A DNA stretch of 64,000 bases from Prochloraceae cyanobacterium (GTDB lineage: Bacteria; Cyanobacteriota; Cyanobacteriia; Cyanobacteriales; JASJDA01), in NCBI GenBank assembly GCA_030065755.1, contig JASJDA010000001.1, positions 24,822 through 88,821 on the forward strand, given 5' to 3'. The notes under the pieces were generated by a model. It was not told the DNA's origin and ran no database searches. It saw only the letters and a program-made list of their open reading frames with translations. A program made the position numbers and the translations under genes. Shown here piece by piece: positions 1 through 64,000 of this stretch (position 1 is its first letter; each line of letters opens with the position of its first letter).

Positions 1-1
1 A

Positions 2-688
2 TTAGGACAACCCTTCAAAAAATTCCAAAAATTGCATAACGATCGCAATTTTAATTTAATTCCTCAAAACAAAAAAATTTGGCTCACCGAATATAATCTC
101 ATTGAAGACATATTTTTTGGCAAAAATAAAGGAAAAAAACCCAAAGTGATGGGAAGTTGGGCACATGGAATGTATGCTCTAGCTATGGGGATGCTTTTTT
201 TAGAAGAGCCTCGCATCGAGTTTATCTGCAACCACGTATTAGTTGGTAATGTTAGATTCGGTGCTATTTTTAGGAGCAAAGGAAGCTTTTTAGATCTATC
301 TGAAACTGCTGTAGCTACACCCCTAAGTGTTTCTGCTGCTGGGTCTGCTTTACGCTTATTACATGATGCAACTGAAGGAATGACAGCAGCCCAAAAAATT
401 GATTTTCCTAATAATCCTACCTTAACTGGCAGCGATGACTTTAAATATTCTGCCTTATATGGTTGGATGTTTACTAATGACGAGCGATCGCGAGCAATAA
501 TTATGAATTTGTCCGATCGGGATATTAATATAGATTTGAGTTCCTTATTTTCTCAAACAGTTAATTACGAACAGATTTCGGGAGACCCAAGGCTGCTAGT
601 AACTAAACCTGGTATTTTGACAGAAAATAATGGCTCTGCTTCAGGAACAATTTCCTTACCTGCTTACTCAGTAACCAAATTATTTTAG
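2..688 (+). CDS. C-terminal part of a glycoside-hydrolase-like protein (5' end lies outside the window)
   Basis: The frame is open from the left edge to the stop at 688. WLTEYN resembles the nucleophile-Glu strand of clan GH-A (beta/alpha)8 hydrolases. The product call is weak. Confidence 0.4.
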   Translation, partial: LGQPFKKFQKLHNDRNFNLIPQNKKIWLTEYNLIEDIFFGKNKGKKPKVMGSWAHGMYALAMGMLFLEEPRIEFICNHVLVGNVRFGAIFRSKGSFLDLSETAVATPLSVSAAGSALRLLHDATEGMTAAQKIDFPNNPTLTGSDDFKYSALYGWMFTNDERSRAIIMNLSDRDINIDLSSLFSQTVNYEQISGDPRLLVTKPGILTENNGSASGTISLPAYSVTKLF

Positions 689-708
689 ATAAATATATAG
701 ATAATGTT

Positions 709-742
709 GTTTGCTGTTTGCTATTTGCTGTTTGCTATTTGA
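709..742. repeat. STRR-type heptamer array (GTTTGCT/ATTTGCT, about 5 units)
   Basis: Direct reading gives gtttgct gtttgct atttgct gtttgct atttga. The array sits just upstream of the likely ATG of the sulfotransferase gene. Confidence 0.85.
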
Positions 743-758
743 AAAATTTCAAGACAAA

Positions 759-1760
759 ATGGTTGCTCAACTAGACTCTCTCTATATCAAAACCCGTCCT
801 CACAAAGCAATATCTCGCTTACTTAGCTATGCTCTATTTGAAGGACGACCCCTTACTACTAAAGGACAGTGGATCAATCCCATAGTCTTGAGTTTATTTA
901 GCCTCGAAAAGCGTCTACCCCAACTCAAAAAAGTAGAAAAACCGATTTTTATTATCGGTACAGGACGCAGTGGTACTACTATTTTAGGGGTAGTATTGTC
1001 TATGCATAAAGATGTAGGTTTTCTCAACGAACCAAAAGCCCTATGGCATTCAATATATCCTGAAGAAGATTTAGTCGGCAGTTATAGTAGAGGTGCTGCA
1101 CGCTATCGTCTTGGGGCTGAAGACGTTACAGAAGAGATAAGTCAAACAGCGCATAGATTATTTGGTGCTTATCTAACTGCGGTAGCATCTAAGCGAGTAG
1201 TAGATAAATATCCAGAATTGATATTTCGCCTCCCATTCGTCCTGAAAATCTTTCCTGATGCTAAATTTATTTTTCTAGTCCGTAATGGATGGGATACTTG
1301 TTCTTCGATCGATAGATGGTCTCAACGTCTCGGTATGGAAGTTGAAGAAGAAACTCACGACTGGTGGGGGGTCAATAATCGCAAATGGAATCTGTTAGTA
1401 GATCAGTTAGTAGCAACCGATCCGAAACTTAAAGAAATTGCACCAGAAATTAAAAACTGCGATCGTCATGCCGATATGGCAGCATTAGAGTGGATCGTAA
1501 CTATGGAAGAAGGATTGCGCTTAATGCAACAGTATCCCGATATTATCCACATGTTGCGTTACGAGGATCTAGTTTCTAGTCCAGAAAGCAGCTTGACAAA
1601 AGTTCTCGAATTTGCAGAGTTATCAAGCGATCGGCAATTTTTCGACTATGCTTGTCAAACACTTTCCCCTCCTGTTGAGAAAAAACCATTTCCTCTCAAT
1701 CCTGCAATTCGTCCATTTTTTGAAGAAACAATGAACAATTTGGGTTATACAGTAGGTTAA
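759..1760 (+). CDS. Sulfotransferase family protein
   Basis: IFIIGTGRSGTTILG is a PAPS-binding P-loop-like motif followed by the typical sulfotransferase layout. The ATG at 759 is in frame with track ORF 711-1760. The upstream TTG start would translate the repeat array. Confidence 0.75.
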   Translation: MVAQLDSLYIKTRPHKAISRLLSYALFEGRPLTTKGQWINPIVLSLFSLEKRLPQLKKVEKPIFIIGTGRSGTTILGVVLSMHKDVGFLNEPKALWHSIYPEEDLVGSYSRGAARYRLGAEDVTEEISQTAHRLFGAYLTAVASKRVVDKYPELIFRLPFVLKIFPDAKFIFLVRNGWDTCSSIDRWSQRLGMEVEEETHDWWGVNNRKWNLLVDQLVATDPKLKEIAPEIKNCDRHADMAALEWIVTMEEGLRLMQQYPDIIHMLRYEDLVSSPESSLTKVLEFAELSSDRQFFDYACQTLSPPVEKKPFPLNPAIRPFFEETMNNLGYTVG

Positions 1761-1788
1761 AAATACAATATCCCTGTTTCCTGTTCCC

Positions 1789-2880
1789 TTAATTACTTCT
1801 TGCTGCTGGCAAAATTAACATAGCATCGCCGAAAGAATAGAAACGATATTTTTGTTCGATCGCCTCCTGATATAAAGAAAATAATCGCTGACGACCCACT
1901 AAAGCACTTACTAACATTAATAAACTGGAACCAGGTAAATGGAAATTAGTAATTAAACCATCTACGACCTGCCACTTATAGCCAGGATAAATAAATAGGT
2001 CGGTCTTGCCACAAAAAGGTTCTAATAACTTAACTTGAGATTTTTTAGCTGCGCCTTCCAAAGTTCTTACTACTGTTGTTCCTACAGCAATAATTCGACC
2101 TCCTTTGGCTTTAGTTTCTTCAATTTTTTCTGCTGTTTTTTGAGAAACTTCTATCCACTCCTGATGCATGAGGTGGGTAGTAATATCTTCAACCTCTACA
2201 GGTCGAAAAGTCCCCAATCCTACGTGTAGCGTTACGTAGGTTCGATCGATTCCCTTAGCTTGTAACCTTTGCAATAATTCCTCAGTAAAATGTAACCCAG
2301 CAGTAGGTGCAGCCACAGCTCCTAACTGCTGAGCGTATACTGTTTGATATTGAGATGGTTGAGATTTAGAAGAAGTAATATAAGGAGGTAGAGGAATCTG
2401 ACCGAAATACTCTAACAATTCTTCACAAGACTTACCTTCAGGAACCTCGAATTCTAATATCCGTCCTCCCGTTGCTTCATCCTTGTCAATTACCCTAGCT
2501 TTGAGGTTAAAATCTATATCTTTGCTTGCTTGAGGTATGGGGGGAAAAACAATCTCTGTTCCTAGTTTGAAGCGCTTCCCTGGCTTAACTAACGCCAGCC
2601 AACAGTTGTCGTTTTGTTTTTCTAAGAGTAATATTTCTACAGGAGCTCCCGTAGACTTGCGACCGTAGAGTCGGGCTGGAATTACGCGAGTATTATTCAA
2701 AACCAGCAAATCTCCTGCTAGTAGCCAATCTGGCAGATCGCGAAAGATACTGTGAGCCCAAGTAGTAGGGGAGTCTACTACTAAAAGACGAGAACTATCT
2801 CTGGGAATGGCTGGAGTTTGAGCTATTAACTCTGGAGGTAGTTCATAATTATAGCTTGACAGTAAACGATCGTCACTCAT
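1789..2880 (-). CDS. queA: S-adenosylmethionine:tRNA ribosyltransferase-isomerase
   Basis: N-terminus [26 protein letters not shown], with full-length QueA-like sequence and size (363 aa). Confidence 0.93.
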
Positions 2881-3092
2881 TATCTTTAAAGGGGCTGGGT
2901 AATGGGTTTATACTTGCTGAGACGCTCCGTTGAATATATATCGCAACAAACAAAAGCCAACAATAATTCATCACTTAGTAGACATTTGGGTAATTTCCCC
3001 CATATTTCCCCCATACAAATCTAAGAAATCGGGGGTATCTACCCTATCCCTAACTTAATATTTCTTGTCAAACTAGGAGTATAGGACATCTT

Positions 3093-3506
3093 ATGACTTT
3101 CGGTAAAGGGGCAATCATGGATTACATATACTTTCTTGCTAACGCCAGCCTAACTTTGCGTGTCATAGAACATATAAGCGCAGCGACCCAATTTTCTATA
3201 GATTCGATGACAGTCATCCATCGCATTGATGGTTGGATCGTAAAAATCAAATTCTGTCAACCCCTTACTCCACAAGAAGATGGTAACTTTAAAGCCTTTA
3301 TGAGTGAGTTGGGTATTTCCTACGAACCCGATATTCGTCTCCAGATGGTATTTTGGAGTTTAGAAACAGGACAATCCCCTATTGATGTAATGCGTCGCTA
3401 TCAAGTTGCTATAGTTTCTCATGGCAATCCCAATAAAAATGATATTGAAGCATTTCGCAAGCAGTTTACCAAAGGTTTGGGATATTGTCCAGAAACTTTA
3501 GCATGA
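3093..3506 (+). CDS. Hypothetical protein
   Basis: 137-aa ORF with no motif I recognise. An internal ATG at 3117 is an alternative start. Confidence 0.45.
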   Translation: MTFGKGAIMDYIYFLANASLTLRVIEHISAATQFSIDSMTVIHRIDGWIVKIKFCQPLTPQEDGNFKAFMSELGISYEPDIRLQMVFWSLETGQSPIDVMRRYQVAIVSHGNPNKNDIEAFRKQFTKGLGYCPETLA

Positions 3507-3706
3507 AAAGTCCAATAACATTCTCGACCGCTTTGGCGGAACTCAAAGGTCATGGGGGCTCTCATAATTGAAACCCCATAAGTGGTTTTGATATTTAAAG
3601 TTCTTATAATTTTGTTTAGAAATTAAGCGTTTTCCATATCACTATCTAAGTTTTTGTAGAGCTACCAAGTTACAAGCTACAATTTAAAAGAAAACTGTGG
3701 GTGATT

Positions 3707-3955
3707 ATGATTAAAATACGCTTAAAAAGATACGGAAAGAAAAGAGAAGTTAGCTACAGAATTGTAGCGATTAACAGTAGAAGTCGTCGGGACGGTCGCC
3801 CTTTAGAAGAGTTGGGCTTCTATAATCCTAGAACCGACGAAACCAGACTGAACGTTCCTGCAATTATCAAACGTCTCCAGCAGGGAGCGCAACCTACTGA
3901 TACTGTACGCAGCATATTAGAAAAAGCTAGAGTGCTCGAACAAGTCAATGCCTGA
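3707..3955 (+). CDS. rpsP: 30S ribosomal protein S16
   Basis: [43 protein letters not shown] is the canonical S16 N-terminus. The ATG at 3707 is preferred over the GTG at 3701. Confidence 0.95.
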
Positions 3956-4361
3956 TTCAATAGCCCTATCTTCCCAAGCTAATAAAATTCCTCTTTACGT
4001 TGAATTGGTTAAGTTTTTGATAGAACCTTTTTTGGACTCGCCAGAATCTCTAAGTATAGACTGTGAAGAATTAAACCAAAATCAACGGGTGTGGGTTAGG
4101 CTGGCATTTGAAGGGAGCGATAAGGGAAAAGTTTTCGGTCGCGGTGGACGCAATATTCAGGCCATTCGCAAAATCCTCGAAACCACAGCAATTGCTGCTG
4201 GTCAAACTCTGTATTTGGATATTTACGAAAACCGCCAAAATACACCACCAAAAATCACTAAAAAGCGAGATAATGACGAAAGAAGCAGAGAACAAGGGAG
4301 AAGAAAGCATCGAACTCGCAATTCTACTCCTCCCAAATTATCAAGCAAATCTCGTTTTTAG
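3948..4361 (+). CDS. KH-domain RNA-binding protein (rpsP-linked UPF0109-like) with a basic C-terminal tail
   Basis: [19 protein letters not shown] carries the KH GxxG loop. The start overlaps the rpsP stop by 8 nt. This is the conserved rpsP-KH gene pair. Confidence 0.8.
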
Positions 4362-5368
4362 CTAAGGCTAGTATTAGCCTCGAGGATATTCCAGACAGTT
4401 TGCAGCAAGGGTTCTAGTTCAATACGGGCAACTGCCGAAATACAGAAAATAGGGGCAGCAGTAAGCTCTTTTAACTGAGCGATCGCTGCAACTTTCATTT
4501 CCTCTGATGCAGCATCTACCTTATTGAGAGCTAGGATCTGAGGGCGCTTATCTAGCCCCCGTCCATATGCTGACAACTCCTGCTGAATAGTCTTATAATT
4601 AGCAATCGGATCGACATCGGTTAAATCGATAAGGTGTAAAAGCAAGCGAGTGCGTTCGATGTGGCGCAAAAAATCGTGACCCAAACCCACTCCAGCCGAA
4701 GCTCCTGCAATCAATCCTGGAATATCAGCGAATACAGTCCCGTCTCCAGTAGGTTTGCGCACTACTCCCAAATTGGGAACTAAAGTAGTGAAAGGGTAAT
4801 TTGCTATCTTGGGACGGGCTGAAGAAAGGGCGGCAATGAGAGTAGATTTTCCCGCATTGGGCAGTCCAATAATTCCTACTTCAGCAAGTAACTTTAACTC
4901 CAAACGCAACCTTCGCTTTTCTCCTGGCAATCCAGGTAAAGCGTGCTCGGGGGCGCGATTGCGATTGCTCAAAAAATGCTTATTGCCTAAGCCTCCCTTT
5001 CCTCCTTTGGCAACACAACAAGTTTGACCGTCCCCAATCAAATCTCCAATTAATTCCTCAGTATCGGCATCGTAAACCTCCGTACCGCAAGGAACTTCAA
5101 TGAGGCGATCGCTTCCAGTTGCTCCTGTTCGATTGCTAGGACCTCCTCGCTTGCCATTTTCAGCTTGAAAATAACGAGCATATTTAAAATCTAGCAGAGT
5201 TTGTAGTCGTTCGGCTGCCACTAAAATTACAGAACCGCCCCATCCTCCATTTCCCCCAGAAGGACCGCCAGCAGGCACGTATTTTTCTCTGCGAAAGGCT
5301 ACGATACCGTCCCCTCCTTTACCTCCTTCTACTTCAATTTCTGCTAGATCGATAAATTGCATAGGCAA
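4358..5368 (-). CDS. obg: GTPase Obg/CgtA
   Basis: The N-terminus [19 protein letters not shown], a Gly-rich Obg fold, and GTPase motifs [15 protein letters not shown] and NKVD. Confidence 0.95.
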
Positions 5369-5387
5369 AAAATGTTTCCCAGATTAA

Positions 5388-6083
5388 TTATATATATTCT
5401 GAGATATCTTCTTGACAATCGTCAGCTAGATAAGATAGCGATCGGAAGCGCAGACCGACTAACTGTTCGTAAAGAGGATTTAGCTTGCACAGAGGGGGAA
5501 TGTGGACGATTTGACGACCGAAAAGCTTAACATCTCTCTCAAAGGGACATTGGGAAGGAACCATTTTGCAAATAAATTTTGCTAATCGCGGATCGTGAAT
5601 TTCCATCTTGTCCAACCAGTCTTTGACTGGATGCAAGAGGTCTGGATGGGGAGAAGGAGGGCTGACTAAGGATTCTTTAACTCCTAAACCTTCTTCTATT
5701 TTATTTTTGTCTGGTTCGCATAAAGTATGCTCTAAAGATTTAAGCGCTTCTAGTTCTAAGCCTAGAGCATCGCTAAATTTGTATAGTAGCTCTGCTTCGG
5801 GAGCGGAGTACACGCCATCAGCAATTGCTACTAGAACTCCTGTTCTCAAAAAGTTTTCTGCAATGTTTTTGTCTTCACCTAAAACCGCCGCTAACTCCTC
5901 TGGCTCGATCGTCGATAAAGAGTTTAATCGATCGTCTGGAATTAGATCGTTCTTGGTAATTTGGGCGATCAATTCCTTTTCTTCAGGAGAAAAATCTCCA
6001 TCTGCCCAAGCAATAGTTAACAAACCGCGCAACCAAGTATATATTTGTTCGTCGGTATAGGCAAGTTGAGTAACGCTTTTCAT
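5388..6083 (-). CDS. TerB-like N-terminal domain fused to a Mo-dependent-nitrogenase-C-terminus-like domain
   Basis: The N-terminal WLRGLLTIAWADGDFSPEEKELI pattern is repeated (AIADGVYSAPEAELL). The C-terminal CPFERDVKLFGRQIVHIPPLCKLNPLYEQL resembles the cyanobacterial Mo-nitro_C family. This is assigned from memory of the family. Confidence 0.55.
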   Translation of the reverse strand: MKSVTQLAYTDEQIYTWLRGLLTIAWADGDFSPEEKELIAQITKNDLIPDDRLNSLSTIEPEELAAVLGEDKNIAENFLRTGVLVAIADGVYSAPEAELLYKFSDALGLELEALKSLEHTLCEPDKNKIEEGLGVKESLVSPPSPHPDLLHPVKDWLDKMEIHDPRLAKFICKMVPSQCPFERDVKLFGRQIVHIPPLCKLNPLYEQLVGLRFRSLSYLADDCQEDISEYI

Positions 6084-6161
6084 AAAATAATTTTTACTCC
6101 CACTACTGAAATAGTGTACATATAGTGGATTTGACTCAGTATAATTTTAATCACAATAAAA

Positions 6162-6878
6162 TTATTTAATATTTTTCAGCTTTTTTTTAGGTTGATTTTT
6201 GCGCGAGTTTTTGTTATCGGCGATAGTAACAGTTTTGCTCAGAGCAGCCACTCCCAATACTTGAATGCCAAGAGAAATAAGTTTTTTAGATGCTTCGGTA
6301 ACAGTGGTTCCCGTAGTGTAAATATCATCTATTAAAAGTATTGGCGCTCGAGGTTTTGTTCGTTGAAAATCTTTACCTACGACAAAGGCTGACTTGAGAT
6401 TGTCTTTTCTTTGCTCCACACTCAACCCATAGAGTGCTTTAGTTTCTCGCACTCTTTCTAAACCCTGCGGCTGCAAAGAATATCCAGTCAATCGACAAAA
6501 ACTCCTGGCAATTAACTCTGCTTGATTGTAACCTCGTTGTTTTAATTTTTTGGGGTGAAGGGGAATCGGGACTACCGTCACTTTTTTAGTTTTAGCATAT
6601 ATTGGGGAATTTAACCAGGCTTTGCCCAACCAACAGCCCATTAATTCTCCCAACTGAGGACAATTTTCATACTTTAAAACAGCAAGCGATCGCTTTAATT
6701 GTCCTCCATAAATACCCCAAGCAAATAAAGGCAAATCTCCTCGCCAAAATTCCGAGCAGTTTTTCAGTTGAGAACTTTGCAGTTGACGCAGACAGTCGCC
6801 ACAAAGACAGCGAGCGGCCGCTCGATGGCAAAGAGGACAATTAGAGCGAGTAAATACAGAGAGCAAACCTTTTAACAT
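6162..6878 (-). CDS. ComF-family phosphoribosyltransferase-domain protein
   Basis: An N-terminal Cys-rich region (CPLCHR..CGDC) plus the PRTase motif ILLIDDIYTTGTTVTEA. Confidence 0.85.
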   Translation of the reverse strand: MLKGLLSVFTRSNCPLCHRAAARCLCGDCLRQLQSSQLKNCSEFWRGDLPLFAWGIYGGQLKRSLAVLKYENCPQLGELMGCWLGKAWLNSPIYAKTKKVTVVPIPLHPKKLKQRGYNQAELIARSFCRLTGYSLQPQGLERVRETKALYGLSVEQRKDNLKSAFVVGKDFQRTKPRAPILLIDDIYTTGTTVTEASKKLISLGIQVLGVAALSKTVTIADNKNSRKNQPKKKLKNIK

Positions 6879-7072
6879 AAACTTTTCTCAAATTTTGATA
6901 GTTAGCCCCTAAATTAGCCAGAGAATAAGACTATATGGATAACTCTTCATCTATCAAAACCAATATTTATCCTTGGAGCAAGAGAAATATCACTTAGATC
7001 GATATTTTGTTGAACTAATGGCAATAAAATACTAAGGTAAGAAAAAATGTACAAATTCTATCTTTTCTGTTT

Positions 7073-7441
7073 ATGAGTTCAGCAAATACCGATAAAACAA
7101 ACACTGATAAAATACTAGAGGCAATGAAAAATTTTGCCGAGCAGTACGCCAAAAGGACTGATACTTATTTTTGTAGCGATCTCGGGGTAACTGCGGTAGT
7201 GATCGAAGGACTAGCAAGACACAAAGAAGAGTTAGGCGCTCCTTTATGTCCCTGCCGTCACTACGAAGATAAAGAAGCAGAAGTTAAAAATACTTTTTGG
7301 AACTGTCCCTGCGTGCCAATGCGCGAAAGAAAAGAGTGTCACTGTATGTTGTTTATCACTCCAGATAACGAATTTGCAGGTGAGGAACAAGCAATTTCCC
7401 TAGAGGAAATTAAAAAAGTAAGAGAGAGTATGTCTCATTGA
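7073..7441 (+). CDS. ftrC: Ferredoxin-thioredoxin reductase catalytic subunit
   Basis: CPCRHY...WNCPCVPMRERKECHCMLF is the FTR-B Cys pattern that holds the 4Fe-4S cluster and the redox disulfide. Confidence 0.93.
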   Translation: MSSANTDKTNTDKILEAMKNFAEQYAKRTDTYFCSDLGVTAVVIEGLARHKEELGAPLCPCRHYEDKEAEVKNTFWNCPCVPMRERKECHCMLFITPDNEFAGEEQAISLEEIKKVRESMSH

Positions 7442-7449
7442 GGTAAATA

Positions 7450-7866
7450 ATGCCACCCCAAGCATTTTGGCAAGGTGTAGAGGAGTTTAATCAAAAAGAA
7501 TTTTACGCTTGTCACGATACTTTAGAGGCTCTATGGATGGACTCAAAAGAGCCTGAAAAAAGCTTCTATAAAGGAGTACTGCAAATTTCAGTTGGTTGCT
7601 ACCACTTGGGCAATCACAACTGGCGCGGTGCAGCTATCCTTTTAGGAGAAGGTATCAGAAATATTAGCGAATACGAACCCGTTTACGAAGATATTGACGT
7701 GACTAGATTGCTAGTCGATAGTAGCGAATTATTACAAGCCGTACAGCAGATTCAACCAGACCAAATCTCTCAATTGGCTCAGAAACTGGAAGAGGGAAAG
7801 TTAATTTCTGACGATCGCTCTATAAATGGATGGCCAAAAATATTTAAGATTGAACCAGAAAATTAG
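7450..7866 (+). CDS. DUF309 domain protein
   Basis: FNQKEFYACHDTLEALW is the typical DUF309 opening motif. Confidence 0.7.
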   Translation: MPPQAFWQGVEEFNQKEFYACHDTLEALWMDSKEPEKSFYKGVLQISVGCYHLGNHNWRGAAILLGEGIRNISEYEPVYEDIDVTRLLVDSSELLQAVQQIQPDQISQLAQKLEEGKLISDDRSINGWPKIFKIEPEN

Positions 7867-7931
7867 TTCAAAATATAGGCGCAAACTGATATATCTAGTA
7901 AACTATCGACAACGATATTTTTTTCAAGATT

Positions 7932-8240
7932 ATGTTACGCAGCTTACGTCAAGATCGCCTGAGATTATTCTTGCTACTGTCAGCGATCGCTTTGGGAAGT
8001 ATAGCCACATTGACTTTTCACAGAAAAGTCATCGCTCAAACAGATGAAGGAACAAGCGCTATTACTCTAAGTGCTGACAGCCAAGAAGCTGACTTCGAGC
8101 TAGGAATCATAACGGCTAGGGGAAACGTACAAATATATTATCCTGCCAGACAAATTCAAGCAACAGCAGCTCAAGCTCAATACTTCGATCGCGAACGTCG
8201 TCTAGTTCTAAGTGGTGACGTTTACGTACTTCAAGAAGGT
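7932..8240 (+). CDS. lptA: LptA/OstA-like periplasmic LPS-transport protein, exon 1 (interrupted by a group II intron)
   Basis: A signal-peptide-like N-terminus is followed by an OstA-like beta pattern (ADSQEADFELGIITARGNVQIYY...LSGDVYVLQEG). The gene lies directly upstream of lptB and lptF/G. The frame runs into GTGCG at 8241 and stops 6 codons later. Confidence 0.8.
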
Positions 8241-9023
8241 GTGCGATTCGTTGGCTAGAAATCGACTGAAACCCTTACAGGGAAACAGGTTGAAGGATTA
8301 GCCGCTAGGAATTAATGAGAGATGCCTTAATTCTCTCGAACCTAGACAACTTAACTAGCCTGATGGTGAGCCTGGTATAAAGTTATACAGCTACAACTGA
8401 GATAGTTGAAGAAATGTAACAGAAATACCTAATCTTAATAATCCTTTAGAGGTTAAATAAGAAACAAGCAAGTCCATCTCTCCAGATGCAGGAGTAAAAG
8501 CATATCCCCTACGGTAGCGAGTGGTCTTCAATCCGTAAAGCGGGGATAAACGTCGAACTATGTAAGCCTTATACAGAAAACGCGGCTAGCAACTGACTAT
8601 GAGCAAGCTTAATGCTGAAGAAACCAGAATGTCACCGTAAGAAGTAAACTGTTCAGTAGCGAAATAAGGTTGACACGCTGCGGTCAAAACATGACCAAAG
8701 GGCAGAAAACTGTGAATAACTAACAGTAAAAGTCAATCATGCACCTTTAATGATTGATTGCATCCAAAAACGCCCTCGGTGATTAAAAGGAACTCTAAAG
8801 TCAGAAACTAAGGTTAGTTAGGAACGAATTAACCTCTGGGATTACTCTCGGAAAGGTCGAACACTCCGAGTAATCAACCAAGATGCAAACTCTACGGAAA
8901 AGTAGGTAACTCAGAGGAGAGATTGCGCAAAAAAGCAAAACGCCTGGGGTAACTCCCACGGATAAGCTGACGTGCGTACGGGAGCATGAATGATAAAGCT
9001 ATCAATTGAGAGCAAAGTTACCG

Positions 9024-11060
9024 ATGAGTAAGTTGCCACACGACCGAAAAAGTAAAATTGAATATTGGCAAGATATCCCCTGGAAACGGGCGGAAAAAGT
9101 CGTATTCTCTCTCCAGAGACGGATTTATCAAGCTAGTCAACGTGGCGATGTCAAAGCTATCCGCAGGCTACAAAAACTACTGCTCCGAAGCTTTTTCGCT
9201 AAGGCAATAGCGGTTAGGAGGGTAACACAGGACAATCAGGGCAAGAAAACGGCAGGGATTGACGGGATTAAATCCCTAAACCCCAAACAACGTCTAGAAC
9301 TGGTATACACGCTCAACCCACTAACGGGCAAAGCCAAATCTGTACGTAGAGTATGGATACCAAAACCTGGCAAAGGGTCGCGCCCGCTCGGAGGTTCCCT
9401 CCGAGTAAGGACGCACCAAGAAGACGAAAAGAGACCGCTAGGGATTCCAACCATGGAAGACCGCGCTAGGCAATGCTTAGTGAAACTTGCCCTTGAACCT
9501 GAATGGGAAGCTCGTTTTGAACCAAATTCCTATGGTTTTAGACCTGGTAGAAGTTGTCAGGACGCTATAGAAGCAATATTTAACGCACTACGCTATAAAA
9601 CAGCCTATGTGATAGATGCCGACATAGCCAAATGTTTTGACAAGATAAACCACAACATCCTACTTAAAAAACTTAATACCTTCCCTGCCATGAGAAGGCA
9701 GATAAAAGCCTGGCTTACTTCGGAAATAAAGGATGGATTTGAATTATTTCCGTCAAAAGAAGGTACCCCACAAGGTGGAGTGATTTCACCCCTATTAGCA
9801 AACATCGCATTACACGGGTTAGAAAAATGCCTCAAAACTTGGATAAGAGGAAAAACCTTAAGATATCCAAACGGAAGGACAATGGCTCTCAAACATAGAG
9901 AGCAAACACTCGGAGTAATAAGATATGCAGATGATTTCGTAATCATACATAAAGATATAGAAATCATAAAAGAGGCAAAAGAAATCACAAAAACATGGTT
10001 ATCAAACTTAGGGCTAGAACTAAAACCAGAAAAAACTAGAATTTGTCACACCTTCAACTGGCATGAAAAAGAAAAACCAGGATTTGATTTTCTTGGATTT
10101 AACATCCGACATTACAAAACTGGAAGACATCATGCCAACAAGACAACAAAAGGAGAAATTAAACCCTATACCCTTCACATCAAACCGACCAAAGAAGCCT
10201 GTCTAAAACATTACAGGGAAATCTCCTTGATTATAGACAGACTCAAAGCAGCCAAGCAAGAAGTACTAATAAGTAAACTAAACTCCATAATCAGAGGATG
10301 GTCTAACTACTATAGATACTCTGTATGTAGTGAAATCTTTAACAAGATAGACTACCAAATCTTTTGGAAACTCAAAAAGTGGGCAGACAAAAGACATCCC
10401 AATAAAACTTGGAAATTCAAAAAACCGAAATATTGGAAAACCATAGAAAACAACAACTGGGTTTTCACAAACGGTAAAAGTAGTCTCATCAAACACAAGA
10501 AAAACTACGATGAGACGAAAAACAAAACCAGGAAAAAGGGAAGAAAGAATCAAGGGGAGATATTCAAAAAGGTACAAGATGTACGCTCTCCATACGATGG
10601 GGATACAATTTATTGGAGCAGCAGATTAGGCAAACACCCAAATATGCCCACAAGTAAAGCCAAATTACTTAAATGGGAAGACGGGAAATGCCCACACTGC
10701 GGATTAAATTTCAAGCATGAAGACGTAATGGAAATCGACCATATCACCCCACGCAAAGCTGGGGGTGGCAGTAGTTACAAAAATCTCCAACTTCTTCACA
10801 GACATTGCCATGACGAAAAAACGAGGGAAGATTTTAAACTGATTGCTGAGTACCAAAACCGCAAGGAATTAGAAAAGCAACACAATAAATCTATCAAATG
10901 GTTCAATGACTTATTCTCACAAGAGAAGTGGAAATGGATTAATGACACCCCTGTTTTGATTAGTGTTCGTGACAAGAATCATGTTTCTGAGGAGCCGTAT
11001 GAGGTGAAAGTCTCACGTACGGTTTTGAAGACGAGTAGGAGGGGTGACTCTCTTACTTAG
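9024..11060 (+). CDS. Group II intron reverse transcriptase/maturase with a C-terminal HNH endonuclease domain
   Basis: RT motifs RPLGIPTMEDRARQ, FRPGRSCQDA and YADDFVI; maturase-X RGWSNYY; HNH CPHCG...DHITPRKAGG...LLHRHCHDEKT. The ATG at 9024 is in frame with the track ORF. Confidence 0.93.
   Translation: MSKLPHDRKSKIEYWQDIPWKRAEKVVFSLQRRIYQASQRGDVKAIRRLQKLLLRSFFAKAIAVRRVTQDNQGKKTAGIDGIKSLNPKQRLELVYTLNPLTGKAKSVRRVWIPKPGKGSRPLGGSLRVRTHQEDEKRPLGIPTMEDRARQCLVKLALEPEWEARFEPNSYGFRPGRSCQDAIEAIFNALRYKTAYVIDADIAKCFDKINHNILLKKLNTFPAMRRQIKAWLTSEIKDGFELFPSKEGTPQGGVISPLLANIALHGLEKCLKTWIRGKTLRYPNGRTMALKHREQTLGVIRYADDFVIIHKDIEIIKEAKEITKTWLSNLGLELKPEKTRICHTFNWHEKEKPGFDFLGFNIRHYKTGRHHANKTTKGEIKPYTLHIKPTKEACLKHYREISLIIDRLKAAKQEVLISKLNSIIRGWSNYYRYSVCSEIFNKIDYQIFWKLKKWADKRHPNKTWKFKKPKYWKTIENNNWVFTNGKSSLIKHKKNYDETKNKTRKKGRKNQGEIFKKVQDVRSPYDGDTIYWSSRLGKHPNMPTSKAKLLKWEDGKCPHCGLNFKHEDVMEIDHITPRKAGGGSSYKNLQLLHRHCHDEKTREDFKLIAEYQNRKELEKQHNKSIKWFNDLFSQEKWKWINDTPVLISVRDKNHVSEEPYEVKVSRTVLKTSRRGDSLT
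10992..11025 (+). ncRNA. Group II intron domain V (catalytic hairpin)
   Basis: A 34-nt hairpin with the AGC triad, a GAAA-type tetraloop and a 2-nt bulge on the 3' strand. Confidence 0.9.
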
Positions 11061-11066
11061 TTTAAT

Positions 11067-11198
11067 AACAGCATCCGCGCTGAAACGATGACTTATCTAA
11101 TTGATGAAGGACGCTTTATTGCGACTCCCAAAGCCGATCGACAGGTAGAATCAACTTACATAATTTCCGATCCACAAGCAGCAACCCAGGAGCAATAA
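11067..11198 (+). CDS. lptA: LptA/OstA-like protein, exon 2
   Basis: Splicing 8240 to 11067 gives ...VLQEG|NSIRAETMTYLIDEGRFIATPKADRQVESTYIISDP..., a continuous OstA-like sequence ending at TAA 11196-11198. Confidence 0.75.
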   Translation, partial: NSIRAETMTYLIDEGRFIATPKADRQVESTYIISDPQAATQEQ

Positions 11199-11220
11199 AC
11201 CTCCCCTATACTCTCTATAT

Positions 11221-11313
11221 AGGGGTAAAAGAGGGAGAGGGGGAGAGAGGGAGAGGGGGACCAGGGGAGAATAACAAAGAGCTAACAGCCAACAGCCAAC
11301 AGCTAACAGCTAA
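11221..11313. repeat. Composite intergenic repeat: GGGAGAG-type purine tract plus AGCYAAC heptamers
   Basis: Direct reading. A closely similar copy in the opposite orientation lies at 33084-33186. Confidence 0.85.
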
Positions 11314-11325
11314 ATAACAAATACG

Positions 11326-12054
11326 GTGACAATTGTACTAGAGAACATTCATAAATCCTACGGCAATCGATTAGTCGTTAATCGAGTCAATATCAGAGTT
11401 TCACAAGGAGAAATTGTCGGACTATTAGGTCCAAATGGAGCAGGAAAAACTACCGTCTTTTATATTGCTACGGGTTTAATTAAGCCAAATGAAGGTAGAG
11501 TATGGCTTGGCGATCGCGATATTACTCCTTTAGCGATCGACTTGCGCGCTCATTTAGGAATCAGTTATCTTCCCCAGCAAGCCAGTATTTTTCGCAATCT
11601 AAGCGTCAAGGAAAATATCCAACTGGTCTTAGAGCAAAGCAAGATATCTTCAAAAGAAAGAACCAAACGCTTGCATCAATTAATACAGGAGTTTCGTCTA
11701 GAAACAATAGCTGGCACAAAAGGGACTATGATATCGGGTGGAGAAAGGCGAAGAACAGAACTAGCAAGAGCTTTAGCCGTAGGAAAACACGGGCCAAAAT
11801 TTCTATTTTTAGACGAACCTTTTGCTGGAGTCGATCCGATCGCCGTTTCAGAAATTCAAAAAATTATCGCTCAGTTACGGGAGAGGCACATAGGTATACT
11901 CATTACAGATCACAATGTGCGAGAAACTCTGGAAATTACCGATCGCGCCTACATTATGCGCGATGGAGAAATTCTAGCATCAGGTGACGCAGAAGAACTT
12001 TATCGCGATGCTTTGGTGCGCAAGTACTATCTAGGAGATCGATTTAAAATCTAG
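11326..12054 (+). CDS. lptB: LPS export ABC transporter ATP-binding protein
   Basis: Walker A GPNGAGKTT, signature SGGERRR, Walker B FLFLDEP. Size (242 aa) and the C-terminal VRKYYLG are typical of LptB. The start is GTG. Confidence 0.9.
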   Translation: MTIVLENIHKSYGNRLVVNRVNIRVSQGEIVGLLGPNGAGKTTVFYIATGLIKPNEGRVWLGDRDITPLAIDLRAHLGISYLPQQASIFRNLSVKENIQLVLEQSKISSKERTKRLHQLIQEFRLETIAGTKGTMISGGERRRTELARALAVGKHGPKFLFLDEPFAGVDPIAVSEIQKIIAQLRERHIGILITDHNVRETLEITDRAYIMRDGEILASGDAEELYRDALVRKYYLGDRFKI

Positions 12055-12063
12055 TTATGTTAA

Positions 12064-13230
12064 ATGAAAACAGATAAATTTAAATTAATTAGGTTCAAAG
12101 TTCCTGGTTTGTCGGTGATGGATCGCTACATTATCGCCGAATTGACCCCACCTTTCCTATTTGGAATGGGTTTATTCACTTCTTTAGGATTGTCAATTGG
12201 TGCTCTATTTTACTTAGTGCGCCAAATCTCGGAGTCGGATCTATTACTTACTACTGCGCTCGAAATCCTATTTTTAAAAATGCCAGAATTTATAGTTTTA
12301 GCCTTTCCTATGTCCGTGCTTCTGGCAACTTTGATGGGATATAGTCGTCTTTCTAGCGACAGCGAAATAATTGCTTTGCGCAGCAGTGGTATTAGAATTT
12401 ATCGGCTCGTTCTTCCTGCTATTGCTTTGAGTCTTTTGATAGTTAGTTTGACTTTTCTGGGTAAAGATTTTATTGCACCAGCTAGTAACTATCAAGCCTC
12501 TATAACCTTAGATCGGGCGCTAAAAAGGGTTAAACCATCCTATATAGATAGAAACATCATTTACCCAGAATATGAAAAAGTCATCCAAGACAATAAGAAA
12601 AAACATACTGTCTTAAACCGCCTTTTTTACGCCGCAGAATTCGACGGTCATTACATGAAAGGTCTGACCATTCTCGATCGCTCCCAGAAAGGAATTAATC
12701 GAATTGTCACTGCCGATCGTGCAACTTGGAATGTCGATTTAAAAAATTGGCATTTTTACAAAGGAACTGTTTACACGATCGCCTCCAATGGAACCTATAG
12801 CGACATCGATCGCTTTGAAGAACAAACACTCAAACTATCCAAAGCACCTCTGGAATTAGCCAAAAGAGGTCTCCACTACGACCAAATGAATATTTTGCAA
12901 GCAATAGATTATTTGAACGTAGTGCGATTGAGCGGCGATCGGCAGAAAATTCGCCAGCTTCAAGTTAAAATTCAAGAAAAAATAGCTTTTCCTTTCGTTT
13001 GTCTTATTTTTGCTTTGGTCGGTGCAGCTATAGGACTCAAACCGCAAAATACAGGGAAAGTCACAAGTTTCGGAATCTGTATTATACTAATTTTTTCTTA
13101 TCATTTGTTATCATTTCTCAGCAGTTCAATGGGAATCTGGGGAATAGTTTCTCCCTTTGTAGCTGCTTGGTTACCTAATTTTCTCGGGTTAGGAGTCGGG
13201 GTTTGGCTGTCGAGTAACTCATCTAAGTAA
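12064..13230 (+). CDS. LptF/LptG-family (YjgP/YjgQ) permease
   Basis: MDRYIIAELTPPFLFGMGLF is the canonical YjgP/YjgQ N-terminus. The protein has several TM segments and a central periplasmic domain, and follows lptB. Confidence 0.88.
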   Translation: MKTDKFKLIRFKVPGLSVMDRYIIAELTPPFLFGMGLFTSLGLSIGALFYLVRQISESDLLLTTALEILFLKMPEFIVLAFPMSVLLATLMGYSRLSSDSEIIALRSSGIRIYRLVLPAIALSLLIVSLTFLGKDFIAPASNYQASITLDRALKRVKPSYIDRNIIYPEYEKVIQDNKKKHTVLNRLFYAAEFDGHYMKGLTILDRSQKGINRIVTADRATWNVDLKNWHFYKGTVYTIASNGTYSDIDRFEEQTLKLSKAPLELAKRGLHYDQMNILQAIDYLNVVRLSGDRQKIRQLQVKIQEKIAFPFVCLIFALVGAAIGLKPQNTGKVTSFGICIILIFSYHLLSFLSSSMGIWGIVSPFVAAWLPNFLGLGVGVWLSSNSSK

Positions 13231-13313
13231 AAAATTAGATACATTATCAGTAAGAATGAGAAGAAAAGCTTATCATGAAACTGCTACGGTCAAATTATGG
13301 AGATTAGTTTAAT

Positions 13314-14513
13314 ATGCGGAAGTTAAATTTTACACACAAAAATATCAACTCTACTAAAAAAGTTACCCCTTTTGCTCGCTTTTTCAAAGCTAGATTAAAA
13401 CCTTTCACAAGACCAATGTTTTGGGCGCCTCCTAGTATTGCTGCATTGCTAGGAATTTGTATTTGGCAATATGTTAGAAATCCAGATTTACTCAATGCTG
13501 CTTCAGATCAACCAGAAACAGTGATCAATTACACAGAGAAAAGTTCTGAGGTGTCGGCAAACGAATCGGAGAACTATTCTTTGGACGATTTGGCGGCAGG
13601 TGCTGATATAGACAATCTCCAAACCCTTTTAACAACATTAAATCGTTCCGAAAATACTAAAAAATCAAGGCGGAAAAAAGCGAAGAATAATCAAACATCT
13701 AGCTCATTGCCGTCAGAAAAAGAAACTCAAATAAAAACAGCTAAAGATTTTTTTGGCAGCTCAATTGAAGATTTGATCGAAAGAGCTAATCCCAAAGATC
13801 CTAATTCAGTTTTCAAGCAAGAAGAAACGCAATCTTTCCTATCTAACTCTTCAGTTAAACCAATCGAAGTTTTAAAAAATAATAATTCTTCAGTAAATAG
13901 GGAAAATCACTTGCAAACTTCTATAGATGAATTATTGCCTGTCAACTCTGGTTTAAACTCTAATCCATCAACAACGGCAACTTCAAACAATAGGAATATT
14001 GTAACTGAGAACAATAATATTAATAATTTATTGTCAAACCAGCTGGTATTTAGCAATAATAATCCCTATTATCGTAGCAATAATCCCCAGGGAGTAAATC
14101 AATACAATCAACAGTTATTACTAAACAATAACCCTTTAGCTAATTCCCAAAATGGAATAAGATCTAATAACCAAAGCTTTAATCAGTTCAATTCCAGTAT
14201 ATTCCCTACCAACACCGGATTAACTAACAACACAAATATACTGCAATCGAATCCTACACAACAAAATCAATTTAACCAATCTGTTTTCGCCAATCCTACA
14301 CTGAGACAAAATCAGTTAGTTCAACCTGGCTTAAGAAATTCCCTGATACAGAATCAATTAGATCCCGCAACTTTACAAAATCAATGGACTCAAAGCCAAT
14401 ATACTAATAGCAATCAGGTATGGCAACAAAACGACGCTATTAGATCCTATTACAATAGTTCTCCATTTCAAAGTTCTCCATTCCAACAAAATCAAACAAG
14501 AGTACTATACTAA
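13314..14513 (+). CDS. Membrane-anchored protein with a long Asn/Gln/Ser-rich low-complexity C-terminal region
   Basis: One N-terminal hydrophobic segment (MFWAPPSIAALLGICIWQYV) is followed by about 250 aa dominated by N, Q, S and T with recurring NNP/NQ/QNQ motifs. Confidence 0.6.
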   Translation: MRKLNFTHKNINSTKKVTPFARFFKARLKPFTRPMFWAPPSIAALLGICIWQYVRNPDLLNAASDQPETVINYTEKSSEVSANESENYSLDDLAAGADIDNLQTLLTTLNRSENTKKSRRKKAKNNQTSSSLPSEKETQIKTAKDFFGSSIEDLIERANPKDPNSVFKQEETQSFLSNSSVKPIEVLKNNNSSVNRENHLQTSIDELLPVNSGLNSNPSTTATSNNRNIVTENNNINNLLSNQLVFSNNNPYYRSNNPQGVNQYNQQLLLNNNPLANSQNGIRSNNQSFNQFNSSIFPTNTGLTNNTNILQSNPTQQNQFNQSVFANPTLRQNQLVQPGLRNSLIQNQLDPATLQNQWTQSQYTNSNQVWQQNDAIRSYYNSSPFQSSPFQQNQTRVLY

Positions 14514-14634
14514 TACATCTAGAGGGCATACGCCCTCGCTCTTCAACAAAAATATTAGTTCTGGCGATCGACTCAAGCAAACATTTCACTTAGTTTAGTC
14601 GATCGCTCTTCAATAATTACGAGTAAAGTTGAAT

Positions 14635-15402
14635 ATGAAACCGTTTTTATTCGTAACAGATTTAGATAATACTTTAGTAGGGGACGATCGAGCTTTAGAA
14701 ACTCTCAATCAAAAGCTTCACAAACATCGCCAAGAATACGGAACTAAAATAGTTTACGCAACAGGACGATCGCTTTACCTCTACAGACAACTAACCACCC
14801 AAAAACAACTTTTACAACCAGATGCTCTTCTAACCTCGGTTGGAACTGAAATTTACTTTAACCCCACAACCCATACTGTAGATGTTGAATGGGCACAAAT
14901 GCTTTCTCAAGGATGGGATCGGGAAAAAATTGTAGCTACAGGTCGCAATTTTGCCGATCTGGTTCTCCAACCTAAATCAGAACAAAATTCTTTTAAAGTT
15001 AGTTATTATCTAACCGATCGAGCTGCTGTCAAAGTTATTCCTAGATTTAAATCTTCTTTATCAGATAAAGGGTTAAATGTCAAGTTTATCTACAGTGCTG
15101 GCAAAGATTTAGACGTGCTTCCCTCTCAAGGAGATAAGGGTTTAGCTTTACAATTTTTACGTCAGAAATGGAAAGTTAATGCCCAGCAAACCTCAGTTTG
15201 TGGCGACTCTGGTAACGATATTGCTCTATTTACTAGACAAGAGAGGGGAATAATTGTGGGAAATGCCAAACCCGAATTGCGTCAGTGGTACCGAGAAAAT
15301 CAAACAGATTATCGCTATCTAGCTACAGCTCATTATGCAGGTGGTATTCTAGAAGGACTAAAACATTTTAACTTTTTTACTTCAAGCGATGGTAGCAAAT
15401 AA
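14635..15402 (+). CDS. spp: Sucrose-phosphate phosphatase (HAD superfamily)
   Basis: FVTDLDNTLVG is HAD motif I; ATGRS and GDSGNDIALF are motifs II and IV. The overall SPP-like sequence ends in GILEGLKHF. Confidence 0.85.
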   Translation: MKPFLFVTDLDNTLVGDDRALETLNQKLHKHRQEYGTKIVYATGRSLYLYRQLTTQKQLLQPDALLTSVGTEIYFNPTTHTVDVEWAQMLSQGWDREKIVATGRNFADLVLQPKSEQNSFKVSYYLTDRAAVKVIPRFKSSLSDKGLNVKFIYSAGKDLDVLPSQGDKGLALQFLRQKWKVNAQQTSVCGDSGNDIALFTRQERGIIVGNAKPELRQWYRENQTDYRYLATAHYAGGILEGLKHFNFFTSSDGSK

Positions 15403-15405
15403 TTC

Positions 15406-16050
15406 CTATATTGTCTGTCGATAGGTATACATAAATATACCTATCGAGCTTAAAGTTAATAATCCCAAAATCATGCTAGGTTCAGGTACAGAACTAATTT
15501 GAAAATCAAAAGCATAGCTGGTTTTGCCAGCAGTTTCTTGATGCCAGAAAGTATAGCTTCCAGAACCAAGTCCCCCTTGAAATCCTTTACCGCCAAGAAG
15601 AGCTTGTCCTAAATCATCTAATACGTCATCTCCCAGTCGATTTCCATCTACTGCACCTATTAAAGCACTACCTAACAAATCACTATCATCAACGATCGAA
15701 AAAATTTCCCGACCTTCTGATACAGCAAAGAAGGATTGACTCAAACGAATATCATCCTCATTGCTGTAACTTTCAAGAAGAATAGCAGTAAGTGCTCGAC
15801 CGTCAGGAATAGTTAAAGACCAAAAATCTGGGTCTTCTGGTGCAGTATCTGAAGGATTTATGTTGGGCAGAGTTGTACCTTTGACAATATTCGAGCCTAG
15901 TGAAATTGACCTCAAAAGTGTAATTTCAGTTGGCATTAAATTGTTGTTAGACAAATCTCCATCAAAACTTTCATCATATATAACTGCCGCATTGGCACTA
16001 AACGTCAAACCCAATGTTGTTATCAGGGTAATTATTGAATACTTAATCAT
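15406..16050 (-). CDS. PEP-CTERM sorting-domain secreted protein
   Basis: An N-terminal signal peptide, and a C-terminal VPEPS followed by a TM helix and a basic tail (SSVPEPSMILGLLTLSSIGIFMYTYRQTI). Confidence 0.8.
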   Translation of the reverse strand: MIKYSIITLITTLGLTFSANAAVIYDESFDGDLSNNNLMPTEITLLRSISLGSNIVKGTTLPNINPSDTAPEDPDFWSLTIPDGRALTAILLESYSNEDDIRLSQSFFAVSEGREIFSIVDDSDLLGSALIGAVDGNRLGDDVLDDLGQALLGGKGFQGGLGSGSYTFWHQETAGKTSYAFDFQISSVPEPSMILGLLTLSSIGIFMYTYRQTI

Positions 16051-16455
16051 AATAAGCTAATTGAGTGGTTGGCGAGCGAGCTGTTAACGAGCGCGGCATT
16101 CATCTATATTAAATAGTGGGATCGCCAAGTTTAAAAATAGTTACCAAAAATACATTTAAGTTAACATTGAGTAAATAAAAGTTTACATTTAACGAATTTA
16201 CCAGCAAAATTGATAAAGTTATATTACGCCGAGCTTAAAAGATTATTATATTTGACAATAATTCTGATAACTGCTAATTGGGCAACAAGTTTATCTGCAA
16301 TTATTTCCTCAGTCAATTTGCAGTATTCAATAGACATAAAAACTCAAGATAAATGAGCTAATATTGTCTCTAGATAAGAAAGTTTTACTAATCTTTAACG
16401 TGACGATAGAGATAAATATGGAATAATAATTGAATAATTTAAAATTCGGATAGAT

Positions 16456-19400
16456 TTAGAACAAATTAAAACGATGAAATTTACCAGCAAATAAATCGTG
16501 GAGAATTGTATAAAAACAAGGAATAATAAAGAGGGTCAAAAAAGTGGCTAAAGACAAACCAGAAAAGACAACTATACCTAAAGGTTGTAAAAATTCCGAA
16601 CCTTGACCAATTCCTAAAGCCAAAGGAAACAGTCCTAAAACAGTCGTGATAGTAGTCATTAAAATAGGTCGCAAACGTTGGGATGCGGCTTTTAAAATAG
16701 CCTCGTAGCGATCGAGCTTTTGTTCTGTATAAATTTGGTTGGCAAACTCTACCATAACGATCGCATTATTAACCACAATTCCTACTAATAAAATCGCCCC
16801 GACTAATACTGTTGCACCTATAGCAGTATTGGTAATATAAAGTCCGAATATTCCTCCCGCTAATGCCAAGGGAATGGTAAATATAATCACCAAAGGATCG
16901 ACTAGAGAATTATATTGCACTGCCATCACTACAAATACTAAAAAAGCAGCTAACCAACCCAAAATTGTGAGAGAATCTTGTAATTGCTGGTTAGTTGCTT
17001 GGGAAAAACTGGGGAGAAATGTAACTCCAGCAGGCAGTTCTAAAGACTCCAAAACTGAATTAGTTTGGTCAAATGCTTCTGACAAAGTTGCGCCTTCAGC
17101 CAGGTTTCCTGCTATTAAAAATACGTTTCGTCTATTAATACGTTGAATTTCTCCTGGGGCAACTCCAAGTTGTATTTGGGCTATATCTTGAAGATATATG
17201 GATCGATCGTCACCTACTAATACTGGTAATTGGGATAATTGAGAGACATTTTGTATGGCAGATTGTTCTAATTGAACTCGAATATCTACTAAGCGATCGC
17301 CTCGCTGTAATTCAGTTGGTATCGTCCCGTCGATCGCAGTTTGGAGTGCTTCACCTATATTATTAACAGACAAGTCAAATTGGGCAATTCTTTCCCAGTC
17401 GGGGCGAATTTGTACTTCTGGCTGTTTGCGATCGCTATTGCTGCGAAAACGGGCTAGTGTAACGGCGCGATCGAGTTCTTCTAATACGTGTAATCCTGCT
17501 TGTTCTAAAAGTTTTGGATCGGTTCCCTGTAAATTTACGTCGATTTCTCCTCGCGTGGGAGAATTAGAGAGGGTAATTCCTCGGACTCTTTCAGGACTCA
17601 TTCGCAACCGAGTATTGACCAGATTTAAGTCAGCCAACTCTCGGTTACAACGATCGATATAAGCGTCTAAATTACTTCCTGGCTTAATGACGATTTTACT
17701 CGAACCTCGCAATACGTTAGGAAAATTACTATTACCGAAAACAAAGCCTCCCGCAGTGGTAAATACACTCTCAGTTTCTGGTTGACTCAATAAAATATCG
17801 TCCACCATTTTCATCACTCGACGATTTTCTGCCAAAGTAGTCCCAGGAGGAAATGAAGCATATAAATTCGCTTGTCCGGTATTAATGCGAGGTAGGATTT
17901 CTCGATCGAGCTGTCCTGCTAATAAAATACTATTACCGCCCAAACCAATAAAAGCGATCGCAATAACTAGCAAGCGATAGCGCAATACTAACCCTAACCA
18001 CCATTGATAAGTTCTATTAGCAGCCCGAAAACTGCGATCGAACCAGCGCAATAAAAAGAAGTTACCCAACCCACTCGATCGAGGAATAGCTAACAAACGA
18101 GATGCTAACATCGGTACCACAGTTAAAGCTATAACTAAGGATGAAGCCACAGCAAAACTAATAGTCAGAATTAATTGATTGAATAACAAAGAGAACAATC
18201 CGCCAACCAATAAAAACGGTACTACCGACACTAAATTAGTACTGGTTGAAGCTAATAATGCCGATTCTATCTCAGTACTGCTGCGTTCGGCTGCATCGAT
18301 CGCATCCCGTTGTTTGAGAGATCTTTTGGCTCTTATATCTACCCCCTCGGCGATCGCTTCCAACATCACGATCGCGTTATCGACCACGATACCCACACCC
18401 AAGGCTAATCCACCCAAACTAAATATATTCAGAGATAAGCCAAATAACTTCATCAAGACGATCGCGGTTAAAGTAGCCAGAGGAATAGCAATAACAATAA
18501 TCAGGGTTTGTCGCAGGGAACCCAAAAACAATAAAACTGTTAAAGCTGCTAATATGGCACCACTCAAACCAGATACAGCTACATTCCTAATAGCGTTGCG
18601 AATAAATACCGACTCGTCAAAAGTAGTAATTAACTTTACATCATCAGAAATCAAACCAGATTTGCGCAACCAATCTAATCTTTCTTTTACTCCCTCTATG
18701 ACCGCAACAGTATTAGCATCGGGTTGCTTTTGAATGCTTACCTTAACTGCTGGTTCCTTATTGAGATAAACAAACACCCGTTGTTCTGCGGTTCCGTCAA
18801 TTACTTCTGCAAAATCCCGTAAATATACCCGTCGATCTCCTACTTTAAAAGCTACGTCCCGAATCTCTTCAGGGGTTTGAAAGCGCCCTACAGTCCTAGT
18901 TAAAGGCTCTTCTCTACCCCCCGACAAACGTCCCCCAGACACGTCTAAATTGCGATTTTCCAACTCATCTAATACGTCGGTCAATCCCAATCCCAAAGCT
19001 TGCAAACGCACCGGATCGATCCTGACTTGTACCTCTTCGGTTACTCCTCCAGAAACGTCTACAGTAGCCACTCCAGGAACTACACTTAATTCTCGCCCCA
19101 ATTCTTCATCAGCAAAAACCCGCAGATCTACATCTTTTAAAGAAGGAGATTGTAAAGCAAACTCGTATACTGGCAATCCAGAAGGCTCAAACTTAAATAT
19201 AACGGGATCTTCTACCACATCTGGCAACCTTCCTCTAGCGCGGTTAAAAGAAGCTGTAGCCTCGTTTAAAGCTTGGTCTACATCTCCACCAGGTTTAAAA
19301 TAAAGGTCGATACTAACGCGACCTTCCCTGGTTCTAGAGTAAATTTGAACTACTCCCTCGGTAACGCTTAAAGCTTCTTCGAGGGGTTTTGTTACCTCTT

Positions 19401-19590
19401 CTACTGCTACTTCTGGAGAAACCCCAGGGGCACTCAAACGCACTCCAATGCGAGGATAAGTAATAGAAGGGAGCAAATCTACTTGAATTTGAAAGACAAA
19501 AAATAATCCCAGTACGATCGCTGTAGTAGTTATAGCTAGCGTACCAATATGACGGCGAATTGCTGTAGCGCTGATACTAAATCGATTCAT
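16456..19590 (-). CDS. RND-family efflux transporter permease (AcrB/HAE-type)
   Basis: 1044 aa with the typical N-terminus RRHIGTLAITTTAIVLG, a 12-TM RND architecture, and conserved VDNAIVM repeats in both halves. Confidence 0.92.
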   Translation of the reverse strand: MNRFSISATAIRRHIGTLAITTTAIVLGLFFVFQIQVDLLPSITYPRIGVRLSAPGVSPEVAVEEVTKPLEEALSVTEGVVQIYSRTREGRVSIDLYFKPGGDVDQALNEATASFNRARGRLPDVVEDPVIFKFEPSGLPVYEFALQSPSLKDVDLRVFADEELGRELSVVPGVATVDVSGGVTEEVQVRIDPVRLQALGLGLTDVLDELENRNLDVSGGRLSGGREEPLTRTVGRFQTPEEIRDVAFKVGDRRVYLRDFAEVIDGTAEQRVFVYLNKEPAVKVSIQKQPDANTVAVIEGVKERLDWLRKSGLISDDVKLITTFDESVFIRNAIRNVAVSGLSGAILAALTVLLFLGSLRQTLIIVIAIPLATLTAIVLMKLFGLSLNIFSLGGLALGVGIVVDNAIVMLEAIAEGVDIRAKRSLKQRDAIDAAERSSTEIESALLASTSTNLVSVVPFLLVGGLFSLLFNQLILTISFAVASSLVIALTVVPMLASRLLAIPRSSGLGNFFLLRWFDRSFRAANRTYQWWLGLVLRYRLLVIAIAFIGLGGNSILLAGQLDREILPRINTGQANLYASFPPGTTLAENRRVMKMVDDILLSQPETESVFTTAGGFVFGNSNFPNVLRGSSKIVIKPGSNLDAYIDRCNRELADLNLVNTRLRMSPERVRGITLSNSPTRGEIDVNLQGTDPKLLEQAGLHVLEELDRAVTLARFRSNSDRKQPEVQIRPDWERIAQFDLSVNNIGEALQTAIDGTIPTELQRGDRLVDIRVQLEQSAIQNVSQLSQLPVLVGDDRSIYLQDIAQIQLGVAPGEIQRINRRNVFLIAGNLAEGATLSEAFDQTNSVLESLELPAGVTFLPSFSQATNQQLQDSLTILGWLAAFLVFVVMAVQYNSLVDPLVIIFTIPLALAGGIFGLYITNTAIGATVLVGAILLVGIVVNNAIVMVEFANQIYTEQKLDRYEAILKAASQRLRPILMTTITTVLGLFPLALGIGQGSEFLQPLGIVVFSGLSLATFLTLFIIPCFYTILHDLFAGKFHRFNLF

Positions 19591-19592
19591 AA

Positions 19593-20900
19593 TTAAAATT
19601 GGGAAAGGGCGCTTAAACGTACAGACTGACCTGTTGTTAAAGGACGACTGCTGCGGGCTACAAAACGATCGCCTGGTTTTAGTCCCGAAATTATTTCTAC
19701 GCGATCGTTGTAGCGATCGCCCAGTTTGACTGTTTGGGCTTTTACAGTTGCACTGTCACCGTCGCCCTCGACAATAAATACAGTATCTTTTCCTTGTAAA
19801 GCTGTTGTGGGAACTACTATTTTGTCTGGAGTTCGATCGCCAAATTCTACTCTAGCTAATAACCCGCTGCCGATGCGTCTTTGAGGATTGGGTATAATAA
19901 CCTCTACAGGGATTTGTCTGGCGGTAATATCGGCGGCTGGAGAAATGCGACTGACTCGACCTTGTATTTTTTGCTGGGGAAAAGCATCCAAACGAACTTT
20001 AACAGTTTGTCCCACCCGAACCCGAGATAATCCTAATTCGGAGACAGGAACCACTATTTTAACTTCGCTAAAATTGCCCAGTTTCAATAGTTCATTTCCT
20101 GGTTGAATTAAGTTTCCTGGTTCTGTGAGGCGCTGAAATACTATCCCCGAAATGGGCGATGTCAGATTAGCATAAGATAGCCTTTCTCTTTCCTCCGCTA
20201 CTGCAGAAAGCTGTACTTTCACTCTTTGTCGTGCGGTGGCTAATGTTTCTCGTTCGATGCGGATCTGTTCTCTTGCCGATCGCAATACTTTAGCCGCTAC
20301 AGCAGCATCTTTTTGGGCTACTTCAGCTTGTTGGCGGGAGAGGGCGCCAGCTTTAGCGAGACTGATGTTTCTGGCAGCATCAGCTTTGGCTTGTTGTAAT
20401 TCTACCTCTGCTTGTTCTGCTCTGACTTGAGCATTTGAGACCTCATTGAGAGCGCTTCTAACTTCAGATTTTCTCGCAGCTAATTCTGCTTCGGCTTCTC
20501 TGAGGTTAGTTCGTAAAATAGTATCGTCTAATTTAGCCAAAACTTGCCCAATTTGGACTCGATCGCCTACGTCTACATTGAGTTGTAATAATCTTCCTTC
20601 CGTTTGCGATCGCAACGATACTTGTCGGACTGGTTGGGTATTGCCAATATAAGCTAAAGGTTCCCGCAATCGATCTAAACTGGCGATCGCTACTTCTACT
20701 CTTGGAGATCGTCTCTCTCGATTGATTTTCGGTCGTGCTTCTACTTCCTTACTAAAAATACTGTCGCACCCAGCCAATCCAGGGAATAATAAAATTAGGA
20801 ATAGGAATACTATTGTCGAATTACCGCATGTAGCCGAGATTTTGCGTTTTTTTTGCCGTTTGTGGAGTATTTTCCCTAACATAGCTGTTAATTTGTCCAA
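19593..20900 (-). CDS. RND efflux periplasmic adaptor (membrane fusion protein), lipoprotein
   Basis: Lipobox LAGC, a long coiled-coil hairpin (AEAELAARKSE...AEVELQQAKAD) and beta-barrel motifs. There is a 2-nt gap to the RND pump gene. Confidence 0.88.
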   Translation of the reverse strand: MDKLTAMLGKILHKRQKKRKISATCGNSTIVFLFLILLFPGLAGCDSIFSKEVEARPKINRERRSPRVEVAIASLDRLREPLAYIGNTQPVRQVSLRSQTEGRLLQLNVDVGDRVQIGQVLAKLDDTILRTNLREAEAELAARKSEVRSALNEVSNAQVRAEQAEVELQQAKADAARNISLAKAGALSRQQAEVAQKDAAVAAKVLRSAREQIRIERETLATARQRVKVQLSAVAEERERLSYANLTSPISGIVFQRLTEPGNLIQPGNELLKLGNFSEVKIVVPVSELGLSRVRVGQTVKVRLDAFPQQKIQGRVSRISPAADITARQIPVEVIIPNPQRRIGSGLLARVEFGDRTPDKIVVPTTALQGKDTVFIVEGDGDSATVKAQTVKLGDRYNDRVEIISGLKPGDRFVARSSRPLTTGQSVRLSALSQF

Positions 20901-21029
20901 TTAATTCGACTGAAATTAACCTTTTGTCATACTTTTTTTTATTTTGTTTTAATCATTCAACTATAACTCAGCTTTTCAAAAGCGTCTCCCTATTATTTGG
21001 GAAACTCTTAAATCAAGTATTTTGACTTT

Positions 21030-21641
21030 TCAATCTTTTCCCCAAATAGCTAAACCCCCTCCTTTTCCCCTAGCTGCGATAAACTTTTCTGTGACTAGAA
21101 AATAGACAAAAAATGATGCTTGCTTTGCAAAACTAGTTTGATAAAAATTTTCTTCGCTTGCTTGACCGTCACGAATGTAACCAGAATACACTTTGAAACC
21201 GAACAATTCCACAGTCATCCTAGTAAAATCGAAGGCAAGTATGTATTTACCAGACAATAATTTAATAGGGCCACTAACGCATAACTTTAAAGGGCCAAAT
21301 TCAACTAAATTTTCGACCCAACCAGCCTCAAAATTGTTTTCCTGTTCTACTTCCAACTTAGTTTCATTGTGGTAAGAAATTGTAATTTTCACCCAATTGG
21401 GAACGTAACGTCCTGCACCTAAAACAATACCAGCGCGATCGCGAGTTTTTTTGGTTCCAGTAATAAAACACAAGCGCCAGTTTCCTATTAAGCGATCTAA
21501 ATTGTATTTTTGTTTGTTCTTCTTAGAACTTTTTTCTTCCGTCAGTAGCGCTTCTACTACTAGATCGGGAGAAGGTTTTTGTACTTCTCTAGTGACAACT
21601 GCTTTGGCAGCTTGAGAAATAACTAATAAGTTGTCAGTCAT
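21030..21641 (-). CDS. Hypothetical protein
   Basis: 203-aa ORF with plausible coding character and no motif I can assign. Confidence 0.5.
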   Translation of the reverse strand: MTDNLLVISQAAKAVVTREVQKPSPDLVVEALLTEEKSSKKNKQKYNLDRLIGNWRLCFITGTKKTRDRAGIVLGAGRYVPNWVKITISYHNETKLEVEQENNFEAGWVENLVEFGPLKLCVSGPIKLLSGKYILAFDFTRMTVELFGFKVYSGYIRDGQASEENFYQTSFAKQASFFVYFLVTEKFIAARGKGGGLAIWGKD

Positions 21642-21775
21642 AAGTATATCCTAAGTTATTTGTTAAGTCCTAAAAAATCTCAAAGTATTGCCGACCAAAG
21701 GATTAAGACCATTTTACTATTAAAATTTTGATTGTAATCGAGCAGTAAATCAAATATATTAACTTTGAAAGCGCT

Positions 21776-23074
21776 TTGGCGAAACTTGAGATGAAAAACG
21801 ATCCAGAACAACTGATAGAATTAGCTCTCAAAGCAGGGGCGACTCATGCAGAAGTATATCAGTCACGATCGCTATCTCGTCCCGTATCCTTTGAAGCAAA
21901 TCGCCTCAAACAGTTAGAATCTTCTCAATCTGAAGGAACAGCACTAAGATTGTGGCGAGAAGGTTGTCCTGGTTTAGCAGTAGCATACGGAAAAGTAGAA
22001 CCAGAAGCATTAGTAGAAAAAGCGATCGCCATATCTCAACTCAACCCCCCAGAAACGATCGAAATAGGTTCAGCGCGTACGGAAATACATCCCCCAGTAG
22101 GAAAAGAAATAGGAGTAAAAGAATTAATAGAAATAGGGAAAGAGGCGATCGCGCAAATTCGGGAAATTTATCCAGAAGTACTTTGCAACGCCGAATTTGA
22201 ATGCGAAACAGACATAACCACTCTAATCAACTCCCAAGGACTCCACTGCGAATACACCGATATCTCCTTGAGTTACTCTCTTGGGGTGGAATGGGTGCGC
22301 GGGGAAGATTTTTTAGGTGTTTACGACGGTGAATATACCAGAGATCGACTCAATACAGAAACAGTTATCCAACAGATTTTACAGCGCATACAATGGGCTG
22401 AGTCTAACGTATCTCCACCCGTGGGAAAAATTCCCGTTGTCTTTACCCCCGATGCAGCAACCATGTTGTGGGCTACGGTGTCTGATGCTTTGAGTGGTAA
22501 GCGAGTAGTAGAGGGGTCTTCTCCTTGGAGCGAACTTAAAGGAGAATTAGTAGTATCCGATCGTCTGACTCTCTCCCAGCAGCCAGATAGAAAACCCTAT
22601 GAGTGTCCCTTTGACGACGAAGGTACGCCAACAAAGTTCTTGTCCTTAATTACCCAAGGAAGATTAGAACAATTTTACAGCGATCGCGCCACGGGGAGAA
22701 TTTTAGGAACGGGAACTACAGGGAATGGTTTTCGTCCCAGTTTAGGTCGCTATCCTACCCCAGATTTAATAAATTTACTTGTCGAACCAGGTCAAGGATC
22801 CCTAATAGATTTAGTGAGTCAGTTAGATCGAGGGTTAATAGTAGACCAAATGTTGGGAGATGACGCTGATATTTCTGGCGACTTCTCGATTAATCTAGAT
22901 TTAGGCTATCGAGTCGAGAAAGGTAAAATAGTCGGTCGAGTTAAAGATACCATGGTAGCTGGGAATATATATACGGCCTTGAAACAACTAATTGCTTTAG
23001 GTGGTGACCTTAAGTGGAATGGTTCTTGTTACACTCCTTCTTTGATAGTAGAGGGCTTGTCAGTGGTTGCTTAA
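21776..23074 (+). CDS. TldD/PmbA-family metalloprotease-like protein
   Basis: The N-terminus LIELALKAGATHAEVY..., and a C-terminal GDFS...G....G pattern typical of PmbA/TldD. The ATG at 21791 is an alternative start. Confidence 0.82.
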   Translation: MAKLEMKNDPEQLIELALKAGATHAEVYQSRSLSRPVSFEANRLKQLESSQSEGTALRLWREGCPGLAVAYGKVEPEALVEKAIAISQLNPPETIEIGSARTEIHPPVGKEIGVKELIEIGKEAIAQIREIYPEVLCNAEFECETDITTLINSQGLHCEYTDISLSYSLGVEWVRGEDFLGVYDGEYTRDRLNTETVIQQILQRIQWAESNVSPPVGKIPVVFTPDAATMLWATVSDALSGKRVVEGSSPWSELKGELVVSDRLTLSQQPDRKPYECPFDDEGTPTKFLSLITQGRLEQFYSDRATGRILGTGTTGNGFRPSLGRYPTPDLINLLVEPGQGSLIDLVSQLDRGLIVDQMLGDDADISGDFSINLDLGYRVEKGKIVGRVKDTMVAGNIYTALKQLIALGGDLKWNGSCYTPSLIVEGLSVVA

Positions 23075-23102
23075 AACAGTTATCAGTTATCAGTTATCAG
23101 TT
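23075..23102. repeat. STRR heptamer array (AACAGTT/ATCAGTT)
   Basis: Direct reading, immediately after the tldD/pmbA stop. Confidence 0.85.
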
Positions 23103-23345
23103 GTGAATTCATTTTTGAATCAATTGATAATGGTGATTGGGTAGCGATCGGGATGTTACTTTAGCTGCATTTAACGGGAATGATATAGATGTAATTGTCA
23201 ATGCTTGTCAGACAACTAGCTAAGGGTGTTTGTTGGTTCCCGATCGTATTTTTGGAAATAAATCAGATTATTGAAAATAACTAAATTTCAAAATCGATCG
23301 CAATAATTTCAAACACTTATTTTGAGTAATAGTTTAGTAATAATC

Positions 23346-24575
23346 ATGCAAGTTTTACATATTAACTATTCCGATATGAGCGGAGGGGCAGCGATTGCTT
23401 CCTATCGACTGCATCAAGGGTTAATCAAACAAGGAATTAACTCAAAGATGCTTGTAGAGTTAAGAAAAAGTACAAGTAAGCAAATAGCTAAAATTAAACG
23501 CAGAAATAGTATTGAAAATTTTATATCTAAAGTTTTTTCTCGATTAGGAGTTAATTATATCAATCTTCTCAGTACCTTTAATCTCGATCGGCATCCTTTC
23601 TATCAAGAAGCAGATATTTTAACCTTTCACAATCTTCACGGCGCTTACTTTAACTACCTTGCAATTCCTAAACTCAATCGAGAAAAACCTGCTATTTTCA
23701 GACTTGCTGATATGTGGGCCTTTACGGGACACTGCGTCTATAGTTATGACTGCGATCGATGGAAAACAGGTTGTGGTAAATGTCCTTATCTTGACAATTA
23801 TCCCTCTATTTCTAGAGATAATACTCATTTAGAATGGAAACTAAAAAATTGGGTGTACGATCGTTCCAATTTAACTATTGTCACTCCCAGTAAATGGTTA
23901 GCAGAAGAAGCTAAACAAAGCATGCTTAACCGTTTTTCGATACATCACGTACCTAATGGAATTGATACGGAAGTTTATCAACCCCTAGATCCTATTTTGT
24001 GTCGTCAGGTATTAAATATATCTCCAGAGAAAAAAGTCCTAATGTTTGTAGCCCACAACCTTAACGATCGACGTAAAGGAAGGGATTTACTCAAAACTGC
24101 ATTAACTAACTTACCAGATACCCTCAAACAAGACTTACTCTTATTAACCATAGGAAATGGTGGGGAAACAATAGCTGAAACAGTAGGAATTAAGACTTTA
24201 AACCTAGGTTATGTTAGTGGCGATCGCCTTAAAGTAATTGCTTACTCAGCCTCCGATTTATTTGTCTTTCCTACTCGTGCGGATAACTTACCCTTAGTCT
24301 TGCAGGAAAGTATGGCTTGTGGAAGACCAATGGTATCTTTTAATGTGGGAGGAGTATCAGATTTAGTGCGTCACGGGACGACAGGATACCTTGCTAAACT
24401 AGAAGATGCCGAGGATTTTAGTCAGGCTATCTTGCAACTATTAGAGGACGATCGACTCAGGGAGACAATGAGTCAAAATTGTCGCCAGATAGCTATTGAA
24501 GAATATTCTGTAGAATTACAAGCCCAAAGGTATATTGAATTGTATAAACAGACATTAGGTAGATTTCGAGGCTAA
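23346..24575 (+). CDS. Glycosyltransferase family 4 (group 1)
   Basis: N-terminus MQVLHINYSDMSGGAAIA, and a C-terminal GT4 pattern (FVFPTRADNLPLVLQESMACGRPMVSFNVGG, the E-x7-E region). Confidence 0.85.
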   Translation: MQVLHINYSDMSGGAAIASYRLHQGLIKQGINSKMLVELRKSTSKQIAKIKRRNSIENFISKVFSRLGVNYINLLSTFNLDRHPFYQEADILTFHNLHGAYFNYLAIPKLNREKPAIFRLADMWAFTGHCVYSYDCDRWKTGCGKCPYLDNYPSISRDNTHLEWKLKNWVYDRSNLTIVTPSKWLAEEAKQSMLNRFSIHHVPNGIDTEVYQPLDPILCRQVLNISPEKKVLMFVAHNLNDRRKGRDLLKTALTNLPDTLKQDLLLLTIGNGGETIAETVGIKTLNLGYVSGDRLKVIAYSASDLFVFPTRADNLPLVLQESMACGRPMVSFNVGGVSDLVRHGTTGYLAKLEDAEDFSQAILQLLEDDRLRETMSQNCRQIAIEEYSVELQAQRYIELYKQTLGRFRG

Positions 24576-24733
24576 TCCGTCGGCGATCGTCAACTTCCAA
24601 TCTCGATCGACTTCGGTGGAAGACTCTCTCTAATTCAAATAATAGTGAATTCAGCAGAAGGGCGATCGTTTTTGTAAAGGATTTGGGAAATTTAAGTATA
24701 GACAACTAAGTAATTCTCAGAAATCGTTGCTAA

Positions 24734-24901
24734 ATGAACCATTCCTTTATGCAGCATCTACCGAGATTTATTCGCCAAAAATTAGAAGGAAAGAGTAATT
24801 TAGGTAAAATTATCGGCAATACAGACTGGTTATTTGCCGATCGCTGTCGAGAAACTGGCAAGGTAACAAACCCGATGGCAAATCCGCTTCCATTCTTTTA
24901 G
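24734..24901 (+). pseudogene. Truncated N-terminal fragment of a Wzx/MOP-type polysaccharide flippase
   Basis: The 55-codon ORF MNHSFMQHLPRFIRQKLEGKSNLGKIIGNTDWLFADR... resembles the N-terminus of cyanobacterial flippases (...GNxGWLFxDR/K...). Similarity ends at a HIP1-like site (gccgatcgc). The fragment is bracketed by 22-bp direct repeats at 24681-24702 and 24973-24994. Confidence 0.4.
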
Positions 24902-25059
24902 TTTCTATAGCAATGTAAAAGTTATTTCTTATTTAAGTAATCTCACAAATATAGCGATCGATATTCAGAATAATTTGGGAACTTTAAGTATAGGTAGACC
25001 GCTCCAGTAAAAACTCGATCGGTATCAATACCTAGCTCAAACAAAAATAATTTAAGCAT

Positions 25060-26211
25060 ATGAGAGAGCAATTCTTAGTGTTCGGTTCTCCTCAAATTCA
25101 GCAAGCAGAAATTGAGGAAGTTGTTGATAGTTTAAAATCCGGTTGGTTAGGTACTGGACCAAAAGTAAAGCAGTTTGAAGAAGATTTTGCTAAATATAAA
25201 AGCACGCCATATTCTGCTGCTCTAAATTCTTGTACCGCAGGACTACATCTTTCTTGTGTTGCTTTGGGGTTACAACCAGGAGATGAAGTCATCACTACTC
25301 CGATGACATTTTGCGCTAGTGTTAATGCCATCATTCATAGCGGTGCCACACCTGTTTTAGCAGATATAAATCCCAAAACTTTCAATATCAATCCAGTAGA
25401 AATAGAGAAAAAAATCACTCCAAATACTCGCGCTATTTTACCAGTTCACTTTGCAGGAAGACCTTGTAATATGGACGCGATTATGACTATTGCTCAAAAA
25501 TATAACTTAGCTCTAATAGAAGATTGCGCTCATGCTATAGAAACTGAGTATAAAGGGGCAAAAGCGGGAACTTTTGGAGATTTTGGCGTATTCAGTTTTT
25601 ACGTCACCAAAAATGTCATTACAGGTGAAGGAGGGATGATAATTTCCTCTGACGAAGAAAGAATTAGTCGAATCAAAGTTTTAGGTCTTCACGGGATGAG
25701 TCGCCACGCTTGGCAGCGTTTTTCTGATAGTGGCTACAAGCATTATTTCGTTCACGAGGCTGGTTACAAGTACAACATGATGGACATACAAGCAGCTATT
25801 GGCATCCATCAGTTGAAGAGGGTAGAGCAAAATTGGCTGCGTCGTCAGGAGATTTGGCAACGTTACAATGAAGCATTTGCCGATTTAGCGATCGATTTAC
25901 CTGCAGATATAGAACCCGATACCCGACATGCTTATCATTTGTACTCGATTCTAGTTGATGAAGCTAGAACTGGTATCAGTCGCGATCGGTTTCTAGAAGC
26001 AATGACAGCCGAAAAAATTGGTATTGGCGTACATTATCTAAGCATTCCCGAACACCCTCACTATCAAAAGACTTTCGGTTGGAGACCAAAAGATTATCCC
26101 CATGCGATGAAAGTTGGACGAGAAACAGTAAGTTTACCTATATCAGCGAAATTAACCGATGGGGACGTAGAGGATGTAATTGCAGCTGTTTATAAAATAC
26201 TGAAAAACTAA
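25060..26211 (+). CDS. DegT/DnrJ/EryC1/StrS-family PLP-dependent sugar aminotransferase
   Basis: The opening FLVFGSPQIQQAEIEEV, the PLP-Lys motif SFYVTKNVITGEGG, and typical length. Confidence 0.9.
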   Translation: MREQFLVFGSPQIQQAEIEEVVDSLKSGWLGTGPKVKQFEEDFAKYKSTPYSAALNSCTAGLHLSCVALGLQPGDEVITTPMTFCASVNAIIHSGATPVLADINPKTFNINPVEIEKKITPNTRAILPVHFAGRPCNMDAIMTIAQKYNLALIEDCAHAIETEYKGAKAGTFGDFGVFSFYVTKNVITGEGGMIISSDEERISRIKVLGLHGMSRHAWQRFSDSGYKHYFVHEAGYKYNMMDIQAAIGIHQLKRVEQNWLRRQEIWQRYNEAFADLAIDLPADIEPDTRHAYHLYSILVDEARTGISRDRFLEAMTAEKIGIGVHYLSIPEHPHYQKTFGWRPKDYPHAMKVGRETVSLPISAKLTDGDVEDVIAAVYKILKN

Positions 26212-26277
26212 TACAGGATATACAAGAGGGATTGGTAAATTAGAAAGTTTTTAAGAACTATCAAGGAGTCATAAATC

Positions 26278-27072
26278 ATGGATTTTAAGCAAGAAGAACT
26301 ACATCAAGCCAATATTTTTAATATTTGGGCAGAGAAAGATTATTTACAATCTACGATTGACCCGAATGATAGCAAAGGATTGAAGTGTGATTATATTGAT
26401 TACTGGTCAAAATTTTACATTAAAAAATTTGTCCTAAATATTCAGGAAAATTATATTTTAGAAATTGGTTGTGGCTCTGGTCGTAATCTGTTTGCACTAT
26501 CTCCATACATTCAGCATGGCTATGGAATTGATATAGCCGATAAACAAATTCAAAATGCTAAAGTTAGACAATCTACGCTTCAAAAAAATAATCTAGAATT
26601 TTACACTAGCTTAAATAAATTTATGGATAATAGTAATGGCAAACATGATATAAATGTCATGTTTACTATGTGGGTTTTAGCTGGTTTTTCTAGCGACAAT
26701 AATTTACAATTAATGTTGAAAAAATATCTAGAAGCTTTCCCAAAAGTCAGAAAGTTTGTATTTTTTGAACAGACTGCTTTAGAAACATATACAGTAGAGG
26801 AATCAGGTGTTTTTTTTAAAAAAGTTAGAACTAAAAATGACTTTAACATGATTTTTTCTAAAGCTGGCTTAAAACTCAAAGATTTTAAAATTATTAATGA
26901 AAAAGGATTTGGTCCAATATACAGATTATTCTATATGACTCAAATCTATAAATACTATCCTAAATGGTTAAACTTAAATAGATTATTCTTCCATATCGAT
27001 CGATACATAGTCAAGAGAAAAATCGCTAGTTCATTTACAGATTGCGTTTTTATTTGTGAAAAATCTTTATGA
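26278..27072 (+). CDS. Class I SAM-dependent methyltransferase
   Basis: Motif I ILEIGCGSGRNL. It lies in the AT-rich segment. Confidence 0.7.
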   Translation: MDFKQEELHQANIFNIWAEKDYLQSTIDPNDSKGLKCDYIDYWSKFYIKKFVLNIQENYILEIGCGSGRNLFALSPYIQHGYGIDIADKQIQNAKVRQSTLQKNNLEFYTSLNKFMDNSNGKHDINVMFTMWVLAGFSSDNNLQLMLKKYLEAFPKVRKFVFFEQTALETYTVEESGVFFKKVRTKNDFNMIFSKAGLKLKDFKIINEKGFGPIYRLFYMTQIYKYYPKWLNLNRLFFHIDRYIVKRKIASSFTDCVFICEKSL

Positions 27073-27079
27073 CTTATAA

Positions 27080-28255
27080 ATGATGGCTAAACCTAAACAA
27101 TGTATAGTAATACTATCAGGTACAAAAGAGATAGACAGGCCTCTGTATCAAGTCTTAGTAAGTTCATTGGAAGATCGTGTCTATTTAATACAAGCTAAAA
27201 ACTTGAAGTTAATAGCCGAGGAATTAAATTTACTTTTAGAAAAGCATATCGTCTGGGTTTTTCCGAGTAATGAGCTAGTCTTAAATAATCTATATAAAAT
27301 AATTAATAATAAACAAATTAATAATCTAGAAAATTTAAAAATTCCAGGTAGTGCAACAGTAAACAGAACGTATAATTCACAAGAATTGTCAAATAAATTT
27401 ATATTATTTTCCCTGCTCAAAGAACATGATTTTACAAATTTGAATAAAGCAAAAACTTTGATTGTTAAAATAAACAAATACTTCAACAAAACTAAATATC
27501 TTCAAACAATTAAATGGCCAGTTATTATTAAACCAGCTATTAAAGATGAAGAAGATAGTTTCACTAATTTTTTTCCTTCTAAACTTATAATTTCAAAAAC
27601 TAAAGATGAATTTTTAAAAGCTATGGAATTTATTGAAAAAAGTTACTTGAATCGCAAATTCATGATTCAAGAGATTATAGAAGGTATTAATGTTTCTTGG
27701 TGTGGATACATTTGTGCTGGAGAATCATTTGGTTATCAAGTTACTTCTTTAGTCAAAAGTCCTTACACTAGTTATGGAGGTACTACTACACTTGCTAAAT
27801 TAGATGAATGCGAACCTCAATTGCAAAAATCTGTTGATGAAATTGCTAAAATATTAAATTTAGATGGAATATTTGAAATTGAGTTTATTTACACAGAACA
27901 AGGACTATATTTTTTTTATGAAATCAATCCTCGTCCTTGGTTGCAAGTAAGTCTTTTATTACATCAAGAAAAAAATATTTTTCTTGAATATCTAAGTAAG
28001 CATAATTTGACAATTAAAATAAATAAGATTGAGACAAAAATCAAAAAATATTGGGGGAGTGCTTTTCGTTATCTTTCATTAAATGAAAAAAACAATACTC
28101 AAATATTTCTAAATGTTTTATTAATAATTTTAAAATACGACATCATTTATTCATTACATTTTAAAATTATCGTTCAAATAAAATATACTTTAAAATTGCT
28201 AGAAATTATCATAAAAATTTCATTAAAACGAAATGTTTATTTGTTTAAAAAATAG
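27080..28255 (+). CDS. ATP-grasp domain protein (probable carboxylate-amine ligase acting on a sugar)
   Basis: VIIKPAIKDEEDSF, FMIQEIIEG, and FEIEFIY...YFFYEINPRPW match the ATP-grasp core strands. The very AT-rich C-terminal tail is unassigned. Confidence 0.6.
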   Translation: MMAKPKQCIVILSGTKEIDRPLYQVLVSSLEDRVYLIQAKNLKLIAEELNLLLEKHIVWVFPSNELVLNNLYKIINNKQINNLENLKIPGSATVNRTYNSQELSNKFILFSLLKEHDFTNLNKAKTLIVKINKYFNKTKYLQTIKWPVIIKPAIKDEEDSFTNFFPSKLIISKTKDEFLKAMEFIEKSYLNRKFMIQEIIEGINVSWCGYICAGESFGYQVTSLVKSPYTSYGGTTTLAKLDECEPQLQKSVDEIAKILNLDGIFEIEFIYTEQGLYFFYEINPRPWLQVSLLLHQEKNIFLEYLSKHNLTIKINKIETKIKKYWGSAFRYLSLNEKNNTQIFLNVLLIILKYDIIYSLHFKIIVQIKYTLKLLEIIIKISLKRNVYLFKK

Positions 28256-28282
28256 ATCTGCATAATATTTATATAATTACAT

Positions 28283-29728
28283 ATGTCAATCAAAAAAGAT
28301 TTTATTTCTGGAATAAAATGGACTTCTATTTATCAAGTATATCGTCAACTCCTAAATCTATTAACTGTTATCATTTTAGCTCGTCTGCTTCAACCATCAG
28401 ATCTTGGTTTGATGAGTACTGCAATGATATATATTCAGTTTTTTTCTATGTTTGATTCCCTGGGAATAATGGAAGCTTTAATTCAGAAAAAAGATCTTGA
28501 TGAAAAATTGTTGTCTAGTACGTACTGGTTTAATGTTGCTGCAGGTTTATGCTTTACACTAATCATATTTTTTAGCGCACCTTTATTAGGTAGTATATAT
28601 CAAGAAGATAGATTAATTCCAGTGATTCAAACCTTATCTATGTTATTTGTAATTAATAGTTTAGGTAAGTTGCAACAAACTTTATTAATCAAAAATGTTA
28701 ATTTTTATAGTTTAACTAAAATAGAAATTATCAGCTCTACTCTTGGTTCTATAACTGGTATTATCCTGGCTTTCTGGGGTCTAGGAGTATGGAGTCTAGT
28801 CTATCAGTCATTGTTAACAGCAATCACTAGTTTCATTCTCTGTTGGCTCAATGTTAGTTGGAAACCTAGCCTAACATTTAGTGTGACTGCTCTTAAATCT
28901 GTTAGTAATTATAGTTTATATTTGACAGGTTACAGATTCATTGACTATCTTCATCTTAATCTAGATTATATACTTATTGGCAAATTCTTAGGTACTCAAG
29001 CTTTAGGATATTACTATCTCGCATACCGTATTATTAGTTTTATATCCCAAAATATATCTGCTACTATTACCAGAGTGTTATTTCCTACTTTAGCAAAAAT
29101 ACAAGATGATAACGACATATTTCGTCGTTTATACTTGAATTTGATTGGTTTTATTAGCTTTTTTACTTTTCCTTTGATGATAATTTTTATGTCTCTTAGT
29201 GAGCCTTTTACTTTAATAATTTTAGGATCGAAATGGATAGCTATTGTTCCACTTTTGACAATTTTATCTCCTCTTGTTTTATCTAAGTCTATAGCAACAA
29301 CATTAACACCTATTTATCAATCTAAGGGTCGTACAGATGTAATGTTTTATTGGGGATTGGTAGCAAATTTAATAGTTGTATTAGCTTTTTTAATTGGTAT
29401 TCAATGGGGAATGATTGGAGTTGCTATTGCTTATACCGCTACCCTGCCCGTTGCTTATCCCAGCTATGTAATTGCTTTTAAGCTAATAGAATTACGTATG
29501 CAAGATTTTTTTCGAGTTCTCTATAATTCTTTTATCAGTAGTGTTTTGATGTTAGTTACAATCTTAGTAGTTAAGTTTGTTCTGCCTGAGAATTTACCAA
29601 TTGAATGGGTTCTAGGTCTTCTAGTACTCGCAGGTACTGTTGCTTACCTCTTAGTAAGCTGGTTAATTAATCGCAAACAACTACTAGAAATTTTAAATAT
29701 AGCAAGAAAAATAACAAAAATAGTATGA
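28283..29728 (+). CDS. Wzx-type oligosaccharide flippase (MOP superfamily)
   Basis: 481 aa and polytopic, with the N-terminal GIKWTSIYQVYRQLLNLLTVIILARLLQPSDLG typical of polysaccharide biosynthesis (PST) flippases. Confidence 0.85.
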   Translation: MSIKKDFISGIKWTSIYQVYRQLLNLLTVIILARLLQPSDLGLMSTAMIYIQFFSMFDSLGIMEALIQKKDLDEKLLSSTYWFNVAAGLCFTLIIFFSAPLLGSIYQEDRLIPVIQTLSMLFVINSLGKLQQTLLIKNVNFYSLTKIEIISSTLGSITGIILAFWGLGVWSLVYQSLLTAITSFILCWLNVSWKPSLTFSVTALKSVSNYSLYLTGYRFIDYLHLNLDYILIGKFLGTQALGYYYLAYRIISFISQNISATITRVLFPTLAKIQDDNDIFRRLYLNLIGFISFFTFPLMIIFMSLSEPFTLIILGSKWIAIVPLLTILSPLVLSKSIATTLTPIYQSKGRTDVMFYWGLVANLIVVLAFLIGIQWGMIGVAIAYTATLPVAYPSYVIAFKLIELRMQDFFRVLYNSFISSVLMLVTILVVKFVLPENLPIEWVLGLLVLAGTVAYLLVSWLINRKQLLEILNIARKITKIV

Positions 29729-29912
29729 AAAATAAAAGGATATTTATTACCAATATATCTGACCAAAATTTACGATCGTAATTATAAACATAAATTAAAA
29801 TTTGCAAAATTTAATATTAATACAAAACCAATATAAACTAATGCAATTAATTAAAAAATATGATTCAATCCTGAATGAAGCTCTTTATTTTTCTATGAAA
29901 CACTAAACCCCT

Positions 29913-31097
29913 ATGTCTAAAGATAAAATAACTGTTATTCAAAGTTTTCCCAACTGGTTGCCTACGACTCAAACTTGGATGTATAACCAAGTATATTACC
30001 TACCAAAAGAAATAGAAAATCATATTGTTTGCGATCGCACTCAAAATTTGGATCAATTTAATTTACCAAATATCCACAGTCTTCTAGACAAATCTTTGTG
30101 GCAATTTCTTTGGGAAAAAGGAAGGCGCAAACTTAAACTAATAAAACATTCTCCATATTTACTCAAACAAGCACAAAAATATCAAATTCAAATCTTACAT
30201 TCACACTTCGGTCATATAGCCTGGTTTGATCTTCCTAATACCGATCGAATCAAACTAAAACACGTAGTTACTTTTTACGGATACGATGTTAACTCTATAC
30301 CGAAAAACGATCCTATTTGGGTTAAACGCTATCAGCAACTATTTGAAAAAGCAGACCGCATTCTTTGTGAAGGCTCTCACATGGCTAAGTGTATCGAAAA
30401 TTTGGGATGTCCGCCAGAAAAAATTAAAGTGCATCACTTAGGAGTTAAACTAAATAAAATTAAATATCAACCTAGAGTCTGGAATAGACGAGAAACTCTA
30501 AAAGTTTTAATAGCTGCATCTTTTGTCGAAAAAAAAGGAATTCCTTATGCAATTGAAGCATTAGGAAGGTTACAACATGAAATTCCTCTGGAAATTACTA
30601 TTATTGGCGACGCAAGCAAAAGCCAGCCCAAAAGTCGTCAGTTGAAAAGCAAGTCAGAAAAAGAAAAAATTCTCGCAGCGATCGACAAACATAATTTGGG
30701 TTCAAAAGTTAATTTATTAGGATATCAACCTTATGAAGTTTTCTTCGAACAAGCATACAAACACCATTTATTCATTTCTCCTAGCATAACTGCTGAGGAT
30801 GGAGATACAGAAGGAGGTGCGCCAGTAAGCATTACCGAAATGGCAGCTACAGGAATGCCAATTGTAAGTACCACTCACTGCGACATCCCAGAAGTAATTA
30901 AACACGGTATTACGGGTTTGTTAGCCCCAGAAAAAGATATTGAAGGACTCGCGAAAAATATCCAATGGTTTGTTAATAATCCAGATAAATGGCAAGAAAT
31001 GCTCGATGCTGGACGGAAACATATAGAAAGGGAATATGATTCGATCGAACAAGGTAAAAAACTAGCAAAAATTTATCGAGATCTCGCTCAGTCCTAA
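29913..31097 (+). CDS. Glycosyltransferase family 4
   Basis: A C-terminal GT4 core (EGGAPVSITEMAATGMPIVSTTHCDIPEVIKHGITGLL). Confidence 0.85.
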   Translation: MSKDKITVIQSFPNWLPTTQTWMYNQVYYLPKEIENHIVCDRTQNLDQFNLPNIHSLLDKSLWQFLWEKGRRKLKLIKHSPYLLKQAQKYQIQILHSHFGHIAWFDLPNTDRIKLKHVVTFYGYDVNSIPKNDPIWVKRYQQLFEKADRILCEGSHMAKCIENLGCPPEKIKVHHLGVKLNKIKYQPRVWNRRETLKVLIAASFVEKKGIPYAIEALGRLQHEIPLEITIIGDASKSQPKSRQLKSKSEKEKILAAIDKHNLGSKVNLLGYQPYEVFFEQAYKHHLFISPSITAEDGDTEGGAPVSITEMAATGMPIVSTTHCDIPEVIKHGITGLLAPEKDIEGLAKNIQWFVNNPDKWQEMLDAGRKHIEREYDSIEQGKKLAKIYRDLAQS

Positions 31098-31112
31098 ATA
31101 AGTTCGATTAAT

Positions 31113-32324
31113 ATGAACTGTAATTGCGACAACATTAACAATATTTTGATGATTCACAACCGCTATCAATATGCTGGAGGTGAAGATGCATCTACTAAAG
31201 CAGAAATAGATTTATTGCGTCAAAATAAACACAAAGTAACATTATTAGAAGATAGCAACGAGCGTATAGAAAAATTCTCTACTTTAGAAAAATTAGAACT
31301 TTTTTTTACTGCTGCTTGGAATAATAAAAGCTATCAACAACTCAGATTGCAACTCCAACAATTAAAACCCGATCTACTCCACGTCCAAAATTTCTTTCCT
31401 TTATTTTCTCCTTCTATTCACGCTGCTGCTAAATCTTTAGATATTCCCACTATTCAACATTTACGTAATTTTCGTTTGGGTTGTTTGAATGCTTATCTAT
31501 TTCGAAAAGGAAAGATTTGCGAAGCTTGTATAGGTAAAAATCCCTGGCGCGGTTTGGTTTATCGCTGTTATCGAGGCTCTCTACCCGCATCTTTAGGTGT
31601 ATGGAATATGATTACATATAATCGCTGGCGCGGGACTTGGTTAAAAGATGTAGATGCTTTTATAACCCCCAGTCAGTTTGCTGCCAAAAAACTGATAGAA
31701 ATAGGAATTAGCAGCGATCGCCTCTACGTCAAACCCAATATAACCCCAGATCCATTAGTAGGTCAGTCAATACCCCCTCTTCCCGATCGACCTACATTTT
31801 TATACATCGGTCGTCTTTCACCAGAAAAAGGAATCATTACCCTACTTAAAGCTTGGGAAAAATTAGCACGATCGCAATGGCAATTAGAAATTGTCGGTGA
31901 TGGTGCGCAAAGACAGGAATTAGAACAATTAAAAAGCGATCGCCAACTAAATAACGTCAACTTTCGAGGATATCAACCCAGTCAAAAAGTCTGGGAAGCA
32001 ATAAAACAAGCTACCGCTATTATAGTTCCTTCCCAGTGGTACGAAACCTTTGGCAGAGTAGTAATAGAAGCATTTGCTTGTGGTAGGGGAGTGCTAGTTT
32101 CTAACTTGGGTGCGCTGTCAGAATTGGTTAAAGAAGGGGAAACAGGTTTTTTAATTTCTCCCGACGATATCGATGCTTGGGTAGAGAAAATTGAGTGGAG
32201 TGGGAACAATTATATAGAGATGACCCGTATAGGTCAGCAATGCCGTCAAGTTTACTTACAGCAGTATACGCCAGAAGTTAACTATCAAAAGACGATCGAG
32301 ATTTATCGCCAGGTTTTAAATTAA
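31113..32324 (+). CDS. Glycosyltransferase family 4
   Basis: LMIHNRYQYAGGED at the N-terminus; VPSQWYETFGRVVIEAFACGRGVLVSNLGALSELVKEGETGFL in the C-terminal domain. Confidence 0.85.
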   Translation: MNCNCDNINNILMIHNRYQYAGGEDASTKAEIDLLRQNKHKVTLLEDSNERIEKFSTLEKLELFFTAAWNNKSYQQLRLQLQQLKPDLLHVQNFFPLFSPSIHAAAKSLDIPTIQHLRNFRLGCLNAYLFRKGKICEACIGKNPWRGLVYRCYRGSLPASLGVWNMITYNRWRGTWLKDVDAFITPSQFAAKKLIEIGISSDRLYVKPNITPDPLVGQSIPPLPDRPTFLYIGRLSPEKGIITLLKAWEKLARSQWQLEIVGDGAQRQELEQLKSDRQLNNVNFRGYQPSQKVWEAIKQATAIIVPSQWYETFGRVVIEAFACGRGVLVSNLGALSELVKEGETGFLISPDDIDAWVEKIEWSGNNYIEMTRIGQQCRQVYLQQYTPEVNYQKTIEIYRQVLN

Positions 32325-33082
32325 TGTCTGCTAGACAAATTATTAACACTCGCATCGATGCTACTAGTTACGAGGATGCTTGCGATCGTATCCAAACTTG
32401 GGCAAATAACAACACTTCTTGCTATATCGTAGCTGCTAACGTTCACGTAATAATGAGTTGTTTTTGGTCAGCACAATACGGGCAAGTTGTCAATGGTGCA
32501 GCGTTGGTGACTCCCGATGGAATGCCTTTAGTTTGGGCAATGCGTCTGCTGGGGGTAAAAAAACAATCTAGAGTTTACGGTCCAGATTTAATGTTAGCTT
32601 GGTGCGATCGCGCTGCCAAAACTAGTATACCTATCTACTTATATGGCGGCACGGAAACAATGCTAGCAAAACTACAGCACAACTTAAAACAACAATTTCC
32701 AGGATTGATAATTGCTGGTAGTTATTCTCCTCCATTTCGCTCTCTAACACCAGAAGAACAACAAAAAGATATCGATCGCATTCACGCAACTGATGCTAAA
32801 GTAGTTTTTGTTGCCCTAGGCTGTCCCAAACAAGAATATTGGATGGCAAGAGTGCAAGGAAAACTAAAAGCAGTGGCGATCGGTGTTGGTGCAGCTTTTA
32901 GCTTCCACAGTGGAGAAGTTTCCCAAGCACCCCGCTGGATGATGAAAATAGGAATAGAATGGCTCTATCGTCTCGTTACCGAGCCAAAAAGATTGTGGCG
33001 GCGATATTTAATTAATAACCCCGTATTTTTACTATTATTTACCTTGCAATTGCTCAAAAAAGCTTCAATTACTAATAAATAA
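32324..33082 (+). CDS. WecB/TagA/CpsF-family glycosyltransferase (GT26)
   Basis: VTPDGMPLVWA, GCPKQEYWM and RLWRRYLINNP motifs. The start overlaps the stop of the preceding GT by 1 nt. Confidence 0.88.
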   Translation: MSARQIINTRIDATSYEDACDRIQTWANNNTSCYIVAANVHVIMSCFWSAQYGQVVNGAALVTPDGMPLVWAMRLLGVKKQSRVYGPDLMLAWCDRAAKTSIPIYLYGGTETMLAKLQHNLKQQFPGLIIAGSYSPPFRSLTPEEQQKDIDRIHATDAKVVFVALGCPKQEYWMARVQGKLKAVAIGVGAAFSFHSGEVSQAPRWMMKIGIEWLYRLVTEPKRLWRRYLINNPVFLLLFTLQLLKKASITNK

Positions 33083-33083
33083 T

Positions 33084-33186
33084 TGTTAGCTGTTAGCTGT
33101 TGGCTGTTAGCTATTTGTTTCTCTCCCCCTCTCCCCCTCTCCCCCTCCCCACACTCCCCACACCCCCCACACTCCCCCTCTCCTCA
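33084..33186. repeat. Composite intergenic repeat: TGTTRGC heptamers plus a CTCTCCC/CACACTCCCC pyrimidine tract
   Basis: Direct reading. This is the reverse-complement counterpart of 11221-11313. Confidence 0.85.
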
Positions 33187-33316
33187 ACAAGGGTGTCGGT
33201 TTTTATGAAATCTGTGGGAATACTCAGAGTAAATCTGAGAGTAAGTTTATAGAGATTTTCCTATAGTCTTACTTGCTATTAATACTGACATAAAAAATGC
33301 CAATTTAAAAATTACC

Positions 33317-34774
33317 ATGCATAATTCCCCAGGTAAAACATATAAACCATTATTAGATATTCGCGCACCTCAGAAAATTCGCTTATTTCATCTTGCTAGT
33401 TGGAAACACTGGTATATTCTACTACTAAGTGATATTTCAGCCCTAGCGATCGCCTGGCAATTTGCTAGATACTTAAACAAGTTTTATTCTCCTATTCCTC
33501 CTCAACTAGTTTGGTGGGTTTGGTTAGGTATTCCCAGTCCATTTTGGATTTTTGCGGCAATAACTTTATTATTTTTTGCCTATAGTGGTTTGTATAATGA
33601 CTCGACGAGTAAAGCTCAAAACTACGTCCGCACTGGTCAACTGGTTAGTATAGTTTATTTATTATCTCTTGTTATAGTTTATTTTTACGATCCGAAATTA
33701 GATCCGCCTCGATCGCTCTTTTTTACAGCTTGGTTTGGTAGTGTAGGCTCAATAATTAGTTTGCGTCTGTTATTAGCTCTAGTTGTACCTCAATTTAAAC
33801 AGACTACAGTCCCAGTATTTATTATCGCTCCAGCAGGACGACTCAACAAGTTAGCAGAAATAGTGCGCAGAAGAGGATCTTCAAATAGTTTGCGGCGAGT
33901 GCGATATAAAGTAGTAGGGGCAGCACTAGCAACCACTGCTAATTCGCCAGCTACCTTAAAAGCTATTATTAAATCTGGAGCCAAACAAGTACTAGCAGAA
34001 ACATTACCCCAGACTAAATTAGCTTCAACTCTATACTGGCGACTGAGGAGATCGGGTATTTGTTTGCGCTTAATTCCTTCTAGTTTAGAAATTTTACACC
34101 GTCGCGGAGCATCAGAAGTATTCGCCGGACTTCCAACCCTGCGAGTGGAAACATCTTTATTAGTTGGGTGGGACTATCGACTGAAACGGTGGATAGATTT
34201 TTTTGGTGCTTTGTTTGGAATAATTATCTTATCTCCGTTGTTTGTGGGAGTAGCGATCGCTATCAAAATTTCTTCTCCAGGTTCGATATTCTTTCGCCAA
34301 GAGCGTGTAGGTTTACACGGTAAAATATTTAAAGTGTGGAAATTCCGCACTATGGTAGCTAATGCAGCCAAACTTCAGGCAAAATTGGAAGCGCAAAATA
34401 AAACTAAAGACGGGATAATGTTTAAAGTGGAGCGCGATCCGCGTATTATTCCCATAGGACATTTTTTGCGTCGCACCAGCATCGACGAACTACCTCAGTT
34501 ATTTAATGTTTTATTAGGTCAAATGAGTTTGGTGGGACCGCGACCTTTACCACTCAGAGATGTGAAACGCTTCGACGAGTGGCATCACATTCGCCATCGA
34601 GTGCTTCCTGGAATTACTGGAATGTGGCAAATTTCCGGTCGATCGGACATCGAGGATTTTGACGATGCTGCCAGACTAGACCTATATTATATCGATCATT
34701 GGTCGCTCAATCTAGATTTAGATATTTTAGTTGAAACTGTCAGAATTGTATTGTTTGGAAAAGGAGCCTATTAA
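33317..34774 (+). CDS. Polyprenyl-phosphate glycosylphosphotransferase (WbaP/EpsB-type initiating sugar transferase)
   Basis: An N-terminal polytopic region plus the C-terminal bacterial sugar transferase core (FRQERVG..G..F...KFRTM, DELPQLFNVLLGQMSLVGPRP). Confidence 0.9.
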   Translation: MHNSPGKTYKPLLDIRAPQKIRLFHLASWKHWYILLLSDISALAIAWQFARYLNKFYSPIPPQLVWWVWLGIPSPFWIFAAITLLFFAYSGLYNDSTSKAQNYVRTGQLVSIVYLLSLVIVYFYDPKLDPPRSLFFTAWFGSVGSIISLRLLLALVVPQFKQTTVPVFIIAPAGRLNKLAEIVRRRGSSNSLRRVRYKVVGAALATTANSPATLKAIIKSGAKQVLAETLPQTKLASTLYWRLRRSGICLRLIPSSLEILHRRGASEVFAGLPTLRVETSLLVGWDYRLKRWIDFFGALFGIIILSPLFVGVAIAIKISSPGSIFFRQERVGLHGKIFKVWKFRTMVANAAKLQAKLEAQNKTKDGIMFKVERDPRIIPIGHFLRRTSIDELPQLFNVLLGQMSLVGPRPLPLRDVKRFDEWHHIRHRVLPGITGMWQISGRSDIEDFDDAARLDLYYIDHWSLNLDLDILVETVRIVLFGKGAY

Positions 34775-35094
34775 CAGTTAACAGTTATGTACATTAACAC
34801 TTGATTTGTCATCGGTAACAGATTAGTGTCGCTGTAACAAATTAAAATGGCGTTTAACGAATTATCTGTCGTTTCTTCCAATCTGTTTCATCGATCTCGA
34901 TCGAAGGCCACCTGCAAAATAGCCAAAATTCCTCCGAGCGCGAACTGCTTGCAGCAGCGCTTGTGCTCCCGCAAAAATAGCCGAATCATATACTACAAGG
35001 CATATGACGATTTGACGTGCGCAAGGTGGGTTTCAATGTTGTTTTCTGAGACTCGGTGATGCCCAGTTCCTTTTAGGGTGTTGCGCTTCCATAA

Positions 35095-35541
35095 TTAAAC
35101 TATCCGATACACGACAACTCCGTCACTTTCCCGATTGCCTATCTCAATTAATTCGTCGCGCTGCATTTGTAGAAGAAGCTCTTTTACTTTTTGAACGTCC
35201 TTTTCAGTGGTCAGAACGCAATCGGCTAGGGTGGCTTCTTTATTTTCTTTGAGTAGCTTTAGGATTGTATGAGTATCTGATTGAGGGGTTATAGAGATTG
35301 TCTGGAAAGGGGAAATCTCAGCAGTAGGAGTCAAACCGTAAAGCGCTCTATATTTGAAATTTTGCTCTTCAACCATCCATGGAATCATGAACAAGTCAAT
35401 AATCTGTCCAATACCAAACACCCCCCAGCTAAAGAACCAGATCGAACCAGTTAGAGGCTTGCCTAGATAAAAACGATGAATCCCAGCAAAACCCAAAAAC
35501 CAAAAACACCATAACAGATATGCTGTAACTGTATTTCTCAT
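35095..35541 (-). CDS. TM2-domain membrane protein with a C-terminal winged-helix-like soluble domain
   Basis: [22 protein letters not shown]...GIGQIIDLF is the TM2 domain signature. The C-terminal assignment is tentative. Confidence 0.7.
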
Positions 35542-36014
35542 AGCTAATTTGACTTTCTATCCTTAAAGTCTCCTCAATTCCACGATATCTAATCTCATAG
35601 GAATTTAGGCTTGACATAAACTCGAAAATATGGTTTGGGTTTGAATGTTATTAATTTAGATAAATTTCTGCTTATTTTCGAAGTATGTATTGAAGTTTAT
35701 TTGTATTATTACCTCGCTCTCTTCCAGATGATGTGTGCGATCGCCGATCGCCTTAATGATATAGTTTGCGCCGACGAGCGAGATCGCAACAGTTAAAGAA
35801 TTGGCCTTATTTTCATTTTCTGACTTTACTGACTATACTTAAATAAGTACATAAACTTAGTTGAGGTTACACAAAAAGAATATAGATCGAGGGTTTATGT
35901 TGCTGGCGAGCAACTCAGGTAATATCAGTAAATGGACAATTTTTTTTCCTGCCTGCGATCGCCGTTTCGATAACTCTGTTTTGCTCTTTAGTCAAATACA
36001 GATCGGCATCTTTG

Positions 36015-36206
36015 CTATGTTAAGGGTTTTTTGCCGTTGCCACCATAAAGTTGATCGAAACCAAAGCCGCCCCACATACTATCGTTACCAGACCCACTAG
36101 AGAAAATATCATTGTTAGATTCACCAGCCATACTGTTATTGCCATATTGTCTCCACATAGTATCATTGCTAAAGCCACCAAAAATTCGACTTAACTGCTT
36201 ACACAA
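36015..36206 (-). pseudogene. Fragment of an RTX/hemolysin-type Ca-binding repeat protein
   Basis: Degenerate GGxGxD nonapeptide-like repeats (SGSGNDSMWGGFGFDQLYGGNG) in a 63-aa orphan ORF with no recognisable N- or C-terminal context. Confidence 0.4.
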
Positions 36207-36235
36207 AATTAATTACACATTTTAGTTACCAAAAT

Positions 36236-36281
36236 ATGCATTAATTGCATTAATTGCATTTATCTAATGCAATTAATGCAT
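36236..36281. promoter_or_regulatory. Perfect 15-bp inverted repeat (ATGCATTAATTGCAT / ATGCAATTAATGCAT) with an internal 9-bp tandem unit; possible operator
   Basis: Direct reading. It lies about 120 bp upstream of the VOC-family gene. Function is not established. Confidence 0.35.
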
Positions 36282-36401
36282 GTTTTCCAGTTTTTGTCTT
36301 GATTAACTAAAATACAAAAATCACTTTTTAGAGATTATGAGTTTTTAGTTAAAGAGATAAGATCGAAGAAAAGAAAATAAGAGCGGGTAAAGAGGTGTGA
36401 C

Positions 36402-36767
36402 ATGACAATTACCCTAAATCACACTATAGTTCCAGCAAAAAACAAATCGTCATCGGCAAAGTTCTTTGCAGATATTTTTGGTCTAAAAGTTGAATCTCCT
36501 GTAGGTCACTTCGCTGCTGTGCGTGTTAATGATACTTTGACTCTTGACTTTGCCGAGAGGGAAGAATTTGAATCACATCACTATGCTTTCCATGTAAGTG
36601 ATTCTGAATTTGATTCTATTTTCACACGAGTAAAAGAGGCAGGTCTTGAATACAGTAGTGACCCTATGCATCAGAACAAAGGACAAATTAACAAAAGAAA
36701 AGGCGGACGCGGATTCTATTTCTATGACCCTAATGGACATAACCTGGAATTGCTGACTCGTACGTGA
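36402..36767 (+). CDS. VOC-family (glyoxalase/bleomycin-resistance/dioxygenase fold) protein
   Basis: LNHTIVPAKNK...FFADIFGLK, HHYAFHV, and GGRGFYFYDPNGHNLELL are the typical paired beta-alpha-beta-beta-beta VOC motifs. Confidence 0.8.
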   Translation: MTITLNHTIVPAKNKSSSAKFFADIFGLKVESPVGHFAAVRVNDTLTLDFAEREEFESHHYAFHVSDSEFDSIFTRVKEAGLEYSSDPMHQNKGQINKRKGGRGFYFYDPNGHNLELLTRT

Positions 36768-36906
36768 GAGCGCAGCAGTCGGGGGTGTTAAAGGAATTTG
36801 TCTTCTACGATCTCGTGCGCGATCCGTGTAGCGGCGCTTGAATCAATGCTTTTTTGGTTCTAATAGGGAATCTTCTTATGGATTGAAGAATCTTTGAGCT
36901 GTGGCT

Positions 36907-37731
36907 TTAGTTTTGCCCATAATCTCCCCGATCTGACGGTGGGTAACTATATTCATTTCCGAGTTTACGCTTGAGTTGGCCGAGGATCTCCTCCCTAGTT
37001 TTGTCGTTATCAATAATTTCACAGTGTTTATCCCAAAGAAGATCGAAGTATCGGACGAATAGTTCCACAATGTCTGGATTTGATATGGCTATATCGTGAT
37101 ATATTTTAGTCGGGTCGTACATATTTAAGGCTCCAATAATCACCTCTTCATCGTCAATAACGTAAAAGCTGATTTTGGGAATATCGTCTGTACTATTCAA
37201 AAGACCAACAAAGTATTTTTTAGAGTAATTCAACTCTTCTTCGATTCGCTTCAAACGACTTACATTGTTTATTATTGCAATATGTTTATAATTAATTTCA
37301 TTTTTTTTGAGGAGCTCTTTTTTCGCTTTGGCGAAATTTTGACGATATTCTGGGAGATTCTTTAGTTCCCTGTAGATGCTCGGTCCCATTGTAACGTCGA
37401 GAATCTTGAGCTTTGCCTTATATATTCTTGTTGTCAGATATTCGTAACTTTCTTTGGAGCTATTGAACCTCAAAATTTGGTTAGTTGATGTTGAGTCAAG
37501 CAGACCTCTTATCTTTAGATGGTATTCTTCGAGCTTATTTTCCAAAAGTTTCTCGATGCCAGAGCTGTACTCTTTCCACTGAAGAGCTTCCCATAAGACA
37601 AAGCTACCGATTAGTCCCGCAACAATTCCCTTGAAGACTTTATCGGAAATCAGTTCAAGTGGGTACAGGAGCGCTATCGCAAGTGCAAGTACCAAAGTTA
37701 CGAACAACGATAGAAATCGTACCAATTTCAT
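36907..37731 (-). CDS. Membrane-anchored hypothetical protein with a degenerate PLD-like C-terminal motif
   Basis: Two N-terminal hydrophobic helices are followed by a soluble domain ending YVIDDEEVIIGALN...DIAISNPDIVELFVRYFDLLW. This keeps the D-x6-G-[SA]-x-N half of an HKD motif but has no His or Lys at the HxK positions. Confidence 0.55.
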   Translation of the reverse strand: MKLVRFLSLFVTLVLALAIALLYPLELISDKVFKGIVAGLIGSFVLWEALQWKEYSSGIEKLLENKLEEYHLKIRGLLDSTSTNQILRFNSSKESYEYLTTRIYKAKLKILDVTMGPSIYRELKNLPEYRQNFAKAKKELLKKNEINYKHIAIINNVSRLKRIEEELNYSKKYFVGLLNSTDDIPKISFYVIDDEEVIIGALNMYDPTKIYHDIAISNPDIVELFVRYFDLLWDKHCEIIDNDKTREEILGQLKRKLGNEYSYPPSDRGDYGQN

Positions 37732-37902
37732 GTCTAATTTTCAAGTTTCCAGAGACATTATATTTTTTTATACTACCTCTTCCAAGACGATCGTCTGTTA
37801 CTGATGAGAAAGAATGTGTTATTACCCATAGGAAAGATCTGTATCGTTGCTTCTTCCTGTTTTAGATCGAGAGAGAGAGGCTATTTTTGTTTTTGCATCT
37901 GT

Positions 37903-37959
37903 TTATCCTCGACGATAAGCTTTTGGCGTCATTCCTGTCTGTTGGCGAAAATGATTAGT
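37903..37959 (-). pseudogene. C-terminal tail fragment of an AraC-family regulator
   Basis: The minus strand reads TNHFRQQTGMTPKAYRRG-stop, matching the extreme C-terminus of AraC/XylS HTH domains (..F...G.TP..YR). Nothing upstream is retained, and it abuts the palindrome at 37960. Confidence 0.45.
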
Positions 37960-37996
37960 GGCTCATCCGATTTGGCATAGCCAAATCGGATGAGCC
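37960..37996. terminator. Perfect 17-bp-stem hairpin (GGCTCATCCGATTTGGC ata GCCAAATCGGATGAGCC)
   Basis: Direct reading. It starts 1 nt after the GNAT gene's stop codon (37997-37999, minus strand). No U-tract follows on the minus strand, but a T-rich run follows on the plus strand. Confidence 0.55.
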
Positions 37997-38500
37997 TTAT
38001 AATTTTTCTAATTTAGTAAATCCAAGCCTTTGAGCTAAATGTTTAGGTAATGCGTTCTCATCACTAATAACAGCACGAACTTCAGAGTATCCAGCCAAAG
38101 TGAGGCGATCGAGGCTAGCTTGAAAAATGACTGAGCTAATATTTCTGTTTTTATAGTTATTAAGTACTACTAGGCAATCTATTAGGGGACACTCACGTTC
38201 TTTCCAGTAACTAATTAAACACGCACCAATAAGTATTTGCTCTTTCCAGTATCCACACGAGCAATTTAGAAGTGGACTGTGTACTTTACCCCCAAAGTAA
38301 GCCTCTATATCTTGTTCGGCAGCAGTGCGATGTTGCTGCTCGTAAGCTGGATGATTTAAAAAACCACTTAAGATTAAATTAACCAAGGCCGATTTATCTT
38401 CTGGTACAATCAAACGCAGTCGTTGAGAAAAATGACGTTGGCGTTTATATCTTTGTTTGTAAGTAATCAAATTTAATTGGTATTCGTAGATTGAATTCAT
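37997..38500 (-). CDS. GNAT-family N-acetyltransferase
   Basis: The C-terminal half (LVVLNNYKNRNISSVIFQASLDRLTLAGYSEVRAVISDENALPKHLAQRLGF) fits GNAT motifs A and B. Confidence 0.65.
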   Translation of the reverse strand: MNSIYEYQLNLITYKQRYKRQRHFSQRLRLIVPEDKSALVNLILSGFLNHPAYEQQHRTAAEQDIEAYFGGKVHSPLLNCSCGYWKEQILIGACLISYWKERECPLIDCLVVLNNYKNRNISSVIFQASLDRLTLAGYSEVRAVISDENALPKHLAQRLGFTKLEKL

Positions 38501-38714
38501 CTAAATTTATATATCGTAACGCTATCATAGCAGTGGATTTGATAAAAATGCAGTAGCTATAGCTCCATATTTTAATAAAGTTCTTCTTTGCATAGTTTTC
38601 CAATCCTGATTCTTGTTATCTAAATATTTATTCCAATCTATGTGCCAACTTTGTCACTTTTGAGCCTATTTATCTTGCTTATTTTTACTAAATTTGGCAA
38701 AATATTGCTAAAGA

Positions 38715-39374
38715 TTAATAACTATTTGTTGGCGAATTATTTAAAGCGATCGAGTTTTGATGACGAGTAATTTGGCCTTGACCTTCCAATCTTGCCAAAG
38801 CGCGAGACATTGTTTCTGGGGTAAAGCGTAATTCAGTAGAGAGTTCCTTTAAAGGTCGATCTAAATTGACTAATTTTTCATTATTAGGCTCAGCTAAGTA
38901 TCGCAGATATTTAAGTAGTCGCCGATCGGCTTTTTTAATATTCCATAACTCCAAACTGACTTTGAATGAGTCAATTTCTCTGATTAGCATCCTCATCAAC
39001 TCTTCTGCTAGATCGGGATTTTGGCGTATAGCTAATAAAAGCAATTGCCGAGGATAAACAATAACTTGCGAAACTACCTCAGCTATAGCAGTACAAGAGT
39101 AGAAATCAGAAAAAATTGCTTCTTCCCCTAGACTTTCACCTGGTTTGACAAACTGTAAAAATGCCATTTTGTCTTCAATGGTGGGACGAGTTAGTTTAAT
39201 TCGCCCAGTTTCAACTATGTAGAAACCTCGTACTAGATCGCCCCACCGGAAAAGTCTTTCTCCAGCAACTAGTTGTCTTTTAAAGATTGCATTCCTCAGC
39301 TCGCATGGAAAGCTCTCAACGGTTAAAAATGTCATTCTTGTTTTTTCTATCCCCCTTAGAATTTTATTGAACAA
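38715..39374 (-). CDS. Crp/Fnr-family transcriptional regulator
   Basis: A cNMP-binding beta-roll (GERLFRWGDLVRGFYIVETGRIKL...GESLGEEAIF) plus a C-terminal HTH (TPETMSRALARLEGQGQI). Confidence 0.85.
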   Translation of the reverse strand: MFNKILRGIEKTRMTFLTVESFPCELRNAIFKRQLVAGERLFRWGDLVRGFYIVETGRIKLTRPTIEDKMAFLQFVKPGESLGEEAIFSDFYSCTAIAEVVSQVIVYPRQLLLLAIRQNPDLAEELMRMLIREIDSFKVSLELWNIKKADRRLLKYLRYLAEPNNEKLVNLDRPLKELSTELRFTPETMSRALARLEGQGQITRHQNSIALNNSPTNSY

Positions 39375-39582
39375 TCATTCCAAAAAATTAAAAAACAATA
39401 GAGTCAATCTAGAAGTTATTTATCGAGGATTAACTCTATCAATATAGTGATTGGCTTAACTGAGACAATTCTGAGAGAAAAATAAGATTTAGATAAGTGG
39501 CACGGTCTAGATATGGACAGCTTTTGATTTAAGCTCTTTATCGAGCGCTTTTTCTATTATATAAGACTAGAACGAGAGACTT

Positions 39583-39624
39583 AGGGAACAGGGAATAGGG
39601 AATAGGGAATAGGGAACAGAGGGA
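39583..39624. repeat. STRR heptamer array (AGGGAAT/AGGGAAC)
   Basis: Direct reading. The same unit occurs in reverse complement at 57064-57098. Confidence 0.85.
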
Positions 39625-39664
39625 TTTGAGCTTTTTTTATTAATAAAAACTATTTCTTATCTCT

Positions 39665-39787
39665 CTAGTTACTTTTGAGAAATGGTATAACCGCACTGGC
39701 ACCTGCATTTGCCATTGCTTGAGCTGTAGCAAGACCAATCCGAGTGTTGCCTGTAACAATTGCAACTTTTCCGGCAAGCATTTTCAT
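39665..39787 (-). pseudogene. N-terminal fragment of a short-chain dehydrogenase/reductase
   Basis: The minus strand reads MKMLAGKVAIVTGNTRIGLATAQAMANAGA..., the SDR Rossmann TGxxxGIG region in degenerate form, then a stop after 40 aa. Confidence 0.5.
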
Positions 39788-40035
39788 TGCTTTATTTTTT
39801 CCGTTTTATTTTTGTGAAAAATTTCTCATGTTTGCAACTTATCGAAGATCGGTTTTGTATGTATCGAATATAAAACAGATAAACTTTGTAAATCTAACTG
39901 ATTTTTGCCAAGCTTGTCACAATATTGCTGAACGCTAATAATTTAACAATTGAGCGCTCCCTATGCCTGCAAGATTATAAGGCGTTAAGTTTATCTTTTT
40001 TTTTCTTATCCCCGAACCTAATACCTATAATCGAT

Positions 40036-40464
40036 CTAAGCATCAGCTATTTTTCTGTCACAGTAGAGACGATCGCAATACAACAGCCAAGCAAGACCGC
40101 ATAAACCCGTCAAAGAACCTGTAACCGCAGCAGAGACACCCCAACCAACAGGGCCAAATCGATTGGTAATCTCTGTTATTATGGCGCTACTACTTTTAAG
40201 AACGAGGTATGTGGTTCCTCCCGCAGCGATCGTAATTAAACCGAACTGTCCCAGTATTTCGTGGAGTTCCTTGTCCGATAAATCTTCGTCAAAATATCTC
40301 TTCCAGATCTTGGCATACATGAAGATGTCAGAAGCAGTCAGAGCAATTTGTTTGGGTAGTTCTGTACCTGGGAGGGGTAGAGCTGAAACAGCACCACCAC
40401 TAACAGCATAACGGCTAATTTCAAATAAGGCATCGAATCTTTTCTTGCCCAGATTACTAACCAT
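40036..40464 (-). CDS. Hypothetical protein with a hydrophobic C-terminal half
   Basis: 142-aa ORF with no motif I can assign. Confidence 0.45.
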   Translation of the reverse strand: MVSNLGKKRFDALFEISRYAVSGGAVSALPLPGTELPKQIALTASDIFMYAKIWKRYFDEDLSDKELHEILGQFGLITIAAGGTTYLVLKSSSAIITEITNRFGPVGWGVSAAVTGSLTGLCGLAWLLYCDRLYCDRKIADA

Positions 40465-40645
40465 AAATCTCCTGTAATCACTTCAGCAGGTTATTGACTT
40501 TTGCTCTCATGTTACCTAATTTTAATCGCAGTCAAATCGATTTTACCTACTAGTAACTTTTACAGGGAAATCAATCCCAATTCAGCCGATCGAGATACTA
40601 TCTTATAATCATTTAAAAACCTTCAACTTTTTTCTATTTTCTTCT

Positions 40646-41992
40646 CTACCCACTAATCAGTTGCAAGGTAGGAACGAAATTGGGATAGGAGATAGCAGCA
40701 GCTTCAGCACCAATAATGGTAGTAGTATTTTTAGCATTGAGGGCAGCGATCGCTAAACTCATAGCTATTCTATGATCGGTATAACTATCTACTTCCGCAC
40801 CAGTTAGTTGAGTCCCGCCAGTTATTTCTAAACCATCGGTTAATTCCGTAATTTTAGCTCCCATGCGGTTTAACCCCGAAGCAATAGCAGCGAGACGATC
40901 GCTTTCTTTAACTCTTAATTCGGCTGCATCTTTAATTGTGGTCGTACCTTCTGCAAATGTTGCGGCTACTGCTAAAATAGGAACTTCGTCTATTAAACGG
41001 GGAATTATATCGCCTTCAATAGTGCATCCTTTTAGTTTCCCGTGACGCACTCTCAACTCTGCTACTGGTTCCCCCGCAACTATCCTTTGATTTTCTAATT
41101 CTATATTTGCTCCCATCATTTCCAATGCTTCTAGAATGCCAGTGCGAGTAGGGTTAACGCCAACATTTTTTATAAGTAATTCCGAACCAGGGACAATCGC
41201 ACCAGCAACTAACCAGAAAGCAGCAGAACTAATATCCCCAGGTACTATTACTTTTTGTCCTTGTAGGGTTGGTTGTCCTGCGATCGTAACACTATTAGTT
41301 TCGGGGTCGATTTCTAATTTTGCCCCGAATGCTTGTAACATTCTCTCAGAATGATCGCGAGATAGTGCGGGTTCGGTGACAGTAGTTTTTCCTTCCACCA
41401 TCAAACCAGCTAATAAAATGCAGGATTTGACTTGAGCCGAAGCAATGGGAGAATGGTAGTGTATGGGTTTGAGTTGCTGTCCTCTTATAGCTAGAGGTGC
41501 GATCGAATTATTTTTACGTCCCCAGATAGTTGCACCCATTTGTTGCAATGGTTTAATTACTCTCGACATAGGACGCGATCGCAAAGAATTATCCCCCGTC
41601 ACGGTAAAAAATCTTTCCCGATGGCTTGCGAGTAACCCTAACATTAAACGCATAGTCGTACCGGAGTTACCCGCATCCAACACGTCTTCTGGTTCGAGTA
41701 AGTTTCCTAGTCCTACACCTTTTACTACTACCTTTTCTGTATTTAATTCCGAAATTTCTGCACCCATAGCGCGGAAACAACTAGCAGTACTGCGGGGGTC
41801 TTCTCCTAGTAAGAGTCCTTCTACGATCGTTTCTCCTTCGGCGATCGCTCCTAACATCAAAGCGCGGTGAGAGATCGATTTATCACCAGGTATATTAATA
41901 GTTCCTTGTAAAGATAGTCCAGAAGTTGGAGGTGTAATAATTAAATTCTGTCGATCGAGAGTGTTTTTGAGGGTGACAACTACAGATGACAT
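40646..41992 (-). CDS. aroA: 3-phosphoshikimate 1-carboxyvinyltransferase (EPSP synthase)
   Basis: [33 protein letters not shown] and RVKESDRL motifs across the full length (448 aa). Confidence 0.95.
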
Positions 41993-42252
41993 TAGTTACT
42001 GATAAGTTAGGGGGATTGATATCTTGCCGATTTTATCAGATGATATGCTGATTTGATACTCTAAAACTAAACTATCGTTATAGTTTCAGATTCTTAGAAT
42101 CGAGTCTCTAACGGTTGTACCAAGCACCCACTAATACGTCCAACACAATATACACAATTCCCCTACAACGAAATTAAAAATTATGGTTGCAGTCCCCTTG
42201 TGTTTTAAGATGGAATGGTTCGAGCAGTATTTTCTTTATACGATCGAGATTA

Positions 42253-42600
42253 ATGTCTATATCCCCAGAAATTACACCTATTGTAGAACAACTCTTTGTA
42301 GAACTTAACCAGACTGAGGAAGAAGTAACCAAGGGAGTCAACTTAGCTCAACAATTATTATCTAATTTTTCAGATAATGCTATACTAGCCCAGTGTTTTG
42401 CTTATTTTAATACCATTTTATTTTTCTTAAAAATCTCTCGAATTCATATAGAGGCTACTGTTAAGGCTTTTTCTGTTAGTGAAGTCTCTCTCGAATCAAT
42501 TGAACAGCTACAGGGAGAATTACAAAATTTACTAAAGCAGGTATTGGAAGTTAAAACTAACGTCAATAATACAACCACTCGTTTGGGAAATTGGTCATGA
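42253..42600 (+). CDS. Hypothetical protein
   Basis: ORF starting at ATG 42253. It is translationally coupled to the next ORF through an ATGA overlap at 42597-42600. Confidence 0.45.
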   Translation: MSISPEITPIVEQLFVELNQTEEEVTKGVNLAQQLLSNFSDNAILAQCFAYFNTILFFLKISRIHIEATVKAFSVSEVSLESIEQLQGELQNLLKQVLEVKTNVNNTTTRLGNWS

Positions 42601-42788
42601 CAAAATTTCAATTAAATCGACAACAAATAGCCGAACTAGAAGAAGTTTTAAAATTAACAAAAATGACCGAACAAAAAGCTAGAGAAATGTCCGAACTTTC
42701 AACAGTTATTGCTTGGAAATATCAAAAAAAGATACAGCTTACAGAAGAGAAAAAAGAGGAAATAAATAACAACTCTAATAGTCTATAA
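42597..42788 (+). CDS. Hypothetical small coiled-coil-like protein
   Basis: 63-aa charged, helical-looking ORF overlapping the previous stop. Confidence 0.4.
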   Translation: MTKFQLNRQQIAELEEVLKLTKMTEQKAREMSELSTVIAWKYQKKIQLTEEKKEEINNNSNSL

Positions 42789-42798
42789 AAGCGAGATT

Positions 42799-43830
42799 TT
42801 ACTTGTCAAAATATGCAGGATAAACAAAAGCAAAAGCAGTAGAACTGGGGACGATCGTACCGTCCATTTCTTCAACTATAACAGTTGCTAAATTACTGTC
42901 CCAACGCGCTCTAATTTTCCTGCCATTAAATTCCACTATTTTTTCTCCAACTTGTTTCAATTGTTCGTGAGGAAATTGATAACTCGTTCCAGAAAAACTA
43001 TTAGGAACAATATCATTATTCGCCTCCCATATATAACTAACTATTGCTTTGGGATGCAGATTTAGTTTATCTTTATGGCGAACGGGAAAAATCACGCGAT
43101 CGTCCGTGTAATAAGTTCCATAAGGATAGTCTTGATAATTGCGCGTATAACCCGTATCGGTAGAGAGAATTTTACTGTCGGGATATTGTTCTAACCAAGC
43201 ACCAAGAGTCGTTTTAATAGCTGGTATTCTATTAAGTTCTCTATTAACTTTAGCGCCAACAATCCCCATACTCCAAGGTTGAGAATAGAGAGTCTCGTCA
43301 GCGCGATCGAACATCACCAAACAGCTTTGATATAGTTTTCCTGACACGCCAAAAGTCGTATTGTTGCGATCGAAAGCAACAATCGTATCGCAAAGAGGAC
43401 AGTAAGAAACAGTAACGTTAACATCTCCAATGCGATCGTTAACGATTTCGTGCCAATTCATAATCCCAAAAGGATAAGCCTTTGCTTCCCCATTAACTAC
43501 CACCCCAATCACTAATTCATCTTTAGCAAAAGGTGTAGTTCGAGCATTATCAAATTTAGGATTGTCAATACTAGGAATACCATCTTTTGGCGGTCCGCCG
43601 TTGAGAAGTTCTGTTAGATCGATGCGGCTGTATTTAGCAAGATTAATGTTTTGTTTGCGAATATCTTCTAGTTCTTTGTCTCGATCGTGCAAAACACTTG
43701 TCAAATGAAAATAGCGCAGCTTAAAATTATCCCATCCACCAGCTTTCACTACCATTGTGGTTAAAGAAATTGCTGCTATGGAAATAGTACTGAGGACGAT
43801 TTTAGTTATTTTATTCATCAAATATACCAA
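42799..43830 (-). CDS. DUF3179 domain protein (secreted)
   Basis: DGIPSIDNPKF, AKAYPFGIMNWHEIVND, and TVSYCPLCDT are the DUF3179 signature. Confidence 0.8.
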   Translation of the reverse strand: MVYLMNKITKIVLSTISIAAISLTTMVVKAGGWDNFKLRYFHLTSVLHDRDKELEDIRKQNINLAKYSRIDLTELLNGGPPKDGIPSIDNPKFDNARTTPFAKDELVIGVVVNGEAKAYPFGIMNWHEIVNDRIGDVNVTVSYCPLCDTIVAFDRNNTTFGVSGKLYQSCLVMFDRADETLYSQPWSMGIVGAKVNRELNRIPAIKTTLGAWLEQYPDSKILSTDTGYTRNYQDYPYGTYYTDDRVIFPVRHKDKLNLHPKAIVSYIWEANNDIVPNSFSGTSYQFPHEQLKQVGEKIVEFNGRKIRARWDSNLATVIVEEMDGTIVPSSTAFAFVYPAYFDK

Positions 43831-44010
43831 TACTTGCTATTTTCAGCTTCTCTTGACTAAGTGAAATATATGTGAGTGGTATATTAGAAGCTCCTGAGAG
43901 GCTATTTAGTAGTTGAAAAATGAGCCGTATATTGATAAAATTAACAGAAATTAATCAAATTTTTACTTTTTATCTTCGGTAAATTTAAGCTTATAAGGAC
44001 ACCTACTTCC

Positions 44011-45216
44011 ATGACTGTCGCGCCCCTAAGCTGGCAAGAACTAGAAGCCCTCACAGACTTTCAAATAGATACTATCAATGGCCCCACCAACGCTCAAGCC
44101 CAATTGCGCCTATTTGGGCATACTGAAGCAGACGTAAGGGTTACTCTATACCGCGACAACCACGCCTGGTGTCCCTATTGCCAGAAAATTTGGCTGTGGC
44201 TGGAGGAAAAACAAATCCCTTACCGCATCAAAAAGGTAACGATGTTCTGCTATGGAAAGAAAGAAAGCTGGTACAAGCGGTTAGTACCATCAGGTATGTT
44301 GCCGGCGATCGAGTTAGATGGCAGTCTTATTACCGAAAGCGACTATATTTTAATAGCCCTAGAAAGGGTTTTTGGCCCTTTAGAATGGGGCATGGAAGAC
44401 CCGCGAGTTATTCCTTTACGAAACCTGGAACGAATTCTATTTAGAGCTTGGTGTTCCTGGCTTTGCTATCGAACTAGATCTTCTAGAGAAGAACAATACA
44501 ACCGAGACCAATTCATAAAAGTAGTGGCTGCGATCGAAGATGTTTTAAGTCGCACTAGTGGACCGTACTTTCTAGATAAATTCAGCACCGTTGATGTAAT
44601 CTTTACGCCCTATGTGGAACGCATGAACGCCAGCCTTTACTATTACAAAGGCTACTCTTTACGAGAAGAAAACCCTGGTTTTGGTGCCTGGTTTGACGCT
44701 ATGGAAAGCCGACCTACTTACCGAGGCACCCAAAGCGATTTCCACACCCACGTCCACGATCTGCCACCCCAGATGGGAGGCTGCTGGGAAAACGGCGAAC
44801 CTCAAATGTTAGTCAATAAGGCAAGAGTCGATCGTGGTCCTTGGGCTGGACTGCCAGATGTGACTTATCCAGAGCCGGAAAACTCCCGCGCTGAAGCTCT
44901 CCAACGAGTAATCAAACACCGCCAAAATATCATTAAAGTCAACCCAGCCAGTGACAAATTGTTTGATGAAGCTCTCCGCTGTGCCTTGACACGCATGATG
45001 ACAGGTGAAGTCTGCACGCCTCCTCAGGGGTCAGATCCGGCTCTGCGATACTTGCGCGACAGAATTAATGTACCCAGAGATATGTCTATCTACGCAGCCA
45101 AGCGACTGAGGCAATCCTTGGAGGAAACCGCAGCTCTAATAGGCGATCGCCAGGGGCAAGCCATTCCCTTTAATCATCGGCGGGATCAGGATCCGGCTAA
45201 TTTTGCTAGAAATTAG
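44011..45216 (+). CDS. Glutathione S-transferase-like / thioredoxin-fold protein with a CPYC motif
   Basis: [27 protein letters not shown] is a glutaredoxin/GST N-terminal fold, followed by a GST-C-like helical region and a long extension. Confidence 0.7.
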
Positions 45217-45448
45217 GATTGAGGGCTCAGCAGAAGAAAGAACATTGGGAGTGTGGGAGGATATAGAGAGGAGAGAGAGTATGGGAGAAATTTAAATGAA
45301 ATGGTCAGAAAGCTGAGCGACAGCAAAGAGGTTCCCTCAGAATAAGAACGCAGTAAAAACATAAAAAGATTAATTACTTAATTAACTCCCCACACTTCCC
45401 TCTCTCACGATCGCCAGAAAGACCCCGTGAAAAGTCATAACGACTATC

Positions 45449-45871
45449 TCAATTATTTTTAGTTAGATTTGTCCATCCCACGATATGATTGCTAATGCTA
45501 AACACTAAAGAATCTGCTAGCCCTAATTTATGAGAAGCTACGGTTAATGTCCCATAATGCTTCATAATAGTTGAAAGCTCTTGAGGACAAGCCAGAAAAT
45601 CCAGATAAAGTACCATAACTCTATCTTCAATCCGGCGATAGATCGCACATTTTTCTGGCAGAATTAATGTTAGATCTCGAAAGCGCTTTATAGCTACTTT
45701 TTCTAATTCAGCACTCATGCTATCGAGGGGAAATTTTTGATGTGTCATAGTATAACTTTGCTCCTTAAGATTTGAAACTACAAAAAGATTCAAAACAAAA
45801 AAACAACCTGAGATAATAATCAATAAGAGTGTTGTTAATATTTTTTCTGGCATGGCTAACTGCACCTCCAT
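45449..45871 (-). CDS. Hypothetical protein with an N-terminal TM anchor
   Basis: ORF only. The hydrophobic segment is ILTTLLLIIISGCFFVLNLFVV. Confidence 0.4.
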   Translation of the reverse strand: MEVQLAMPEKILTTLLLIIISGCFFVLNLFVVSNLKEQSYTMTHQKFPLDSMSAELEKVAIKRFRDLTLILPEKCAIYRRIEDRVMVLYLDFLACPQELSTIMKHYGTLTVASHKLGLADSLVFSISNHIVGWTNLTKNN

Positions 45872-46398
45872 TACGAGCTATTTTTTCATCAGCTTGTTCG
45901 TATTTTTAAACTTTCTATTTAGCTAAATTATTTATTAAATTGATAATTATTTGGGCTTAGAGAAGCCCAAATTCATTGCCAAATCTTTAAAATAATTTAA
46001 GTGCTTTCTTAAATTAGCTATTGATTTTTTAAATTGAGGATAGTAGGTAATAGCATTAAATTAATGCTATTAATAAGTTAAAAAACTCTAAATTAACTAA
46101 CAACTTAAACCCTGTTCTCCTTTCTTTCGAGCGAAGCGAGTTAAAATTAGATTCCAGCTAAATCTACTATTTTTTAGCTTTTTACTTTAATTATAATAAA
46201 AAATTAATCTCAAAAATTAATAAGTTTTATTGATACTTTTGCAAGAGGTCTTTTCTTTAGCCTCTTGACAAAATTTTCAAAACCTTAACTTCTTACTGAC
46301 GCGATACTATAGAAGTAAGGCTTTGTCTGAAAAAGCCTGCAGCCATATCAGTTTCTCAAGCGCAAAGGCAGACTTCATTGGAAAGTAATTCCTAGGTA

Positions 46399-46550
46399 AC
46401 AAATTTCTCCTAGGATGGCATTCAGGAACTAGACCGAGAATCTAAACATATTAAATCGGTTGTCGCTCGAATAAATGCAACTAGCTGTTTAAGCCTATTC
46501 AAGTAACAAAAAATCATTCTCTAATTCCTGAATGCCATCCTAGAATTTGT
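46399..46550. repeat. Long-range inverted repeat (19-bp perfect core, extendable to about 28 bp with a 2-nt bulge) enclosing 96 nt
   Basis: CTAGGATGGCATTCAGGAA at 46410-46428 versus TTCCTGAATGCCATCCTAG at 46525-46543. The flanking ACAAATT / AATTTGT sequences extend the pairing. Confidence 0.8.
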
Positions 46551-46646
46551 CAACCACGATCGAGAGACTGGGAAAGCCACTGACCGGACTCTGGGCTGCT
46601 ACTCGTAACTGCCAGTAACGTTGTCGGGCACTCAAGCCTATTAGCC

Positions 46647-46754
46647 ATGAAAGCATCCTACTTTGCTTTGCTATTTGGCATCCTCATTATTTCGATCGGT
46701 ATCTGCGGATTAATCTCAGGGCTGCTTTCACTGCTGAAGGGGCAGCTTGGTTAG
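46647..46754 (+). CDS. Possible 35-aa hydrophobic micro-protein
   Basis: MKASYFALLFGILIISIGICGLISGLLSLLKGQLG is one predicted TM helix. It falls below the ORF-track cut-off and has no clear RBS. Confidence 0.3.
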   Translation: MKASYFALLFGILIISIGICGLISGLLSLLKGQLG

Positions 46755-46781
46755 TAAAGTAATTACCTCAGGAGGAGCAAT

Positions 46782-47003
46782 ATGACGAGCAAACATCGCT
46801 TCCAAGATGCATTTACCTTAGCAGAAGAAGCAGAAAGACTAGGAAAAAAAGCGCTCTCGTTAGGACTAATCCCTAGTTTGACCGTACATCTGTTTTCAGA
46901 CTGCTGGCAATTTTCCTTACCTAACGGGGAAGAATCGGAAACTCTTACCCCAGAAGAAGCGTACCTTCGCTTCAAAAAACTTGTCGAACAATCCGGTCAA
47001 TAA
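46782..47003 (+). CDS. Small hypothetical protein upstream of sdhB
   Basis: AGGAGG lies 6 nt upstream of the ATG. The ORF is 73 aa. Confidence 0.55.
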   Translation: MTSKHRFQDAFTLAEEAERLGKKALSLGLIPSLTVHLFSDCWQFSLPNGEESETLTPEEAYLRFKKLVEQSGQ

Positions 47004-47033
47004 GCAAACTCTCACTATTTGATTAATTTGTTC

Positions 47034-48044
47034 ATGCAAGTACTTTTTAAAGTGATTAGACAAAAAAACAATAGCCCTCCTAGAGTTCAGACTTATTCCC
47101 TCGATGTGGAGCCAGAGAATACGATTCTTGACTGTCTGAATCGAATAAAGTGGGAACTAGACGGGAGTTTAACGTTTCGCAAAAATTGCCGCAATGTCAT
47201 TTGCGGTAGCTGCGCGATGAGAATTAATGGTCGGTCAGCGTTAGCTTGTAAAGAAAACGTCAGCAGTGAACTGACGCGACGGCAACAACAATTAAGCTCT
47301 AAAACGCCAGAGATTATAGTAGCTCCGATGGGCAATATGCCCGTGATTAAGGATTTAATAGTGGACATGACAAGTTTCTGGCAACATCTCGAAGCTGTCG
47401 AGCCGTATATCAGCACCAGTTCTAGGGCTATTCCAGAACGAGAGTTTTTACAAACCCCTCAAGAGCGAGCGCAGTTAAATCAAACAGGCAACTGCATTAT
47501 GTGCGGTGCTTGTTATTCTGAATGCAATGCCCGCGAGGTGAACCCTGATTTTGTCGGACCCCATGCCTTAGCCAAAGCACAGCGGATGTTGATAGATTCG
47601 CGAGATCGAGCGACGAAAGTACGCCTCGAAAAATACAATCAAGGAACTAAAGGAGTCTGGGGCTGTACTCGCTGTTATATGTGCGATGCAGTTTGTCCGA
47701 TGGGAGTAGCCCCGATGGAGCAAATCAGTCAAATTAAACAGCAAATTCTTAAAGGTAAGGAGGCTTCAGAGAGCCGCTCCATCCGCCACCGAAAAGTATT
47801 AGTGAATTTAGTCAAACAAGGAGGCTGGATTGACGAGCGTCAGTTTGCTCTGATGGTAGTAGGGAATTATTTTCGAGATCTGCAGGGCTTGCTCGGTCTG
47901 GTGCCTTTAGGATTGCATATGCTTTGTCGGGGCAAGTTTCCTTTGGGTTTCAAGCCTTCAGAAGGGATCTCGCAAGTGCGAGGGCTCATTGAATCAGTGC
48001 AACAAGCTTCTGGCGAACTGACTCAGACTCAGGGAGAGCCTTAA
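47034..48044 (+). CDS. sdhB: Succinate dehydrogenase/fumarate reductase iron-sulfur subunit (cyanobacterial long form)
   Basis: A 2Fe-2S region (FRKNCRNVICGSCAMRINGRSALAC) and cluster motifs CIMCGACYSEC and CTRCYMCDAVCP. Confidence 0.88.
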   Translation: MQVLFKVIRQKNNSPPRVQTYSLDVEPENTILDCLNRIKWELDGSLTFRKNCRNVICGSCAMRINGRSALACKENVSSELTRRQQQLSSKTPEIIVAPMGNMPVIKDLIVDMTSFWQHLEAVEPYISTSSRAIPEREFLQTPQERAQLNQTGNCIMCGACYSECNAREVNPDFVGPHALAKAQRMLIDSRDRATKVRLEKYNQGTKGVWGCTRCYMCDAVCPMGVAPMEQISQIKQQILKGKEASESRSIRHRKVLVNLVKQGGWIDERQFALMVVGNYFRDLQGLLGLVPLGLHMLCRGKFPLGFKPSEGISQVRGLIESVQQASGELTQTQGEP

Positions 48045-48186
48045 AACAGTCAACAGTGAACAGTTATCAGTTATCAGGTCTCCCTCATGGATTTAAACCA
48101 AGAGAGAGACATTCTACCTATAAAGGTAGGGGGACTGTCGATCCCACTCACAACTGATAACTGATAACTGGTAACTGACAACTGTT
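48045..48186. repeat. Two STRR heptamer arrays in inverted orientation (AACAGTN... / AACTGRN...) flanking about 70 bp
   Basis: Direct reading. The left arm is 48045-48079 and the right arm is 48152-48186, and they are imperfectly complementary. Confidence 0.85.
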
Positions 48187-48215
48187 AAAACGGGTTTTTA
48201 GCAATCGGAAAAAAA

Positions 48216-49058
48216 ATGAGTACCTTTTTAACAACTAAAAGTGCTGCGCAAAAGCAGCAAAAAGAAAAAATTCTCAATCCTATTAATCCCACTCAGGTTA
48301 CTCAAAACCTATCAGAAAATATTGTTCTGACCACATTAGATGACCTCTACAATTGGGCGCGGCTTTCTAGCCTCTGGCCGTTAATGTTCGGTACGGCTTG
48401 TTGCTTCATTGAATTTGCCGCCATGATTGGCTCGCGCTTTGACTTCGACCGCTTTGGTCTGGTACCGCGTAACAGCCCTCGCCAAGCAGATCTGATTATT
48501 ACTGCGGGAACTATCACCATGAAGATGGCTCCTGCATTGGTAAGGCTCTACGATCAAATGCCAGAGCCAAAATACGTGATGGCTATGGGCGCTTGCACTA
48601 TCACAGGGGGTATGTTCAGCAGCGACTCTACTACAGCGGTTAAAGGGGTAGACAAGCTAATTCCTGTAGATGTTTATATACCTGGATGTCCGCCTCGCCC
48701 AGAAGCCATTTTTGATGCTATTATCAAGTTACGCAAAAAAGTAGCCAATGAATCAATACAAGAGAGAGCAGCAGTTAGACAGCAAACCCATCGTTACTAT
48801 ACCATCCACCACAACCTCAAAGCGGTTCCTCCTATCCACACTGGCAAATATCTCGCCTCTCCAACTCGTCAAACCCCACCAAGGGAATTAACTGCAGCTA
48901 TGGGAATGCCCTTACCTTCTGTTCTGGCTGCTTCACAGAAGGAAGAAGGAGAGCAAGACCAACCCATCAATCAACATTCTTCTGGTAAGGGAAAAAGATC
49001 CAATGTACCAATTTCCAAGAGGTCTATTGCATTCGATCGAGGGTGCGATACTGAATAG
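48216..49058 (+). CDS. ndhK: NAD(P)H-quinone oxidoreductase subunit K (NuoB homologue)
   Basis: [19 protein letters not shown] and [11 protein letters not shown] are the N2 cluster ligand motifs. The C-terminal about 40 aa may be read-through. Confidence 0.92.
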
Positions 49059-50553
49059 CTTCTGCTATACGATCGCTTTTTATCTCCTCCTCTCCAGCCA
49101 AATCTGCAATAGTACGAGATACTTTTAAGATGCGATCCATTGCCCTAGCAGAAAGTCCTAATTTGCGAATCGCCCCTTCTAATAAATTGCGACTAACATT
49201 ATCTAATTGGCAAAAACGACGCAATTGAGAAGATTGCATTTGAGCATTACAATTTACATTGGTTTCTTTTTGAAAGCGGTGAAGGGCGCGATCGCGTGCT
49301 GCTATGACCCTTTCTTTGACAGATGAAGAATCCTCGCCAGTTTCAGCTCCGATCATCTCTTCGGGTTTGAGACGATTAACAGCCACTTGCAAGTCAATTC
49401 TATCCATCAAGGGACCAGAAAGTTTAGCCCAATACTGTTCTCTTTGTCGCGGGGAACAACTACAACCTTGAATCGGATCGCCAAAATAGCCACAAGGACA
49501 GGGATTGGTACTAGCGACGAGAGTAAATTGTGCGGGAAAAGCGACTGACTGACGGGTACGAGAAATAGTAACGCACCCATCTTCTAAAGGTTGGCGGAGA
49601 TATTCTAAAACATTGCGTTTGAATTCCGTTAGTTCGTCTAAAAATAATACCCCGTGATGAGCTAATGATATCTCTCCAGGACGGGGAAAACTACCGCCTC
49701 CAACTAAAGAAGGACCGGAGGCAGAATGATGAGGACTGCGAAAGGGTCTTTCTCTTATCAGAGAGCCTCTATTTTTGAGAAATCCAGCTACAGAATATAT
49801 TTGAGAAACTTCTAAGGCTTCTTTAAAGCTTAACGAAGGTAAAATACCAGGTAAGCGTCTGGCTAACATAGTTTTACCACTACCTGGAGGGCCGACAAAG
49901 ATTAAATTGTGCCCTCCAGCAGCAGCAATTTCTAGGGCGCGACGGGCGTGGGATTGTCCTTTAACATCTTTTAGGTCTGGGATAGTTAGGGAAAATATTT
50001 GACGGTCTTTCTTTTTATCTAATTGAAAGGGAGTATATTTTTCGGGGCGATCGAGAAAGTCGGCTACTTCTTGGAGGTGCTTAAACCCGTAAACATTTAT
50101 ATCTTCAACTACGGCCGCTTCCTCAACATTATTAGCAGGGACTATCAACCCAACTATATCCAAGCTTTTTGCTGCTGCAGCGATCGGTAATACTCCTGCT
50201 ACCGATCGCAAACTGCCGTCGAGAGAGACTTCTCCTAAAAATAAATGATCTCCTAACAATTGAGGATTTATCTGTTCGGAGGCGGCTAAAATCCCTACAC
50301 TAATAGGTAAATCGAAACTAGGGCCTTCTTTACGCAAGTCCGCAGGAGTGAGGTTAATGACAATTTTACGTAAGGGGAAGGCAAAACCAGCATTTTTTAA
50401 AGCTGACTTGACCCTCTCTTTAGATTCTTGTACTGCTGTATCTGGTAACCCGACAACAATAATTTTAGGCAGTCCGCCAGATACGTCTATTTCTACTCCC
50501 ACTTTAACTGCATTGATACCGAGTATCGAAGCACTCCAAACCCTAGCTAGCAT
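49024..50553 (-). CDS. YifB/ComM-family Mg-chelatase-like AAA+ ATPase
   Basis: An N-terminal Lon-protease-like domain ([29 protein letters not shown]), Walker [15 protein letters not shown], and a C-terminal ChlI-like domain. Confidence 0.9.
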
Positions 50554-50778
50554 ATTAATTCATATAAGCTTTCAGCACGAGTATAGTGGCGATCGCCTCG
50601 GTAAATTAACCGATAAATTACGGAAATTAAACGATCGAGGATAAAGAATAAAAAAGAAACAACGAACTTCACTTAATCATTAAGATTTTAATCACCGATC
50701 GAGGGTAATTCATATGACCTCGCGAACCAGACTGAGATACAATTCATTTGAGATACTCCGAGATTTATATAAATTTTT

Positions 50779-52416
50779 ATGAACTCTATTATTAATAAGA
50801 TTTTACAAAAGGGCAAATATCTTGTTTTAGAAGAATTAAAATCCGATAGTTTTAGTATCCTTTACAAAGGAGTCAACCAAATTTCAAAAGAAGTAGTGTC
50901 AATTGAAACGATCGACACAAATTTATTGTTGCCCAGTGACCTTAACGATCTAAAAAAACAGTTTTTAAATAAAGCCAGAAAACTGGTTAAATGTTGCCAC
51001 CCAAAAATAATTAAATTCCGCGAATTTTTTACAGAAAGCGGACTTCCCTACATAGTGAAGGAATACATTACTGGCTCTACCTTAGACAGTATAGTAATGC
51101 CCGATCGACCCATTTCTGAAGCCATAGCTGTTGATTACATTCGGCAGGTAGGAGAAGCTCTCAAAGTAATACATTCAAATGGGTTCCTACATTTAGGCAT
51201 TAAACCGCAAAATTTGCTTTTATGTAAAGAAAACCAAGAAGTGAGGCTAAAAAACTTTGGTATCGATCGAGAATTTTTATCACAAAAAACTAAAGAGCTT
51301 TTGATTACCTCTGAATACGCAGCGATCGAACAGGAGCGACCCGAAGCAATTCTCACTCCTGCTACTGATATATATAGTTTAGCTGCTACTCTTTATACTT
51401 TACTCACAGGTAGAGTTCCTCTAGAAGCAGACTTGCGCGTTCGCTATGTTAATATTCTCAGATCGCCAAAGGATATACAGAGTGAATTAAGTGAAAATGT
51501 CTCAGAAGCGATAATGCGAGGAATGGAGCTAGAAGCGCACAAGCGTCCAGCTAGCGTCGATGAATGGCTCTCTCTGCTTCCTCATACTTCTCATAAAAAT
51601 TCCTTAGATCTACAAACAGTTGAAACGGATATCCTTGAAGATCCTCCAACAGATGAATTAGAAAATATTGCCATTACTGATGAATTTTTACAACCAATTC
51701 GAGAAGAACTAACCAGACAGATAGGTCCTGTTGGGGGTTATATTATTGACAATATTTTAGAGGACAATCCTCAGATAACTCCCGAACAATTGTTGGAATG
51801 TATGGCGGATGAAATTAATAAATTCCACAATCTCATTCTTAATGGGGAATGTTTACAAGATGTTGGAGAAGAGCTAAATAAAGAGAACGAGGTTGACTTG
51901 CCCTTTGACGTTGTTCTACCCTCATCAGAAGAGATAAAAAGTGAATTACACGAACATGTTTCAGAAGCGCGACCTATTCCTAAGAAAGATTCTTTAGTTG
52001 TACAAGAAGTTGAGATGGAGATATTTAAAGAGACCCCAACAAAGGAATTAGAAAATATTGCTCTTACTGATGACTTTTTACAAGAGGTTAGAGAAGAGAT
52101 AATTAAACAGATAGGGCCTATTGGCAGCTATATTATTGACAATATTTTAGAGGAAAATCCCCAGATAACTGCCGAACAATTTTTGGAATGCATGACGGAT
52201 AAAATTAATAAATCTTATAATATCGTCCTTACTGAGGGATTTTTACAAGAGGTTAGAGAAGAAATAACTAAACAGATAGGGCCTATTGGCGGCCATATTA
52301 TTGATAATATTCTAGAGGAAAATCCCCAGATAACTCCAAAACAACTAGTGAAACTTATGGAAGCTAAGATCGGCAAATCCCAAAAGGATTGGAAATTTCA
52401 ACACAATTTACCGTAA
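50779..52416 (+). CDS. Ser/Thr-kinase-fold pseudokinase with a triplicated C-terminal module
   Basis: The kinase fold is recognisable (HPKIIKF, YIVKEYITGSTL, DIYSLAATLYTLLTGRVP). The catalytic positions are substituted: VSIE for VAIK (E at 50905-50907), HLG for HRD (G at 51196-51198), and NFG for DFG (N at 51253-51255). There is no GxGxxG loop. Confidence 0.8.
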   Translation: MNSIINKILQKGKYLVLEELKSDSFSILYKGVNQISKEVVSIETIDTNLLLPSDLNDLKKQFLNKARKLVKCCHPKIIKFREFFTESGLPYIVKEYITGSTLDSIVMPDRPISEAIAVDYIRQVGEALKVIHSNGFLHLGIKPQNLLLCKENQEVRLKNFGIDREFLSQKTKELLITSEYAAIEQERPEAILTPATDIYSLAATLYTLLTGRVPLEADLRVRYVNILRSPKDIQSELSENVSEAIMRGMELEAHKRPASVDEWLSLLPHTSHKNSLDLQTVETDILEDPPTDELENIAITDEFLQPIREELTRQIGPVGGYIIDNILEDNPQITPEQLLECMADEINKFHNLILNGECLQDVGEELNKENEVDLPFDVVLPSSEEIKSELHEHVSEARPIPKKDSLVVQEVEMEIFKETPTKELENIALTDDFLQEVREEIIKQIGPIGSYIIDNILEENPQITAEQFLECMTDKINKSYNIVLTEGFLQEVREEITKQIGPIGGHIIDNILEENPQITPKQLVKLMEAKIGKSQKDWKFQHNLP

Positions 52417-52466
52417 CTTCTATGGATTAAACTTAGAAAGCACGCGAGCATTTATCTTAGAAAAAG

Positions 52467-53237
52467 ATGCTAGATTGGGATAATTTTTCTTTTCGCGATC
52501 GAGATTTAGAGCATAAAGTCTATTATAAAGGTTCTGGACCAGCAGTTCTGATTATGCACGAATTGCCTGGTTTAGTACCAGAATGCGTTCAATTTGCTCG
52601 GCGAATTGTAGATAGAGGTTATACAGTTTATCTTCCTCTATTTTTCGGTCAACCAAACCAGCCGATGAGTTTGCTGGGTACTCTTAAATACACTTTTCAT
52701 ATATGTATTAGCAAAGAGTTTCGCACTTTAGCTAAAAATAAATCTAGTCCCATTACAGAATGGTTGAGGGCGCTTTGTCGAGATATTTATGCTAAATGTG
52801 GAGGTGTAGGTGTAGGAGCAATTGGCATGTGTTTGACAGGTGGTTTTGCTCTCTCTTTAATGATTGACGAACGAGTTATGGCTCCAGTTTTGAGTCAACC
52901 TTCTCTTCCTTTTAGCATAAGTAGAGAACACCGCAAAGCTCTTGGCATATCTCCAGAGGAACTAGAAAAAGCTAAACAAAGAGCTAAAGAATGTCCCATT
53001 TTAGCCTTAAGATATGAAGAAGATTCTATTTCTCCAGCCGATCGCTTTGAAACCCTCAAACAAGAGTTTGGCGATAACATAGAACTCTATATTATTAGCG
53101 AGCAACAAAGAAAAGATAGTGGGATAAAAACAAGCATTCCCCATGCGGTGCTGACAGTACACGCATTTGAGGAGGCTATAGTTAGAGTATTGAAATTTTT
53201 AGACGCAAGACTCAAACCAATTAATAACCCAAACTAA
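52467..53237 (+). CDS. Dienelactone hydrolase-family alpha/beta hydrolase
   Basis: GPAVLIMHELPGL, and a nucleophile elbow GMCLTGG (Cys type, as in DLH). Confidence 0.7.
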   Translation: MLDWDNFSFRDRDLEHKVYYKGSGPAVLIMHELPGLVPECVQFARRIVDRGYTVYLPLFFGQPNQPMSLLGTLKYTFHICISKEFRTLAKNKSSPITEWLRALCRDIYAKCGGVGVGAIGMCLTGGFALSLMIDERVMAPVLSQPSLPFSISREHRKALGISPEELEKAKQRAKECPILALRYEEDSISPADRFETLKQEFGDNIELYIISEQQRKDSGIKTSIPHAVLTVHAFEEAIVRVLKFLDARLKPINNPN

Positions 53238-54012
53238 TTTGACCAGGTTGAAGGCATATTTCAGTAACTGTACCAGGCGAGCGCATCCTAACTCGCAATT
53301 CTCCTTGAGAAGTTACTCCCACAACTTCCCCAGGACAGCCATTTATTACCACAGAATGACCCATACTGTCAAGGATTTCTAGATAAGAAGCTAGTAGAGT
53401 TTCGATTCCTTCTGCGATATACCTTTGGTATCCAGATAAAATTCCAACGGTGGTTGTGGCGGCTAAAATTTCTAGGGAAGTAATTGAAGATGTATTAGGC
53501 TGTTGTTTGAAGAAAGATTCGAGATTAATACCCATATCTGGGACTGGGTTAGTCCAATTGATACCAACTCCAATAACTGCTTGGGTAATTTCTCCCTCTC
53601 TGGTGCGGACTTCCGTTTTAATACCGCCGAGTTTGCCTTTTTGTAGAATTAAATCGTTAGGCCATTTAACTACAATCGGTATATTATTATTGCGCAGAGC
53701 ATTAGCAATTCCCCAGGCAGATGATAGGGTTAGATGAGGTGCGTCGATCGCTTTTATCTGGGTAGCTAAAGCAACAGATAAATATAGTCCCCCAGGTAAA
53801 GATTGCCAATACCTTCCCCATTGTCCTCTTCCTGCAGTTTGTTGGGATGCGATCGCCACAATGGGTAAAGTGTGACCTCGATCGATAAATTCCCAGAGTT
53901 TTTGATTAGTAGAAGCAATGCGATCGAAGATATGAACCGATAGTTTAAGTTTTTTTCGATCGCCAGAAAAATTGAGTAAAGCTGTGTCAAACTGAAGTCG
54001 ATCGAATCCCAC
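53221..54012 (-). CDS. birA: Biotin--[acetyl-CoA-carboxylase] ligase
   Basis: QQTAGRGQWGRYWQSLPGGLYLS is the GRGRxGRxW biotin-binding loop, together with KWPNDL. The start is GTG, and there is no N-terminal HTH (group I BPL). Confidence 0.88.
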   Translation of the reverse strand: MGFDRLQFDTALLNFSGDRKKLKLSVHIFDRIASTNQKLWEFIDRGHTLPIVAIASQQTAGRGQWGRYWQSLPGGLYLSVALATQIKAIDAPHLTLSSAWGIANALRNNNIPIVVKWPNDLILQKGKLGGIKTEVRTREGEITQAVIGVGINWTNPVPDMGINLESFFKQQPNTSSITSLEILAATTTVGILSGYQRYIAEGIETLLASYLEILDSMGHSVVINGCPGEVVGVTSQGELRVRMRSPGTVTEICLQPGQISLGY

Positions 54013-54044
54013 AATTAAAAACTAAATAGATTATCTCTAATTTT

Positions 54045-54866
54045 ATGAAAATATCTACCTCTGCGATCGGCGAGAGTGAAACTGTTACTTCTAATTGGCA
54101 ATGGCAACATTGGGAAGGTATGCCATATTTAACTTGTAACTTACTACAAGAGTGGCAGCACGGCTTTTTTAGCCGACAATTTTACCCTCGATCGCCGGAA
54201 ACACTAGTAAAAATTTTACACCCCAATGCCAAAGTTTATCGCGTGCAACAAGTTCACGGCAATAAAGTATTATTACCAACAGAAATAGAAGCAGCAATGA
54301 GTGAGGAAGATTCAAATACAAATTTACCTCCTGCTGACGGTATTGTTACTGATGGGAAACAACAAGCAGTATGGGTAGCTGGTGCTGATTGTACCCCAGT
54401 ATTAATTGGCGATGTCATTAGTGGAAAAGTAGGGGCTGTACACGCAGGTTGGCGAGGGACAGCACAAAAAATTGTGCCAGAGGCAATCGGTCATTTTCTA
54501 TCTTCTGGTAGCTCTTTAGATAATCTCCGTATTGCTATGGGGCCTGCTATTAATGGGAAAATATATCAAGTTTCAGAATTTGTAGCAGCAGAAATAGGCG
54601 CGAGTATTGTTTCTGTCGATCGCAAAGAAGCTGTTTTAGAGGCTATGTGGGAGTTAGCAGACTCGCCATTATTAGAAGATTCTCAACCAGGACGGGTGCG
54701 CTTGGACGTGAGGAGAGTAAATGAAATACAGATCGAACAATTAGGGATCGGTAAACAACAAATTTCGATCGCGCCTTTTTGTACTTACCAGCAAGAGGAG
54801 TATTTCTTTTCTTATCGACGCACTAATCAAAAGAAGGTTCAGTGGTCGGGAATTGTCAGTAAATAA
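54045..54866 (+). CDS. pgeF: Peptidoglycan editing factor PgeF / YfiH (laccase-domain protein)
   Basis: QVHGNKV, ADGIVT, ADCTPVLI, HAGWRGT and CTY...FFSYRR motifs. Confidence 0.88.
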   Translation: MKISTSAIGESETVTSNWQWQHWEGMPYLTCNLLQEWQHGFFSRQFYPRSPETLVKILHPNAKVYRVQQVHGNKVLLPTEIEAAMSEEDSNTNLPPADGIVTDGKQQAVWVAGADCTPVLIGDVISGKVGAVHAGWRGTAQKIVPEAIGHFLSSGSSLDNLRIAMGPAINGKIYQVSEFVAAEIGASIVSVDRKEAVLEAMWELADSPLLEDSQPGRVRLDVRRVNEIQIEQLGIGKQQISIAPFCTYQQEEYFFSYRRTNQKKVQWSGIVSK

Positions 54867-54983
54867 ACTACCCCTCCCTATCAACAGACCTACGGTCTGA
54901 CTGATAGAAAGGGGTTTTCAGTAGCCCTAAGTCATCGCCAATTGAAAGTGTCGATCGCCATAAATACGTCAAATTTAACTCTA

Positions 54984-56954
54984 TTAGTCTAGAATATGTA
55001 AATTGAACCGGCGAGAAAGCTCCTGGCAAACTTCGATCCCGCGAATACTATTGCCTCGATCGTCCAAAGGCGCTGAAAAGACGGCAATTCCCATTTGACC
55101 TGGAACCACAGCAATAATTCCCCCTCCTACCCCGCTTTTGGCAGGGAACCCAACTTTATATAACCATTCTCCGGCAAAGTCATACATGCCGCAGGTGTAC
55201 ATGACGCTGAGAAGATCTCGCACATACTCGGCAGCTATTGCTGGGGAGCCCGTAATCGGGTTAATACCGCCGTTTGCCAAAGTGGCTCCCATGACTGCTA
55301 AATCTCGACAGTTAATAATTACAGAACACTGCTGCAAATAAAGATCGAGAAGGGAGCGAATATCGCCTTTAATGAGCCCGAAATTGCGCAGTAGATAGGA
55401 GATGGCCCAGTTGCGATCGCCGTGACTTTGTTCGGAAACGAAGGTAGGGGTATCAACAAATACTCGATGACCGATGTAGCGCTGATACATTTGTAAAATC
55501 CGATTGAGTCGCTTGGCAGAAGTTGAGCCTTTAATGAGACTGGTAGTAGCGATCGCCCCAGCATTGACCATCGGGTTAAAGGGTCGTTTAGACTGGGTTT
55601 GAAGTTTAATAATCGAATCGTAAGGGTCTCCGGTTGGTTCTACATCGACCACGTTTAATACGTAGTCTCGTCCCCAGTCTTCTAAGGCAAGTCCGTAGGC
55701 AAAAACTTTGGAAATCGATTGAATTAAAAAAGGAATATCCCAATTGCCGACCGAATAAACTTGACCAGTCGTGGTAGCCACGCTGATGCCAAACCAATCG
55801 CGATCGATGGGGGCCAGATCGGGCTCGCTAGTGTAAATTCGGCCAGTGTTTAGGGGAAGATATTGCTCGTACAATCTTTGCAAACATTCGGTTAACGAAT
55901 CCCCATCTACGCCATTTGTTTGGTTCTGAGTCGAGAAATATGGGGGATAATTGTCTTGAGTTACTATCTGAGGAGCCGAAACTTGTTGAAAAGTATGAAG
56001 TTTGAACTTGGCAGATAGCTCCTCGAATACTTTCACCCCGCGAGCGCTTTTCCTGTGTTCTCCTAGAGGTGGTGAAAATACAGCAATGCCCATTTGTTGA
56101 GGTATGACGCCAATAATGGCTCCTGCCAAACCACTCTTAGCGGGAATTCCTACTTTATAAGCCCATTGACCGGAAAAATCATACAACCCGCAAGTGTACA
56201 TAATGCTGAGAATATTTTTCACATAGGCTGAATTGAGAGCGCGTTCTCCAGTTATGGGATTGATGCCATTATTAGCCAGAGTAGCTGCCATTACTGCCAA
56301 GTCATGACAACTAACCATTAGGGAACACTGCTGACAGTAAAGATCGAGAATTTCATCGATATCTTCTTCAATCAAACCGAAATCGAGCATCATGTAAGCG
56401 AGGGCTCGATTGAGATGGTTCCTAGTTCGCTTAGTATGATATGTCGATCGATCGATCTGCACCTCTCTGCCGATGTAGCTGCGGAACATCTCTAATAGCC
56501 GATGGGAGCGATCGGAGGCATTGGCACCCCTAATTAAGCCTGTAGTAGCGAGTGCTCCAGCGTTAACTAGAGGATTGTATTGTTTTTTAGAAATTTCGTC
56601 GGGCTCGATCGTGGAATTAAAGGATTCGCCAGTAGGTTCGACGCCGATGCGCTTAGAAACGTAATCCTCTCCCCGATCTTCTAAAGCCAGTCCATAGACA
56701 AATGGTTTGGAAATAGACTGAATAGTAAATAGTTCGGCGGTATCGCCTATGTCAAAATGCTGACCGTTGATTCCCACGATACTAATACCAAACCAATCTG
56801 GATTTGCTTTTGCCAGTTCGGGAATGTCAGCAGCAACATTACCTGCTTGGAAAAATTGATACTGGCGATGCAACTTTTCGATAAAGTTCAAAGACGATCG
56901 GCTAAAAATAGAAAATTCTTCGTTTAAAGAGTCAATATTAATTATATCTGTCAT
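54984..56954 (-). CDS. glsA: Tandem (two-domain) glutaminase
   Basis: Two complete serine-dependent glutaminase domains sit in one 656-aa ORF. Both carry the QSISK nucleophile motif, NPxVNAGA, MYTCGxYDFxGxWxYKVGxPAKSG and GIAVFSxPL. Confidence 0.85.
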   Translation of the reverse strand: MTDIINIDSLNEEFSIFSRSSLNFIEKLHRQYQFFQAGNVAADIPELAKANPDWFGISIVGINGQHFDIGDTAELFTIQSISKPFVYGLALEDRGEDYVSKRIGVEPTGESFNSTIEPDEISKKQYNPLVNAGALATTGLIRGANASDRSHRLLEMFRSYIGREVQIDRSTYHTKRTRNHLNRALAYMMLDFGLIEEDIDEILDLYCQQCSLMVSCHDLAVMAATLANNGINPITGERALNSAYVKNILSIMYTCGLYDFSGQWAYKVGIPAKSGLAGAIIGVIPQQMGIAVFSPPLGEHRKSARGVKVFEELSAKFKLHTFQQVSAPQIVTQDNYPPYFSTQNQTNGVDGDSLTECLQRLYEQYLPLNTGRIYTSEPDLAPIDRDWFGISVATTTGQVYSVGNWDIPFLIQSISKVFAYGLALEDWGRDYVLNVVDVEPTGDPYDSIIKLQTQSKRPFNPMVNAGAIATTSLIKGSTSAKRLNRILQMYQRYIGHRVFVDTPTFVSEQSHGDRNWAISYLLRNFGLIKGDIRSLLDLYLQQCSVIINCRDLAVMGATLANGGINPITGSPAIAAEYVRDLLSVMYTCGMYDFAGEWLYKVGFPAKSGVGGGIIAVVPGQMGIAVFSAPLDDRGNSIRGIEVCQELSRRFNLHILD

Positions 56955-57063
56955 GGGAAGGTGGATTTTTGCTGCCGAGATCGGTTTTACTTCTTTTTAG
57001 TATCTCTCAATCCCTCAGTATATTAGACTTCTTGCAGAAATTAGGGGACAGGAACGGCATTTT

Positions 57064-57098
57064 TCCTATTCCCTATTCCCTATTCCCTATTCCCTACT
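57064..57098. repeat. STRR heptamer array (CCCTATT, about 5 units)
   Basis: Direct reading. It overlaps the stop codon of the transporter gene. Confidence 0.85.
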
Positions 57099-58650
57099 CT
57101 GATAAATAATCTTTTAAGTCAGAAATTGAATTAATGCCGAGCCTCTCTACATCTTCGCTACGCATCATTAGAGCATAAGAATTGTTAAAGCCAAAAGGAG
57201 CGAGCCAGTTTAAATCGTAATTTTGTTTGGTTTCTTCTCGGACGTAAGCAAAAACTTTATCTTTATCTGCAATAATGCTATCTCTGATGTCGGGATCTGT
57301 TTTGAGAATTACTAGCAGACCCGTTCCGGTATATTCAGGATAGAGATCTATTTCTCCCCGTCGCAAAGCCTCAAAAGCGATTTTAGTCCCTGCCAGTCCG
57401 GTTTTTAACTCCACATCCAGCTCGGTGTAATTTTCTATTACTATTGCCATTATTTCTGCCAGCAGGTATTGTTCTGTAAAATTCTTAGAAGCGACGATCA
57501 GATCCCGAGAGCCGCTGCGTTGCGTCGCCGTATTTAATCCTAACTCCGACAAAAACTCCTGCGCCACTTGTATGGTCGGTCTTTTGAGGCGATCGACTCG
57601 ATAATTTAGTTCCGCCATCGTCTCGTTAGAAATTTTACCTGCTAGTTTGGCTAAGGCATCTTGCAGTTGGGGATATGCGCGCAAAGTTTCGCCCCGTACT
57701 AAAGGGGCAGCATAATAGGGGGGAAAATAGCTACGATCGTCTTGTAAGACCCTCAGATCGTAAGCTTTGATTCTCCCGTCGGTAGAAAACCCACTAATCA
57801 GATCGACTTTCTTTTCCTGGATGGCTTTATACATCAAACCAGGTTCTAATTCTAGAGTATTTAGCTTTAAACCATAGTGCTGGCGCAATCCAGGATAACC
57901 GTCAGCCCTTTCCATAAATTCGGAAGTAAATCCGGCAGTAAAGGAATTGCCAAAGAGATTGGGTAGAATCAGCCAAGACAGGGATAAAATTATTAAAACT
58001 GCTGCCCCGATCGGAATCAGTTTGAGCCAGCGAGCGATATTTTTTTGGACGATTCCTAAGAGGAAATCTAAGAGCAAGGCTAGAGTTGCTGCGGGAATTG
58101 CTCCCGCCAAAATCATGTCTACATTATTGAGGGCAATACCTCTAAAGATGAACTCTCCCAAGCCACCAGAAGCGATCAAAGCGCAGAGAGTAGCCACCCC
58201 CACAGTAGTAACGGCAGCGGTACGAATGCCAGCAAAAATTACCGGAATTGCTAGGGGGAATTCTACCTGCAATAAAATCTGCCGATCGGACATTCCCATA
58301 CCTTTTGCTGCTTCTTTAATGGAACTGTCTACTTCTTCAATGCCAGTGTAGGTATTGCGAATTATCGGCAAAAGCGCGTATAAAAACAAAGCAACAATGG
58401 CAGGAATAACCCCTATTCCCAATACAGGTAACAGAAATCCCAACAGCGCCACGCTGGGAATAGTTTGAATAACGCCCACTGCACCAATGACTTGATTCGA
58501 TACTCGTTGATATCGAGTTAAAAGAACCCCGACAGAAACGCCCACCAAAACAGCAATGGCTAAAGATGCCGCAGTCAAACCTATATGTTCTACTGTCTGT
58601 TGGGCAATTTCTAGCTGGCGATCGAGCAAGAATTCCCAGAAATTTATCAC
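57094..58650 (-). CDS. Glycine-betaine/choline-type ABC transporter, permease fused to its substrate-binding domain (OpuB/ProWX-like)
   Basis: The N-terminal about 215 aa is a BPD-type permease (LDRQLEIAQQTVEHIGLT..., EAAKGMGMSDRQILLQVEFPLA EAA loop). The C-terminal about 290 aa is an OpuBC-type binding domain (FTEQYLLAEI, LYPEYTGTGL, LAPFGFNNSYAL). Confidence 0.85.
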   Translation of the reverse strand: MINFWEFLLDRQLEIAQQTVEHIGLTAASLAIAVLVGVSVGVLLTRYQRVSNQVIGAVGVIQTIPSVALLGFLLPVLGIGVIPAIVALFLYALLPIIRNTYTGIEEVDSSIKEAAKGMGMSDRQILLQVEFPLAIPVIFAGIRTAAVTTVGVATLCALIASGGLGEFIFRGIALNNVDMILAGAIPAATLALLLDFLLGIVQKNIARWLKLIPIGAAVLIILSLSWLILPNLFGNSFTAGFTSEFMERADGYPGLRQHYGLKLNTLELEPGLMYKAIQEKKVDLISGFSTDGRIKAYDLRVLQDDRSYFPPYYAAPLVRGETLRAYPQLQDALAKLAGKISNETMAELNYRVDRLKRPTIQVAQEFLSELGLNTATQRSGSRDLIVASKNFTEQYLLAEIMAIVIENYTELDVELKTGLAGTKIAFEALRRGEIDLYPEYTGTGLLVILKTDPDIRDSIIADKDKVFAYVREETKQNYDLNWLAPFGFNNSYALMMRSEDVERLGINSISDLKDYLSE

Positions 58651-58657
58651 TATTGGC

Positions 58658-59911
58658 TTATTTTTTGATTCTGAGAATAGCTACCAAACCGTGACCGCAG
58701 CCCCATCCTTGTTGCATTTCATATTCTAGTGTTCGCAGAGCATAGCCCAACTGCGGCTCGATAATATTAGCTCGCGGATCGCCGTACCACATCCAGCCGA
58801 CATCGGCGATTACGCGATCGACAGTCATCAGGGCAAACTGCAATGATTTGGTAAAACTATCCCATCCTTCTAATTCCGTCAGCGCACAGCGTTTCCACAG
58901 CCGCTGTTGGCAGTATTCTACTACCACGTTCCAAGATGTAATTAGTTGGCGCAACTGGGGTGCAATTACAGGGTGGTCTGGTACGATCGTAGGATCTATC
59001 AGCAGTTCTTCTAAATTGGTGCGCAGGTAATCTTCGTGGAGAGAGTTAATTGAACGACGAATTGCTTTGAGCTGAGGATTGTATTCTTGAGTATCCGTAT
59101 GCCGACCCACTAATAGGGAGCGATCCATCAATTTTAATACTTCTACCCCTACTCCGGTAGCTGCAGTTAACTCTTTAGCTAGTTCTTTTACTTCTGTGCC
59201 AGCCCAGAAACGCAAGGGAAACTTTTCGCTCTCAATCTTTTCTCTGGTGGCTGGGGGATACAAATAACTCATGGTGTATTCCCGCACTTTTTCTGACTCC
59301 GATCGAGCTCCCCAGAAATCGGGCCATTCGATGGAGTAACGTCCGAGAAAATCGAGTACGATCGTGCTATCGTTGCGAGAGTGTTGGCATATATCTTCTA
59401 GCAGTTTGACCAAATCTTGGCGCATTAAATGAGAGAGGGAACCGTAAGAAGAGAAATAGATATCAAAAGGCTCTTGCTCCGTTTTTAAACGTCCCAAACC
59501 TTCTCGTAAATCTGCCTGAGCAAATTCCACGTGGGGTTCGCTCTCAAAAAGGGTCTGACCCTTTTCTACCATAGCCGCACTAATATCTAACCCCAAATAT
59601 AAATCGATTTTCTCTTTTGGCAATACTCTTTTGTGTTGCAAGCCCAGGTCTAAATCGCGACGATCGATTTTGGTCAAGATTTCGTATCCCTGTCCCGCGC
59701 CACAACCGAGATCGACAATACGTACTCCTCGATCGTTCTGACAACGGCGCTCTACCAATTCCCCCAGAAAAGGTCGCAAAGCAATGCGAGTTAACTGGTC
59801 TTCCCAGTAAGTCCGGACGTTGTCGTACTTGCCAAACAAGTTGCCGACATACAGATCGTATTTGCCTTCTCTGACGGCTTGGGTATAGGTTTGTTCTCCG
59901 ACTGATTGCAT
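58658..59911 (-). CDS. SAM-dependent methyltransferase, long form (417 aa) of unknown substrate
   Basis: Motif I VRIVDLGCGAGQGYE and post-I LGLDIS. About 250 aa C-terminal of the Rossmann core is unassigned. Confidence 0.7.
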   Translation of the reverse strand: MQSVGEQTYTQAVREGKYDLYVGNLFGKYDNVRTYWEDQLTRIALRPFLGELVERRCQNDRGVRIVDLGCGAGQGYEILTKIDRRDLDLGLQHKRVLPKEKIDLYLGLDISAAMVEKGQTLFESEPHVEFAQADLREGLGRLKTEQEPFDIYFSSYGSLSHLMRQDLVKLLEDICQHSRNDSTIVLDFLGRYSIEWPDFWGARSESEKVREYTMSYLYPPATREKIESEKFPLRFWAGTEVKELAKELTAATGVGVEVLKLMDRSLLVGRHTDTQEYNPQLKAIRRSINSLHEDYLRTNLEELLIDPTIVPDHPVIAPQLRQLITSWNVVVEYCQQRLWKRCALTELEGWDSFTKSLQFALMTVDRVIADVGWMWYGDPRANIIEPQLGYALRTLEYEMQQGWGCGHGLVAILRIKK

Positions 59912-59923
59912 AATTTTATTTTC

Positions 59924-61414
59924 TTAATGAAGAGTTCCTTGCCATTTGCCAATGAGATTAGCAACATCGGGATGGGGAAAATGACTTTGAAACATCCGGT
60001 AATAGAATAACTCTTCTTTGCTACTTACGGGAAATCCATCTCGACGAGCCTCGTCTAGTTCTGCTTGAGAAATGCTAGTTTTGGCACGGTCTGACAAGAT
60101 TGTCGATGAGGCACAGCCTTGGGCAAATTCCATCTTCTCCCGCCAAACCACTTCTTCTGGCAACTTATCGGCAAATGCCTGCCGGAGCAACCACTTTTCT
60201 GTGCCATAAGTTTTGTGTAGTTTGAGCGCTGGGTCAATGCTGAGGCACAGTTCGATAAATTCTGTATCTAAAAACGGCACGCGACCTTCTAGACTGTGAG
60301 CCATAGTCATTCGATCTACCCTCTGTAAATTTAAGTTGTGCAATCCTTTTAATATAGATATCGATTCCTGATGCAAAGCGATCGCGTCGTCGTAATTGGC
60401 AAAGTAACTATAGCCCGCAAACAACTCGTCCGCCCCTTCTCCAGTCAGAACTACCTTCACATATTGACTGGCAAGGCGAGAAACCAGATAACAGGGAATG
60501 GCGCTGCGCACTAAAGCTGGATCGTAAGATTCTAGATAATAAATTACATCAGGAAGAACTGCTTCCATCTCTTCCTCTGTATAAATATATTCGTGGTGAA
60601 TTGTTCCTAGATGTTCTGCTACCAGACGAGCAGCTTTGAGATCTGGTGAGTTGGGCAGTCCGACAGAAAAAGAATGCAATTGGGGCAGGCGTTCTGCCAT
60701 CAGGGCCGCAATTATACTCGAATCTAGTCCTCCGCTCAAAAAAACTCCTACGGGCACTTCAGACATTAATCTCTTTTGCACGCTTAATGACAAACAGGAG
60801 CGAATTTTTTCTAGAACTACTTCTACATCAGTAATAAATGAAGAGTTTTCCGGTAAATTGTAATAGGGAAAAAATCCTTCTCCTGATTTGTAATAATGAC
60901 CGTGGGGAAACTCTTGAATCGAATCAGTATATTGAATTAGAGCTTTGATTTCTGAGGAAAAGAACCCACACTCGCCTATACTCCCATAGTAAAGGGGCTT
61001 TATCCCGATCGGATCTCTAGCGGCAAACAATTCTTTACCATTACTAACTATAAAACTAAACATCCCATCTAAATGGTTAGTTAGTTCCAAGCCTAATTCT
61101 TGGTATAGTGGCAGTAAAACTTCACTATCTCCTTGGGAGCGAAAAGCATAGCTAGAATCAAAGCGTTCCCGTAGTTCTTTGTAATTATAAATCTCTCCGT
61201 TACAAATTCCATAAAGTTGATTTTTCTGATTCTGTAAAGGTTGATGAGCACCACTTACATCCACAATCGCTAAACGCTGATGCCCTAAAATCAAGTTATT
61301 TTCTCTAACTATGCCAGTCTCATCTGGTCCGCGATGGGCTAGCTTTGACAACATTATCTCGAAGTCAGATTTATTGGTTGGATTTTTACCGAAAACCCCA
61401 AGTATTCCGCACAT
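59924..61414 (-). CDS. Asparagine-synthase-family glutamine-dependent amidotransferase (AsnB/AsnO-like)
   Basis: The N-terminal nucleophile MCGILGVFG (class II GATase) and the PP-loop VGVFLSGGLDSS. The protein is 496 aa. Confidence 0.88.
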   Translation of the reverse strand: MCGILGVFGKNPTNKSDFEIMLSKLAHRGPDETGIVRENNLILGHQRLAIVDVSGAHQPLQNQKNQLYGICNGEIYNYKELRERFDSSYAFRSQGDSEVLLPLYQELGLELTNHLDGMFSFIVSNGKELFAARDPIGIKPLYYGSIGECGFFSSEIKALIQYTDSIQEFPHGHYYKSGEGFFPYYNLPENSSFITDVEVVLEKIRSCLSLSVQKRLMSEVPVGVFLSGGLDSSIIAALMAERLPQLHSFSVGLPNSPDLKAARLVAEHLGTIHHEYIYTEEEMEAVLPDVIYYLESYDPALVRSAIPCYLVSRLASQYVKVVLTGEGADELFAGYSYFANYDDAIALHQESISILKGLHNLNLQRVDRMTMAHSLEGRVPFLDTEFIELCLSIDPALKLHKTYGTEKWLLRQAFADKLPEEVVWREKMEFAQGCASSTILSDRAKTSISQAELDEARRDGFPVSSKEELFYYRMFQSHFPHPDVANLIGKWQGTLH

Positions 61415-61650
61415 TTTTCTTTCCTTGCCAGCTATTATTTTTGATTCTTTTTTTAATTAGTTGATTTTAAATTTTACTCCCACAGGAACTTTGTTCTTAA
61501 GCTTACTCACTTTTTTTTTGGCTTTTTTCCATTTGCTTAAACCTTTGATTTTTCTTAATAAAAAATCAAAGGTCCGATGACAGCTTATAGCCTCTGAGAC
61601 TTTTAGCGGGCTAGCGATCGCAACAATATAATTTTGGAAAAGCCTATGGT

Positions 61651-61733
61651 GACTGATAACTGTTAACTGTTAACTGTTAACTGATAACTGACAACTGATA
61701 ACTGATAACTGATAACTGACAACTGTTAAAACT
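61651..61733. repeat. STRR heptamer array (AACTGAT/AACTGTT/AACTGAC, about 12 units)
   Basis: Direct reading. It overlaps the stop of the TPR-CHAT gene. Confidence 0.9.
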
Positions 61734-64000
61734 GTTCTCCAACTAAAGAAAATGCTGCCCAATCTTGTGGTTGAGGATGAGTTTTCATAGTAGTTAACAT
61801 AGCTTGACGCAAAGCTTTAGCTTTACTAGAACCTTGTAGCCAGTGATGATAAAATTCCTTCATTAACTTGGTGGTGCGAGTGTCTGGAGTTGACCACAGG
61901 GGGATAATTACGCTTTCTATTCCCACACTAATAAAAGAACTAGATAAACTCATAATGTCCTTACTTCTATTGCTACCAATTCTAAGATTTTTGCTATTCA
62001 AAACGACTAATTTACCATTTAAATTCATCTCGAGTATTTCAACAGCAGTAAGCCAGCCATCATCTCGATCGGAAGCTGTTAAAGCGATCGCGCTTTGTTT
62101 ACCGTCAAATAAACTTTTAGTGCTTAAATGAATGACCGATGCTGTTGGCATTTTCTTTTTAACAGCGGTTTCACTATTAAGATTTTGAGCGATCGCCAAA
62201 GGCTGGAGTGCAGAAGCGATCGGAGCTGAATTATTGATACTTGCTACGACTAATACGTCTTTTGTTTTTTCTCTATGCTGCTGGTTTTCCTGTGCTAAAT
62301 CTAGTATTTCAATAGAAGGAACGATGGAAATGGTATGTTTTTCAATTAAGTATTTTCCTTGTTTATCTTGCAAAGCGACAAAAGGAACTAAAAATAATTC
62401 TTTTGGAGGGATAAAAATAATTGGTTCTGCTGGATCTTTGGGAAGAAAGTAAGCAATTGGTTCAATTAAGATTCGATCGAGCTGTTTTAGTAGTCTGGTT
62501 CGATCGATTGCGCTGACATTTGAAGCGTTCGCGCCCATACTGGAAATGGTTCGATCGACTATAGATTTTAAAGTAGATTGTGGAAAAGTTATTCCAGTTG
62601 GGGAGAGATCCATTGAGGAAAAGATAATTTCTCCTGTAGGTTTAATTACCCAGATATAGAGTTCTGTAGCACTGACTAAAGAATAAGTTACTAATGTCGC
62701 TTTTTGCTTTTGGGCTATTTCTTGGATCCGATCGCTTGATGGTGGAATTCTCAATAATTCTGGTTGAGGGTAGAATTTGTAACCGAATAAATCTCTTAGG
62801 TTTTCCTCTCGCTCTTTTTCGGCGATTTCTAGAGCTTTTTCTGGTTTATTCTTGGCTATGAATACTTTTTGCAGGATATGATAGGGGTTGGCTTGCTGCT
62901 GGGATAGAAAAAGTCTGAGAGGAGCGCTGATATCTAATGATTTGGGAATAGATCCTTGTTTCCCTATACTCTGTGCGAGAAAGGTTTGTGCCTCTTCTAG
63001 ATTCCCAGTGCGCCAAAAAGCCAGTCCGATCGCCTCAAGAGCTACTTTTTTTCCTTTTCGATCGCCTATCTTCTGTGTGACTTCTAGATAGGGTTTGAGA
63101 TACTCAATTGCTCTAGTATAGTTGCCAAGGGCTAAATAAGCTTTTGATAAGGCTACTAATGCCTTAGCTTCATCTTCTTTTTTATCTTGTCTTCTGACAA
63201 ACCCTAAAATCTGCTTGTATGCTTCTATTGCTTTGGCATTATCTCCTAAAGCTAAATAAACTTTGCCTAAATTAGTTAAAGCAATTTCTTCTCGATCGGG
63301 AATACCAATGGCTCGTATAATGCTCAATTGCTGCTGATAATAATCAACTGCTTTGTCATATTCTCCCATGCCATAGTAGATAGTACCCAGATTACCTAGA
63401 GATATAAGCTGTTGTTGTTGAGCTTTGATTTCTTTTGCTAAGGCTAAACTTTGTCGGGCTAGATCGATCGCTTTAGTTGTATCTTCTTTGGCATTATATG
63501 TAATGGCTAGATTAGCTAGAGATTTTGCTTCCTGTAAAGGAGTCTCTATTTTTTTGGCTAATGCTAGACCTTGCTGTTGATAATTGAGGGCTTTGTTATA
63601 CTCGAAGCGAGCATAGTAGATGTTACCTAGATTGTCTAAAGATTCTGCTTGTTGCTTTTGCGTTCCTCTTTTTTTTGCTAAATCTAAATATTTTTCTTGG
63701 TATTTTATCGCTGTATCGTATTGTTTTAGCTCGTAGTAAATTATACCTATATTGTTTAAAGATATTGTCTCTATTTCGCGATCGCCTATTTCTCGTGCTA
63801 GTTTTAGACTTCGTTTAAAATAATCTATGGCTTTGTGTAATTGTCCTCGCTCTTTGTATGCTATTGCCATATAAGCTAAAGACCGCATTTCTAAATCGCT
63901 TTCGCCAATTTTTCTGGCAATTGTCACACTGTGTTGGTAATAATTAATCCCCCTACTATAATCGCCTAACGCTGCGTATATTTGACCCAAATTAGTTAGG
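61726..64000 (-). CDS. TPR-repeat protein with a C-terminal CHAT domain lacking the catalytic dyad (N-terminus outside the window)
   Basis: At least 9 TPR units (LxNLGxIYxxxGxYxKAIxYYQQxL) are followed by a CHAT-like region (VIIPLWSTPDTRTTKLMKEFY, DWAAFSLVGE). The frame stays open to the window edge. Confidence 0.85.
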   Translation of the reverse strand, partial: LTNLGQIYAALGDYSRGINYYQHSVTIARKIGESDLEMRSLAYMAIAYKERGQLHKAIDYFKRSLKLAREIGDREIETISLNNIGIIYYELKQYDTAIKYQEKYLDLAKKRGTQKQQAESLDNLGNIYYARFEYNKALNYQQQGLALAKKIETPLQEAKSLANLAITYNAKEDTTKAIDLARQSLALAKEIKAQQQQLISLGNLGTIYYGMGEYDKAVDYYQQQLSIIRAIGIPDREEIALTNLGKVYLALGDNAKAIEAYKQILGFVRRQDKKEDEAKALVALSKAYLALGNYTRAIEYLKPYLEVTQKIGDRKGKKVALEAIGLAFWRTGNLEEAQTFLAQSIGKQGSIPKSLDISAPLRLFLSQQQANPYHILQKVFIAKNKPEKALEIAEKEREENLRDLFGYKFYPQPELLRIPPSSDRIQEIAQKQKATLVTYSLVSATELYIWVIKPTGEIIFSSMDLSPTGITFPQSTLKSIVDRTISSMGANASNVSAIDRTRLLKQLDRILIEPIAYFLPKDPAEPIIFIPPKELFLVPFVALQDKQGKYLIEKHTISIVPSIEILDLAQENQQHREKTKDVLVVASINNSAPIASALQPLAIAQNLNSETAVKKKMPTASVIHLSTKSLFDGKQSAIALTASDRDDGWLTAVEILEMNLNGKLVVLNSKNLRIGSNRSKDIMSLSSSFISVGIESVIIPLWSTPDTRTTKLMKEFYHHWLQGSSKAKALRQAMLTTMKTHPQPQDWAAFSLVGEQF

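Follow-up and report, generated by a model that had tools for sequence, protein, structure and literature searches.

An in-frame group II intron interrupts an LptA/OstA-family gene of a Prochloraceae cyanobacterium

A group II intron, apparently complete and active as judged from its sequence, lies in sense orientation within a small LptA/OstA-family gene of an uncultured Prochloraceae cyanobacterium, where it separates codon 103 from codon 104. The DNA analyzed, henceforth referred to as the window, is a 64,000-nt stretch (positions 24,822-88,821, forward strand) of contig JASJDA010000001.1 of the MAG GCA_030065755.1, and the contig of a MAG is a population consensus sequence. Considered as a whole, the data are best explained by a full-length retromobile IIB intron that was recently gained in the lptA-family gene and is spliced out, a reading that we hold to be highly probable. 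An in-frame mobile group II intron at this position had been proposed in an earlier, sequence-only reading of the window, and the proposal is now borne out by Rfam and Pfam matches and by an empty-site allele. The coordinates of all features are collected in Table 1.

Table 1 Features of the interrupted lptA-family locus, in window coordinates.
Feature	Position	Strand	Basis and remarks
lptA-family exon 1, codons 1-103, 309 nt	7932..8240	+	ORF listing, translation; collinear with L001 7105-7413
IBS2 TACTTC, positions -14 to -9	8227..8232	+	Perfect complement of GAAGTA 8641-8646; -14 could be IBS2a
IBS1 GAAGGT, positions -6 to -1	8235..8240	+	Pairs with ACCTTT 8743-8748; covaries in L083, L084
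Group II intron, 2826 nt	8241..11066	+	Absent from syntenic L001, breakpoints at these exact bases; Rfam D5-D6 end = 11066
Domain I, 3' limit approximate	8241..8800	+	Consensus fold of 5 related introns
EBS2 GAAGTA	8641..8646	+	Preceded by UAA, middle A8639 = candidate EBS2a; architecture as in PMC8643678
EBS1 hairpin	8731..8759	+	EBS1 ACCTTT 8743-8748 in 9-nt loop; stem conserved, loop covaries with 5' exon
Intron-encoded protein (IEP) ORF, 678 aa: RVT_N, RT, maturase/X, HNH	9024..11060	+	Pfam, NCBIfam TIGR04416
48-nt GC-rich hairpin insert GSRPLGGSLRVRTHQE, in frame	9375..9422	+	RT fingers loop; absent from L083, L082
Domain V, catalytic AGC 10993-10995	10992..11025	+	Rfam RF00029 and RF04357 alignments
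Domain VI, bulged branch-point A 11059	11029..11064	+	RF00029 structure line, ORF end
lptA-family exon 2, codons 104-146 plus stop	11067..11198	+	Translation; collinear with intron-less allele
lptB	11326..12054	+	TIGR04406 328.8 bits vs cut-off 240
lptF/lptG-family permease gene	12064..13230	+	PF03739 271.9 bits

The intron begins with GTGCG at 8241 and finishes with AAT at 11066, in agreement with the 5' GUGYG and 3' AY consensus. Unspliced, the exon 1 frame continues past GTGCG with VRFVG and stops at TAG 8256-8258. The frame picks up again 2826 nt further on, at 11067 (...VLQEG/NSIRAETMTYLIDEGRF..., the slash marking the junction), to give a product of 146 aa. The predicted junction of the ligated exons is ...CAAGAAGGT/AACAGCATCC..., and the junction predicted for reads of spliced mRNA is ...GTACTTCAAGAAGGT/AACAGCATCCGC.... 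The coordinates and sequence statements of the sequence-only reading, including the end of exon 1, the GTGCG at 8241 and the resumption of the frame at 11067, were all confirmed.

The 3' end of the ribozyme was identified by Rfam as domain V/VI (RF00029, 10990-11066, 61.8 bits with E 1e-9, the gathering score being 40), which agrees with the consensus domain V noticed earlier; the plastid-type D5 model matches as well, at 62.6 bits. Domain V shows the expected 34-nt helix with the AGC triad and a 2-nt bulge, and the bulged branch-point A of domain VI, at the usual distance of 7-8 nt from the 3' end, lies within the stop codon of the IEP, TAG 11058-11060. A consensus fold of domain I, built from 5 related introns, contains 132 pairs, of which 32 show compensatory changes. 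In this fold, two additional stem-loops are predicted close to the intron's 5' end, at about 8253-8346 (alignment columns 43-93 and 95-136), immediately following the 5' strand of the domain I basal helix. A pair of 5' stem-loops at the domain I base is the hallmark of subgroup IIB2 (PMC8643678), and the trait is thus present in the predicted fold. By its features, the intron resembles the chloroplast-like IIB type of cyanobacteria and probably belongs to subgroup IIB2/CL2. Since none of the Rfam domain I-IV families matched in 8150-11150 at a permissive E-value, the subgroup assignment rests on the consensus fold together with the literature description.

The pairings of the intron with its 5' exon were found as the sequence-only reading had proposed them. 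EBS1-IBS1 comprises five Watson-Crick pairs and one G.U pair, and EBS2-IBS2 comprises six pairs of perfect complementarity; the chance that 12 of 12 pairs at fixed positions are Watson-Crick or G.U is ~0.375^12, roughly 8e-6. In three sibling introns at unrelated target sites (L083, L084 and L086), the changes in these alignment columns compensate one another fully, with IBS1/EBS1 being GAAGTA/TACTTC in L083 and GTGCTA/TAGCAC in L084, and the IBS2 geometry, again with compensating sequences, is common to all three. The placement of ACCTTT in a hairpin loop at 8733-8757 (arms TCAATCAT/ATGATTGA) was also upheld, with the consensus fold lengthening the stem from the 8 bp originally noted to 10 bp, 6 of which carry compensatory changes. 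As a candidate EBS2a, A8639 can pair with T8227, while the corresponding bases mismatch in the siblings (C vs T in L083, U vs G in L084). No alignment column covaried with the +1 exon base, as would be expected of EBS3, across five copies of which two have suspect flanks. The related locus L002 was dropped as a covariation example, as its 5' and 3' flanks come from two separate genes and the assembly may be chimeric there.

The IEP, identical to MDJ0712621.1 at NCBI, carries the Pfam domains RVT_N, RVT_1, GIIM and HNH, has both the YADD and HNH motifs, and scores 322.7 bits with the group II RT/maturase equivalog TIGR04416 (cut-off 300). Its best match of solved structure is T.el4h (PDB 6ME0/6MEC, E 4e-85, residues 14-599), a CL1 protein and the sole CL representative among PDB structures. 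The 48-nt insert adds 16 aa to the RT fingers loop, with a 3-nt ambiguity at its junctions, at a site that maps between T.el4h residues 123 and 124. L084 and L086 carry diverged inserts with compensating stems at this codon too, and both keep full ORFs. Reverse transcription may suffer from the insert, whereas maturase activity need not be affected. A search of the window for the insert as a dispersed repeat gave a single weak match (22/25 at 45328-45352, E 0.03).

The host gene is followed by lptB, which begins 128 nt downstream, and then by the lptF/G-family gene, in the same order as in the syntenic contig L001. The TIGR04406 and PF03739 matches directly downstream thus agree with the earlier statement that the intron-bearing gene heads an lptA-lptB-lptF/G cluster; on the permease, the NCBIfam LptG and LptF models scored under their cut-offs. 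Pfam LptD_N (PF03968) matches the spliced product across the junction, at residues 71-118 with 37 bits (cut-off 20.4). The modelled protein is an LptA-like beta-jellyroll, with LptH (4UU4) and LptA (2R1A) as the top folds at E about 2.5e-6, and exon 2 encodes the last three beta-strands of this model. The alignment of orthologues across the junction, which had been suggested as a check, was carried out with 14 sequences. All 14 are uninterrupted, and at the junction VLQEG/NS the residues G103, N104 and S105 are invariant.

The original label "lptA" holds at the family level only, on the LptD_N match, the fold match and synteny. The NCBIfam LptA equivalogs TIGR03002 and NF008143 scored 43.3 and 26.4 bits against cut-offs of 71.7 and 234, respectively, so that LptA/OstA-family, the name given to the orthologues by NCBI, fits the gene. 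The LptC model TIGR04409 scored 19.9 against 38, and the N-terminal hydrophobic helix of the host protein would be compatible with an LptC-like, anchored bridge role. No second lptA was found by tblastn within the 64-kb window. Protein accessions are listed by NCBI on the contig for the IEP, lptB and lptF/G and none for lptA, indicating that the annotation pipeline did not accept lptA as an intact gene.

The same gene is uninterrupted in L001, a contig from a nearly identical strain, at 98.5-99.3% nucleotide identity. L001 1-7413 corresponds to window 828-8240 and L001 7413-15545 to window 11066-19189; since the break maps to the same base, with a single T as the sole ambiguity, the exact empty site is known. 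Two more intron-less alleles (P0257 and P0258) were identified, such that the three closest alleles are all uninterrupted. All six amino-acid differences from the intron-less allele fall in residues 2-41 and none in the jellyroll, so that no sign of decay is seen; the changes in the conserved domain are synonymous only. A degenerate junction pattern returned no lptA junctions, either intron-bearing or empty, from JGI metagenomes. Presence and absence of the intron at one exact site points, indirectly, to its past mobility.

The polymorphism in itself gives no direction, and the intron could be old in lptA, with L001, P0257 and P0258 representing precise losses, for example by recombination with cDNA of the spliced mRNA. 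The closest full-length IEPs in the similarity search are 83% identical, and no full-length, near-identical donor is among the matches, as a loss would allow; three partial C-terminal fragments (P0253-P0255, 252-270 aa) share a 90%-identity cluster with the IEP by exact look-up. Against a loss, the 14 aligned orthologues and the three closest alleles lack the interruption, and the fit of the exon-binding sites to their target is nearly perfect, which is what a recent insertion would predict. Additionally, none of 80 related intron loci considered from other genomes and species is located in lptA, which fits a local and recent gain. We consequently regard loss as unlikely and infer that the direction of the event was a gain. 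Mis-joining of a repeated intron into lptA during metagenome assembly or binning was considered as well, as the MAGs in question contain such introns as repeats in multiple copies and the related locus L002 has the chimeric-looking flanks described above. Such an artefact is exceedingly improbable given that the two junctions coincide at a single base of an otherwise continuous gene, that EBS1 and EBS2 of the intron are complementary to this particular 5' exon, and that two contigs are on record for the truncated 108-aa exon 1 ORF and likewise for the IEP.

It is also conceivable that the insertion inactivated the gene, the intron splicing poorly due to the fingers insert or a ribozyme defect, and that lptA is now a pseudogene, either dispensable or with its function taken over by a different OstA-family protein encoded at another place in the genome. 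The missing lptA accession, the unusual 16-aa insert of the IEP and the restriction of the paralogue search to 64 kb of the genome are compatible with this account. Both exons, however, are intact and in frame, and the conserved domain differs from that of the intron-less allele by synonymous changes alone. The 5' end, the EBS sites, domains V and VI and the 678-codon IEP ORF are likewise intact, and siblings with a homologous insert have retained full ORFs. Inactivation is accordingly judged quite unlikely, a little more so than loss.

Under the preferred reading of recent gain and splicing, the most likely route of arrival is that the intron RNP reverse-spliced into DNA. The target would have been chosen via EBS1/IBS1 and EBS2/IBS2 base pairing, with the HNH domain cutting the bottom strand and target-primed reverse transcription following. 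The gene would be transcribed through the intron, and the IEP, made on either the pre-mRNA or free intron RNA, would act as maturase. The ribozyme would then excise itself as a lariat branched at A11059, leaving ligated exons that encode the full 146-aa beta-jellyroll protein; unspliced, only the 108-aa product lacking the last three strands would be made. We infer the physiological dependence of the host protein on splicing; splicing would occur in vivo, and LptA production would presumably be coupled to maturase activity.

A more speculative extension, to which we assign very little probability, holds that the intron is not just a parasite that the host tolerates and that maturase-dependent splicing gates production of the Lpt bridge protein and possibly of lptB-lptF/G. 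The same extension would have the conserved fingers hairpin insert, together with an IEP frame that runs through domains V and VI to the branch-point stop, tune IEP translation against ribozyme folding. If gating were true, strains with and without the intron in one Prochloraceae population would differ in how their outer-membrane LPS export responds to conditions.

The filled and empty alleles form a natural pair with 98.5-99.3% identical flanks and an exact breakpoint, which documents a probably recent movement of the intron into a conserved envelope-biogenesis gene. The window intron and its siblings in other genes additionally constitute a small natural data set on EBS1/EBS2 retargeting. 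Unless introns are taken into account, genome-based reconstructions would erroneously treat LptA as absent, because the public annotation contains the IEP, lptB and lptF/G but no LptA protein. The locus is a clean example of a phenomenon already known in cyanobacteria, and knowledge of group II introns is unchanged by it.

Insertion into a conserved gene had been described in the sequence-only reading as the rarer situation. This is correct for bacteria in general (PMC4424553) but not within the present cyanobacterial intron clade. All close relatives of the IEP are cyanobacterial, and roughly a third of the evaluable relatives sit inside sense-strand ORFs; a sibling intron in another assembly interrupts a peptidase M3 gene. 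Rarity is not borne out for cyanobacteria as already described either, since Trichodesmium erythraeum contains 17 spliced introns in 10 host genes, with CL introns in protein-coding and housekeeping genes (PMC4143802; in general terms also PMC4424553). The literature search retrieved no paper combining a group II intron, cyanobacteria and lptA, no LptA/OstA-family gene as a group II intron host, and nothing relevant for Prochloron.

The Trichodesmium CL introns are similar to the window intron in phylum, in their IIB-type ribozyme, in their RT-X-D-En IEP, in forming multi-copy families within a genome lineage, and in sense insertion into conserved genes, the expression of which then needs splicing (PMC4143802). 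Splicing was demonstrated there, whereas here it is predicted, the host is an LptA/OstA-family gene and a natural empty-site allele is available. Th.e.I3/T.el4h of Thermosynechococcus elongatus (IIB1/CL1, PMC8643678) follows the same logic of target recognition, with IBS1 at -6 to -1 and IBS2 at about -13 to -9; at -14, a candidate EBS2a-IBS2a pair may be shared too. T.el4h is of the IIB1 type and lacks HNH, while the window intron has HNH and two extra 5' stem-loops predicted in domain I (the IIB2 trait), and its IEP has a longer C-terminal tail read through domains V and VI in addition to the 16-aa fingers-loop insert. The model system for EBS-guided retrohoming, EcI5 of E. coli (IIB1/CL1), is, as the window intron appears to be, a IIB retrohoming element with En, and its recognition by EBS1, EBS2 and EBS2a can be reprogrammed (PMC8643678); it probably belongs to a different subgroup, and its setting is a plasmid or otherwise mobile one, not a chromosomal envelope gene. 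Other bacterial housekeeping hosts are recA of Geobacillus kaustophilus and the Azotobacter heat-shock operon (cited in PMC4424553), where a conserved gene is similarly interrupted and its expression is presumed to depend on splicing, although those introns belong to other classes and other phyla.

The lptA-family gene is interrupted, exactly between two codons, by an intact group II intron in sense orientation whose guide sequences match the exon. The open reading frame at 7932-8258 encodes 103 OstA-like residues followed by VRFVG and a stop codon. Joining the two exons, each divisible by three, keeps the frame and yields a product of 146 residues with the junction ...VYVLQEG/NSIRAETMTYLIDEGRF..., as had been proposed from the sequence alone. 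An Rfam search of the 64-kb window at curated thresholds returned a single group II signal, with domains V-VI (RF00029) scoring 61.8 bits (gathering score 40) and the plastid-type D5 model scoring 62.6 bits. The 3' limit of the RF00029 match is the final base preceding the resumed lptA frame. The consensus domain V described earlier was confirmed by this match, and all coordinates of that description were reproduced when ORFs, frame, Rfam match and exon-binding site (EBS) positions were rechecked.

Features of the interrupted lptA locus and of sibling introns in other assemblies (window positions; IEP, intron-encoded protein; IBS, intron-binding site)
Feature	Position	Description
Exon 1	7932-8240	309 nt
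Intron	8241-11066	5' end GTGCG
EBS2	8641-8646	GAAGTA, exact complement of TACTTC (IBS2, 8227-8232)
EBS1	8743-8748	ACCTTT, in the 9-nt loop of hairpin TCAATCAT/ATGATTGA; IBS1 GAAGGT
IEP ORF	9024-11060	678 aa
RT insert	9375-9422	48-nt GC-rich hairpin CTCGGAGG-TTC-CCTCCGAG, in frame in the RT fingers loop between KPGK and DEKRPLGIP
Domains V-VI	10990-11066	RF00029
Exon 2	11067-11198	132 nt
Inverted repeat	11203-11225	CCCCTATA...TATAGGGG, immediately 3' of the lptA stop
lptA-lptB spacer	11230-11270	purine-rich tandem repeats AGAGGG/GGGAGAGG
lptA-lptB spacer	11280-11313	heptamer AGCTAAC x 4.9
Intergenic match	45328-45352	GAGGTTCCCTCAGAATAAGAACGCAG, 22/25 match to the RT insert core, E 0.03
Sibling L083		IEP identity 81%; site apparently non-coding; EBS1/IBS1 TACTTC/GAAGTA; EBS2/IBS2 GACAAA/TTTGTC
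Sibling L084/L085		IEP identity 70%; peptidase M3 gene split; L084: EBS1/IBS1 TAGCAC/GTGCTA; EBS2/IBS2 GTTTTC/GAAAAT
Sibling L086/L087		IEP identity 69%; continuous ORF upstream of DUF932 gene; L086: EBS1/IBS1 5/6 pairs; EBS2/IBS2 CGACTA/TAGTTG
Sibling L002		IEP identity 69%; chimeric-looking flanks

The spliced product passed the Pfam LptD_N model (PF03968; 37 bits, cut-off 20.4) with a match at residues 71-118, which therefore spans the splice junction. When the product was aligned with 13 orthologues from cyanobacteria, all annotated as LptA/OstA family, the alignment ran across the proposed junction without gaps, and G103, N104 and S105 were invariant. The AlphaFold model (mean pLDDT 75; >85 over residues 50-120) is a beta-jellyroll with an N-terminal helix ahead of it, in which the junction lies in the turn between strands 90-101 and 104-114 and the last three strands are encoded by exon 2. 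Its top PDB fold matches were LptH and LptA (E ~3e-6); LptD N-terminal domains and LptC ranked next. Scores against the NCBIfam LptA equivalog models were under the cut-offs, and the product is therefore named LptA/OstA-family and not a proven LptA orthologue. The next gene is lptB, which scores above the TIGR04406 cut-off, and after it comes a permease gene of the LptF/LptG family. The earlier assignment of an lptA heading an lptA-lptB-lptF/G cluster thus stands for family, fold and neighbours but falls short of the equivalog cut-offs. No second lptA copy was found within the 64-kb window.

A search with the spliced protein identified P0001, a 146-aa protein with 96% identity, encoded on an intron-less ENA metagenome contig (L001) that shares the gene order FTR-B, DUF309, lptA, lptB, lptF/G with the window. 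By BLASTN, L001 1-7413 matches window 828-8240 (98.5% identity) and L001 7413-15545 matches window 11066-19189 (99.3%); the insertion is therefore exactly 2826 nt long and lies at the predicted splice sites, with one T ambiguous. The insertion target sequence does not differ between the two strains. Two more intron-less alleles (P0257 and P0258) fall in the same 90% cluster, and two contigs are on record for each of the truncated 108-aa ORF and the IEP. Between the window and L001, 11 of 147 lptA codons differ, against 0-4 in each neighbouring gene. Only synonymous changes occur in the jellyroll region and all six amino-acid changes lie in residues 2-41, so the gene shows no sign of decay. The N-terminal leader/linker (window 7932-8054, L001 7105-7227) is a local divergence hot spot. 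Intron gain is favoured as the direction of the event, because the gene is uninterrupted in all orthologues and in the three nearest alleles, and because lptA hosts none of 80 related introns found in other genomes.

Pairing of both EBS elements with exon 1, proposed in the sequence-only reading, was supported by complementarity, EBS1 forming five Watson-Crick pairs and one G.U pair with 8235-8240. In the 5'-region alignment of window and sibling introns, the EBS1 and EBS2 columns varied in step with the exons, with IBS2 at -14 to -9 and IBS1 at -6 to -1 in all copies (window, L083, L084, L086). Of the computational evidence for the assignments, this covariation is the strongest. No EBS3 was identified in an alignment of five copies, where no column complemented the +1 exon base. 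T8227 (exon -14) has two possible partners: A8646, which would give a 6-bp EBS2, and A8639, which corresponds to EBS2a as defined in PMC8643678. In L083, L084 and L086 exon -14 is Watson-Crick only as a contiguous 6-bp EBS2 extension. The EBS2a-IBS2a pair A8639-T8227 is possible in the window and receives no support from the siblings; tentatively, on a sample of four copies, it may be unused in this family.

Among the relatives fetched, ~15 of ~45 evaluable sites were flanked, both 5' and 3' of the predicted junction, by sense-strand reading frames that run for 60 codons or more without a stop, and in-gene location is, by this count, common for the clade. The earlier view of in-gene insertion as the rarer situation holds for bacteria in general, where group II introns lie mostly outside housekeeping genes (PMC4424553), but not for this clade. 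The flanks of L002 (3170-5974) are not parts of one gene: a secreted-protein-like ORF lies on the 5' side, and on the 3' side is the interior of an aminotransferase-like gene in another frame. This MAG contig is probably chimeric across the repeated intron, which implies that an aminotransferase gene harbours a further sibling copy. Two related introns on Calothrix plasmids (L011 4451-6969, L038 4445-6967) lie within another group II intron's RT ORF (junction ...FEPNSFGFRPG/RNAHDAI...) and so form twintrons, and a Hormoscilla contig (L077) carries tandem introns (1696-4081 and 4144-6571) 62 nt apart.

The IEP contains RVT_N, RVT_1, GIIM and HNH domains, scores above the NCBIfam group II RT/maturase equivalog cut-off and retains an intact YADD motif. 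Its closest full-length relatives in the similarity search were 77-83% identical, and those with a source name were all from 'Prochloraceae cyanobacterium' MAGs; the window proteins (NCBI MDJ0712619 to MDJ0712623) come from a MAG of the same name. By exact look-up, its 90%-identity cluster also contains P0253-P0255, three partial sequences of 252-270 aa from the C-terminal part. The domain I consensus fold comprised 132 pairs, 32 with compensatory changes, and two stem-loops immediately 3' of the basal helix 5' strand. The intron is assigned to the CL/IIB group and is probably IIB2/CL2, because two 5' stem-loops set IIB2 (cyanobacteria, chloroplasts) apart from IIB1 (PMC8643678) and CL2 introns are almost exclusively cyanobacterial (PMC4424553).

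A diverged form of the RT insert occupies the same codon in two distant siblings (L084 ~3349-3387, L086 ~3352-3399), with compensating stems (GCCGAGG-TGT-CCTCGGC and GGCGAGG-TTT-CCTCGCC). It is absent from close siblings, a 6-nt remnant is present in L002 (~4337-4342), and unrelated inserts occupy the same loop in other IEPs (P0143 and P0188). Either a small mobile element of palindromic structure or an RNA hairpin under selection could account for the insert, and the intergenic match may reflect chance or a second, degenerate copy of a small repeat. The IEP frame runs on through domain V into domain VI (10992-11060), its final 23 residues (EEPYEVKVSRTVLKTSRRGDSLT) being encoded by the ribozyme catalytic core, and the branch-point A11059 lies inside its stop codon (TAG, 11058-11060). 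Of 87 related ORFs, 21 extend past domain V and 12 end at the same TAG. A given RNA molecule would be able either to have this tail translated or to fold domains V and VI, but not both at once.

By established group II biology, the intron would have inserted by reverse splicing and target-primed reverse transcription, and lptA would be expressed through IEP-assisted lariat splicing with the branch at A11059; unspliced mRNA would give only the 108-aa product, truncated C-terminally. The finding is real and its original interpretation is correct. The locus offers three things: filled and empty alleles that form an exact pair, a small series of naturally retargeted introns, and an annotation caveat for lptA, because the contig is without an LptA protein record. 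A literature search found no report of a group II intron in lptA, so the host gene may be new, while the phenomenon is already known. In Trichodesmium, 17 introns in 10 host genes were shown to be spliced (PMC4143802), and CL-type intron expansion in Cyanobacteriota is documented (PMC8919778). The closest solved relative of the IEP is the maturase of the Thermosynechococcus elongatus intron T.el4h (6ME0; E 4e-85).
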